DNA from: Candidatus Woesearchaeota archaeon
GTDB taxonomy: Archaea > Nanobdellota > Nanobdellia > Pacearchaeales > GW2011-AR1
NCBI GenBank assembly: GCA_964388875.1
Contig: CAYMCA010000005.1
Coordinates: 1 to 33,771, forward strand
Length of the DNA: 33,771 bases
Direction of reading: 5' to 3'
The notes beneath the pieces were generated by a model. The model did no database searches. It had not been told where the DNA came from and saw only the letters and a program-made list of their open reading frames with translations. Made by a program: the position numbers and the translations under genes. Shown piece after piece: positions 1 to 33,771 of the stretch (positions are counted from its first letter, which is position 1; the number at the start of each line of letters is the position of its first letter).

Positions 1-475
1 CCTGCACCAGCTCTTCATAACTGCCATCAAACAGCTTATAGCCAATCAATGTTGCTCTCGGATTTTTCTCTTTTACATGGCTAATCACTCTTCTTGCAAT
101 TACAAAAGGGATATTTATCACATCCCCCTCCTGATAATTATGGCTTGGGAATTTTCCCTTGTAAGGATTTTTAGGTATTAAGTTTGCAACTGCTGCAGCC
201 AAAATATAGGCATCAAATCTATTGCCTAAAACAAATTTTTCATATTCATAAAAGTCCTCAACATCAATTGCCTTTATATTCTTTAAAGGTTTTTCATCTT
301 TCCTGTAAAATTCAGTTCCTTTGCATTTAACAACAATTATCTTATCATTCTTTCTTGCCGCAGCTAACTTTTTGGCAGTAAGAGCAGCCAAGCCTCCTTT
401 AAACCTGTTTGTAATCAGCTTCACGCTGTCAAGTTTGCCGTATATTGGGCCTATAGACATAAGTATTCTCTTCAT
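1..475 (-). CDS. Phosphopantothenate-cysteine ligase (CoaB / DFP C-terminal domain)-like protein; C-terminus runs off the window
   Basis: Own minus-strand translation from ATG 475-473: MKRILMSIGPIYGKLDSVKLITNRFKGGLAALTAKKL...FDAYILAAAVANLIPKNPYKGK... It stays open to position 1, so it has no stop in the window and is absent from the ORF track. The ITNxxxGG and AAAVA(D/N) stretches resemble CoaB signature motifs. Confidence 0.5.
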   Translation of the reverse strand, partial: MKRILMSIGPIYGKLDSVKLITNRFKGGLAALTAKKLAAARKNDKIIVVKCKGTEFYRKDEKPLKNIKAIDVEDFYEYEKFVLGNRFDAYILAAAVANLIPKNPYKGKFPSHNYQEGDVINIPFVIARRVISHVKEKNPRATLIGYKLFDGSYEELVQ

Positions 476-557
476 TTTCAAGCTTATATGCTAGATAAAC
501 AAGCCCCTCTTTTAAATTTTGGGTTTTGATAAAACAACAACTGCGCTGCTTAATCCA

Positions 558-1292
558 TCAAGCCAGTTTCTTCAGGCTTTTTAGCACTCCAAACTCATAC
601 GCCTTGTCGCCAACAGCATAAACCCTGAAATTTTTCAGGTTAAAATTAAAAGCCAGCTTGTTTTCAAAATCAGCAGAAATATCACTGCCTTCAACAAGGG
701 GAAAGAAAGAAGGCATAATTACAACCTGCTTGCCTTTCCATTTTCCAGCAAGAAAGCATTTATATTTTTCACTTTTTGACTTGTCCTGCAAAACAAGGGC
801 GGGATGCTTATGCCCCAAAACAATTGTTTTTATTCCCCTGCCAAGGCATTCAGCAAACATCTTGTGCCCGTGCATGAAGCAAATATTCTCCTTAATGTAA
901 AAATCCTTGAGCTCTATGCTTCTTTGCCTGGAAATCGGCTCCAGAATTGTGTCATGATTTCCTCTTATCAGGATTATTTTTTCAGCATGTTTTTTCAGGA
1001 AATCCAAAAGAGAAAGAGTTTCTTTCCATTCCTGCCTTGAAATCCCCCCAAAATCATGCTTTAAATCCCCAAGTATAATGACCTCTTTAATTTTCCGGTT
1101 GCTTTTTTCAATCTCCTCAAACACCTTTTTCAAATCATCCATCATCTCTTTAAACTGCGTTCTTGGCACCAGCACGCCTTTTTCATTAAGCATGCCCTCA
1201 TAGCCAATATGCAAATCTGCAATTGAGAGAATTCTCTTTTCAGGGAAAAACAAGGCTTTTCCTATAATCTCTGCTCCAGAAGCAATTTTCAT
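558..1292 (-). CDS. Calcineurin-like metallophosphoesterase (archaeal SbcD/Mre11-related, MJ0037/PdeM-like)
   Basis: 244 aa with an ATG start. Phosphoesterase motifs appear in order: SIADLHIG, ILGDLKHDF, RGNHD, MHGH, LGHKHP. Confidence 0.8.
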   Translation of the reverse strand: MKIASGAEIIGKALFFPEKRILSIADLHIGYEGMLNEKGVLVPRTQFKEMMDDLKKVFEEIEKSNRKIKEVIILGDLKHDFGGISRQEWKETLSLLDFLKKHAEKIILIRGNHDTILEPISRQRSIELKDFYIKENICFMHGHKMFAECLGRGIKTIVLGHKHPALVLQDKSKSEKYKCFLAGKWKGKQVVIMPSFFPLVEGSDISADFENKLAFNFNLKNFRVYAVGDKAYEFGVLKSLKKLA

Positions 1293-1347
1293 AAATTATA
1301 TAAGATTAAATCTTAATAAATCTTTGGAGAAAAATTAACCATAAAAT

Positions 1348-2370
1348 CTATTGAAAAAGCTCGCTTATGCTCTCCCCTTTTCTCGCCCTGTAGATTGCCT
1401 CAGCAAAAAGGGGGGCAATGCTTATTATCTCTATTTTTTCATTATCCTTGCCGTCTTTTATAGGCTGGTAGAATGTGTCTGTCGTTAAAACCTTGTCAAG
1501 CCCCTTTAAATTTTCCATATAATTTCCAGATCCGACAAAATGCGCAGCATATGCATAAACCTTTTTTGCCCCCTCCTTTCTTAATGCAATCTCTGCCTCT
1601 CCCAATGTTTTTCCGCTGCTTAATATATCATCAACCAGCAGGCAGTTTTTCCCTTTAACATCCCCAACAACATGATAAACCTCTACCTTCTCCCCGCTTA
1701 TCCTTCTCTTGTCAATTATGGCTATGTCTATGTTATTGCCTATCCTTTTGGCAAATGCCCTTGTCCTTTCTGCAGAGCCTGTGTCGGGCGCAACAACAAT
1801 CAGGTTGTCTGTTATCTCTGGATGCCTTGTCTTTATGTAATCAACAACATCAGGATAGCTGTAAAGAGCATCAAAAGGAATATTAAAAAATCCCTGTATA
1901 GCCTGGGCATGCAAATCAAGCGCAATCACCCTGTTTGCATGAGCGCCAGAATCACTTAAGCTTATTGTGTCTGCAAAAACCTTGGAGGCAATAGCAATAT
2001 GCGGCTTGTCTTTCTTCTCGCCTCTTGACCATCTCATATAGGGCAAAACATCAATAACGCTTGCAGCGCTTCCCCTCATCGCAGCATTATTCACAAACAT
2101 CATCTCAACCCACCATCTCGCGGGCTCTTTGCTCGAGTCTTGTATGTAGACAACATTCTTTAATCTCACATTTGGAATTATTCTTGGCTCAAACTCGCCG
2201 TCTGGAAAATTCTTTGTTTCTACCTTTCCAAGAGTAAACCCTATCTTGCTTCTTTCACTTTCTATCTTTTTTATATTGTCATATACCTTAGCAGCAAAAT
2301 TCCAGACATTTGATTTAGGGTCAGCAAGAATTATGTTCTCTAAATTATTCATCTCTTTTGCGCTTTCCAT
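1348..2370 (-). CDS. prs: Ribose-phosphate pyrophosphokinase (PRPP synthetase)
   Basis: 340 aa. It carries the PRPP-binding loop LLVDDILSSGKTL, plus VVAPDTGSAERTRAFAKRIG and ALDLHAQAIQGFF, all typical of Prs. Confidence 0.9.
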   Translation of the reverse strand: MESAKEMNNLENIILADPKSNVWNFAAKVYDNIKKIESERSKIGFTLGKVETKNFPDGEFEPRIIPNVRLKNVVYIQDSSKEPARWWVEMMFVNNAAMRGSAASVIDVLPYMRWSRGEKKDKPHIAIASKVFADTISLSDSGAHANRVIALDLHAQAIQGFFNIPFDALYSYPDVVDYIKTRHPEITDNLIVVAPDTGSAERTRAFAKRIGNNIDIAIIDKRRISGEKVEVYHVVGDVKGKNCLLVDDILSSGKTLGEAEIALRKEGAKKVYAYAAHFVGSGNYMENLKGLDKVLTTDTFYQPIKDGKDNEKIEIISIAPLFAEAIYRARKGESISELFQ

Positions 2371-2481
2371 TATAAATTAAAATTGGGCTGGTTTTTAAGC
2401 ATGATTATTCTGAGAAATATATTTGCCAACCTGCTTGTCATGGAGAAATAAATTTTAAAAATACCCTTTTGATAAGGATTT

Positions 2482-3120
2482 ATGGTTATAAAGGCAGAAA
2501 AAGCAGTTATCTCCCTGATTATTGCAAGCATGTTTTTTGCAAATGCGCATCCTGCTGAAAGGAGCAAGCTGAAAAAAGAGGCAGTTAATACAATCTCCGA
2601 GATTATTGTCAGGGAATCAAAATCTGCTGAAAAAAACCTCAATTTGCAATATTACAAGGTAGATGATGAGCTTAAAGGCATAAAGAAAGGTGTAAGGATG
2701 TCTTACCAAAAATCACTTCTTGAAGGAATAGTTGAAATTATAACACTTGGTAAGCTTCTCACGCCGAGATCATACAGGGAATTTTCCAGCCTGCGGGATG
2801 AAATAAGCTCGAAGCAGAACACGATTCTGGACAAGATTTGGAGGAATGACACAGAGCATATAAACGAGATAATATTAAAGGAATACATAAGGCAAAATGT
2901 TCCAAAATGCGAATTAACAGGCATGTACAATAAGATGTTTGACCTGGCTTCAGAAGCGTCAAAAAACGAGAGTGATAAGAACATCATAAAGGAAAAAACA
3001 ATCAAGGAAAAGGAAAAAGCAGTATTTCTTCTGCACGCCTATGCCAAGGGACATTTGTACATTGAGGAGATATACAGCCAAAGCTCTTCCAGCGCCAATA
3101 TGCAGCAGGCATCAAAATAA
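2482..3120 (+). CDS. Hypothetical protein with a hydrophobic N-terminus and a Lys/Glu-rich remainder
   Basis: This is the only long ORF in the 755-bp gap between prs and lhr. It has an ATG start and I recognise no family. Confidence 0.45.
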   Translation: MVIKAEKAVISLIIASMFFANAHPAERSKLKKEAVNTISEIIVRESKSAEKNLNLQYYKVDDELKGIKKGVRMSYQKSLLEGIVEIITLGKLLTPRSYREFSSLRDEISSKQNTILDKIWRNDTEHINEIILKEYIRQNVPKCELTGMYNKMFDLASEASKNESDKNIIKEKTIKEKEKAVFLLHAYAKGHLYIEEIYSQSSSSANMQQASK

Positions 3121-3125
3121 TTCTC

Positions 3126-5717
3126 TCAATCTCCGCTCTTGCCTATCATCTCAAGATGCAGCTTATGCATTCTTTTTAGGAATTCTATCTTGTCCTCTAT
3201 CCTTATCAGGTCAGAATACCCTTGTATAATCAGGTTAAGGTCAAACGGTCTTGGCAGCTTTGTGTGCGCCTCTTTTATTTTTATTCTCCCTTCATTTATC
3301 CATTCAACAATAAGCTTCGCATTCTTGATATCCATTAAGTCCTCAATAACCTCTCTTCTTGCCTCTTTTAAAATAGGAAAATTCTTATCCAGCTTTTTCA
3401 CGCTTCCAAGCAGAAACCCGGATTTCATTTGCTGCTTGCCTACAGATTTTGTCCTGCCCTTGTAGCTCCTTAAAATCATCAGGCCGCGGGTAGCGCAATG
3501 CCTGAACCTCCTTTTCAGAACCTCTGTTTTTTCTATTGCCTCCTTCAGAATATCAACAAGATTCTTTGAATTTAGCATTTTTAGCGCCTTGACTGCCTGA
3601 ATATTCTCTCCTGCAAGGAAAAACCCATTATCGCTTATCCCTATCTCAATATCTCTCCCGTGAAGCCTCGCAGCAACAAAAGCTATTGCCCTTGACAGGG
3701 CGTCATTCACCCTTCTGCCAAAAAGCGAGTGAAAGATGACATAATCCTTCTCTCCCCTGTAATGCTCCACAATGAGCTTTTTCTCGTGCGGAATCTCCAA
3801 AAACCTGAATTGCTCATAAAAATAATTGTATACAGCATTTGCGCAATGCTCATCACAGTAAAGAAACTCCATTATAAATTTTTTAACATTCTCTTTCCCC
3901 TCTTTTTTGAGTTTTTCCTCCATCAAAAGCCTGAATCTTTGTATTGCCAGCGCAGAGCCAAAGCTTAATGGCAGCATCTCTGAAAACCATAAGGGAATTG
4001 TAGGCGATTTATGAACAGACGCATTGACATAGGCATTCATTCCCTTAGTGTACCTGAATTCATACCTGTGCCCGCCAAGAACAAAGACATCGCCAGGTTT
4101 CAGCCTTTCAAGGAATGCCTCATCTATAACCCCCACTCTTTCATCCTTTCTTTCTCCGCCGGATATGACAATGCTGACAAAGCTTTCTTCAGGGATAGTG
4201 CCTATGTTTGTCATGTAAATCACCCTTGCCAGCATCCCTCTCTTGCCTATCTGCCCTGTTTTCTTGTCATGCCATATCTTTGCATAAACATCCCTTGCCT
4301 CAAGGGCATACTCCCCCGCAAGGTAGTCAATAACAGAGAAAAAATCCTCCCTTGTTAATTCCTTATAGCAATAGCTTCTTTTTATAACAGCAAAAAGCTC
4401 TTCAGCATTCCATACCTGCTGTATTGCCATGCCATAAACCTGCTGGCTTAGGACATCAAGGCAGTTTTTTGGAATCTGCACTCTGTCTATAATGCCTTCC
4501 CTTGCGTTCTTTGCCAGAACACAGCATTCAATTAAATCATCCCTGTCCAAAACAATAAATCTTCCCTTTGCAGTTTCGTGCAGCCTGTGTCCTGCTCTTC
4601 CTATCCTCTGCAGCGCCCTTGCAACGCTTTTAGGAGAGCCGAGCAGAATCACAAGGCCTATGTACCCAATGTCAATTCCCAGCTCCAGGCTTGTGCTCGT
4701 GACAACAACCTTTAATTTTCCCTGCCTCAGCCTCTCTTCAATATCAAACCTATGCGCCTTGCTTAAGCTGCTGTGGTGCGCCCCTATATTCTCAAGGTAT
4801 TTTGAGGGGAACATCTCCTTTAAATGATGAATAACCCTTTCTGTCGCACTTCTTGTATTTGTGAATATCAGTGTTGTCTTGTGATTTTCAATAAGCCTGT
4901 CTATTAGTCTATAAAGGTCAGAGTGCAGGCTTCTCGCATCAACATCTATGATGTCTTCAGATGGAGTTAAAACCTCAATATCCATGCTCTTTGTGAACTG
5001 TACATCTGCAATCTCACACCCCCTGCCTTCGCCAACCAGAAACCCCGCAATATCCTCAAGAGGCGCAATTGTTGCTGAAAGCCCAATCCTTACAGGCTCA
5101 ATTTTGCTTATGTGGCAAAGAATCTCCAGGCTTAAGCTGAGGTGCACCCCCCTTTTGTTGGCAAGAGCATGAATCTCATCCACTATGCAGAACTCAACAG
5201 CACTCAATTTTTCTATAAACCTCTTGGAAATTAGCACAATTGCAAGGCTTTCAGGGGTTGTTATAAATATATGCGGCGTATTTTTCAGCATCTTTTGTTT
5301 TTCACTGGCAGTTGTATCCCCTGTCCTTACTCCAACCCTTATCTTCTGCATGTCTACCCCGTTTCTTTTAGCTATCTTCTCAATCTCCTCAAGCGGCATA
5401 ACAAGATTAACATAAATGTCAGAGCCAAGAGCCTTAAGCGGAGAGCAGTACACACAATAAACCTTATTTTCCAGCTCATTTTTGCATGCCAGGCTGACAA
5501 GATAATTTAATATGCTCAAAAATGCAGTCAGTGTCTTTGTCCCGCCGGTTGGGGCAGATATAAGTATATTCTTCCTTTCATGTATAGGCATAACGCCATA
5601 AAGCTGAGGCAGGCTCAACTCCTTAAACCTTGAGAAAAACCATTCCTTAACAAGAGGATGCATGGTGTTCTTTATCTCGTTCGCTTCCCTTTCCTTCGCA
5701 ATGCTAATCCCTGCCAT
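3126..5717 (-). CDS. lhr: Lhr-type (Lhr-core) ATP-dependent DEAD/DEAH-box helicase
   Basis: SF2 helicase motifs are present: SAPTGGTKT (Walker A), VDEIH, LSATI, TSTSLELGIDIG and QRIGRAGH. A long C-terminal DEAD-associated region follows. The track start 5732 is TTG, so I use ATG 5717 (MAGISIAKE...). Confidence 0.9.
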   Translation of the reverse strand: MAGISIAKEREANEIKNTMHPLVKEWFFSRFKELSLPQLYGVMPIHERKNILISAPTGGTKTLTAFLSILNYLVSLACKNELENKVYCVYCSPLKALGSDIYVNLVMPLEEIEKIAKRNGVDMQKIRVGVRTGDTTASEKQKMLKNTPHIFITTPESLAIVLISKRFIEKLSAVEFCIVDEIHALANKRGVHLSLSLEILCHISKIEPVRIGLSATIAPLEDIAGFLVGEGRGCEIADVQFTKSMDIEVLTPSEDIIDVDARSLHSDLYRLIDRLIENHKTTLIFTNTRSATERVIHHLKEMFPSKYLENIGAHHSSLSKAHRFDIEERLRQGKLKVVVTSTSLELGIDIGYIGLVILLGSPKSVARALQRIGRAGHRLHETAKGRFIVLDRDDLIECCVLAKNAREGIIDRVQIPKNCLDVLSQQVYGMAIQQVWNAEELFAVIKRSYCYKELTREDFFSVIDYLAGEYALEARDVYAKIWHDKKTGQIGKRGMLARVIYMTNIGTIPEESFVSIVISGGERKDERVGVIDEAFLERLKPGDVFVLGGHRYEFRYTKGMNAYVNASVHKSPTIPLWFSEMLPLSFGSALAIQRFRLLMEEKLKKEGKENVKKFIMEFLYCDEHCANAVYNYFYEQFRFLEIPHEKKLIVEHYRGEKDYVIFHSLFGRRVNDALSRAIAFVAARLHGRDIEIGISDNGFFLAGENIQAVKALKMLNSKNLVDILKEAIEKTEVLKRRFRHCATRGLMILRSYKGRTKSVGKQQMKSGFLLGSVKKLDKNFPILKEARREVIEDLMDIKNAKLIVEWINEGRIKIKEAHTKLPRPFDLNLIIQGYSDLIRIEDKIEFLKRMHKLHLEMIGKSGD

Positions 5718-5786
5718 TTTAATAAATAACAACAGAACATTATAAGCTTTTGCCTAAAATTTAATAGAATCCTTTATCTTGCATGT

Positions 5787-6266
5787 TCAATATACTCTCT
5801 TGCAGTTAAATCTCGCTAAATCTTCTTTGCGATACTGCAATATTGCCTCCCAAACACCTTTCTGGTCAAGCAAGTCAAATATTTTCCTGTCACCAGGATA
5901 CATTCTTATCTCTGTTAAATCCCGAACCCAGACAGGTTTTGCTTTAGGATGTTCCTCCTCAAGCTTTCCTGTAAAATTGTTTGCTTCATAAACCTCCACC
6001 CTCCAGTCTTCTTGGTTTTTATCTCCTCCAAGAATCCTTCCCTTATTGTAGAATGTTGCTATTACTCTAAGCTTCGGATTGATTAATTTCAAGCCAGTTT
6101 CCTCATCAAATTCCCTTAAGACGCAATCAATGCTTCTTTCTCCTCTTTCTAATCGTCCGCCCGGCGGAACATACCACCCATTATGAATATCTCCCTCTCC
6201 GCCGTTTCTGTACAAAAATAGTGTTTTCCCCCTGTTTCTTAAAAAACACATTGTTCCGTTAATCAT
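5787..6266 (-). CDS. NUDIX hydrolase (MutT-like)
   Basis: The Nudix box is present: GGRLERGERSIDCVLREFDEETGL, matching GX5EX7REUXEEXGU. Confidence 0.85.
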   Translation of the reverse strand: MINGTMCFLRNRGKTLFLYRNGGEGDIHNGWYVPPGGRLERGERSIDCVLREFDEETGLKLINPKLRVIATFYNKGRILGGDKNQEDWRVEVYEANNFTGKLEEEHPKAKPVWVRDLTEIRMYPGDRKIFDLLDQKGVWEAILQYRKEDLARFNCKRVY

Positions 6267-6345
6267 CTTTAAGTTAGAATAAAAGGATTTTTAAAAATTT
6301 AGTTTCTGAAGAATATATTTAAAAAGATATTCGGTATAAAAAACT

Positions 6346-6612
6346 ATGCAAATATCGCAGAAAAAGAGGGATAAAATAGCAGAGCAGATTCTTAGCTTGC
6401 TTTACCATAGCTTTCCAAGGCAGCTTTTCACATCAGGAGTTTCAGATGAAATTGCCCGAGATGAGGAATTCACCCTTAAATTGCTAAAGGAGCTTGAAAA
6501 GAAGAATCTTGTAGCATCAGTTAAAAAGAATCCCCAAGGCAAAATCTATTCCAAAAGAACAAAATGGCGCTTAAGCAACCAAGCTCATGAAATATACAGG
6601 CAGCATCAGTAG
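6346..6612 (+). CDS. Small (88 aa) probable winged-helix DNA-binding protein
   Basis: ATG start. The pattern ...EIARDEEFTLKLLKELEKKNLVASVKKNPQGKIYSKRTKWRL is typical of small archaeal wHTH proteins. This is pattern recognition only. Confidence 0.5.
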   Translation: MQISQKKRDKIAEQILSLLYHSFPRQLFTSGVSDEIARDEEFTLKLLKELEKKNLVASVKKNPQGKIYSKRTKWRLSNQAHEIYRQHQ

Positions 6613-6675
6613 TCAATTGCAATACTGGATAAACTAAAACATCTTTCTTGATATAAGAATATTTTTAAATTCGCT

Positions 6676-7404
6676 ATGCCGCTATTTCTGATGGATGAGA
6701 TAAAAGAGGCTTTTTTAAAGGTAAAGCAGGATATGCTTTCTCTCGGGCAGGAGATAAGCTCAATAAAGATTCAGATGCAAAATGTAAATGATGCTTTCGA
6801 AGAACTAAAACAATACCTAAAGCTCTCAGAATCAACAAAAACATACCCCCGAATAAGTTCGGCAATTCCAACACATAATCCAACACATCTTACAAATCCA
6901 ACAGATGACATGCCTTTAAAAGCCTCAAAAAGCCAGAATTTAGGGATTTCCACAGGAAATGAAGGGGTTCCAACAAACAAACCAACAAACCAACAGACAA
7001 ACCAACACATAATAAGAAAAGCGGAATACCCATTAGAAGAGGTATGGAAAGAGAAGGACAACATAGATAATCAAACAGGCAGGATAAATAGGGTTTTAAA
7101 TAGCCTTGATGCGCTCAAGAAAGAAACCCGGCTTAAATTCAAGCGGTTAACACAGCAGGAAATGTCTGTTTTTTCACTTCTTTATCATCTTGAGGAGCAA
7201 GGGGAAGATGTTAATTATAGGATTTTGTCATCAAAATTAAGCCTTTCAGAAAGCTCTATCCGGGATTATATTGCGAAGATTCAGAAAAAAGGAATTCCCG
7301 TCGAGAAAAAAAGAATAAATAACAAGAAGATCCTTCTTTATGTCTCTCCAGAACTTAAAAAAATAGCCTCATTAAGCACAATTATGCAGCTCCGAGAGCT
7401 TTAG
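6676..7404 (+). CDS. Coiled-coil / low-complexity linker / C-terminal HTH protein (paralog of 7841..8449)
   Basis: 242 aa with an N-terminal heptad-like region. The central Pro/Thr/Asn/Gln linker is encoded by CCAACA-type repeats at 6868-7010. The C-terminal HTH-like segment reads LTQQEMSVFSLLYHLEEQG..YRILSSKLSLSESSIRDYIAKIQKKG. Confidence 0.65.
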   Translation: MPLFLMDEIKEAFLKVKQDMLSLGQEISSIKIQMQNVNDAFEELKQYLKLSESTKTYPRISSAIPTHNPTHLTNPTDDMPLKASKSQNLGISTGNEGVPTNKPTNQQTNQHIIRKAEYPLEEVWKEKDNIDNQTGRINRVLNSLDALKKETRLKFKRLTQQEMSVFSLLYHLEEQGEDVNYRILSSKLSLSESSIRDYIAKIQKKGIPVEKKRINNKKILLYVSPELKKIASLSTIMQLREL

Positions 7405-7556
7405 TCACCTCTTTTGATAAACCGTATACCGAATATCTGGATGCAAAGCTAAAGCTGGGTGTTTTTTCCAGCGCCTTTATTTTTTATCCCTATTTACTTT
7501 AGGCACTACAAATCTACTCTGCTTAAATGCAATACCTGCATATTAAACACTACACT

Positions 7557-7801
7557 CACTTTTACCTAATCACATAATTTTCTTGATTATACTTCTCTTA
7601 CTTTTGCCTAATCAGGCCTATATTTTAATGCCTTTTTAGCTAACTATACCTTTTACCAGTTTTATCTCTTTTTTTAGCAGGAATCACACGTAAAAACTAT
7701 CCCTGCTAACTCTCACTTTTCTACTTTTTAAGCTTATTTAGGGATGTTTTATTAAATTGTACGAACTTTTTATCAATGATTACCCTCACTTTTCTGCTTT
7801 T
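7557..7801. repeat. Degenerate direct repeats in the 436-bp spacer between the convergent HTH genes
   Basis: CACTTTTACCTAATCA (7557-72) matches TACTTTTGCCTAATCA (7599-614). CTCACTTTTCTACTTTT (7712-28) matches CTCACTTTTCTGCTTTT (7785-801). CTCACTTT recurs inside the adjacent CDS at 7869 and 7964. Confidence 0.6.
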
Positions 7802-7840
7802 TTCACTTATTTTCATGGCTCTGCCCTATTTTTAGCTGCT

Positions 7841-8449
7841 TTATTGCTCTTTTTCCCTATTTTTAACCCTCACTTTAACGCCTTTTAGCAACCTTTCTTT
7901 TATCCTATCCTCAATATAGAGCCGCTTTTTTCCGCTTTTTTCAATCAGCTCCTTAATAAGACCCTCACTTTTTCTCTTTATGTTGTTAATTTGGCCCCTC
8001 ACAGTCGCCTTGTCTTTTCCAGTCATTACTGCTATGTCTTCATACCTTAGCTTTAAGTCAGTATTTAGGAGTATAAGTATGATTGCTCTTTCCATCACAG
8101 AAAAATCATGTAAAAAGCCTGTTTGAACAGCCGTTTGAACAGGTGTTTGAACACCTTCAACAGCTGTTTGTTTATTAAACAGCTGTTTGTTATGCTCAGA
8201 TATCTGTTTGGAAACGCCTAACTCAAGAAATGCCATCAGGTTTTTTATTCCATCAAGCTCTGATTCTATCGTCGATAACTTGTCGTTTAATATGTCAATC
8301 TTTGAATCCTGCTCAGAATCTTTCATGTTCAGGTGTTTAACCCATATTCCCAGGTTGTTTATATCTTTTTTTGCAGCATCAAAAGATTTTTTTGACTCAT
8401 CTTTTAAGTTTTCAATATCTTTTTTTCTGCCAAAAAGCCATCCAAACAT
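7841..8449 (-). CDS. Coiled-coil / repeat linker / C-terminal HTH protein (paralog of 6676..7404)
   Basis: The architecture matches 6676..7404, and the C-terminus FSVMERAIILILL..YEDIAVMTGKDKATVRGQINNIKRKSEGLI aligns with that paralog. The VQTPVQTAVQTG linker is encoded by a 12-bp tandem repeat at 8121-8156. The track start 8464 is TTG, so I use ATG 8449. Confidence 0.65.
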   Translation of the reverse strand: MFGWLFGRKKDIENLKDESKKSFDAAKKDINNLGIWVKHLNMKDSEQDSKIDILNDKLSTIESELDGIKNLMAFLELGVSKQISEHNKQLFNKQTAVEGVQTPVQTAVQTGFLHDFSVMERAIILILLNTDLKLRYEDIAVMTGKDKATVRGQINNIKRKSEGLIKELIEKSGKKRLYIEDRIKERLLKGVKVRVKNREKEQ

Positions 8450-8577
8450 CTTTTTTAACAGCAAAGCACATTTATAAACCTTTCTTTTTTAAATAAAATC
8501 GAGGATAAACAACATTAAAACTGCATTAAAAATCAATTTTTTCATGCACTAAAATAAATAAAAAAGTACATAAAAAT

Positions 8578-8675
8578 AAGGCTGTTTAGTCATCTAAACA
8601 GCCTTTGCACAGCCAAAAACAGCTGTTAAACAGCATTTTAAACACCTATAAACACCTCCAAACAGCTTAAACAGC
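8578..8675. repeat. 12-bp-arm hairpin followed by a helically phased array of AAACA(G/C)C heptamers
   Basis: Hairpin: AAGGCTGTTTAG-TCAT-CTAAACAGCCTT (8578-8605). Heptamers start at 8596, 8617, 8628, 8640, 8650, 8660 and 8669, with the last six spaced 9-12 bp apart. Confidence 0.75.
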
Positions 8676-8902
8676 CGGGGGAATCATTCTTCCGGGCAGC
8701 ATTAAACGCCTGCTCAACCAGCCAAATCGCCCCAAAAACACAAAAAATAGGGTATTCCAATCATGCCTTTTGAATAGTCTTGGCATGCCCATAACATGCC
8801 TCAAACAGCTGCATTTACCCTATTTCGAGTGCTAAAGAAAAGGTTTAAATACTACTCTCTCTTGATAAAAATAACCTTAAAACAAGGTAGAAGGAGGTTA
8901 AT

Positions 8903-9079
8903 ATGGCAAAGCTAACAGCGTGGCTTGTCACCATTATCGGCATCTTGTTGGTGCTGTGGGCTGCAGGCCTTTTTGCACTTGAAGACGCATGGGTGCAATG
9001 GGTACTTGCAATCCTCGTTTTGGCAATTGGTGTAGGCAAGCTTGCAAGAAACTATAAAACAAGTAAGAAAAAGAGATAG
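8903..9079 (+). CDS. Small (58 aa) two-TM membrane protein, below the ORF-track size cutoff
   Basis: AAGGAGGT lies 5 nt upstream of ATG 8903. Own translation: MAKLTAWLVTIIGILLVLWAAGLFALEDAWVQWVLAILVLAIGVGKLARNYKTSKKKR, ending at TAG 9077-9079. It supersedes the antisense track ORF 8845..9039. Confidence 0.6.
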   Translation: MAKLTAWLVTIIGILLVLWAAGLFALEDAWVQWVLAILVLAIGVGKLARNYKTSKKKR

Positions 9080-9378
9080 AAAGGCTGACCTTAGTGCCAG
9101 CGCTAACCCTTAAATCCTCATTAAAATTTAAGCTATTTTCTTGGCATTCAATAAAAACAGGGGAAAGTGCAGGATAAGCAAAAAGCTAAAACAGCAGGGT
9201 AGTTAATAAGCATCAAAAATAGCCATAATCACACCAGTCCTAAAAATCAAAAGAAAACAAGGATGATTTCTCTTATTTTGCTTAAAACCTTTAAGCAAAA
9301 ATCAGAGATTTTTGCAGAAATAAAAAGCATATTTTTGGCTGCAATAATGCTTAAATATCATGGAAAATTAAGGCAGCT

Positions 9379-9573
9379 ATGGCAAAAAATCTTGGAGCTA
9401 TATTAAAACACAGGGGTTTAAAACCTATAACAGAAGAGGTTATCTCTGTCGAATCTGAAGAATCCAAGGAAGCAGTTTCAAAGTTTATTTCATACAAAGA
9501 AAACTTTGAAAAATACACTAGATTAGACAGGGTCTTTGGCCCTAGCTATTTTTTAAGTTATTCAACCAATTAA
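9379..9573 (+). CDS. Hypothetical small protein (64 aa)
   Basis: ORF with an ATG start only; I recognise no family. Confidence 0.3.
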   Translation: MAKNLGAILKHRGLKPITEEVISVESEESKEAVSKFISYKENFEKYTRLDRVFGPSYFLSYSTN

Positions 9574-9624
9574 ATACTGCTTAAATGTTTCTATCTTTGC
9601 TAGAAACTTTTTGCATGAATAAAA

Positions 9625-10038
9625 ATGCCCAAAAAGATCGTCTACACAGGCAAATCATCACAAATCTACACATTGAAAGAGTCAGAATCCTCAACCAGAT
9701 TTTTAAACCTGCAGGCATATCTGGGTTTATTGCTCACCTGCAATAAGCATGAAGATTCAGAGATTAAATTAGGTGCTTTAGACTTTTTCTTTTACAACAA
9801 CACTGCTCTAGAAATAACCTGCTCTAAAAAAATCAATAAAATTAAAGCATCTGGTACAGAAAAGCAACTTTCTGCTATTGAAAAAGGCTTGGTAAAAAAG
9901 CTCAAGCAGGCAGAAGCAAGCTACGGGGAGATGTACGGGGCACAGCCATTTCTCCAGAATGAAAAACTGCAAAAAATATTCAATGAAGCAGTTAGGGCAA
10001 GGCATGAGCAATTTCTTAGCAACGCTAAAAACATTTAA
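9625..10038 (+). CDS. Hypothetical protein (137 aa)
   Basis: ATG-started ORF followed by a hairpin/T-run at 10122-10139. I recognise no family. Confidence 0.5.
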   Translation: MPKKIVYTGKSSQIYTLKESESSTRFLNLQAYLGLLLTCNKHEDSEIKLGALDFFFYNNTALEITCSKKINKIKASGTEKQLSAIEKGLVKKLKQAEASYGEMYGAQPFLQNEKLQKIFNEAVRARHEQFLSNAKNI

Positions 10039-10121
10039 TCAACGAATAAAACAGGCAAAAAATGCTGTAAAAATCAAGAAAAAACCTAAAAACTTCGCAC
10101 AATATTTCTTATAGGAACCAT

Positions 10122-10139
10122 AAAAACCAGTGGTTTTTT
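10122..10139. terminator. Palindrome AAAAACCAGTGGTTTTTT between convergent genes
   Basis: The A-run / T-run palindrome sits between the 3' ends of 9625..10038 (+) and 10146..10487 (-). Oligo-T tracts act as archaeal terminators. Confidence 0.45.
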
Positions 10140-10145
10140 GCTGTT

Positions 10146-10487
10146 TTAAGCAGCAACTTCAGCCTTTTCCTTCTCTCTAGCATAATCCACACACTCTTTA
10201 AAATTGCCTGTGCATTTCTGAATCCAGCCCCAGTCAACACTTGCAGGATATCTAGGGTCATTTAATGTTGGAACTGATGATTCTGCCCCATATTCCATCT
10301 TTGCATACCTGTCTCTGTCAACGCAGCAATATGCAAATTCTGCGTTTTTCCCCTCAACTATCACGCCAAGGTGCGGGCATCTTTTTTCCAGAGGGGCATT
10401 TGCCAGGATAGCCCTCACTGTCTCTTTAACGCCCGGCTCTAAGACATCTGCCCAGCATTTAACATCTCCCCATGTTTTTAGCTCCAT
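10146..10487 (-). CDS. Hypothetical Cys/Trp-containing protein (113 aa)
   Basis: The track start 10493 is TTG, so I use ATG 10487 (MELKTWGD...). I recognise no family. Confidence 0.55.
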   Translation of the reverse strand: MELKTWGDVKCWADVLEPGVKETVRAILANAPLEKRCPHLGVIVEGKNAEFAYCCVDRDRYAKMEYGAESSVPTLNDPRYPASVDWGWIQKCTGNFKECVDYAREKEKAEVAA

Positions 10488-10608
10488 AATCAATTCTATC
10501 CTTTTCTTGTATTTAAAGATTTATGCAAAATACTATATCTTTTGCCAATAGTATGATTTGATTAGGCTGCTAGCTAATTAGTTCAATTCAAAACTCAAAA
10601 ACAAAGAA

Positions 10609-10785
10609 CTATTTTTCCGGCATCAATAGCTTAACCAGCCCGCAGAGCGCAACAATAATGCCCACAAAAACAGGCCAGTTTACAATGCTCCACATTGCAT
10701 TTGCCAGGATAAGCAGCCCGATAATCAGCGCAATTGCGCCATGCTCTTTTTTGTGCTCGCAGCAATATTCTTTTTCCTTTGCCAT
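10609..10785 (-). CDS. Small (58 aa) membrane protein with a CCEHKKEH N-terminal stretch
   Basis: AAAGGAGGTAAA precedes the ATG at 10785 (MAKEKEYCCEHKKEHGAIALIIGLLILANAMW...). Two hydrophobic segments are visible. Confidence 0.65.
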   Translation of the reverse strand: MAKEKEYCCEHKKEHGAIALIIGLLILANAMWSIVNWPVFVGIIVALCGLVKLLMPEK

Positions 10786-10805
10786 TTTACCTCCTTTTAC
10801 AGACA

Positions 10806-10897
10806 TCAAAAATGCTCTTTGTGTTCCCCACTTATTTTAACTTGTAGAAAACAAAGGCATTTTTGAATGTGCTCAAGATTTTGCAAAATCTTGACAT
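10806..10897. repeat. Hairpin module C, copy 1
   Basis: Inverted repeat TCAAAAATGC (10806-15) / GCATTTTTGA (10857-66). It is followed by ATGTGCTCAAGA, and that AAGA starts the palindrome CAAGATTTTG/CAAAATCTTG (10874-93), which runs on into ACAT. The same module occurs at 14514-14599 with a different but still self-complementary stem. Confidence 0.6.
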
Positions 10898-11008
10898 GCC
10901 ATCGCATCTGCTTATACAAGCAGAACAGAGTTTTTAAGGGTTTTCATAGTGAATTTAAAAGTAATTCAAGAAACTAAAGTTTAATAAACCACTCTCCTAT
11001 ATTGCCTT

Positions 11009-11743
11009 ATGCGGAAGAGCATAAAAGAGGCGAGAAGGATATTTGCTCCTGCTGTTGCAGGCGCAGAGAGGCACTCAAAGGCAGGCGCATTATTCAGCGA
11101 ATTTATTCTCGGCGGGCAGGACGGATTAGTGAATGTTTTGGGCATAATTCTTGGCATGGCAATAGCCACAAGAGATGTGAGGATTGTTATTATTGCAGGC
11201 CTGGCAGCGACATTTGCAGAGTCATTCTCAATGGCAGCAGTTGCTTACACCTCTGCAAAGGCAGGAGAGGATTATTACAAAAGCCAGCAGGAAAAAGAGC
11301 TTTATGAAATAAAAACAGTTCCTAAAATAGAGAAAAAAGAGATATATGACATCTACTACAAGAAAGGATTTAGGGGCAGGCTTCTTAACAGCATAGTAAA
11401 TCACATAGTCTCAAATAAAAAAATCTGGCTCAGCATAATGATGAAAGAAGAGCTCGGGCTTTCCAATGAGTTTCTTAATCCTGTTAAAAGCGCATTTGTT
11501 GTAGGAGCAGCAGCAATCATCGGTTCTTTAATTCCCCTGCTTGCATTTTTCTTCATGCCACTATCGCAGGCAATTATAGGAAGCCTGATTATTTCAGCCG
11601 TTGCTCTTTTCATCACAGGCGCGCTAGAGGCAAAGGTGAATATTGGAAACTGGATTAAAAAAGGCTTCCAGCTGACAGTCATAGGCATGGCAGCCGCCCT
11701 TATCGGATTTATAATCGGCAAGCTTCTTGGGGTTAGCGTGTAA
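11009..11743 (+). CDS. VIT1/CCC1-family iron/manganese transporter
   Basis: The family hallmark FILGGQDGLVNVLGIILGMA is present. A central soluble helical region and C-terminal TM helices follow. Confidence 0.85.
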   Translation: MRKSIKEARRIFAPAVAGAERHSKAGALFSEFILGGQDGLVNVLGIILGMAIATRDVRIVIIAGLAATFAESFSMAAVAYTSAKAGEDYYKSQQEKELYEIKTVPKIEKKEIYDIYYKKGFRGRLLNSIVNHIVSNKKIWLSIMMKEELGLSNEFLNPVKSAFVVGAAAIIGSLIPLLAFFFMPLSQAIIGSLIISAVALFITGALEAKVNIGNWIKKGFQLTVIGMAAALIGFIIGKLLGVSV

Positions 11744-11765
11744 ACCCTATTTCTTTGATTTTTTA

Positions 11766-12041
11766 CTATCTCTTTTTATTTCCCTTGTCCACCCAGTTCC
11801 ATACAGCTCCTAAAATCCATCCGCAGATATATCCCCCTATAAATGCAAGGATTACAAGAAGCACAGCAGCCATTAGGCTGAAATTTGCAACCTGGAAGAC
11901 ATTTCCTATAAAATGCATTGGAAAAATCCAGTTAAGATATGTTTGCGCAATTCCCACACCCACTAAAATTGCCCATACAGCATGCAGGATTGCTGCAAAG
12001 ATTCCTACTGTCAATCCAAGCCTGTTTTTGTTTATTGACAT
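11766..12041 (-). CDS. Small (91 aa) multi-TM membrane protein
   Basis: GAAAGGAGGTATAAAACAA precedes the ATG at 12041 (MSINKNRLGLTVGIFAAILHAVW...). The upstream extension in the track to 12152 lacks this SD support. Confidence 0.65.
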   Translation of the reverse strand: MSINKNRLGLTVGIFAAILHAVWAILVGVGIAQTYLNWIFPMHFIGNVFQVANFSLMAAVLLVILAFIGGYICGWILGAVWNWVDKGNKKR

Positions 12042-12262
12042 TTGTTTTATACCTCCTTTCACTAAGTTAATAAAACATCTATAGTAAAAGACAAAATAAA
12101 TTGAGCAAGATTTTTGTCTTTTCCTATCTACTAAATGACTAAAAATGCTCAAATATTAAAGTCCTTTAGTATAATTATAAAAGCAAGCAGAGTTTTTAAG
12201 GGTTTTTTTGATTAAATCTTGCAGGGCAAATCCAATGATAAGCAGCAGGTTTCAAATATCTT

Positions 12263-12667
12263 TTAAATATTTTTCAATATATCCATGGCTTTTTTGCCAT
12301 TCTGCTTGAATACGGGAAAGGATATTTCATAACAAATCTGCATTATCCTCTCAAGCCCTTTAGGCGCTTCTCTCAGGTCAATTCCCGTCTTCTGTTCAAA
12401 CTCGTGGGCAATCTGCGCATTTGTTTCATTTGATTCAGAAGTAACTGTTAGAATTACATTATACCCTGGATGGGTTAATAGCCCATCAGCCTGCCTAGAG
12501 GCTATCAATAGATATTCAGGATTTTCAGAGTATAATCCATACTTTTTGACATCCTTTGCCCCGACATTAATTATGGTGAGCTCTTTACTATAATTTCTTA
12601 CAACAGAGCCCAGCTCGTCTTCAGATATTCCCACTTTCGTCAGTGTCTGAGCAGTGCTTTCTTTCAT
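12263..12667 (-). CDS. Hypothetical protein (134 aa), third gene of an orphan operon
   Basis: ATG 12667 lies 1 nt after the stop of the upstream gene (12669-71). I recognise no family. Confidence 0.6.
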   Translation of the reverse strand: MKESTAQTLTKVGISEDELGSVVRNYSKELTIINVGAKDVKKYGLYSENPEYLLIASRQADGLLTHPGYNVILTVTSESNETNAQIAHEFEQKTGIDLREAPKGLERIMQICYEISFPVFKQNGKKAMDILKNI

Positions 12668-12668
12668 C

Positions 12669-13619
12669 TTAATATCTCCTGCTATGGATAAACCCCCCTA
12701 TCTTGCTCAGGGTATTTGGGTACTCTGGAAAAAAATCAACAACAATGTTTTTTCCAACAGGGAAAATATCATCGGCAAAGGCAACCTGCCCCAGCATTCG
12801 CGTCTGGCAAAGCGCATCAACTGCGCAATATTCCTCCCTGATGCGGTGGTCTGTCCAGATATAGCGTATTTTTTCCGCAACCACATGAAATGCCCACTCA
12901 TTCTTGTCCTTGAGCGCAATCTGCTCATTAGAATACTGGGCAATAATCTTATTTAACCTGCCGATTCTCTCTTCTTTATCCGGCCCGACAGGCTTCATGC
13001 ATTTAACATAATCCTCCTTCCACTCGCCTCTCAGCTGCCTGAATAATACATTAGACAGCTGGCTGCAAAATGCCTGTTCAAAATATGTCCTGTCCCATGG
13101 CTTTTCTATAACCTCAAGTGGATTGCCAGAGCTTGTTAAAAACTCTAAATAATTCTCATCTTTTGGGGAAAATTTTTTAGGAACCCTGATTAAAAAGTTC
13201 TTTGGCATAACAAGCCTTGCATGAACAGGAAAAAATCCCATTGTTGGCGGTGATTTTGACTCTGCCCCATATCCAAACAAAGCATTTTCTTTTCTTTCCA
13301 GCTCATTTATTCTTTGCAAAAAATATCCTGTGTCAACAATCTCAAAATCAAAGTCCTTCCTGTACTTCTCTCCCCATGCATATTCAAGAAAGGGCACAAT
13401 ATCTGCAAGGGTTTTGCGCAAAAATTCCCGGTTAAGCTCAATTGGATTTTCCGGATTCTGCCAGTTTTCTCCTTGCTTAATTAGTATATCCAATGCCTCT
13501 TTGTCAGTTGGAAGGGCGGCGCCCCAGTCTATGTTTATATTATTATTTCTCTTTTTTAATAATTCCCTGTCAAATTTCCATAAATCCTCAATTGACTTAA
13601 TTGTTTCATGTACTATCAT
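12669..13619 (-). CDS. Hypothetical protein (316 aa), second gene of an orphan operon
   Basis: The track start 13625 is TTG. ATG 13619 lies 2 nt after the upstream stop (13622-24). I recognise no family. Confidence 0.65.
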   Translation of the reverse strand: MIVHETIKSIEDLWKFDRELLKKRNNNINIDWGAALPTDKEALDILIKQGENWQNPENPIELNREFLRKTLADIVPFLEYAWGEKYRKDFDFEIVDTGYFLQRINELERKENALFGYGAESKSPPTMGFFPVHARLVMPKNFLIRVPKKFSPKDENYLEFLTSSGNPLEVIEKPWDRTYFEQAFCSQLSNVLFRQLRGEWKEDYVKCMKPVGPDKEERIGRLNKIIAQYSNEQIALKDKNEWAFHVVAEKIRYIWTDHRIREEYCAVDALCQTRMLGQVAFADDIFPVGKNIVVDFFPEYPNTLSKIGGFIHSRRY

Positions 13620-13621
13620 TT

Positions 13622-14440
13622 TCAAGCCCGATTATCTTTCTTAGCAATTTTATCCCTGATTTTTGCAGCAGCCATATATTCCTCGCTGTTTATTGCCTCT
13701 ATCTTGTCGAGGTAATCATTAATCAAATCAAGATTTTTATTTTTGGCATCCATTAGCTCTGAAACCTTAAGCGCATCTGTAACAAAAGGTGAGCCCTCGC
13801 AAAAACTGAAAAAATTAAGCCTGACATCTCCTGCATTTTTTTCACTGCCATATCTTTTATAGTCCAGGATTGGTGTTACAAAATTATTCAGGATATAGCT
13901 CTTTAGTGAGCCCTTTTCTATATTCTTGTAATTAAATTGCGCTTTACTCACCTCCCCGCCTTTTTCCGGCGCATCCTGCCGAGCGTTCCCCATATTGTGC
14001 TTTTTTCTAAGGCAATCCTCAAATTTCAGGAAATAGAATTCAATCCCTTTTTTTGCTGCATCTATACAGCTCATTAAATTGTAGTAGCTTCCCGTATCAA
14101 TCACATCTTCCTTGCATGTGCATAAATCAGCATCATTTTCAATGAGCACCGGTGTTGCATATATGCTTACTAACTTTATTTCCACACCTTTTTCTTTAAG
14201 TTTTTCATTGAAACTTTTGGAAATTTCTGAAATCGCCTCTTTTGCGCGTTCGTCAAAGCCTTTTGCCTCTTCAGGGGGTATTCCTGCCTTTTCAAAAAGG
14301 TCCAGCGGATTTGTACAGCCGTACAATGCTATAATCTTTGGGAAATCTGCCAGCTCACTGGCTGCCTCGTCATCCAGCCTGGATAAGGCTGTTACCTTTC
14401 CTTCGAGATTTTTTATATCTCCTTTAACAATCTTTATCAT
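13622..14440 (-). CDS. Hypothetical protein (272 aa) with a UVR-like C-terminal motif
   Basis: ATG start. The C-terminus EEYMAAAKIRDKIAKK resembles the UvrB/UvrC 'UVR' helical hairpin motif (E-x-Y/F-E-x-A-A-x-x-R-D-x-I). The rest is unrecognised. Confidence 0.65.
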   Translation of the reverse strand: MIKIVKGDIKNLEGKVTALSRLDDEAASELADFPKIIALYGCTNPLDLFEKAGIPPEEAKGFDERAKEAISEISKSFNEKLKEKGVEIKLVSIYATPVLIENDADLCTCKEDVIDTGSYYNLMSCIDAAKKGIEFYFLKFEDCLRKKHNMGNARQDAPEKGGEVSKAQFNYKNIEKGSLKSYILNNFVTPILDYKRYGSEKNAGDVRLNFFSFCEGSPFVTDALKVSELMDAKNKNLDLINDYLDKIEAINSEEYMAAAKIRDKIAKKDNRA

Positions 14441-14485
14441 CCTAAATATTTTATCAGAACTCTTTTTACCGCTGGGCTGTTATGT

Positions 14486-14748
14486 CCGAAATTAAAACCA
14501 CATTCTTTAGACTTCAAAAATGCTCATTGAATTTTGGCATTTTTGATAGTGCTCAAGAACCCGAGCATGCTATATGTTTTAGCGCAGGGTTCTTGACAAT
14601 GGGGTCGTAGCTTACTGCTTTTAATTTCGGAGCATCCTAAAAACAAGTGCCCTTGCAAACCATACCTTTTAAGGCTTCAAAGTTCCTTGAACTTTGATAG
14701 TCATCAAAAATCATAGATTTTTGAGATGTGGTGGCACATTGTTTTTTT
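14486..14748. repeat. Modular hairpin element family A, copy 1 (contains module C copy 2)
   Basis: H1: CCGAAATTAAAA (14486-97) / TTTTAATTTCGG (14619-30). The linker is AGCATCCT. H2: AAAAACAAGTGCC (14639-51) / GGCACATTGTTTTT (14733-46). Inner hairpins lie at 14678-96 and 14704-24. The same plan occurs at 26396-26518. Confidence 0.7.
14514..14599. repeat. Hairpin module C, copy 2 (nested in the H1 loop of A1)
   Basis: Inverted repeat TCAAAAATGC (14514-23) / GCATTTTTGA (14537-46). It is followed by TAGTGCTCAAGA, with stem AAGAACCC (14555-62) / GGGTTCTT (14587-94), then GACAAT. Confidence 0.6.
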
Positions 14749-14781
14749 GATACCTACCTATAAAATCCCATATTTAAAAAC

Positions 14782-15264
14782 TTAACTAAAGGCAAGATAA
14801 TTCAGCACAGCAGCAAAGCTCACCCACAAAAAGTAAGGCACAAGAAGATAGGCAGACACTCTTGATATCTTCCATGTTGCCGCAATCATAAAAATAATGG
14901 AAAGCCAGAGAAGAATTATGTCAACAAATCCTGCAAGAGGGCTCTTCATTCCAAAAAACAAGGCGCTCCATAAAACATTTAAGATAAGATTGGCTGCAAA
15001 AACCCATACAACTTTTTTTCTGTCTGATTTATTTCTTGAATTTGTCCATGCAAAATACAGTGAAAGTGCAATCAAAAAGAATAATATGTTCCACACAATC
15101 GGAAACACATAGCTTGGCGGCGTTATGCCTGGCTTTATCTGCTGATACCATTCTGATTTTACACTGCTGGTTGTGAACAAGCTGCCTGCAAGCGCGGCAA
15201 GATAAACAATAATCAGGCTTAGAACAAACACCTTCCAATTTATGCCCTTTTTTGTTTTTTTCAC
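14782..15264 (-). CDS. tspO: TspO/MBR family tryptophan-rich sensory protein
   Basis: 160 aa with five TM segments. WYQQIKPGITPPSYVFPIVWNILFFLIALSLY and the Trp-rich helices are typical of TspO. The first codon is GTG, and the N-terminal region has no in-frame ATG (the first comes about 100 codons in). Confidence 0.85.
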   Translation of the reverse strand: MKKTKKGINWKVFVLSLIIVYLAALAGSLFTTSSVKSEWYQQIKPGITPPSYVFPIVWNILFFLIALSLYFAWTNSRNKSDRKKVVWVFAANLILNVLWSALFFGMKSPLAGFVDIILLWLSIIFMIAATWKISRVSAYLLVPYFLWVSFAAVLNYLAFS

Positions 15265-15399
15265 TTTCTAAACTCCTTTTTAAATATTAAAACTTCAGAA
15301 TTCCACTCATTTTTAAAGAGAGGTTTGGTCTCGTGGAATTCTGAGAGTGATCAAAAACTACGGGTTTTTGACAATAAAAAAACAACAAAACTTTCTAAT

Positions 15400-15606
15400 T
15401 TACTTTTTGAAAATATAGTAAATTGTATACAAAGCAGCCAATCCTAATAACACATATATAATACTTGCTATACCCCCTTCTCCAAATATTAAACTCACTA
15501 AGTTAAACGCATAAGGACATTGTGAATCAAATGCAACAAGTCCCCAGTTCAAGCCTCCAATGATTACAAGGATTAGTGCTATCCAGTCTAAAACACTTTT
15601 TGCCAT
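15400..15606 (-). CDS. DUF378-family small membrane protein
   Basis: LDWIALILVIIGGLNWGLVAF...NLVSLIFGEG...IIYVLLGLAALY matches the DUF378 pattern. AAAAGGAGGTGAAA precedes the ATG at 15606, and the track start 15612 is the GTG inside that SD. Confidence 0.75.
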   Translation of the reverse strand: MAKSVLDWIALILVIIGGLNWGLVAFDSQCPYAFNLVSLIFGEGGIASIIYVLLGLAALYTIYYIFKK

Positions 15607-15712
15607 TTTCACCTCCTTTTCTTACTTTTATAAAGAAGCACTGATTTAAAAATCTTCGCAAGATATTTAAACAAGAGTTCGCACAATCTTTCTATAAGAT
15701 TGTGCTTAAAAA

Positions 15713-16369
15713 ATGAAAAAAGAGGAAAAAGAAAATTCAGGTATAAAAGCAGTTATATTTGATGTTGGGGGAGTATTGGCTTTAGGCAAGAAATCATTCT
15801 TTTTAAAAAATCACAGTAGCAAAGGCGTTCAGGAATACATGGCTAAGAGACTAAGGATTTCCATAGATACATGGTTTGATTCAATTGACACAATTTATGC
15901 AGAGGCTATTGAAGGAAAGGCTTCCAAAGAAAAGGCATTAGAGGTTATGTCAAAGAATAACAAAATCTCCGGCAAGAAATTAGAGGGGCTTTTTGCCAGG
16001 GCTTACAGGAAAAATTTCAGGCAAAACAAAAGATTATACAATCTTGCCTTTAGGCTGAAGGAAAAAGGATACAAGATAGCCATACTTTCAGACCAGTGGC
16101 AGGTTTCAAAAGAGGCTTTGATGCCTGAAAAATACACCTCAAGATTTGATGCTGTTGTTGTCTCGTGCGATGTCGGGTTGAGAAAGCCAAACCCAAAAAT
16201 TTACAGGCTCCTTTTCAAAAAACTAAAAACACATTATAAAAACTCTGTTTTTATTGACAACCGGGACTGGAATTTAAAGCCCGCAAAAAAACTCGGCATA
16301 AAGATAATTCTTTTCAAAAACAATAGGCAGTTAATCAAGGACTTTTTAAAGTTGGGGGTGAAGATATGA
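15713..16369 (+). CDS. HAD-superfamily hydrolase (subfamily IA-like)
   Basis: Motif I is VIFDVGGVL (DxG variant of DxD). ILSDQ and VFIDNRDWNLKPAKKLG supply the later motifs. Confidence 0.8.
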   Translation: MKKEEKENSGIKAVIFDVGGVLALGKKSFFLKNHSSKGVQEYMAKRLRISIDTWFDSIDTIYAEAIEGKASKEKALEVMSKNNKISGKKLEGLFARAYRKNFRQNKRLYNLAFRLKEKGYKIAILSDQWQVSKEALMPEKYTSRFDAVVVSCDVGLRKPNPKIYRLLFKKLKTHYKNSVFIDNRDWNLKPAKKLGIKIILFKNNRQLIKDFLKLGVKI

Positions 16370-16989
16370 AAAAAGAGGAGAAAACCATCAAGGCAATAAT
16401 ATTTGATTTAGGAAGTGTTTGCCTTCATATAGACTGGTTCAAAATAAATGAAGAGGTAATGAAGAGATTTGGTGTTAGCACATTAGTAAAGTCTTCTGGC
16501 AACCAAAATTTAATAAAAACTTATAATGAAGCTTTAGAAGGAAAGAAAGAGACAAGCAAATTTTTTAAAGAGTTAAATAATTACAAAGATAATACAAGTA
16601 AGTTAATAACTTTTTATAAATTCTTATATTCAAAATATAAGAAGCAAAATAAAGAGATTTTTAATTTAATCAAAAATTTAAGAAGAAGCCTAAAGATTTT
16701 TTGCCTTACAGATACAAACACACTTCATCTAGAAACACACAAAGAGCAGGGTATTACAGATAAATTTGATGAAGTTTTTACATCTTTTGAATTAGGGAGC
16801 AGAAAAGAAGACAGAAACACATTTATTAAAGTCTTGAATAAAACACAATTTAAGCCACAAGAAATAATATTTATTGATGATAATGAAAGAAACATTGAGA
16901 ATGCTAAATCCTTGGGAATTAATGCTATAAAATATGAAAGTTATGAAAAGCTTATCAAAGACCTAAACAAATTAGGGGTGAAAATTTAA
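16366..16989 (+). CDS. HAD-superfamily hydrolase, tandem paralog
   Basis: IIFDLGSV, CLTDT and IFIDDNERNIENAKSLG are present. It overlaps the upstream paralog in ATGA. Both proteins start MKKEEK and end LGVKI. Confidence 0.75.
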   Translation: MKKEEKTIKAIIFDLGSVCLHIDWFKINEEVMKRFGVSTLVKSSGNQNLIKTYNEALEGKKETSKFFKELNNYKDNTSKLITFYKFLYSKYKKQNKEIFNLIKNLRRSLKIFCLTDTNTLHLETHKEQGITDKFDEVFTSFELGSRKEDRNTFIKVLNKTQFKPQEIIFIDDNERNIENAKSLGINAIKYESYEKLIKDLNKLGVKI

Positions 16990-16990
16990 A

Positions 16991-17869
16991 ATGGATAAGC
17001 CAGACTTCCTCAAGAAGCTTGAAACAGAGCTGAAAATATCCCAGAATTCTGCATACACAATCCGCAATTACATTGATTCAAACAGGGCTATGATTGATTT
17101 TGCAAAAAAAGAGCCCGAGCAGATTGCAGAGGATGATGTCAAGTCATTCATGGCGGAAAAGCTGGCAGGCAAGGCAAGCTCATCTGTGATTTTGTTTTTG
17201 TCTGCGCTGAAATATGCCTATTCAAACATCCTGAAAAAAGACATAACAGCAGGCATAAAAAGGCCCAGAAAGGAAAAGAGGATTCCAAATGTGCTGACAA
17301 AAGAAGAGGTTAAAAAATTGCTTGATGCCTGCAAAAACAAGAAAAGCAGGCTTATGCTCAGCCTCATGTATGCTGCCGGCTTCAGGGTAAGCGAGCTTGT
17401 AAGCCTTAAACACTCTGACTTAAGCTTTGATGAAAAGACAGGGCATATCCGGCAGGCCAAGGGTAAGAAAGACAGGATTTTTAATATCCCCAATTTTTTA
17501 ATGGACTCACTGAAAGAGCAGGCAGAAAGGCAAAAGCAGTCAAGCCAGGAATTTTTATTCTCAGGAAACAAAGGCAGGCTCACAGAAAGGAACATCCAAA
17601 AGATAGTGAAAAATACAGCTAAAAGGGCAGGCATACAAAAGGATGTGCATCCACATACACTTCGCCATTCTTTTGCCACGCATCTTCTTGAATCTGGGAC
17701 AGACATAAGATTTATACAGGCCCTGCTGGGCCACAGCTCAATTTCCACGACAGAGATTTACACACATGTTTCATCAGGGGCGCTTAAGAAGATTGCCTCG
17801 CCGATTGATGCGCTGATGGCTGGAGAGAATTATAATGCAGAAGTTAAAGAGAAAAGAGAGGAATCCTAA
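16991..17869 (+). CDS. xerA: Tyrosine recombinase XerA (archaeal XerC/D homolog)
   Basis: An N-terminal SAM-like core-binding domain is present. The catalytic region carries AAGFRVSEL, HPHTLRHSFATHLLESGTDIRFIQALLGHSSISTTEIYTHV (R..HxxR..H..Y). Confidence 0.9.
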   Translation: MDKPDFLKKLETELKISQNSAYTIRNYIDSNRAMIDFAKKEPEQIAEDDVKSFMAEKLAGKASSSVILFLSALKYAYSNILKKDITAGIKRPRKEKRIPNVLTKEEVKKLLDACKNKKSRLMLSLMYAAGFRVSELVSLKHSDLSFDEKTGHIRQAKGKKDRIFNIPNFLMDSLKEQAERQKQSSQEFLFSGNKGRLTERNIQKIVKNTAKRAGIQKDVHPHTLRHSFATHLLESGTDIRFIQALLGHSSISTTEIYTHVSSGALKKIASPIDALMAGENYNAEVKEKREES

Positions 17870-17946
17870 TTTTATTCTTTTCTATCATCTCTTTTGCACC
17901 TTTGTTAAGCAAGAAAACAGAGAGAAGCAATAGACAATCTCCCTCC

Positions 17947-18726
17947 TTATTTCAACAATTTTTTCACCTCATCATATTGCTTTTTCAAATAATGATACAG
18001 CCTTTCAGCTTCTTCTTTTGTTGCTTTGTTGGCTTCTTCCAGCTTGTTTTTTATTGAAAGATAGGCTTCATAGGCATTATTTGAGCCGGAAATATTCTCT
18101 ATCAGCTTTATGAAACTTTTTTTTGAGTAATCCTGGTTTTTAATTAGCTTTTGTATTATGAATAATGTTCTTATTCTCAGGACTAGTGTATAAATTGCCC
18201 TATTGTCCACTTTTTTCTTTGAATTATTTATTTTTTCTAAAATCTCTTTTATTAACCCTATCTTTTCATCTGTCGTATCTACATGCCATTTTACACTTTT
18301 TTTAGTAACCTTAACCTCTATTGAGCCAAGATAGTCAGAGTTAATCAGGGGTTTTGCCTCTTTTATCATCTGCCCGACAGGAAACAAATCCTTCTTTAAT
18401 TTTTGCTCAAGCAGTTCTTTGGAAACTATTAAAATATTATACATTCCTTCATGAATCATTTCTTTGTCTATGCCGCCAGAAATAATCAAAACATCTATAT
18501 CGCTATCCTTACTTTCTTCCCCCCTCGCATAGCTCCCGACAAGATAAATTCCTATTATTTTTTCCAAATTAATATTCTTTCTTGCAATATTAATAACATC
18601 TAGCAGAATTGTTTCAGCAGTCTTTTTGGCTAATTCCACCCTTACTTCCCGATTAAGCCATGCTCTTGGCAGTATGACTGCAGATGAGTTTCCTGCTTTG
18701 ACTGCTTTTTTAATCTCAATTCCCAT
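17947..18726 (-). CDS. AbrB/SpoVT-like domain fused to a minimal nucleotidyltransferase (MNT) domain plus a helical C-terminal region
   Basis: The N-terminus VKAGNSSAVILPRAWLNREVRVEL is an AbrB/MazE-type swapped hairpin. IYLVGSYARGEESKDSDIDVLII carries the GS-x10-DxD NTase signature. Confidence 0.75.
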   Translation of the reverse strand: MGIEIKKAVKAGNSSAVILPRAWLNREVRVELAKKTAETILLDVINIARKNINLEKIIGIYLVGSYARGEESKDSDIDVLIISGGIDKEMIHEGMYNILIVSKELLEQKLKKDLFPVGQMIKEAKPLINSDYLGSIEVKVTKKSVKWHVDTTDEKIGLIKEILEKINNSKKKVDNRAIYTLVLRIRTLFIIQKLIKNQDYSKKSFIKLIENISGSNNAYEAYLSIKNKLEEANKATKEEAERLYHYLKKQYDEVKKLLK

Positions 18727-18745
18727 TTTAAAACTTCTATCTTAT

Positions 18746-18946
18746 TTATTGATTTTCTTCCAAATATTTTTCATCTTTGTCAATTTGTTTTACAAACTTT
18801 TCATCAATTTCTTTCTGCCAATAGTCCTTTGTTGTGTCTTTTCTTCCTTTTTCATTTTTGATTTTGTCTTCATGCTCTTCTACCTGCTCCTCTACGGCTT
18901 TTATTCTCTTTTTCCTTACTTTCTTCATTCGCTTTCTGTCGCCCAT
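18746..18946 (-). CDS. Small highly charged hypothetical protein (66 aa)
   Basis: ATG-started ORF 20 nt upstream of the AbrB-NTase gene. Its composition is Lys/Glu-rich and I recognise no family. Confidence 0.35.
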   Translation of the reverse strand: MGDRKRMKKVRKKRIKAVEEQVEEHEDKIKNEKGRKDTTKDYWQKEIDEKFVKQIDKDEKYLEENQ

Positions 18947-19072
18947 CTTATCGCCTCGATTATCTATGTTCTTACATGTACTTACATATTTATAAACCTT
19001 TTCATTTTATCCTTTCCATCCCTTATTTTGCAGCCTATAAATCCTTAAAAATAATCTTTTCCATCTTTTGGC

Positions 19073-19651
19073 ATGCCAAAAGAGGTTTTGTATGCTGGCT
19101 TGGACGAATCCAACCATCACAACGGCAATGAGCATCCAGAGGTATGTGTTGCTGTTTTCTCAACAATAAAGGAAGACAGGGAATGCCGCGTGTTCAACAG
19201 CAGCAAGGATTATGCCTGGAAGAATGAGATGCTCAAGGACGCAAGAAGGGATTACAGGTTTCTCCTGCTGAACTGCAATGACATTTATCCAAAAAGGCAC
19301 AATAATCTTCCAATTGTGGCAAAAAGCCTTGTCATGCCTGTTTTGAAATCAGAATCATACAAGTATGAAAGGCTTGAGATATACATAGACGGCGTTGTTA
19401 CGCGGGATGACAAAGACAGAATAATCCAAGGCCTTCCGCTAAATCTTGATGTTTATGTTCAGGGTTTTATCAAATACTTTAAGCAGGATAGAAACCCACG
19501 TGACAGGAAGATTGAAGGCAAGGAAAATTCTAAAAGATTCAAGCAGCCTCCAATCTTGAAGCTCGCAGACATCATAGCGCATGAGCTTTTTTCAAGTTAT
19601 ACGCTAGAAAAGCTGTCGCAGCATGAAAAGAGAGTGCCTTTTTTGCTATAG
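19073..19651 (+). CDS. Hypothetical protein, DUF3800-like
   Basis: The N-terminal YAGLDESNH and C-terminal LKLADIIAHELF resemble the DESG and (L/I)ADxxA motifs of DUF3800. This is pattern recognition only. Confidence 0.5.
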   Translation: MPKEVLYAGLDESNHHNGNEHPEVCVAVFSTIKEDRECRVFNSSKDYAWKNEMLKDARRDYRFLLLNCNDIYPKRHNNLPIVAKSLVMPVLKSESYKYERLEIYIDGVVTRDDKDRIIQGLPLNLDVYVQGFIKYFKQDRNPRDRKIEGKENSKRFKQPPILKLADIIAHELFSSYTLEKLSQHEKRVPFLL

Positions 19652-19654
19652 CTG

Positions 19655-20026
19655 ATGCGAAAACTTAAACATAACCTATTTAAAGAAGAAAGTCTTTATA
19701 CAAATATGGGATTTGACTTTTCAAAACTAAATCCATTCAAAAAGAAAACGCTGGAATCAAGGGCTGCATCTGCCAAAACTCCGCTTGTTATAAGCTATAG
19801 CTGGAATATTGCTGACAAGGAGCACCCGCATTGCGTCCGCGAGTGCGCGCATCTTGAAAAAAATCATGCATTTAAAACACCAAAGGAGCTTGTTATTTAT
19901 GTCCTTCAAAAGTATGGGGGCAGCTTTGAGATAAGTGAGTATGAGCATATCCCCCCTCTTATTATAACAGAATTCCAGTACAAGGCCCTTTTTGATAATT
20001 ACGCTAAGCAGTTCGCAAAGAAATAA
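19655..20026 (+). CDS. Hypothetical protein (123 aa), coupled to 19073..19651
   Basis: Its ATG lies 3 nt after the upstream TAG. I recognise no family. Confidence 0.5.
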   Translation: MRKLKHNLFKEESLYTNMGFDFSKLNPFKKKTLESRAASAKTPLVISYSWNIADKEHPHCVRECAHLEKNHAFKTPKELVIYVLQKYGGSFEISEYEHIPPLIITEFQYKALFDNYAKQFAKK

Positions 20027-20054
20027 CAACCACAAAAACAATAAAATTATGCCC

Positions 20055-20507
20055 TTATCTGTAAGACTTCTGCCTCTTCTTTCTTGCCTTGCCAGAGCTT
20101 GGCTTTCTCATCTCTTTTCTTCTCGTGTCTGCAATAAGCATATTTCTGTCATACTCAAGGAAAGCCTTTCTGAGGGCGTCTGACTTGGTGAACTGGACAA
20201 GCGCCTTGGAAATTGCAAGCCTTGATGCCTCTATCTGGCTCTCAATGCCGCCGCCCCTTACATTTACAGCAATGTCAAAATTAAAGTTTCCAAGCACCTC
20301 TTTGGCAAGCATTACAGGCTCTTCTATCATAAGCATTCTCAGATAGCTCAGGTTCTTGTATGGGCTTTTGTTTATTGTAACAATGCCTGTTCCCAGCTTT
20401 ATTGACGCCCTGGCTATTGCTGTCTTTTTCTTTCCGCTTACGACAATTATGTCCCCGTATTTTACAGCTTTGATTTCAGCCTTCTTTGATTTTTTTGCCT
20501 CTGCCAT
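20055..20507 (-). CDS. rps9: 30S ribosomal protein S9 (uS9)
   Basis: GKKKTAIARA, VRGGGIESQIEASRLAISKAL and the C-terminal ...KKRQKSYR are typical of uS9. Confidence 0.95.
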   Translation of the reverse strand: MAEAKKSKKAEIKAVKYGDIIVVSGKKKTAIARASIKLGTGIVTINKSPYKNLSYLRMLMIEEPVMLAKEVLGNFNFDIAVNVRGGGIESQIEASRLAISKALVQFTKSDALRKAFLEYDRNMLIADTRRKEMRKPSSGKARKKRQKSYR

Positions 20508-20513
20508 TTTGCC

Positions 20514-20966
20514 TTATTTCTCCCACCTTCCTTTCATCATTAAAGCCAGCTCTCCAAGCTTAATATGCTTTCCTATCCTGCCTGCATCAAAAGAGCTCTT
20601 TTTGGCGCCATTAAATTTTTCAGGAATTGTATTATAGCAAACTATTCTTCTTAATGCTGTCTTTCCCCTTTCCTGCCTGTGTGGCAGCATTCCCCTTATC
20701 GCCCTTTTTAAAATTCTCTCAGCAGACGTCGGGAATATGGGCCCCTTTAGGCTTATGCCATGCCTTCTTCTTTTCTGAAGATAGCTCCTGCCAATGCTCT
20801 GCCTTTCTCCGGTAATTACAGCGTTTGCCGAATTTAAGATTATAACACTTCTGCCATTAAGCGCCTGTTTCGCAGCATATGCTGCAAGCCTTCCAACTAC
20901 AGCATTTGTTGCGTCTATGATCAGCTTCATTTCTTCTTTTTCTTTTTCAGATGCCATTTTGCTCAT
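20514..20966 (-). CDS. rpl13: 50S ribosomal protein L13 (uL13)
   Basis: IIDATNAVVGRLAAYAAKQAL.G..V.I and RAIRGMLP are typical of uL13. The start could be ATG 20966, 20957 or the Met before KLIID. Confidence 0.93.
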   Translation of the reverse strand: MSKMASEKEKEEMKLIIDATNAVVGRLAAYAAKQALNGRSVIILNSANAVITGERQSIGRSYLQKRRRHGISLKGPIFPTSAERILKRAIRGMLPHRQERGKTALRRIVCYNTIPEKFNGAKKSSFDAGRIGKHIKLGELALMMKGRWEK

Positions 20967-21330
20967 TTATGATTTTAATCCCCTTTCCAGCGCTGTTCTT
21001 CTCAATCTCTTCCATTATTGTTACTGCCTCGCCTTTGCCCTCTTTTATTTTCTTCAGCGCCCCTTTAGAGAATGAAAATGCGCATATCTTAATCTTTTTT
21101 TCCAGCTCTCCGCCAGAAAGCACCTTTCCCGGCACAACAATAATATCCCCCTCCTTTGCCTTTTTGCCTATTTCGCTCAGGTTTAATGCAGCATGCCTTC
21201 TTCTTGGCGTTGAGAGCATGCCTGCAACAGGGAGCCATGCATCATGCTTTTTTGCAAGAATAATAGTCCTGACTAATTCTGAATTTGTTTTTCTTTTCAG
21301 CTGCCTTTCAATCTGTGTTTTTGACTTCAT
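20947..21330 (-). CDS. rpl18e: 50S ribosomal protein L18e
   Basis: It resembles archaeal L18e (...NLSEIGKKAKEGDIIVVPGKVLSGGELEKKIKICAFSFS...) and sits in the conserved L18e-L13-S9 order. The track start 21339 is TTG, so I use ATG 21330. Confidence 0.9.
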   Translation of the reverse strand: MKSKTQIERQLKRKTNSELVRTIILAKKHDAWLPVAGMLSTPRRRHAALNLSEIGKKAKEGDIIVVPGKVLSGGELEKKIKICAFSFSKGALKKIKEGKGEAVTIMEEIEKNSAGKGIKIINEQNGI

Positions 21331-21457
21331 CTTAATCAATTCATGCAGGTTATAGGAGTTAGAAATATTAAACTCCCGCTATGCGCTTTTAACTCGCAGG
21401 TTAAAGGTTCTTCGCTTTAATGCTTTATAAAGGTTTTTGTTTGTTGTCTGTTTGATT

Positions 21458-21556
21458 TGCTCTTGCTGTGAAGTTCCTTGCCTAACTGAACAATCTTTAT
21501 GTTCTCTTGCTGCGAAAATGGAAACAATATTTATCTGCTCTTGCTGTGAAGTTCCT
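21458..21556. repeat. Perfect 21-bp direct repeat TGCTCTTGCTGTGAAGTTCCT (two copies) with a partial third copy between them
   Basis: Copies lie at 21458-21478 and 21536-21556, with a partial CTCTTGCTGCGAA at 21504-21516. They sit between the tRNA 3' end and the L18e start. Confidence 0.8.
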
Positions 21557-21646
21557 CACAGAGGTTGTGGACTTTCTCGCTATGGCAGATGAATATGCGG
21601 GAGGCGAGCGCATTCATTTTGCTAATATTATCTATCAAGAAATGAA

Positions 21647-21730
21647 TGCGGGAGGTAGGAATCGAACCTACGCAGGCACTAAGCCATTAGCTCCTTAGGC
21701 TAACCCGTTTGGCCGCTCCGGCACCCCCGC
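21647..21730 (-). tRNA. Class II tRNA, tRNA-Leu; by hand fold the anticodon loop reads CUAAGGA (anticodon AAG)
   Basis: Minus-strand sequence: GCGGGGGTGCCGGAGCGGCCAAACGGGTTAGCCTAAGGAGCTAATGGCTTAGTGCCTGCGTAGGTTCGATTCCTACCTCCCGCA. It has a 7-bp acceptor stem with one G-U, U8, A14 and the GG of the D loop. The anticodon stem is TTAGC/GCTAA, the variable arm is long, and the T arm is GTAGG-TTCGATT-CCTAC. The discriminator is A73 and no CCA is encoded. Confidence 0.8.
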
Positions 21731-21879
21731 ATGATAGTTTAAAATGCAGGGGGTTTTAAAACCTGTCGCTGTAATCAGAATTATGGATAATTCTGATGAT
21801 TAGGCTATATTATTTCAGAATTATACAGATAGAAAATTATGCACAAAATGTATCCCAATTAACAGAATTTTCTATATTC

Positions 21880-22641
21880 TTATTTAATCTCTTTGTTAAC
21901 CTGTTCAAGGTTCTTATTCAGCGTTTCTATTGCGCCCTCAAGAATATCCTTTGCATCTATCTGGCCGAAAGACTCTACAAAGAACACAATCTCGCCGGAA
22001 GGGCTGATGTTTATATGCCCCTTGTCATGCTTTTTCTTGCATGCCTCAACGCATGCCTCGCAGGAATCGCATAAATATCTGTCCTCTTCACTGGCAATAA
22101 TCTTCTTGTCTTTTTTGATAACCCTCAGGGGGCATGCCTCAACGCAATCCTCGCACAAATCGCAGTCCTTGCCTATCTCAATTAGCGCCTTGTTTCTGTA
22201 ATACACTAGTCCAGGAGAAAATTTTGCATGCTCTATTCCCTTGCCAAGCCTTGCCTTTGCAACCAGCTCAAGCTCTTTTCCCTCAGTAAGTATAACAATC
22301 GGCATCTTGTCATAGACAACCTCTGCGCCCTTTAAGCCCTTAGAGTAAACAGTGCACGGGCCGACAGCAGAAAGCTTAAGCTGCACAGTGCACTTTCCGC
22401 ACCCTTTGCCCTTGCAGGAGCATTTTTCACTGTCTGCAAGCTTTTCATTTTTCAGGGGAACCAGCCCAATCCTGTGCGCAATTATCTCATCATAAAGGGC
22501 AGAGTCATTCTTAAGAAATTCTATCTCATCCACTGCGAGAATAGGAATCTCGTTCGCGCTCCTTCTTATGGCATTTGCCATGCCTTCGCTTGTCTCTGCT
22601 GAAAAAATTATCTTTTCCTTTGTTTTCTTTATAACTGTCAT
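21880..22641 (-). CDS. rpoD: DNA-directed RNA polymerase subunit D (Rpo3) with ferredoxin-type Cys motifs
   Basis: EGMANAIRRSANEIPILAVDEIEF..N.S.LYDEIIAHRIGLVPL is present. Two CxxCxxCxxxC(P) motifs occur (CDLCEDCVEACP, CDSCEACVEAC), plus CSCKGKGCGKC. It lies downstream of S11. I use ATG 22641 (MTVIKK...) because the longer track ORF overlaps S11. Confidence 0.9.
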   Translation of the reverse strand: MTVIKKTKEKIIFSAETSEGMANAIRRSANEIPILAVDEIEFLKNDSALYDEIIAHRIGLVPLKNEKLADSEKCSCKGKGCGKCTVQLKLSAVGPCTVYSKGLKGAEVVYDKMPIVILTEGKELELVAKARLGKGIEHAKFSPGLVYYRNKALIEIGKDCDLCEDCVEACPLRVIKKDKKIIASEEDRYLCDSCEACVEACKKKHDKGHINISPSGEIVFFVESFGQIDAKDILEGAIETLNKNLEQVNKEIK

Positions 22642-22672
22642 TTTATCTTTTAGATTTTCTTGATTTTTAAAA

Positions 22673-23110
22673 TTATACCCTTCTGCCCCTTCTTCCGCCC
22701 TTTGCCTTTGGCCCGCCCCTTGGCACATTTGTCACATCGCTAATGCTTATTATCTTTATGCCCTCTCTTGACAGGCTTCTTATAGCTGCATGAGCGCCAG
22801 GCCCAGGCGCAATGCTTCCTGTCTGCGCCTTTACCTTGACATACAGCGAAGTCATGCCAATCTCCTTTGCCTTTTCAGCTGCCCTTTTTGCAACAAACAT
22901 TGCCACTGTTGGATTGGCTTTTAGCCTGTCCTGCTTTGTAATCATTCCGCCGGAAAATCTTGAGATAGTATTGCCTGCCATGTCTGTTATGTGCACGATT
23001 GTGTTGTTGAATGAGGTATATATGTGCACAATGCCCTCATGTTCAACAGCATCCCTTTTGCTTTCTCTTATGGATTCTTCCTTCTGCATTAGTTCTTTAT
23101 TCTCTGCCAT
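22673..23110 (-). CDS. rps11: 30S ribosomal protein S11 (uS11)
   Basis: GIVHIYTSFNNTIVHITD and GPGAHAAIRSLSREGIKIISISDVTNVPRGGPKAKGGRRGRRV are typical of uS11. The likely start is ATG 23110 (MAENKE...), preceded by GGAGTGG. Confidence 0.95.
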   Translation of the reverse strand: MAENKELMQKEESIRESKRDAVEHEGIVHIYTSFNNTIVHITDMAGNTISRFSGGMITKQDRLKANPTVAMFVAKRAAEKAKEIGMTSLYVKVKAQTGSIAPGPGAHAAIRSLSREGIKIISISDVTNVPRGGPKAKGGRRGRRV

Positions 23111-23615
23111 TTTCCACTCCTGCGCTTCCGGCTTTATCAGCATTCTCGCTCTTTTCCTTTACTTTTTTGTTTTTTGTTTTTAAGCTTATCTCTTTTTCCT
23201 CATCCAGGCTGACATTGTATGATGGAATATTAACAGCATTCTCCCCTATCAGGACATGCTTGTGCACTATCAGCTGCCTTGCTGAGCTTGGAGACTTGGC
23301 TATATTCTTTCTTACAAGCATTGTCTGCAGCCTCCTGTCAAGTATGCTCTCCTTTCCCAATGCAAGAACATCCTGCAGTTTCTCAGCCTTTAATCCAAGT
23401 TTTTTAAGCTTGCCAATGAATCTCTCCTGCTCTTCAGGGCTTTTGGTTATCAATGCCTTTGCCTGGTCTCTTATCTTGCTTATCCTCGCATCTGCCTTCC
23501 AGACCTCTTTTTTGTTTTTCAGCCCGTATGCCTTCAGAATGCGGTTTTCTTCCTCAACCCTTGCCATTTCATGCAGCTTTCTAGGCCTTGAATATCCCTT
23601 TCTCTTCCTTAACAT
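23097..23615 (-). CDS. rps4: 30S ribosomal protein S4 (uS4)
   Basis: It has an archaeal S4 N-terminal region and an S4 RNA-binding domain (LDRRLQTMLVRKNIAKSPSSARQLIVHKHVLI). It sits in the S13-S4-S11 order. Confidence 0.95.
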   Translation of the reverse strand: MLRKRKGYSRPRKLHEMARVEEENRILKAYGLKNKKEVWKADARISKIRDQAKALITKSPEEQERFIGKLKKLGLKAEKLQDVLALGKESILDRRLQTMLVRKNIAKSPSSARQLIVHKHVLIGENAVNIPSYNVSLDEEKEISLKTKNKKVKEKSENADKAGSAGVENGRE

Positions 23616-23616
23616 C

Positions 23617-24126
23617 TTATTTCTTTGCCTCCTGGATCTTCTTTAGCTTTTTCATCTTCATAATTCCGCCTGTCCTGTTCTTCCTGAAATGGCTTCTTGT
23701 TCTCTGCCCCCTTACAGGCTGCCCTGCAGAATGCCTCAGCCCTTTGTAGCTCTTGATTTTTTTCAGCCTCTTTATGTCAAACTCCTTGGTTAAGTCCAGG
23801 TCAGCGCCTATAACATGCCTTTCAGTGCCAGCCTCAATGTCCTTTCTCCTGTTAAGCATGAAGCTAGGCAGCTTTGGATTTTTTATAAAATCACTTATTC
23901 TCTGAATCTCACCCTCGCTTAGTGCGCCAATCTTCTTGTCTTTTTCAATTTTCAGCGTATAGCATACAGCATTTGACAGCCCCCATGAAATGCCCTTTAT
24001 CCTTGTTAATCCTGAGTAAATGCCCATGTTTCCTGGTATGTCTGTCGAGAGCATTCTTACAATTGCCCTGATTCCCTTTCTTTCTGTTGTCTCTTGCTTT
24101 TCTGTGCTCTTATGCTCTTCTTCCAT
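23617..24126 (-). CDS. rps13: 30S ribosomal protein S13 (uS13)
   Basis: L.TDIPGN..I...LT.IKGIS and GLRHSAGQPVRGQRTRS are typical of uS13. Confidence 0.95.
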   Translation of the reverse strand: MEEEHKSTEKQETTERKGIRAIVRMLSTDIPGNMGIYSGLTRIKGISWGLSNAVCYTLKIEKDKKIGALSEGEIQRISDFIKNPKLPSFMLNRRKDIEAGTERHVIGADLDLTKEFDIKRLKKIKSYKGLRHSAGQPVRGQRTRSHFRKNRTGGIMKMKKLKKIQEAKK

Positions 24127-24128
24127 TT

Positions 24129-24668
24129 TTATTCTACAAACAAATTATGCCTTTCCATTTCTGTCAGCTCCTGAATAATCCTTTTTTCAACTGCCTTTTT
24201 GGCATCAGGCAGGTGAGGCAGCCTTTTCTTTATGTCCTCAAACGAAGAAAATTCTTTTTCCTTTCTTTCGCCAAGCACTTCATTCATGTGCTTTTTGCCA
24301 AATCCCGGAAGCAGTTCAAGCTGGTGAAGCCTTGTATTTATCGCATCTGCCTTGTTGAAAAAATCAACAAACTTCTTTTCATCGTCCTTGACGACTTTTT
24401 CAACAAATTCCCCTATCTGGGATTTTGCAGTCTCTGTAAGCTTTTCGCGGGGCAGCCTGCCAAAAATGTAATATATCTTGTCTCTCTTACCCTCGCCTAT
24501 ATAAACCTTCTCCTTTAGCTGCAAAGAAATTCCCCTTCTCGGAACAAGCTGCAAAAGCGATAAATTTTTCTCCCCTATAGCCTGCGCTATCGGCATCATC
24601 TTCCCCTCTAATGGATAACCGTTTGGCAGGTAATCCAGGATAATTGCGTATTCTTCTTTCTCTCCCAT
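24129..24668 (-). CDS. DUF655-family protein (archaeal HhH-containing RNA/DNA-binding protein found next to rpoF)
   Basis: EEYAIILDYLPNGYP, VDFFNKADAINTRLHQLELLPGFGKKHMNEVLGER and FSSFEDIKKRL match the DUF655 pattern. It also occupies the conserved L21e-RpoF-DUF655 position. Confidence 0.8.
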   Translation of the reverse strand: MGEKEEYAIILDYLPNGYPLEGKMMPIAQAIGEKNLSLLQLVPRRGISLQLKEKVYIGEGKRDKIYYIFGRLPREKLTETAKSQIGEFVEKVVKDDEKKFVDFFNKADAINTRLHQLELLPGFGKKHMNEVLGERKEKEFSSFEDIKKRLPHLPDAKKAVEKRIIQELTEMERHNLFVE

Positions 24669-24673
24669 TTTCC

Positions 24674-24979
24674 TTACCTGTATTTCTTAACAATCTCAAT
24701 AATTTTAGCAGTCTCATTTTCATCCAAGCCCGTATCAATGAATATCTTGTTTATGTCAGACGCGTCCTCTGGCAGAAAATCAATGATTTTTGCAATATTC
24801 TCGGGCTTTAGCTTTATAATGCCTGTCCCTTCAAGCTCTTTCCGCAGCTCTGACGCTTCCTTTGCATCAAGCTTTGTAAACTTCTTTAAAAAGGCCTTCA
24901 GCTCCTTCTTTTCATCTTCAACGCCCTTTATGCTCTCCCTGACTTCTGCCAGGCTCAAAGGTGTTGTATTTTTTATCAT
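24674..24979 (-). CDS. rpoF: DNA-directed RNA polymerase subunit F (Rpo4, Rpb4 homolog)
   Basis: 101 aa. KLKPENIAKIIDFLPEDASDINKIF....ENETAKIIEIVKKYR matches the archaeal RpoF pattern, and it lies immediately downstream of L21e. Confidence 0.7.
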   Translation of the reverse strand: MIKNTTPLSLAEVRESIKGVEDEKKELKAFLKKFTKLDAKEASELRKELEGTGIIKLKPENIAKIIDFLPEDASDINKIFIDTGLDENETAKIIEIVKKYR

Positions 24980-25013
24980 TTTGTTTGTTTTCTGTTTCGG
25001 CTTTTGCCTGTTT

Positions 25014-25271
25014 TTACTCAGATTTTATTTTTTTTAAATGTATTGGCTCGATTATAAAGCTTTTCTTCTGGTTGAAGTCCATTATGCTGACTATGTATGA
25101 ATTTCCCCTCTCGCCTGTTATTATGCCTGTCCTGCCCTGAATCCTTCTCGGGAATTTTGCTTTAATGGAGGTTTCTCTCTTTACAGCCACGCTTTCACCC
25201 TCTTTAAATTTCTGAAAGTACTGGCTTAACCTTACCTTGCCCTTTTCTCTCATGCTTTTCTTCTTTAACAT
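25014..25271 (-). CDS. rpl21e: 50S ribosomal protein L21e
   Basis: F..GE.V.....S..K..P.R..G.TG.I.G.RG..Y.V is the SH3-like L21e pattern. The ORF is 85 aa. Confidence 0.9.
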   Translation of the reverse strand: MLKKKSMREKGKVRLSQYFQKFKEGESVAVKRETSIKAKFPRRIQGRTGIITGERGNSYIVSIMDFNQKKSFIIEPIHLKKIKSE

Positions 25272-25274
25272 TTT

Positions 25275-25610
25275 TTATCTCCTTTCCTGCCTTGCAATTC
25301 TTGTTTTATGCCCCATTTCATTCGTTATCTTCTCAAGGCAGCCTGCAACCGCCTTGAACATATTGTAATGGCTTTCCTTTGCATTGAAAGCCCCTATCCT
25401 GGTTTTTATGCTGCATTTAATCTCATGCAGGAATGTCTTGCCATGAACCGACTTCTTCATGCTCATCCTCACATACTCTATCTCGCATGCTTTTTCTGCC
25501 TTTTCAAGCGCTTTGGATATGATGCCAGACAGCATCTCCTTTTCCACATCCTCAAGCTGAAAGCCGCTTAACTCAACATTTTTCAGCCCGCCTCTCTTTT
25601 CCTCGTCCAA
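25275..25610 (-). CDS. Hypothetical protein with an HPF/RaiA (S30AE, ribosome hibernation factor)-like sequence pattern
   Basis: The first codon is TTG (25610), with AGGAG about 13 nt upstream. The predicted pattern is beta-alpha-beta-beta-beta-alpha: NVELSGFQLED / EKEMLSGIISKALEKAEKA / IEYVRMSMKK / LHEIKCSIKT / AFNAKESH / NMFKAVAGCLEKITNEMGHK. By eye it aligns with E. coli HPF. It ends 4 nt before L21e. Confidence 0.5.
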   Translation of the reverse strand: MDEEKRGGLKNVELSGFQLEDVEKEMLSGIISKALEKAEKACEIEYVRMSMKKSVHGKTFLHEIKCSIKTRIGAFNAKESHYNMFKAVAGCLEKITNEMGHKTRIARQERR

Positions 25611-25728
25611 TTTTCTATTAAACTCCTGCTTTCTTATGGCTCTGTATTTTATGATTTAACATCTTTAAAAAGCTTTTCTAAACGCTATAAATGCCTTTTT
25701 GGAAAGCCTTTAAAATCCCCCTATTTTA

Positions 25729-25941
25729 TCAGAATCCTCTATTTTTCTTTATTTCCTTGCTAGTCTCTATATCGCCCACAGAGCCCTGGTTTAGGTTTCC
25801 TGTCTCTCTCGCCTGTGTCATATTATTCACAATGGTGTCAAACATCTTCTTGCCCCACACCCCGTGCCCGCATCTCTCGCAAAAATCAATAACGCTGTTA
25901 TCATCAATTTCTGCCTTGCAGTACATGCATCTCTTTGCCAT
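25729..25941 (-). CDS. Small zinc-ribbon protein (70 aa)
   Basis: CMYC...x13...CERC forms two CxxC pairs. The ATG start has a TTTAAAAAT TATA-like box about 25 nt upstream, which looks leaderless. Confidence 0.6.
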   Translation of the reverse strand: MAKRCMYCKAEIDDNSVIDFCERCGHGVWGKKMFDTIVNNMTQARETGNLNQGSVGDIETSKEIKKNRGF

Positions 25942-26352
25942 TTTTATTTAATCTTTTTGATATTTTTAAATATATGTGTTTTGAGGGGGGCTTTGCACAT
26001 CTCCTTAATTATTTTTCCTTTACTAACAAACTTTAAAATGTGCCATGATTTATAACTTTTATGAAAATAAAAGAGGGGAAGTATTAGCAGAAGGAGGGGT
26101 ACAAATTGTACATACCCTTCCACTGGAAGCAGAAGTAATAAAAGGTGAGATTAAATTAAAGAAAAAACAAATAAAATAATTTTATTAATCAATATTCAAA
26201 AATTTCTTGCAAATCATTATTAAGATTGGCTTGATTTTATTTTTGTAATTATTATATTTTTCATTATCATAACTTGCAATTGCTAGGTTTTGGATTTTTT
26301 CCTTGCTCTCAAAAAATTCATTGCTATCTAACAGATTTAATTTTTATGTTTT

Positions 26353-26381
26353 AAAAACTGCTACTTTGTGGCAGTTTTTTT
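26353..26381. terminator. A-run / hairpin / T-run (AAAAACTGCTAC-TTT-GTGGCAGTTTTTTT)
   Basis: An 8-bp stem with one G-U is flanked by A5 and T7 in the long non-coding region 25942-26773. Confidence 0.4.
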
Positions 26382-26395
26382 AATATGATTTAATG

Positions 26396-26518
26396 TCAGA
26401 AATTAACTGCATCATTTATGATGCGGACGCAACATTTCCACTTTAATTTCTGAGCATCCTAAAAACAAGGGGCTTTACAAACCACACACTTTAGTGTGTG
26501 GTGCCCCCTTGTTTTTTT
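26396..26518. repeat. Modular hairpin element family A, copy 2
   Basis: H1: TCAGAAATTAA (26396-406) / TTAATTTCTGA (26443-53), enclosing hairpin GCATCAT-TT-ATGATGC (26409-24). The linker is AGCATCCT. H2: AAAAACAAGGGGC (26461-73) / GCCCCCTTGTTTTT (26503-16), enclosing ACCACACAC-TTTA-GTGTGTGGT. Confidence 0.7.
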
Positions 26519-26536
26519 GATGAGTAAATCAATATT

Positions 26537-26665
26537 ATGAACATAAAACCGGGAATAGCCAATCAGCCATAAAAACTCAAAATCCAATCCCTCCGAGATT
26601 AAGACAGGGGGCAATATGCTTAAGAGAAGCTTAAATGGGGGAAGTTTTTGGTTGAGGGGATGGGG
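26537..26665 (+). repeat. Family B intergenic repeat, copy 1 (5' extension + core + tail)
   Basis: ATGAACATAAAACCGGGAATAGCCAATCAGCCATAAAAACTCAAAATCCAATCCCTCCGAGATTAAGACAGGGGGCAATATGCTTAAGAGAAGCTTAAATGGGGGAAGTTTTTGGTTGAGGGGATGGGG. Near-identical copies lie at 27974 and 29541. Confidence 0.85.
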
Positions 26666-26740
26666 AGCTTTAAAAGTACTCAAATTAAAAGTTTACGCTA
26701 CCAAAGTCTAATAAACCATAATACTATACGATACCATAGT

Positions 26741-26752
26741 AAAGTTTATAAA
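26741..26752 (+). promoter_or_regulatory. Putative BRE/TATA (AAAGTTTATAAA) for a leaderless ATPase transcript
   Basis: The TATA-like TTTATAAA at 26745-52 ends 22 nt before ATG 26774. There is no SD between them. Confidence 0.4.
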
Positions 26753-26773
26753 TCCCATTTTACTGTATAATCT

Positions 26774-27937
26774 ATGGAAATAAACTTAGAAGCAGAGCTA
26801 TACAAACAAAATCCCTGGTGGGAAAGAAAATTTGAAGATGAAAGCATTCCTAGAGAGGCATATCTTAAAGAGATAGATAAAAACTTGAGTCATAAGGAAA
26901 TAATATTCTTGATAGGTCTTAGAAGAATTGGAAAAACAACTATAATGAAGCAGTTTATTAAAAGACTGCTTAAAAAAGTCAGTCCAGAAAATATTTTTTT
27001 TATAAATCTTGATAGCTTTACATTATCTAACCTGTCAATTCACGGATTGATTGAAGAATACAGAAAAATCCATAAAAAATCTTCCAAAGGCTTATTTTAT
27101 CTTTTCCTGGACGAAGTAACTTCGAGAGAAAATTTCGAGCAAGAGCTAAAGAGTCTGTATGATAATGAAAACATTAAAATTATATGCTCTTCCTCAATTG
27201 CAACCATGATGAGAGACAAGAAAGCATCATTAACAGGGAGAACAAGAACAATTGAGGTTATGCCTTTAACATTCCAAGAATTCTTAATTTTTAAAAAGGC
27301 AAAAATTGGCAAGGCAGACAGGTCCGCTTTGGAAGGTTATTTTAGAGATTATATGAGAGTTGGCGGAATTCCCTATTATGTCCTAACAGAAGATAAAGAA
27401 TACTTAAATGAGCTTGTTCAGGGGATAATTTACAAGGACATTATTGCATATCATAAAATAACTGGTGAAAAAGCCATAAAAGACATGTTTGTTCTTTTAT
27501 GCAGGAGAGTTGGAAAACCGACTAGTTACAATAAATTAGCCCAAATTTTAAAGATATCTGTTGATAGTGTTAAAAGATATGTAGGATATTTTGAAAAAGC
27601 TTATTTGTTTTATACGCTAGATAAGTATGCCAAATCTTATAATGAAAAAGTTACTTCTCCTAAAAAAGTTTATATTGGAGATATTGGAATTAAAAATCTT
27701 ATTACTGAAAATAAAGATTTGGGGGCAAGTTATGAAAACCTTGTCTTTTTGAAGATAAAAAATCTAAATCCGGCTTATTATCTCCAGGATGCGGCAGAAA
27801 TAGATTTTATTACAAAAGATATGCTAATTGAAGCAAAGTTTAACCGGGAAATGGATGAAAAACAAAAAGAGTTATTTAAAAAAATTAAGATTAAGAAAAA
27901 AATTATAGCTAATGGCATTGATTTCTTTATGAATTAA
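26774..27937 (+). CDS. AAA+ ATPase of the COG1373 type (AAA_14 + DUF4143)
   Basis: The N-terminal NPWWE, Walker A GLRRIGKTT and Walker B FLDEV are present. The C-terminal ...YENLVFLKI....EIDFI... region is restriction-endonuclease-like (DUF4143). Confidence 0.85.
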   Translation: MEINLEAELYKQNPWWERKFEDESIPREAYLKEIDKNLSHKEIIFLIGLRRIGKTTIMKQFIKRLLKKVSPENIFFINLDSFTLSNLSIHGLIEEYRKIHKKSSKGLFYLFLDEVTSRENFEQELKSLYDNENIKIICSSSIATMMRDKKASLTGRTRTIEVMPLTFQEFLIFKKAKIGKADRSALEGYFRDYMRVGGIPYYVLTEDKEYLNELVQGIIYKDIIAYHKITGEKAIKDMFVLLCRRVGKPTSYNKLAQILKISVDSVKRYVGYFEKAYLFYTLDKYAKSYNEKVTSPKKVYIGDIGIKNLITENKDLGASYENLVFLKIKNLNPAYYLQDAAEIDFITKDMLIEAKFNREMDEKQKELFKKIKIKKKIIANGIDFFMN

Positions 27938-27973
27938 GCTTGACAGCACTGCAGCAGATGCATGCCCGAATTC

Positions 27974-28079
27974 ATGAACATAAAACCGGGAATAACCAAT
28001 CAGCCATAAAAACACAAAATCCAATCCCTCCGAAATCAAGGCAGGGGCAATATCTTTAAGAGAAGTCTAAATGGGGGAA
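27974..28079 (+). repeat. Family B intergenic repeat, copy 2 (5' extension + core)
   Basis: ATGAACATAAAACCGGGAATAACCAATCAGCCATAAAAACACAAAATCCAATCCCTCCGAAATCAAGGCAGGGGCAATATCTTTAAGAGAAGTCTAAATGGGGGAA. Confidence 0.85.
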
Positions 28080-28093
28080 TTTTTGAGATTTAT

Positions 28094-28873
28094 TTAGACT
28101 TTTTTAGCTTTTGCTTTCTTTTCAGAATCTTTGATTTCTTTAAGCTTAAAGTATTCTGCAAGAAAAGAAATGACTTGTTGAAAGCTTATTTCTTCTCGAG
28201 TTATTGCTGCTAAATCTTTCTTCCAAATGCGAAATACCTTGTTTGTATTTTTAAAAACTGCTTTTATATCAAATTTTTTCCCTGTTGATTCTAATTTTCT
28301 TTTTATAATCTCTAAATTAATTGAGTTTCCAGATTTTATCAGATTGTATAAATCCAGATAGTCTCTTGGCTTGTATCTTTCAATTGTTGCTCTCAGCTTC
28401 TCAGCAAACATCTCTTCCTTGTTCAAGCAGGATATATAAAATGAAGGGAATTTATCTTTGTAAAAATGGTCAACAAGGTACTTTTCCGGCTTGAGAAGTG
28501 GCTTTGCTCTTGCAGTTAAGTCAATAAATATTCTGCCTGGCTCGTGAAATAGCCTGTAATGGGCTGCCAATCTTAAAAATCTCTCAACATCTTTTTCTGG
28601 GCTAAGCTTATCAAAAATAGTTCCATTTAGTTTTTCTTTTATCTCAGCTTTAACTTCTTCAATATCCCTTGTTAATGTAAAATCCAAGTCTTCTGACAAG
28701 CGGGTATGATTAAGAAATATTTTATTTATTGCAGTTCCTCCCTTAAATAAAATTCCTTTCACATCCTTCAAAAGAAACAACAATTGGGTGACCAAATAAT
28801 CTTTTTCAATTATCAGCATTCCAAACTTCTCTCTGCCCGAGATTATTCTTAACTCATCTAATGTTATATCCAT
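28094..28873 (-). CDS. AbiEii/AbiGii-family nucleotidyltransferase toxin
   Basis: FKGGTAINKIFL..TRLSEDLDF is the family signature GGTAL...R.SxDxDF. The ORF is 259 aa. Confidence 0.8.
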   Translation of the reverse strand: MDITLDELRIISGREKFGMLIIEKDYLVTQLLFLLKDVKGILFKGGTAINKIFLNHTRLSEDLDFTLTRDIEEVKAEIKEKLNGTIFDKLSPEKDVERFLRLAAHYRLFHEPGRIFIDLTARAKPLLKPEKYLVDHFYKDKFPSFYISCLNKEEMFAEKLRATIERYKPRDYLDLYNLIKSGNSINLEIIKRKLESTGKKFDIKAVFKNTNKVFRIWKKDLAAITREEISFQQVISFLAEYFKLKEIKDSEKKAKAKKV

Positions 28874-29439
28874 TTTTTGCTTTCCTCTTTTGTGGCTATG
28901 ATAAACTTATGGCCATATACCTCTCTTTCTATTGATTTTGGAATGTCCTGTTTTTTATGCTTTTTAAAATAAAATACTGAATTAAAAATCTGGATCTTTT
29001 TATGCTTTTTTGTATTCCAGACTTCATAAACAAGGGGAACCTGGTCAATCAGCTTCCAATAGCTTGCAGCTGCTTTTCCTACAATTGAATAATTTTTTGA
29101 ATTCATGATTTCATCAATTAGTATAAACGGGTGCTCTGACCAGTTTCCGCTTACAGCTTTTATAGGAACAAGAAAGTACTTGCTTTTATTAAGCTTGATA
29201 ATCCTGGCTTTTCTCTTAAGCCTGTAGATATAAACTTTTCTTTCATTTGCATTTTTAAAAAAAGGCATTGCATCGTTAGTTGTGAAAAAGTATTTTCCCT
29301 TCAGCTCCAGGCTGGAAATCAGAGCGAGCTCTTTTTCAGAAAGCCCTTTTCTGATAGTTTTTTCCTTTTTCAGGGTTTTGGATATTTTTTGCGCTTTCAT
29401 CTTTTCATTCTTTTTATTCCTCCCATAGTTTCTCCACAT
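28864..29439 (-). CDS. AbiEi-like antitoxin (wHTH plus C-terminal domain)
   Basis: It overlaps the toxin start by 10 nt. ELALISSLELKGKYFFTTNDAMPFF....VYIYRLKRKARIIKLNKSKYFLVP is wHTH-like. The start could be ATG 29439 or 29400. Confidence 0.65.
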   Translation of the reverse strand: MWRNYGRNKKNEKMKAQKISKTLKKEKTIRKGLSEKELALISSLELKGKYFFTTNDAMPFFKNANERKVYIYRLKRKARIIKLNKSKYFLVPIKAVSGNWSEHPFILIDEIMNSKNYSIVGKAAASYWKLIDQVPLVYEVWNTKKHKKIQIFNSVFYFKKHKKQDIPKSIEREVYGHKFIIATKEESKKWI

Positions 29440-29540
29440 TAATTTTTCTCCAATAGGTTAATAATATGTTAACTTTAAGGAAAAAGCACTATTTAAGCTT
29501 TTTGGTTCGGGCGCATCCTGCAAAACAGCCCGAGCAGCTT

Positions 29541-29630
29541 TCAAAATCCAATCCCTCCGAAATCAAGACAGGGGGTAATATCTTTAAGAGAAGCCTAAAT
29601 GGGGGGAAGGTTTTGGTTGAGGGGGGAGGA
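29541..29630 (+). repeat. Family B intergenic repeat, copy 3 (core + tail), overlapping the 3' end of the HsdS-like ORF
   Basis: TCAAAATCCAATCCCTCCGAAATCAAGACAGGGGGTAATATCTTTAAGAGAAGCCTAAATGGGGGGAAGGTTTTGGTTGAGGGGGGAGG. It is preceded by hairpin TCGGGC (29507-12) / GCCCGA (29528-33), whose loop holds a GCATCCT..AAAACA box like the family A linker. Confidence 0.85.
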
Positions 29631-30105
29631 AGGAGGACGAGAGGTAGGGAAGAGGGATTTTTATTGAATTAAGTTGTTTAGAGGTAATCGCTTGAAATGT
29701 GCTTCCAACTCCTAAATTGGCAATAACCTTCTTATTTGAATTTAAAAAATAATAAAGATAAAATAAATTTACTTTGTTGGTAGGTTTAATTGAAGTTAAC
29801 CCTCTACCAATACAACATTTAATATTGCAAATATTAACATCTCCTACCGGAGCTCTAATAGAGATTAATATTGAATTTGAGTCTGCAAATTTTGAAGGTT
29901 TTGTTGTCCATTTTTTAATAATAGGATATTTATCAGTAAATTCAGCCTTCCCTTGAAAGAAAGGAGTTCCTTCTTCATTTTCATTATAAGAATTGCCTGG
30001 CGGAGATTGCCCCATTATAATTTCAAAATATTCTCCATTTCCCAATTCAACTTCTTGCCAGCCTTCAGGAAGTTTATTCTGTTTTTGTGTTATTTGTTGT
30101 TTCAT
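29584..30105 (-). CDS. Type I restriction HsdS-like single target-recognition domain, orphan and probably 3'-truncated
   Basis: LPEGWQEVELG..., SILISIRAPVGDVNI, IGRGLTSIKP, LFYLYYFL, GSTFQAITSKQLNSIKIPLP is a complete HsdS TRD. The conserved helical spacer expected after IPLP is replaced by YLSSSFLPPQPKPSPHLGFS, which is encoded by repeat B3. ATG 30105 lies 1 nt after the helicase stop (TAA-c-ATG), and the track start 30114 is TTG. Confidence 0.7.
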   Translation of the reverse strand: MKQQITQKQNKLPEGWQEVELGNGEYFEIIMGQSPPGNSYNENEEGTPFFQGKAEFTDKYPIIKKWTTKPSKFADSNSILISIRAPVGDVNICNIKCCIGRGLTSIKPTNKVNLFYLYYFLNSNKKVIANLGVGSTFQAITSKQLNSIKIPLPYLSSSFLPPQPKPSPHLGFS

Positions 30106-30106
30106 G

Positions 30107-31999
30107 TTATTCAATTATCTCGATAAAATGAGAAGGTTCGAGATTTCTCCATTCATGGTTAATAGAGTGTGTTATTGTTAAGAAATCTTTTGCTCTTGAA
30201 ACAGCAACATAAAACAGCCTTAACTCATCATCTTTCTTAACCTTGCTTAGTTTATCAAAATAAAAAGGTAGTATCTTTTCATTACATCCCGCTAAAAACA
30301 CATATTTCCATTCTAATCCTTTAGAGCTATGAATCGTGCTTAATATCACTTTTTCTTTATCTTTTTCTCTTTTTTCCATTTCAATTAAGCTATCTAAAAA
30401 AGCTTTTATTCCTTCAAGATCATAGTCATAACCTTTAAATAATTCTTTTAAAGTTTCTATATTCTCTTCTTTATCTTCTATTTTTTCAGGCTCATACGCA
30501 TATTTTTTTGAAATTAAATAGTGATAATCAAAGAATTTTAAAAAAGATTCAATTGGATTTTTATTGCTTCGTTTTATGAGCTCTTTAAGTTTAATAAGTT
30601 TTTTACTTATCTCATAATTAAACTTTAATTGTTCAGATTTATCTAAAGAATCTACAATTGAACACTTGTTCTTATCGGTAATTTCTTTAACTTTGTTTAT
30701 TTTTGCCTTGCCAATACCCCCAATTAAACTTGCGATTCTTTCAAATTCTATTGTAGTATTTGGGTTTATTTTAAGTCTTAGAAACGCAATAATATCTCTA
30801 ATTTCTTCTCTGTCAAGAAAACCTCTTGCTCTTGATAAATGGCATGGAATTTTATTTCTTCTAAATTTTCTTTCAATTTGTTTACCTAAATTATTTGTTC
30901 TAAACAAAACAGCAATATCTTCTACCTTTGTTTTATTCTTTAATAATCCCTTAATCTCTGAAACTAAAAAATCAGTTTCTTCATCAAAAGAATAAAACTC
31001 TTTTATTTGTATATCGCTTCCTTTATCTCTGGTGCAGTATAGCTTTTTATCAATTTTAAAGGCAAGTGATTTTATTATTTTATTTACAGCACTAATTATC
31101 TTTTCTGTTGACCTATAATTATCTTTCAGAGTAATTTTTTTATGTTTTTTATTAAACTTAAATATAAGGTCATTTGAGGATCCTCTCCAGGTATAAATAT
31201 TCTGGCAATCATCTCCGATAAGACAGAGATTATTGTTTTCTAATAAATCAAGTATTTTCATTTGAACAACACTTAGATCTTGTGCCTCATCAACCATTAT
31301 TACTTTAAATTTATCTGAATAATGCTTTCTTACATCTTCATTTTTACTTAGAAGATTATATGCCAATAGGAGAATGTCATCAAAATCAAGGGTATTAGAA
31401 TCCTTTAAAATTTTTTGATATTCTTTATATGCTGCTATAGAAAGTTTCTTTATTTTAGAACTTACTGAAACAACTTCCCCTTCTATCTCTTCTATAATCT
31501 CTCTTTGAGACTCATTCAAATCTAAATTGTCACTCAAAGATTCATGGCTTACCCCCGCATTTTTGAATCTGTTTATTCTGTCAATTAAATAAACAATATC
31601 TCCTGATTTTGGCTTTATACCTTTCTTCTCTAAAATTTTCCTGATTATTTTTTTCTTATCACTCTCTTCAGTTAGTAGCGTAAAATTTGGATTTAATCCT
31701 GCTTCATCATGATTTTCCCTTAAAATTCTAAGAAATAAAGCATGCATGGTCCCTATATAACCTGGCATCTTTTTTGTCCTTTTGCTTATCTTTTCTTTCA
31801 TATCTTTAGCAGCTTTATTAGTAAAAGTGGTCATCATTATTTCACTAGGGCTAAAACCATGTTTTTCGACAAGATTTATATACCTTTCAACAATAGCTGT
31901 AGTTTTTCCTGTTCCAGCACTCGCCAATATAAGCAAGTTTCCATTTAATGTGTTTACTGCATCAATTTGCTCTTTATTTAATTTTAGTGAATTTATCAT
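30107..31999 (-). CDS. UvrD/PcrA/Rep-like SF1 DNA helicase (630 aa)
   Basis: ASAGTGKTT (Walker A), TFTNKAAKDM, MVDEAQDLS, GDDCQNIYTWRGS, TIHSSKGLEWKYVFL and LFYVAVSRAKDFL are all present. Confidence 0.9.
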   Translation of the reverse strand: MINSLKLNKEQIDAVNTLNGNLLILASAGTGKTTAIVERYINLVEKHGFSPSEIMMTTFTNKAAKDMKEKISKRTKKMPGYIGTMHALFLRILRENHDEAGLNPNFTLLTEESDKKKIIRKILEKKGIKPKSGDIVYLIDRINRFKNAGVSHESLSDNLDLNESQREIIEEIEGEVVSVSSKIKKLSIAAYKEYQKILKDSNTLDFDDILLLAYNLLSKNEDVRKHYSDKFKVIMVDEAQDLSVVQMKILDLLENNNLCLIGDDCQNIYTWRGSSNDLIFKFNKKHKKITLKDNYRSTEKIISAVNKIIKSLAFKIDKKLYCTRDKGSDIQIKEFYSFDEETDFLVSEIKGLLKNKTKVEDIAVLFRTNNLGKQIERKFRRNKIPCHLSRARGFLDREEIRDIIAFLRLKINPNTTIEFERIASLIGGIGKAKINKVKEITDKNKCSIVDSLDKSEQLKFNYEISKKLIKLKELIKRSNKNPIESFLKFFDYHYLISKKYAYEPEKIEDKEENIETLKELFKGYDYDLEGIKAFLDSLIEMEKREKDKEKVILSTIHSSKGLEWKYVFLAGCNEKILPFYFDKLSKVKKDDELRLFYVAVSRAKDFLTITHSINHEWRNLEPSHFIEIIE

Positions 32000-32003
32000 A
32001 ATT

Positions 32004-33467
32004 TTACTTCACCTCAACAATAAATTTCCCCTCTTTAATTGATATAAATATCCCTTCATCTTTAAGATGATTTTTTAGATGTGATGAAGTTTTGAAAGAA
32101 TCTTGGTTTTCCTTAATATACTTCTTAATAGCATCTTTATTATAAACCTTTTTCAAAAATTTAAATAATATCACTATATCTGTCCAGTGTCCTCTAAGTA
32201 GTTCTTTTTTATTGTTAATAAATTTTAGTGTTTTTTGTTTGTCTATTTGTGATAATCTTTCTAATAAGGAGACATGTTCCTCAATTTTCTTCCAATCAAA
32301 ATTATCTTTTATAAATTCATAGTCATTTATTTGAGAAGATAAGTATGTAAGCTGTTTTTTGTTGTACTCTGTATTTTCATCTTGCAATAAAAGCTTTTTT
32401 GTAATTTCTTCATTTCTAAAATTATTTTTTATAAATAAATCTACAATATCTTTTAGCCTGTCAACTATATCCTGATTTTCCTCCACAGCAGTTTCAAACT
32501 GCTCAAAATTATTCACAATAGTATCAAAATCTTTCTCATATACTCCTACCATAAACAAAAGATTCTTATTTTTTAGAGATTCTGCAAGACCTTTAATAAA
32601 AGAAATCTTTTCTTCAATAAAATTGTATAAGATATGTTTGTTTGAATTATCTACATTCTTTTTTACTTCCAAAAGAGGGGGATTTTTTAGATTCAGAAGA
32701 AATTTAAGATATTCTTCTTTAGGAAAAGCTTTTTTAATCTTATCTTTAAATTCTTTAAAGGACTCTGCTTCATTAATTATCTCATCTCTGAGGGGCTCTC
32801 TTCTTATTATTTCATTTACTTTATTCTCTTGCAATGATTTTTTAACAATTAACTCTATTAGTTTTTCATTTAAATCAAATAATCCCGCATCATATTCTTC
32901 GTCTTCCCAATGTTCATAGTTCTCATTGTATTCATCACTTTCACAGATTTTGTCTGTAATTTCATCGTGATGAGTATCAATATAATCATGCAATTCTAAC
33001 AATTGTTCAAAAGAAAGCACAGGCAAAAGAGCTTCTGCTTCTTTAATTTTATCCGAAGAAATATTCTTTTTGAATGATTTTATAAAATCTTTTTTATTTG
33101 TGTTTTTTCTTATATTATGCTTAATTATCCAATCAGGATTATCCTGCAATTTTGATAATATCATTTCTTTAAGCTCATTACTGCTCATTTTATTGAGGCT
33201 TTTAATAAAATCTTCAGTATCCCAAAACTTACCCTTTTCATAAATTAAATAAAGAGCAACTGCATGTTTGCAGTTAGTTCCATATGGGCAGGAACAATCT
33301 CCATCAAGAGAATCTAAGTCTACCTCTGTTTTGTAAGTTGTAGAGCCTTCAACTTTTCCAAAAATAAAATTATTAATTTTTATACAATATTTAACAGAGT
33401 CTAAATATCCCTTTCCTCTTTCAATTACCTTTTCAGAATATTTATCTTCAATATCCATTTTTCCCAT
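32004..33467 (-). CDS. SWIM zinc-finger protein with a long acidic helical C-terminal region (487 aa)
   Basis: The N-terminal pattern RGKGYL...V......FGKVEGSTTYKTEV......CSCPYGTNCKHAVALYL matches the SWIM CxCxnCxH signature. The stop lies 4 nt before the helicase ATG. Confidence 0.8.
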   Translation of the reverse strand: MGKMDIEDKYSEKVIERGKGYLDSVKYCIKINNFIFGKVEGSTTYKTEVDLDSLDGDCSCPYGTNCKHAVALYLIYEKGKFWDTEDFIKSLNKMSSNELKEMILSKLQDNPDWIIKHNIRKNTNKKDFIKSFKKNISSDKIKEAEALLPVLSFEQLLELHDYIDTHHDEITDKICESDEYNENYEHWEDEEYDAGLFDLNEKLIELIVKKSLQENKVNEIIRREPLRDEIINEAESFKEFKDKIKKAFPKEEYLKFLLNLKNPPLLEVKKNVDNSNKHILYNFIEEKISFIKGLAESLKNKNLLFMVGVYEKDFDTIVNNFEQFETAVEENQDIVDRLKDIVDLFIKNNFRNEEITKKLLLQDENTEYNKKQLTYLSSQINDYEFIKDNFDWKKIEEHVSLLERLSQIDKQKTLKFINNKKELLRGHWTDIVILFKFLKKVYNKDAIKKYIKENQDSFKTSSHLKNHLKDEGIFISIKEGKFIVEVK

Positions 33468-33690
33468 CCTTTAAATCAAAATCATAAAATCCATCTTTTT
33501 GCCGTGGCTGTTTCATCATCTTCTTGTAATAATCAGGATAATTCCGCTTTATTCTTTCAAGCTTTATTTTTAGGTACCTGTTTTTGCATTTATCCGAGCA
33601 AAACAATAAAACCTTTTCATCCCTGAATTGGGGGGAGAGCCAGATTCCTGAATCAAATTCCTTATGGCAGGCTTTGCATTTTTCACCTAT
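33448..33690 (-). CDS. TRASH/FCS-like zinc-ribbon ORF lacking a canonical start codon
   Basis: Own translation: (I)GEKCKACHKEFDSGIWLSPQFRDEKVLLFCSDKCKNRYLKIKLERIKRNYPDYYKKMMKQPRQKDGFYDFDLKDGKNGY*. The C-x2-C-x22-C-x3-C pattern with FCS matches the TRASH pattern. The frame opens after TAA 33694-96, and the only early candidate start is ATA 33690, 5 nt after GGAGGT. It overlaps the SWIM start by 20 nt. Confidence 0.4.
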   Translation of the reverse strand: MGEKCKACHKEFDSGIWLSPQFRDEKVLLFCSDKCKNRYLKIKLERIKRNYPDYYKKMMKQPRQKDGFYDFDLKDGKNGY

Positions 33691-33771
33691 CCTTTACCTC
33701 CCAGCTTCCGCCTTTATCAGTGCCAATTCTTTTAAGCCTGCCAGATTCTTTAAGTCTTTTAATTATCTTTT
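33683..33771 (-). CDS. 3' end of a gene whose product ends in a wHTH-like tail (...KIIKRLKESGRLKRIGTDKGGSWEVKDR*); the N-terminus lies outside the window
   Basis: Own minus-strand translation, open to the window edge, with stop TGA at 33683-85. A G-x-x-KGG-x-WEV ending is common in C-terminal wHTH modules of ATPase/AlbA_2-type regulators. This is pattern recognition only. Confidence 0.4.
   Translation of the reverse strand, partial: KIIKRLKESGRLKRIGTDKGGSWEVKDR

Follow-up and report, generated by a model that had tools for sequence, protein, structure and literature searches.

A conserved direct repeat at the borders of strain-variable defence cassettes, a probable att-like junction in a groundwater Nanoarchaeia archaeon

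The window analysed in this study is a 33.8-kb contig (33,771 nt) of a DPANN Nanoarchaeia archaeon from groundwater, in which a defence island lies beside a ribosomal-protein/RNA-polymerase gene cluster. Pfam and PADLOC identified the modules of the island. The cargo of the ATPase cassette (26721..27937, plus strand) consists of an AAA_14/DUF4143 ATPase gene (26774-27937; PADLOC PDC-S01) and its own BRE/TATA promoter. Convergent with it is the abiE module (28094..29511, minus strand), which contains AbiEii (28094-28873), AbiEi (28864-29439) and a promoter reaching to ~29511, and further to the right lies an HsdS fragment with a single TRD (29584..30114, minus strand). The left edge of the island (25979..26094, plus strand) carries a lone TTTTGAGGGGGG motif at 25979-25990. 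Homology to the core region of a sister strain ends there at ~25981-26005, and the stretch 26012-26075 is what remains of the radC promoter present in the sister strain, broken at GAGGGG (26073).

The modules are bordered by a non-coding repeat of ~70-90 nt, here called B, with a common core of 67 nt. A repeat search and a 31-nt degenerate pattern found exactly three same-strand copies in the window, and none of 100 shuffled sequences contained any match to the pattern. B1 (26537..26659, plus strand; nhmmer E 9e-19) comprises a 5′ extension (26537-26576), the core (26577-26643) and the tail GTTTTTGGTTGAGGGG (26644-26659). B2 (27974..28087, plus strand) has the extension (27974-28013), a core (28014-28079) and the shortened tail TTTTTGAG (28080-28087), and B3 (29541..29626, plus strand) has the core (29541-29608) and the tail GGTTTTGGTTGAGGGGGG (29609-29626). 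The copies are all direct, with core spacings of 1437 and 1527 nt. The first-pass annotation had described three same-strand copies of a ~90% identical core. The copies and their strand stood, and the identity proved slightly generous: by hand count over the variable columns it was 86.6% for B1/B2, ~89% for B1/B3 and 91% for B2/B3, and with the tail columns counted it was 85-86% pairwise. Every copy carries a 1-nt indel in a G-run, and the B2 core has a 1-nt deletion. The mosaic structure described earlier was found in all its parts: the extensions of B1 and B2 are identical at 38 of 40 nt and both contain an 11-codon mini-ORF, and B1 and B3 share the tail G(G)TTTT(T)GGTTGAGGGG, a T-run with GAGGGG. 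The difference in identity between extension and core was not significant, so the mosaicism rests on the presence or absence of the arms.

The order repeat, ATPase, repeat, AbiE pair, repeat was as the annotation had claimed, and the copies sit exactly at the module borders. B1 lies between the ATPase promoter and a copy of another repeat family, A2 of family A (26385..26528, plus strand), which is a neighbour 15 nt upstream and outside B. B2 occupies the space in which the ATPase and AbiEii genes converge, with the AbiEii stop codon 6 nt beyond it, and B3 separates the abiE promoter from the truncated hsdS. The DNA homology of the ATPase module to other Nanoarchaeota ATPase loci starts at 26721, its promoter. 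For the abiE module, homology to four other genomic contexts (L017-L023, L045) was limited to 28107/28109-29505/29511, which is exactly the B2-B3 interval and comes within 23-30 nt of the B2 and B3 cores. Moreover, hsdS is truncated exactly at the B3 tail, just past the conserved IKIPLP motif; its frame stays open across the tail and closes at a stop codon within the B3 core.

B was then followed in metagenomes. Four runs compared with B3 at a likeness of at least 80% gave only the contexts of B1, B2 and B3, and two further runs of the same study added none at 85%; in these six runs with the host strain, B occurred only as the three copies. Independent Logan contigs from several runs spanned each copy together with its own unique flanks, so the copies are not an assembly artefact. 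The sequencing depth over B in the Logan contigs equalled the genome depth. Searches of GTDB species representatives, JGI metagenome contigs and IMG/VR returned chance matches only, and only two lineages, close relatives of each other, were found to have the family, in few copies. The annotation had named confinement to this locus, as a local duplication artefact, as the case that would speak against it. Confinement holds for the host strain. It does not reduce B to an artefact of duplication, since a second lineage has kept the element at its island junctions.

This second lineage, the sister strain, was found through its DUF655 protein (98% identical), and its DNA is 93.8% identical over window positions 22664-25981, the adjacent ribosomal genes. 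B-like copies occur on its contigs too, with their strand unchanged relative to the core genes (nhmmer E 5e-23 to 8e-16 where a copy is full or nearly so, and weaker where a contig end cuts it); both position and orientation are thus conserved. On contig L034, a Polbeta-nucleotidyltransferase/HEPN pair has a full copy (1902-1973) on one side and a right-half copy (527-587) on the other. L035-L037 are sister contigs 99.4-99.8% identical to L034, and the divergence falls exactly at the G-rich right end of B, from L034 position 1906 in L036 and from 1911 in L037. L033 and L035 part from L034 where the cassette ends on its far side, at a second GTTTTGAGAGGGGTGGA motif. The full sister copy has at least three different right-hand neighbours, and a fourth follows the half-copy. 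Several sister contigs (L036-L039) end inside the B copy or within ~460 nt past it, as expected at a variable repeat. The strain comparison suggested by the annotation found other cassettes at the same repeat in the sister strain. Breakpoints at the end of B do not alone prove a fixed crossover point, since any shared ancestral sequence edge looks sharp. At the left edge of the host island, the sister homology runs ~20 nt beyond the GAGGGG motif, which counts against the proposed junction role.

The polymorphism among the sister contigs was concentrated in the same part of the repeat. Out of 45 variable columns in 7357 aligned sister nt, 12 fell in the 50-nt right half of B, where ~0.3 was expected, a ~40-fold excess. 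The left half was invariant among the aligned contigs, and the right-half haplotypes had a mosaic look by eye. An att-type junction should show direct repeats at the borders of inserts and, between related strains, a change of insert at one and the same site; both were found. We consider that B is probably a conserved att-like junction of a strain-variable array of defence and toxin-antitoxin cassettes beside the ribosomal-protein/RNA-polymerase cluster. Recombination sites of a cassette-type platform were among the explanations offered at first, and the sister copies at cassette borders, the breakpoints at the right end of B and the right-half hotspot argue for this one.

Other explanations treat B as a transcribed, coding or mobile element. 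If each cassette brought with it a bidirectional archaeal terminator or insulator, a small RNA or a conserved 3′ UTR in the form of B, this would account for the plus-strand T4-T7 run near the right end of all copies, which is the first oligo-T past the ATPase stop codon, and for the minus strand of B1 and B2, which gives TTTTGNGTTTTT downstream of abiEii. However, a T-run alone suffices for a terminator and does not need 70 conserved nt, the copies have no conserved promoter upstream, and their orientation varies with respect to the adjoining genes. Nor was a stable or conserved structure found: the RNA fold z-scores of B were -1.3 to +1.7, the consensus fold was ~-3 kcal/mol with 0 compensatory pairs and no covariation on either strand, and Rfam yielded neither a hit passing the gathering threshold nor, with E allowed up to 10, a relevant one. 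In the sister copies CCCTCC is replaced by CCATCC and CAGGGGG by CAAGGGG, with no compensating change. The CCCTC...GGGGG pairing hinted at earlier, the consensus structure sought as a check and the small RNA or terminator explanation found no support here, and we judge an RNA or transcription signal quite improbable. A small protein is still less probable. Both frames are open over the core, giving SNPSEI(K/R)T.GN... on the plus strand or the hydrophobic, type I toxin-like (M/L)P.F(K/R)LLL.ILP.VLIS(E/D)GL on the minus strand, six of 10 variable columns share one codon phase and ATG starts are present for either frame in the sister copies. But the phase bias was not significant (P ~0.23 after correction), B2 is frameshifted, B1 and B3 lack a start at the homologous position, and a codon-by-codon reading by eye found the sister polymorphisms mostly non-synonymous in the plus frame. 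The 68-aa plus-strand ORF had a single marginal match among 1.84 billion representatives (E 2.4e-4), and no frame matched Pfam or NCBIfam. It is also highly doubtful that a MITE or another non-autonomous transposon, landing three times in the island by chance, gave rise to the B copies, even though B is short, non-coding and repeated, and a genuinely mobile small element, family A, adjoins B1. Terminal inverted repeats and target-site duplications are absent; beyond the extension and tail blocks the flanks share no sequence, with homology not above shuffled controls. The contig holds no dispersed copies, the databases gave only chance matches, the depth is normal, the contexts number three, and the copies end at differing points in a mosaic pattern, against both the MITE-like elements and the target-site duplications raised in the annotation. 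Template and variable repeats of a DGR, a system common in DPANN archaea, would fit direct repeats ~90% identical with a hypervariable right half, but the mismatches are not adenine-specific on either strand (by eye), the contig's annotated ORFs include no reverse transcriptase, and the repeats are intergenic instead of lying at the 3′ end of a target gene, which leaves this explanation almost no chance.

The copies could also be inert relics of a local segmental duplication or a hitch-hiking spacer, with cassette turnover by ordinary recombination elsewhere and a border match that only marks where the duplicated DNA ends. No recombinase lies nearby, excision products were not seen, and the element is lineage-restricted with few copies, as this explanation would have it. 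On the other hand, a compact DPANN genome keeps B in two lineages, in the same orientation at the borders of unrelated cargo; the ~40-fold excess lies in the right half, several alternative neighbours occur at the same nucleotide window, and the half-copy consists of the right half only. We therefore hold the relic explanation to be unlikely, though not strikingly so. A further explanation equates B with an integron attC site and the locus with a CALIN. CALINs are clusters of attC sites that by definition lack an integrase, and VCRs are the highly similar attC repeats of sedentary Vibrio chromosomal integrons. The locus shares with integrons and CALINs its same-orientation sites of ~60-130 nt between single-gene or toxin-antitoxin cassettes (the three direct B copies bracket one gene and one toxin-antitoxin pair), the free cargo orientation of toxin-antitoxin cassettes, the greater likeness of sites within a genome (~85-90%), and a content that varies between strains. 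Its defence, toxin-antitoxin or restriction cargo is also shared, toxin-antitoxin and restriction cargo being typical of archaeal and bacterial cassettes (PMC9668308), and archaeal integrons have been described, including in Nanoarchaeota (Ghaly et al., 2022; PMC9668308). However, no RYYYAAC (R″) or GTTRRRY (R′) box occurs in B1-B3 on either strand, and a regular-expression search found no R″..R′ pair in the window; the GTT present in the B1 and B3 tails is missing from the sister copies. B lacks the imperfect palindrome and single-strand hairpin: its single-stranded DNA folded no better than shuffles on either strand (z -0.13 to +0.92) and without conserved pairing. It is asymmetric, with the variable side at one G-rich end, and is reducible to its right half or to a ~12-nt GAG(A)GGGG motif. 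No IntI was recognised on the contig, where the only recombinase, a tyrosine recombinase (16991-17869), scores as a XerA_Arch equivalog (244 bits, cut-off 220) and falls below the cut-off of the integron integrase TIGR02249 (210 bits, cut-off 265). That B is an attC site is as doubtful as the MITE explanation.

Two other recombination systems were compared with the putative cassette junction. Tandemly accreted integrative islands contain hybrid att sites, which follow the attL/attR/attB logic of tyrosine or serine integrases. As there, direct repeats flank the inserts, the mosaic arms can be explained by crossover inside a shared core, with both arms in B1 and one each in B2 and B3, and hsdS is truncated at an apparent secondary site. 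Unlike these islands, the B inserts are only ~1.4 kb and code for no integrase, neither a tRNA nor a tmRNA serves as target, and no inverted-repeat core was detected. The pdif (Xer) modules of Acinetobacter plasmids and the IMEX elements are small modules bounded by sites of a housekeeping Xer encoded elsewhere, and pdif sites alternate in orientation. The locus is similar in its small toxin-antitoxin or accessory modules bounded by candidate recombination sites, and in XerA as the only recombinase on the contig, whereas the B copies are all direct. Sites of dif type are 11-6-11 imperfect palindromes (PMC2958812), which B is not: the full copies contained no 11-bp inverted arm pairs with ≤3 mismatches, and the half-copy contained one, at chance level (shuffles 0.5 per sequence). 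B also fails to show the core normally bound by tyrosine recombinases, taken as two 11-15 bp imperfectly inverted arms with a 4-10 bp spacer.

For the att-like junction, we propose that cassettes would enter, leave or swap by crossover in the right half of B, near its G-rich end, within the stretch AATAT...TAAAT...TTTT..GAG(A)GGGG. A circular or incoming cassette with the same right half might recombine with a resident B in Campbell fashion, and the product would be flanked by two B copies pointing the same way, whichever way the cargo genes run. Recombination of this kind could account for the mosaics, with B1 as a B-type site with both arms and B2 and B3 as hybrid sites around the abiE module, and likewise for the sister half-copy S-b. 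The machinery might be a site-specific recombinase that works on a short core of the GAG(A)GGGG type, with XerA as a possible candidate, or equally short-homology recombination between B copies; the island contains no recombinase gene in either strain. Since neither an excision product nor an empty site was seen, we infer both the recombination at B and its machinery. The Logan contigs of the six runs with the strain contained no excised circle, empty site or B-to-B joint, which is weak negative evidence because contigs drop rare variants and the depth was only 3-10x.

DPANN archaea combine tiny, host-dependent genomes with highly variable defence islands. Archaeal integrons have been reported only recently and were recognised by canonical attC structure. 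The present locus has an integron-like cassette layout and strain-level cassette swapping around a repeat that fails the attC box and hairpin criteria. If a dedicated mechanism exists, attC-based surveys would overlook a class of gene-capture platforms. As a concrete ~50-nt site ending in a G-run, B could be tested in recombination assays, and it may serve as a marker for following defence-gene exchange among groundwater archaeal populations. Tentatively, and with the odds clearly against it, B and the analogous lineage-specific junction repeats of other Nanoarchaeota contigs (L029, L017/L045) could be sites of a new DPANN cassette-capture system, integron-like but using asymmetric, non-hairpin double-stranded sites, a G-rich (GAG(A)GGGG, G-quadruplex-prone) crossover end and a trans-acting enzyme (XerA or another recombinase).

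The G-rich end stands out in base composition as well. B3 coincides with the highest G4Hunter window of the contig, and the B tails are top or near-top G-run-rich windows in the window and in three of the four sister loci scored. Half of the 10 plus-strand GAGGGG hexamers of the 33.8-kb window fall in 25983-29619, at or near junctions.

The three copies of the junction repeat, family B, that the first-pass annotation had placed around the gene cassettes of the AT-rich island were borne out, and a repeat search recovered them as families D1-D3. All lie on the plus strand, at 26537-26659 (B1), 27974-28087 (B2) and 29541-29626 (B3). A 31-nt degenerate core pattern gave exactly three plus-strand matches, and none of 100 shuffles matched. 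The common core of 67 nt (26577-26643, 28014-28079, and 29541-29608) was 87-91% identical in pairwise comparison, as counted by hand from the variable columns, and the G-run of every copy carries a 1-nt indel. B1 and B2 share a 40-nt 5' extension (38 of 40 positions identical), inside which the 11-codon mini-ORF described earlier is indeed found. The tail G(G)TTTT(T)GGTTGAGGGG is common to B1 and B3, and in B2 it is reduced to TTTTTGAG. Past these blocks the likeness of the flanks was not above that of shuffled sequence, and by-eye impressions were dropped. Each copy was covered together with its own flanks by independent Logan contigs from several sequencing runs, indicating that the repeat is not an assembly artefact.

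The source of the contig is a groundwater DPANN archaeon. The contig encodes an archaeal RpoD with a 4Fe-4S insert, DUF655 and the ribosomal proteins S13, S4, and S11, its tRNA-Leu gene does not encode CCA, and its best protein matches are labelled Nanoarchaeia, Nanoarchaeota or Woesearchaeota. From about 26 kb up to the contig end the GC content drops to 0.26-0.35. This island carries an AAA_14/DUF4143 ATPase (26774-27937, plus strand; PADLOC candidate system PDC-S01), AbiEi and AbiEii (Pfam/PADLOC), a single-TRD HsdS fragment, a GajB-like UvrD helicase, and a SWIM-finger protein, and it does have the proposed layout of repeat / ATPase / repeat / AbiE pair / repeat.

The borders of the homologous modules were then compared with the positions of B. 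The closest AbiEii homologues (89, 85, and 79% identical) lie in four other genomic contexts (L017-L022, L045, L023), and in all of them the DNA homology of abiE extends only from 28107/28109 to 29505/29511. This stretch begins at the abiE promoter, stops slightly before the AbiEii stop codon, and corresponds exactly to the B2-to-B3 interval. The DNA homology of the ATPase gene with other Nanoarchaeota loci runs from its BRE/TATA promoter (26721) to the stop codon. These limits indicate that B lies precisely between independently mobile modules. On the far side of B3, the homology of the HsdS frame stops just past the conserved IKIPLP motif, exactly at the end of the B3 tail; the frame then passes the tail and meets a stop codon within the B3 core.

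Several features of the island genes were also recorded. On the minus strand at 29584-33467, the truncated HsdS ORF overlaps the end of the helicase gene by 8 nt, and the latter is preceded by the gene of the 487-aa SWIM-finger protein, for which PADLOC gave no match. HsdM, HsdR, and GajA are all absent here, and the stretch may represent a relic or else a helicase/SWIM defence pair not described before. The ATPase (26774-27937) belongs to a family that is very abundant and unusually conserved in DPANN: it matched over 1,250 database proteins at E below 1e-30, with identities of about 70-76% among the 120 matches listed, bar one at 86%. Its promoter (TATACGAT..CAT.GTAAAGTTTATAAA) is conserved in the comparison contig L029, and an exact-protein search with the ATPase and the SWIM-finger protein found no further contigs. 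The densest palindromic-hexamer cluster of the contig, six in 38 nt (AAGCTT, CTGCAG, ATGCAT, GCATGC, GAATTC, and TCATGA), lies in the gap that separates the ATPase stop codon from the B2 extension (27936-27977). This cluster is polylinker-like, and it is natural since environmental contigs of several runs contain it.

A sister strain was reached via a DUF655 protein 98% identical to that of the window. Its ten contigs (L033-L042), in reverse orientation, were 93.8% identical to window positions 22664-25981, and past the same Zn-ribbon gene they carry a different island, in the order small ORFs, a PIN pair, a 104-aa gene, a Polbeta-nucleotidyltransferase/HEPN pair, and then RadC or others. In the window, about 400 nt past the Zn-ribbon gene (25982-26380) are without an ORF. 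A radC-promoter remnant of the sister strain lies there at 26012-26075 (85% identical to L033:1456-1519), and the two points homologous to the window are separated in the sister strain by 4.65 kb of other genes. The B profile (nhmmer) matched the sister contigs with E-values from 5e-23, and with respect to the core genes the copies lie on the same strand as in the window. A full copy, S-a, begins 20 nt past the 104-aa gene, while L034 also holds a half-copy, S-b, with the right half only (AATAT to the G-run), and the nucleotidyltransferase/HEPN toxin-antitoxin pair is flanked by S-a and S-b.

The sister contigs, elsewhere 99.4-99.8% identical, part ways at the right end of S-a. L036 and L037 diverged from L034 at L034 positions 1906 and 1911, respectively, and L033 and L035 diverged from it at a second GTTTTGAGAGGGGTGGA motif, at the far cassette end. 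Counted in this way, S-a has at least three different right-hand neighbours, and S-b is followed by a fourth. Moreover, in a 7357-nt alignment of five sister contigs, the 50-nt right half of S-a contained 12 of the 45 variable columns, against an expectation of 0.3, and its left half none. By eye, the right-half variants were mosaic-like with about three haplotypes. Several sister contigs stop inside S-a or at most about 460 nt past it. The sister strain also has another direct repeat associated with junctions, TTG(A)GAGG.GG(T)TGGAAGAAG.TTTGCTTTTCT..GGAATTTTGAA, at L034:4373-4417 and 620-662.

At nearly every junction the shared sequence stops at, or a few nucleotides from, TTTT(N0-11)G(A)GAG(A)GGGG. 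In a G4Hunter scan of the whole contig the B3 tail ranked first and the B1 tail third, and the sister junctions ranked top or second in three of the four loci scored; in L036 and L037 no junction was among the top windows. Of the window's ten plus-strand GAGGGG hexamers, five fall within 25983-29619; among them are a stand-alone motif at the left island edge and one where the radC-promoter remnant breaks off. The sister-strain homology continues for about 20 nt past the left-edge motif, which makes the left-edge case weaker.

Several other readings of B were weighed. For a structured RNA, which the first-pass annotation had suspected from a CCCTC/GGGGG pairing, no Rfam family passed the gathering threshold, none of relevance appeared at E up to 10, and the folds were no better than those of shuffles on either strand (z -1.3 to +1.7 for RNA and -0.1 to +0.9 for DNA). 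A search of RNA-seq runs found none that contained the locus. With the sister copies added, the consensus fold was about -3 kcal/mol on either strand and had no compensatory pairs, and the pairing itself was lost, the sister copies having CCATCC and CAAGGGG without compensation. The small-RNA reading was dropped, as was that of a DGR. The MITE reading likewise did not hold: there were no terminal inverted repeats, the proposed search for target-site duplications found none, and the depth was not raised. As for coding, the codon-phase bias of the substitutions was not significant, B2 is frameshifted, the 68-aa plus-strand ORF over B3 had one marginal match (E 2.4e-4) among 1.84 billion representatives, and no frame on either strand matched Pfam or NCBIfam. 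The reading of B as the conserved region of hsdS was likewise dropped, no frame having a Pfam match.

A likeness of TCAAAATCCAATCCCTCCG to a tRNA 3' end was dropped: there was no T-stem and no Rfam tRNA match, and the sequence is missing from the sister copies. A possible likeness of the G-string of B to an origin-recognition box was also set aside; no orc1/cdc6 gene lies close by, and all copies point the same way. Finally, no copy holds an RYYYAAC or GTTRRRY box, and B has no 11-bp inverted arms with a 4-10 bp spacer, so that it lacks the defining features of attC (PMC9668308) and dif-type (PMC2958812) sites.

We consider B to be probably a recombination junction or site, with site-specific and homology-driven mechanisms about equally likely, and an att-like junction is the most economical reading. 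If incoming or circular DNA carries a B-type right half, a crossover there with a resident B would leave the site duplicated around the insert. Such a duplication would account for the direct orientation of all copies whatever the cargo orientation, for the mosaic arms, and for the half-copy S-b. In minus-strand terms, B1 (tail-core-extension) would be like an unoccupied site, and B3 (tail-core-y) and B2 (x-core-extension) would resemble the hybrid sites around abiE. The only recombinase of the contig is a XerA equivalog 9 kb away, and none was found in the island of the window or of the sister strain. B has no palindromic core, and no excision joints were visible in the low-depth contig data.

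Searches for further copies were carried out in several collections. An exact 19-mer of the B core had 6 matches in GTDB species genomes and 10 in JGI metagenome contigs, all by chance and none extending past the seed. IMG/VR scans gave nothing beyond chance for B and nothing for the pattern of family A, a neighbouring element, and blastn against plasmid and phage collections gave no match. The B profiles had no match near the closest AbiEii or ATPase homologues, nor in a more distant relative. In four runs searched with B3 (at least 80% identity) the matching contigs were B1, B2, and B3 only, two more runs of the same study held no further B contexts, and the sequencing depth over B equalled the genome depth.

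In function, B is like the attC sites of sedentary chromosomal integrons and CALINs, the hybrid att sites of tandemly accreted islands, and pdif modules. Integrons and CALINs are now known in Nanoarchaeota (PMC9668308). Membership of the attC and dif families is rejected for B, since the tests for their defining features were negative. In L029 and L017/L045, also from Nanoarchaeota, consecutive genes are parted by lineage-specific direct repeats that are not attC-like. The L029 repeat (1273-1318, 2508-2606, and 3082-3180) is a 99-nt GC-rich direct repeat, 93% identical, with a partial third copy. Two copies begin 7-10 nt past the stop codons of consecutive small genes, and these two lie just ahead of a family A copy and an ATPase homologue. 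It contains GCCTAAC and a 7-bp terminal inverted repeat, and its fold is unlike attC. A Y1 transposase gene is located at L029:43-423. The other repeat, about 50 nt (GGAGAGATAAAACTGAGGAGAAAATGA...; L017:8210-10849, L045:152-204 and 1642-1691), flanks the same abiE module of these other lineages in direct orientation, and its sequence extends into the 3' end of the gene upstream and into the beginning of a small ORF. In L017, four copies part Shedu-like, GIY-YIG, and AbiE genes. The distance from abiE to a XerA-like integrase is 1.3-2.4 kb in L017, L019, L020, and L023. The literature search found no description of such junction repeats, and these cases hint that they may be widespread in this group of archaea.

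Family A, which is not part of B, is a structured element of about 140-210 nt found on the plus strand at 26385-26528 and 14546-14755 of the window and at L029:3198-3348 and L033:9470-9700. In the window as in L029, a copy is found shortly before the ATPase gene. Its 3' end forms a long stem (AAAAACAAGGGGC...GCCCCCTTGTTTTT) followed by a T-run, 5 of the 28 predicted pairs show compensatory changes, and it had no Rfam match. The Logan depth over 26423-26563 was 85-260x (single positions up to about 550x) compared to 3-10x elsewhere in the locus, which indicates that family A is common to many community members. In the sister strain, a copy 95% identical lies within an insertion of about 219 nt directly past the rpS11 stop codon (after TATAA). 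Because this insertion is missing from the window, whose copy is at 14.6 kb, family A appears to be mobile; it may represent a non-autonomous IS200/IS605-type element (PATE-like) or else a mobile small-RNA gene. Near L034:4180-4330, a fragment resembling family A (AGCGCAGGGTTCTTGACAT) was also seen.

Follow-up and report, generated by a model that had tools for sequence, protein, structure and literature searches.

The five minus-strand genes at the end of contig CAYMCA010000005.1 are real, but they are a broken island remnant and not a self-contained system of SWIM protein, helicase and target-recognition domain (TRD). With a probability of about 0.55, we regard the region as what is left of a type I restriction-modification (R-M) island of DPANN archaea, with a UvrD-like helicase and a SWIM protein as recurrent accessory guests. 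The window analyzed was the whole 33,771-nt contig, which ends at 33771; proteins identical to those of the contig are not on record elsewhere. The features are listed in Table 1.

Table 1. Features of the island and of the neighboring cassettes
Feature	Coordinates	Strand	Evidence or remark
Repeat copy 1, upstream of COG1373 ATPase gene	26537..26666	+	sequence match
COG1373-type AAA_14/DUF4143 ATPase, neighbor cassette	26774..27937	+	Pfam; PADLOC PDC-S01 E 1.8e-77
Repeat copy 2, between COG1373 ATPase gene and abiEii	27974..28084	+	sequence match
AbiEi (28864-29439) / AbiEii (28094-28873), toxin-antitoxin neighbor cassette	28094..29439	-	Pfam, PADLOC
Repeat copy 3, inside 3' end of hsdS ORF	29541..29646	+	sequence match
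hsdS 5' remnant, TRD1 only	29647..30114	-	Methylase_S partial profile; HsdS alignments
SF1A UvrD/PcrA/Rep-type helicase gene, 630 aa	30107..31999	-	full-length Pfam domains
SWIM-solenoid gene, 487 aa	32004..33467	-	Pfam SWIM E 4e-6; 75 homologs
zf-FCS / TRASH-like zinc-ribbon gene, ~81 aa	33448..33693	-	homologs, weak Pfam zf-FCS
AlbA_2/wHTH gene 3' end, 28 codons + TGA	33683..33771	-	truncated by contig end

Layout and probable decay of the island

Re-reading the coordinates bore out the five packed ORFs of the preliminary description: the zinc-ribbon ORF and the start of the SWIM gene share 20 nt, the helicase ATG comes 4 nt after the SWIM stop, and the ATG of the TRD ORF follows the helicase TAA at a distance of 1 nt. 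This spacing had been taken to imply co-translation and a shared function. We rejected it as evidence of coupling because gaps of ≤10 nt are usual elsewhere on the contig (10 of 18 same-strand neighbor pairs outside the region); tight spacing is the norm for this genome, and as evidence of coupling it is weak and uninformative. The GC content of 0.26-0.29 across 30-33.5 kb was the minimum of the window in a composition scan, as had been judged by eye. Pfam and PADLOC agreed on the two neighbor cassettes, the COG1373 ATPase and the AbiE pair (Pfam AbiEii 8.6e-28; PADLOC AbiEi 1.6e-14 and AbiEii 1.8e-35), the latter encoding an antitoxin and a nucleotidyltransferase toxin from genes that share 10 nt. 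The genes do lie, as proposed, in a variable, AT-rich defence island.

The supposed stand-alone TRD turned out to be a piece of an hsdS gene. Its ORF (29584-30114, minus strand) starts with TTG, and an ATG at 30105 gives a product of 173 aa. The product contains one Pfam Methylase_S domain (profile positions 1-139 of 168), matches positions 3-152 of 554 in PADLOC Specificity_I, and aligns with two full-length HsdS proteins solely over their residues 16-164 (of 385) and 22-176 (of 426). Residues 1-156, ending with IKIPLP, represent the 5' 40% of hsdS; directly past IKIPLP the gene is interrupted by a ~100-nt repeat, of which copy 3 contributes the final 20 codons of the ORF together with its stop. 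A full-length HsdS has two TRDs and central and C-terminal conserved helical regions, of which only TRD1 was found here. At the corresponding place, the related locus L171 holds an intact hsdS of 369 aa. Judged by these alignments, the TRD ORF is a predicted relic, truncated from the hsdS of an ordinary hsdR/hsdS/hsdM system, rather than a specificity module in its own right. An assembly join at the repeat could also explain the truncation. Searches by tblastn with the HsdM and HsdR of locus L015 found no match in the window, in agreement with what had been described, whereas the related loci L015, L171 and L174 have both genes. Because the contig ends at 33771, hsd genes may lie beyond it.

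The repeat matched the window three times, with zero matches expected by chance, and it also flanks the AbiE and COG1373 cassettes. In IMG/VR, its single 18-mer match was attributable to chance. Five of six folds were no stabler than shuffled sequences; the plus strand of copy 3 was marginally stabler (z = -2.27), partly due to a GC-rich hairpin outside the shared core. An integron attC array was rejected, considering the mostly shuffle-like folds, the presence of cassette genes in both orientations and the lack of an integrase among 21 Pfam-scanned window ORFs (island and ribosomal-protein stretch). A MITE or a known RNA was rejected as well, with no match in Rfam and no copies among the 169 related loci searched.

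The zinc-ribbon ORF as called (33448-33606, minus strand) is shorter than the gene, which truly reaches 33693. The protein belongs to a conserved zf-FCS/TRASH-like family, with 51-60% identity to homologs in L008, L010 and L015, which begin with MKMSEKCK, and 62% identity to that in L171; its Pfam zf-FCS match was weak. An ATA stands at the position of the relatives' ATG, and therefore no canonical start precedes the first CxxC. The family and the overlap given for this ORF were right; its extent was not, and the ATG of the real gene has been lost. Upstream of it, the tail KIIKRLKESGRLKRIGTDKGGSWEVKDR encoded at 33683..33771 fits the C-terminal signature (..KRIGPDKGGYWEV..) of a family of 445-aa proteins that occurs in 9 related loci and whose members show the Pfam domains SLFN_AlbA_2, HATPase_c_4 and HTH_24. 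By this likeness, the stretch is predicted to encode the C-terminal winged-helix tail of a Schlafen-AlbA_2/HATPase_c_4/wHTH family member.

The helicase and the SWIM-solenoid protein

The helicase is a complete SF1 UvrD/PcrA-type enzyme, as had been recognized. Pfam UvrD-helicase (5.9e-68) and UvrD_C (9.9e-57) were both matched over their full lengths, and the motifs in the translation (Walker A ASAGTGKT, VDEAQD, GDDCQNIYTWRG, TIHSSKGLEW and YVAVSRAK) are all intact, as in PcrA, Rep and UvrD, and define an SF1A protein. E values against PcrA, Rep and UvrD in PDB ranged from 1e-73 to 1e-66. However, NCBIfam bit scores of 374, 360 and 320 versus equivalog cut-offs of 911, 951 and 1144 (374 vs 911 for PcrA) do not assign it as an ortholog of PcrA, Rep or UvrD; it also differs from these enzymes in having 630 aa without the C-terminal extension and in the position of its close family members within R-M loci. 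The family comprises more than 120 DPANN proteins at ≥52% identity, on contigs of up to 409 kb. The members examined at 53-75% and 96-100% identity were located within hsd loci or in defence islands and not beside repair genes. Homologs at 57-60% identity occupy ordinary metabolic neighborhoods, and the family may therefore also have a housekeeping role.

The SWIM protein (484 aa if translated from the second ATG) consists of an N-terminal beta-sheet with the SWIM zinc finger, an all-alpha solenoid and a C-terminal beta hairpin. The zinc signature CSCPYGTNCKH (CxCx5CxH, conforming to CxCxnCxH) comprises C55, C57, C63 and H65 in the 484-aa numbering, which are invariant across 37 homologs. The homologs (n = 75, 34-100% identity) are all of ~480 aa, and this family of SWIM plus alpha-solenoid proteins is restricted to DPANN. 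The "long acidic helical tail" ascribed to the protein is, in the AF2 model, a confident alpha-solenoid (pLDDT 90.8), and the acidity is that of one short disordered loop. Compared with PDB, the model showed no significant fold, only generic TPR/HEAT solenoids (all E >3e-3); compared with a viral library, it matched at best one low-TM giant-virus 'SWIM domain protein'. A viral or proviral origin was rejected, as IMG/VR contained no relative of the protein, and a MULE/transposase origin was rejected because the remainder of the protein is a solenoid without a DDE domain. The protein had no match in NCBIfam, and neither it nor two family members matched a PADLOC model at E≤1; among PDC/HEC models, PDC-S62 fits only the SWIM module of a sister family.

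The sister family, of 524 aa, is encoded directly after hsdR in Methanosarcinales-type loci, at a distance of 57-70 nt in the order hsdR-SWIM-x-hsdS-hsdM, and the HsdM of these loci is 66-67% identical to DPANN HsdM. In the literature, we found no paper that connects SWIM proteins with either type I R-M or DPANN. With dN/dS of 0.12 for the SWIM gene (versus L006) and 0.11-0.18 for the helicase gene, both genes are intact and under purifying selection.

UvrD and SWIM genes in related loci

The uvrD gene of L171, the nearest relative, is 96.6% identical to that of the window at the nucleotide level. L171 is an intact restriction locus without a SWIM gene, in the order hsdR - small genes - zf-FCS - uvrD - hsdS - small genes - hsdM, and its hsdS starts 2 nt past uvrD, which upholds the suspected link to type I specificity genes. 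The UvrD proteins of L171-L173 are 96% identical to that of the window; in these loci, too, hsdS starts 2 nt past uvrD, and hsdR and hsdM are present. In L174 (hsdR-x-uvrD-x-hsdS-x-AlbA_2-hsdM), uvrB is fragmented and uvrD is retained within the R-M locus. L015 showed the order hsdR ... uvrD-SWIM ... zf-FCS ... hsdS ... hsdM, confirmed with Pfam. Genes lying between the genes of a multi-gene system were found in L012, L015, L100-L103, L119, L121, L147, L171 and L174; in the window itself, the hsdS remnant is the sole R-M gene beside guest genes.

The ~480-aa SWIM family was surveyed at 48 non-redundant loci, all from DPANN; these are metagenome fragments, often short and phylogenetically non-independent. 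hsd genes were present in 15 of the 48 (HsdS in 14, HsdM in 7, HsdR in 4), and all 27 of them share the strand of the SWIM gene. UvrD was encoded in 10 of the 48 loci, in varying gene order and with a median gap of 4 nt; where the two genes are direct neighbors, they show a start/stop overlap or a gap of a few nucleotides, up to 38 nt (L103). An SF2 helicase takes the place of UvrD in 6/48. Neither hsd genes nor a helicase were found in 14 of the 31 loci with ≥6 kb of flank, and therefore SWIM does not need R-M. In clade A, a helicase or translocase (UvrD, save one HsdR) is encoded within two genes of SWIM in 9/26 loci.

The conserved SWIM-helicase pairing held in part: UvrD adjacency recurs, in different gene orders, in 10/26 loci of the closer SWIM clade, but it is absent from all 22 loci of the other clade and from L171. 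SWIM is precisely present or absent between near-identical loci, and in one MAG, SWIM and a restriction-embedded UvrD are on separate contigs. From these neighborhoods, the predicted link between SWIM and the helicase is real but facultative, not that of an obligate pair. The comparison showed that the UvrD-like helicase occurs regularly as a guest in this R-M lineage and that the SWIM-solenoid protein is a frequent yet dispensable co-guest that elsewhere adjoins an SF2 helicase or follows hsdR.

Known systems, alternative explanations and a possible role

No named system in PADLOC, NCBIfam or Pfam claims the set, as had been supposed. The window helicase matched PADLOC GajB models with E values down to 1.4e-88, but it is at least equally close to PcrA/Rep/UvrD; the GajB match therefore probably reflects general UvrD-family similarity. 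Gabija was rejected, since GajA (OLD-family ATPase plus TOPRIM nuclease) had no PADLOC match among 7 island proteins and the helicase gene is flanked by the SWIM gene on one side and the hsdS remnant on the other. MADS was represented by a generic S-subunit match alone. For Retron XIII and Dpd, the match was confined to the SWIM module of relatives, PADLOC DpdE as well as PDC-S62 matching that of the 524-aa family.

SWIM-associated SNF2 ATPases have been noted (PMC5512222). The N-terminal beta + CxCxnCxH module of the window protein resembles that of prokaryotic SWIM-SNF2 pairs and fusions, DpdE of the Dpd system among them (hhalign probability 96.8 over ~70 residues), and a DNA motor gene likewise adjoins, as for the SWIM protein with SNF2_assoc/SNF2 ATPase in Bacilli. 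In contrast, the partner in the window is of SF1A UvrD type, the ~400-residue solenoid is unrelated and the pairing is facultative; SNF2 partners were met only with distant bacterial SWIM proteins, not beside or fused to the window SWIM.

The closest parallel in organization is with R-M loci that carry guests of the PrrC/Rlo ('restriction-linked') type: in relatives, co-stranded hsdR, hsdS and hsdM enclose genes for SWIM, UvrD, zf-FCS, NYN and AlbA_2 proteins. Unlike those loci, each archaeal locus may hold up to a dozen shuffled guests, PADLOC offers no model for the SWIM-solenoid family, and the host R-M system of the window is itself broken. Payne et al. (bioRxiv 10.1101/2024.01.29.577857) have already used location within type I R-M loci to predict defence genes ('guilt-by-embedding'), and the general idea of restriction-embedded genes as defence candidates is thus not new. 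Like such candidates, the genes studied here have neighbors that include PDC-S01 and, in related loci, an NYN protein matching the HEC-09 model of the same work.

In intact relatives, the array is co-directional, in the order hsdR - small genes - zf-FCS - (SWIM) - uvrD - hsdS - small genes - hsdM, with NYN, AlbA_2/wHTH, SEC-C and others as the small genes before hsdM. On this contig, hsdS has been cut past TRD1 at the repeat, hsdM and hsdR are missing and the zf-FCS ATG is lost; SWIM and uvrD persist and would be accessory or defence genes of the embedded kind. The helicase may work on DNA engaged or cut by the restriction complex, and may unwind restricted DNA for degradation in organisms without RecBCD. 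The SWIM protein, which has no enzymatic domain, is probably a zinc-finger/solenoid adaptor that would dock a DNA motor, in this case UvrD, onto either DNA or another protein, similar to the role presumed for SWIM modules with SNF2 ATPases. The idea that the TRD supplies sequence specificity to the helicase did not survive: the fragment is an hsdS relic, the full gene stands in L171, and the fragment would give the helicase no specificity. It is a tentative further suggestion that the SWIM-solenoid and 524-aa families are an unrecognized class of accessory subunit in an archaeal type I R-M lineage, a zinc-finger/solenoid adaptor coupling interchangeable DNA motors (HsdR, the UvrD-like SF1 helicase or an SF2 helicase) to restriction, with UvrD as a post-cleavage DNA-processing helicase where RecBCD is lacking.

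Rather unlikely is the explanation that the genes are functionally unlinked, independent passengers of a fast-shuffling island brought together by DPANN compaction and local recombination. The genome-wide tight spacing, the widely varying neighbors of SWIM, its precise presence or absence between near-identical loci, and the segmental duplications and repeats of these islands are all consistent with it. However, a motor within two genes of SWIM in 9/26 clade-A loci is far above chance for genomes of ~1000 genes, SF2 helicases and HsdR also recur beside SWIM relatives, and the co-orientation of 27/27 hsd genes with SWIM argues the same way.

We consider it improbable that SWIM and UvrD (with or without the TRD) constitute a self-contained defence system in which the TRD gives specificity and SWIM regulates or recruits the helicase. 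Their adjacency in 10 loci survives several gene-order changes, no named system fits, both genes are under purifying selection in a broken R-M surrounding, and in L006 an SNase nuclease gene lies immediately upstream of the pair. Against this, the TRD lacks the conserved helical regions and the second TRD, a 96%-identical UvrD occurs with intact hsdS and no SWIM, the two genes are on different contigs in one MAG, UvrD is never a neighbor in the other SWIM clade, and the window holds no effector nuclease; SWIM without UvrD as often as with it has largely been seen already.

The eukaryotic SWIM protein Shu2/SWS1 acts in a pathway that counters Srs2, a helicase of the UvrD family. By analogy, the window helicase could be the general repair or recombination UvrD/PcrA of the organism, with SWIM as its regulator. 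The closeness of the helicase to PcrA/Rep/UvrD and a family widespread in DPANN with some members in ordinary neighborhoods would suit this, but the explanation is the least probable, given that the examined close members lie in hsd loci or defence islands, that L174 keeps uvrD inside its R-M locus with uvrB fragmented, and that SWIM varies in presence as accessory genes typically do.

A published account (PMC12988326) describes DPANN archaea as having few R-M and CRISPR systems and many compact or candidate ones. The window gives a caution, in that an attractive trio of SWIM, helicase and TRD is a decayed fragment and no minimal system. The related loci show a type I R-M lineage with up to a dozen co-oriented guest genes, including a UvrD-like helicase and a SWIM-solenoid family missing from current defence catalogues. 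If these guests modulate or extend restriction, they would equip type I R-M with a further layer, assisted by a helicase, and open a first way into the function of prokaryotic SWIM proteins that stand alone.

Probable remnants of a type I restriction-modification locus

The window holds a decayed piece of an island centred on type I restriction-modification (R-M): its hsdS is truncated at a repeat, its zf-FCS zinc-ribbon gene has lost the start, and the contig has neither hsdM nor hsdR. The window takes up its entire contig, which leaves no sequence past 33771 to recover. By ORF listing and direct reading of the sequence, four complete ORFs and the last part of another were found on the minus strand, with exactly the overlaps and gaps of the preliminary description; 4 nt separate the SWIM stop from the helicase ATG, and 1 nt separates the helicase TAA from the ATG of the next ORF. 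Pfam matches comprised SWIM (E 4e-6), full-length UvrD-helicase and UvrD_C, and one Methylase_S domain. The packing had been read as a sign of co-translation and shared function, for which it is weak evidence: elsewhere on the contig, no more than 10 nt separate the genes in 10 of 18 same-strand neighbour pairs, so tight spacing is the norm of this genome.

Minus-strand ORFs and repeat copies in the window
Feature	Position	Strand	Remarks
hsdS-like ORF	29584-30114	-	TTG start; 173 aa from ATG at 30105
Helicase	30107-31999	-	630 aa
SWIM protein	32004-33467	-	487 aa
Zinc-ribbon ORF	end at 33448	-	overlaps SWIM start by 20 nt
ORF tail	TGA at 33683	-	upstream-most ORF
Repeat copy	26537-26666	+	direct orientation
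Repeat copy	27974-28084	+	direct orientation
Repeat copy	29541-29646	+	direct orientation; cuts hsdS

Pfam and PADLOC confirmed the reported neighbours, an AbiEi/AbiEii pair and a COG1373-type AAA_14/DUF4143 ATPase (PADLOC candidate PDC-S01), and the GC content of 0.26-0.29 across 30-33.5 kb is the window minimum, as had been judged by eye. Immediately left of the island (~20-25 kb) lies ordinary archaeal chromosome (S13-S4-S11-RpoD-tRNA-Leu-L13-S9). The source is a DPANN archaeon, and the close homologs all come from MAGs of Nanoarchaeota, Pacearchaeota or Woesearchaeota.

The ORF downstream of the helicase gene had been taken for a stand-alone HsdS-type target-recognition domain (TRD). It covers only positions 1-139 of 168 in the Pfam Methylase_S profile and 3-152 of 554 in the PADLOC profile, and aligns with residues 16-164 of a 385-aa HsdS and 22-176 of a 426-aa HsdS; directly past a conserved 'IKIPLP', a ~100-nt repeat begins in its reading frame. 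These alignments identify the 'orphan TRD' as a truncated hsdS. Conserved helical regions of HsdS mediate assembly with HsdM; the fragment is without them and is most likely non-functional. The three repeat copies (80-93% identity, core ~75 nt; chance expectation, zero matches) bracket two cassettes, COG1373/PDC-S01 and AbiE. The repeat had no match in Rfam, five of six folds were no more stable than shuffles and one was marginally so (z = -2.27), and neither a set of 169 fetched loci nor IMG/VR contained a copy. Possible identities are a recombination site, an assembly join point and a small mobile element.

The zinc-ribbon gene, rightly called TRASH-like, belongs to a conserved zf-FCS/TRASH-like family, with 51-62% identity to homologs in four relatives' loci (L008, L010, L015 and L171). 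These homologs begin MKMSEKCK; the window copy has ATA in place of ATG, with TAA in frame five codons ahead of its first Cys (region 33687-33696, minus strand). It may be a pseudogene or use a non-canonical start. The upstream-most tail, KIIKRLKESGRLKRIGTDKGGSWEVKDR, carries the C-terminal signature of a 445-aa Schlafen-AlbA_2/HATPase_c_4/wHTH family, in agreement with its assignment as wHTH.

The helicase and the SWIM-solenoid protein

The helicase is, as proposed, a complete SF1A enzyme nearest to PcrA, Rep and UvrD (PDB E 1e-73 to 1e-66), and scores well under NCBIfam equivalog cut-offs. Its strong scores against PADLOC GajB represent superfamily similarity; with no GajA among the 7 island proteins scanned with PADLOC, we rejected Gabija. 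The helicase shares 52% identity or more with over 120 DPANN proteins, and UvrD is under purifying selection (dN/dS 0.11-0.18). Homologs at 57-60% identity on large contigs lie in ordinary neighbourhoods; one at 69% lies in a SEC-C/DUF6398/AbiE island without hsd genes.

The SWIM family (dN/dS 0.12, purifying selection) comprises 75 homologs of ~480 aa at 34-100% identity, all from DPANN archaea, with only ~10 full-length clusters among 1.8 billion representatives; in remoter matches, similarity is confined to the first 110-280 residues. Residues C55, C57, C63 and H65 of the finger are invariant. The AlphaFold model (pLDDT 90.8, confident) shows an N-terminal beta-sheet and SWIM finger, a ~400-residue alpha-solenoid and a C-terminal hairpin. 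The long acidic helical tail described earlier is this solenoid, which has one short acidic disordered loop. No catalytic domain was found. Foldseek searches gave only generic TPR/HEAT repeats in the PDB, without significance, and one low-TM giant-virus 'SWIM domain protein' in a viral library. Searches of PADLOC (even at E<=1) and NCBIfam were empty, which upheld the placement of this protein outside named systems.

Intact relatives and neighbourhoods of SWIM genes

In the closest relative (L171-L173; uvrD 96.6% identical in DNA), the array reads hsdR(910) - 131 - 155 - 62 - SEC-C(595) - zf-FCS(90) - uvrD(630) - hsdS(369) - 213 - NYN - 109 - hsdM(495), with an intact hsdS 2 nt past uvrD. DNA similarity to the window spans uvrD, is weaker over zf-FCS and breaks off where hsdS begins, the TRDs being different there. 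This locus has no SWIM gene, so that it and the window differ by a precise insertion or deletion of SWIM between zf-FCS and uvrD. Its 595-aa SEC-C protein (L171:4524-6311) consists of an N-terminal ~100-residue module common to a 218-aa ORF of L015 and a 242-aa ORF of L001, a SEC-C-type body and a C-terminal SEC-C motif. It is a fusion of modules encoded separately in other loci, which indicates that small island genes behave as shuffling, fusing modules.

In L174 (UvrD 69% identical), the order is hsdR - 138 - uvrD - 273 - hsdS - 232 - AlbA_2/HATPase_c_4/HTH - hsdM; the SWIM gene of the same MAG is on a separate contig (L008), adjoining zf-FCS, AbiE and COG1373 genes. Beside this R-M locus, uvrB is apparently in two pieces of 108 and 204 aa (L174:18797-19772), and the embedded uvrD is intact; nucleotide excision repair may be decaying there while the helicase is kept. 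L015 reads hsdR - ... - uvrD - SWIM - ... - zf-FCS - ... - hsdS(426) - ... - SEC-C - ... - hsdM (Pfam-verified). These loci show the UvrD-like helicase to be a regular guest inside an R-M lineage. An autonomous SWIM-UvrD(-TRD) system, an unlikely reading that the pair might still fit, is weakened by the 96% relative without SWIM and by the MAG in which SWIM and uvrD are unlinked.

Of 158 SWIM loci from genome and metagenome collections, we took the 48 non-redundant ones that encode a full-length family member and clustered all their ORFs. The neighbours that recurred, with few exceptions on the same strand as SWIM, were HsdS (14/48), SEC-C proteins (13), UvrD (10; median gap 4 nt), zf-FCS, AlbA_2/wHTH and UPF0158 (9 each), HsdM, NYN and an unnamed ~120-aa protein, 'p130' (7 each), an SF2 ResIII/DEAD helicase (6), YgjP-like peptidase (5) and HsdR (4). 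Hsd genes occurred in 15 loci, a helicase or translocase in 17 and either in 24; among the 31 loci with 6 kb or more of flanking sequence, 14 had neither hsd genes nor helicase. The proposed SWIM-UvrD pairing held for 10 of the 26 closer-clade loci (>=49% identity; orders SWIM>uvrD, uvrD>SWIM and uvrD-YgjP-SWIM) but for none of 22 in the other clade, where SWIM is followed by UPF0158 or SEC-C plus HTH_40 and then an SF2 helicase, nor for L171-L173. The SWIM-solenoid gene is thus a frequent, dispensable co-guest that tends to adjoin a DNA motor (UvrD, SF2 helicase or HsdR). That three types of motor recur next to SWIM, and that all hsd genes are co-oriented with it (27 of 27), weakens pure hitch-hiking of these genes. 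Close members lie in islands and R-M loci, and a fragmented uvrB stands beside an R-M-embedded uvrD; both observations make a housekeeping role in repair less likely.

Several further features were observed. L006, an 89%-identical SWIM-UvrD locus, encodes a 295-aa staphylococcal-nuclease-domain protein (809-1696) 52 nt upstream of SWIM, a possible nuclease partner absent from the window. The L167 island carries 99%-identical segmental duplications (6339-6638/19529-19828 and 16893-17192/19990-20289; HRDC and AbiEii genes), implying very recent recombination or duplication there. Palindromic motifs AAAAGTGTCAC-TTTTT-GACACTTTTT and ACTGCTAC...GCAGT recur upstream of AbiEi genes (L167:18445-18494 and 21541-21728; L106:4119-4417), as expected of AbiEi operators, for which they are candidates; a similar motif lies at 26349-26379 of the window, apart from its AbiE pair.

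A sister family and proposed roles of the guest genes

A ~524-aa sister SWIM family aligns with the DPANN one along its N-terminal ~190 residues (hhalign probability 99.5), and its gene lies directly downstream of hsdR, at 57-70 nt (L054, L146, L147, L160 and L162). These loci, of the Methanosarcinales type, read hsdR-SWIM-x-(DUF3644)-hsdS-hsdM; their HsdM is 66-67% identical to DPANN HsdM, which suggests movement of this locus type as a unit between archaeal phyla. Bacterial SWIM proteins adjoining SNF2 ATPases have only the ~70-residue SWIM module in common with the DPANN family.

Defence genes embedded in type I R-M loci are already known. Neither the SWIM-solenoid family and its post-hsdR sister family nor the regular presence of a UvrD-type helicase in R-M loci of DPANN archaea was found in PADLOC or the searched literature. 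The window's own instance is degenerate, and all mechanistic steps are ones that we infer. Guilt by embedding, a route to defence genes (Payne et al., bioRxiv 10.1101/2024.01.29.577857), and analogy with SWIM-SNF2 pairs (PMC5512222) suggest that the guests are accessory or defence genes. The SWIM protein would serve as a non-catalytic adaptor for a DNA motor, and the helicase would work on DNA engaged or cut by the restriction complex.
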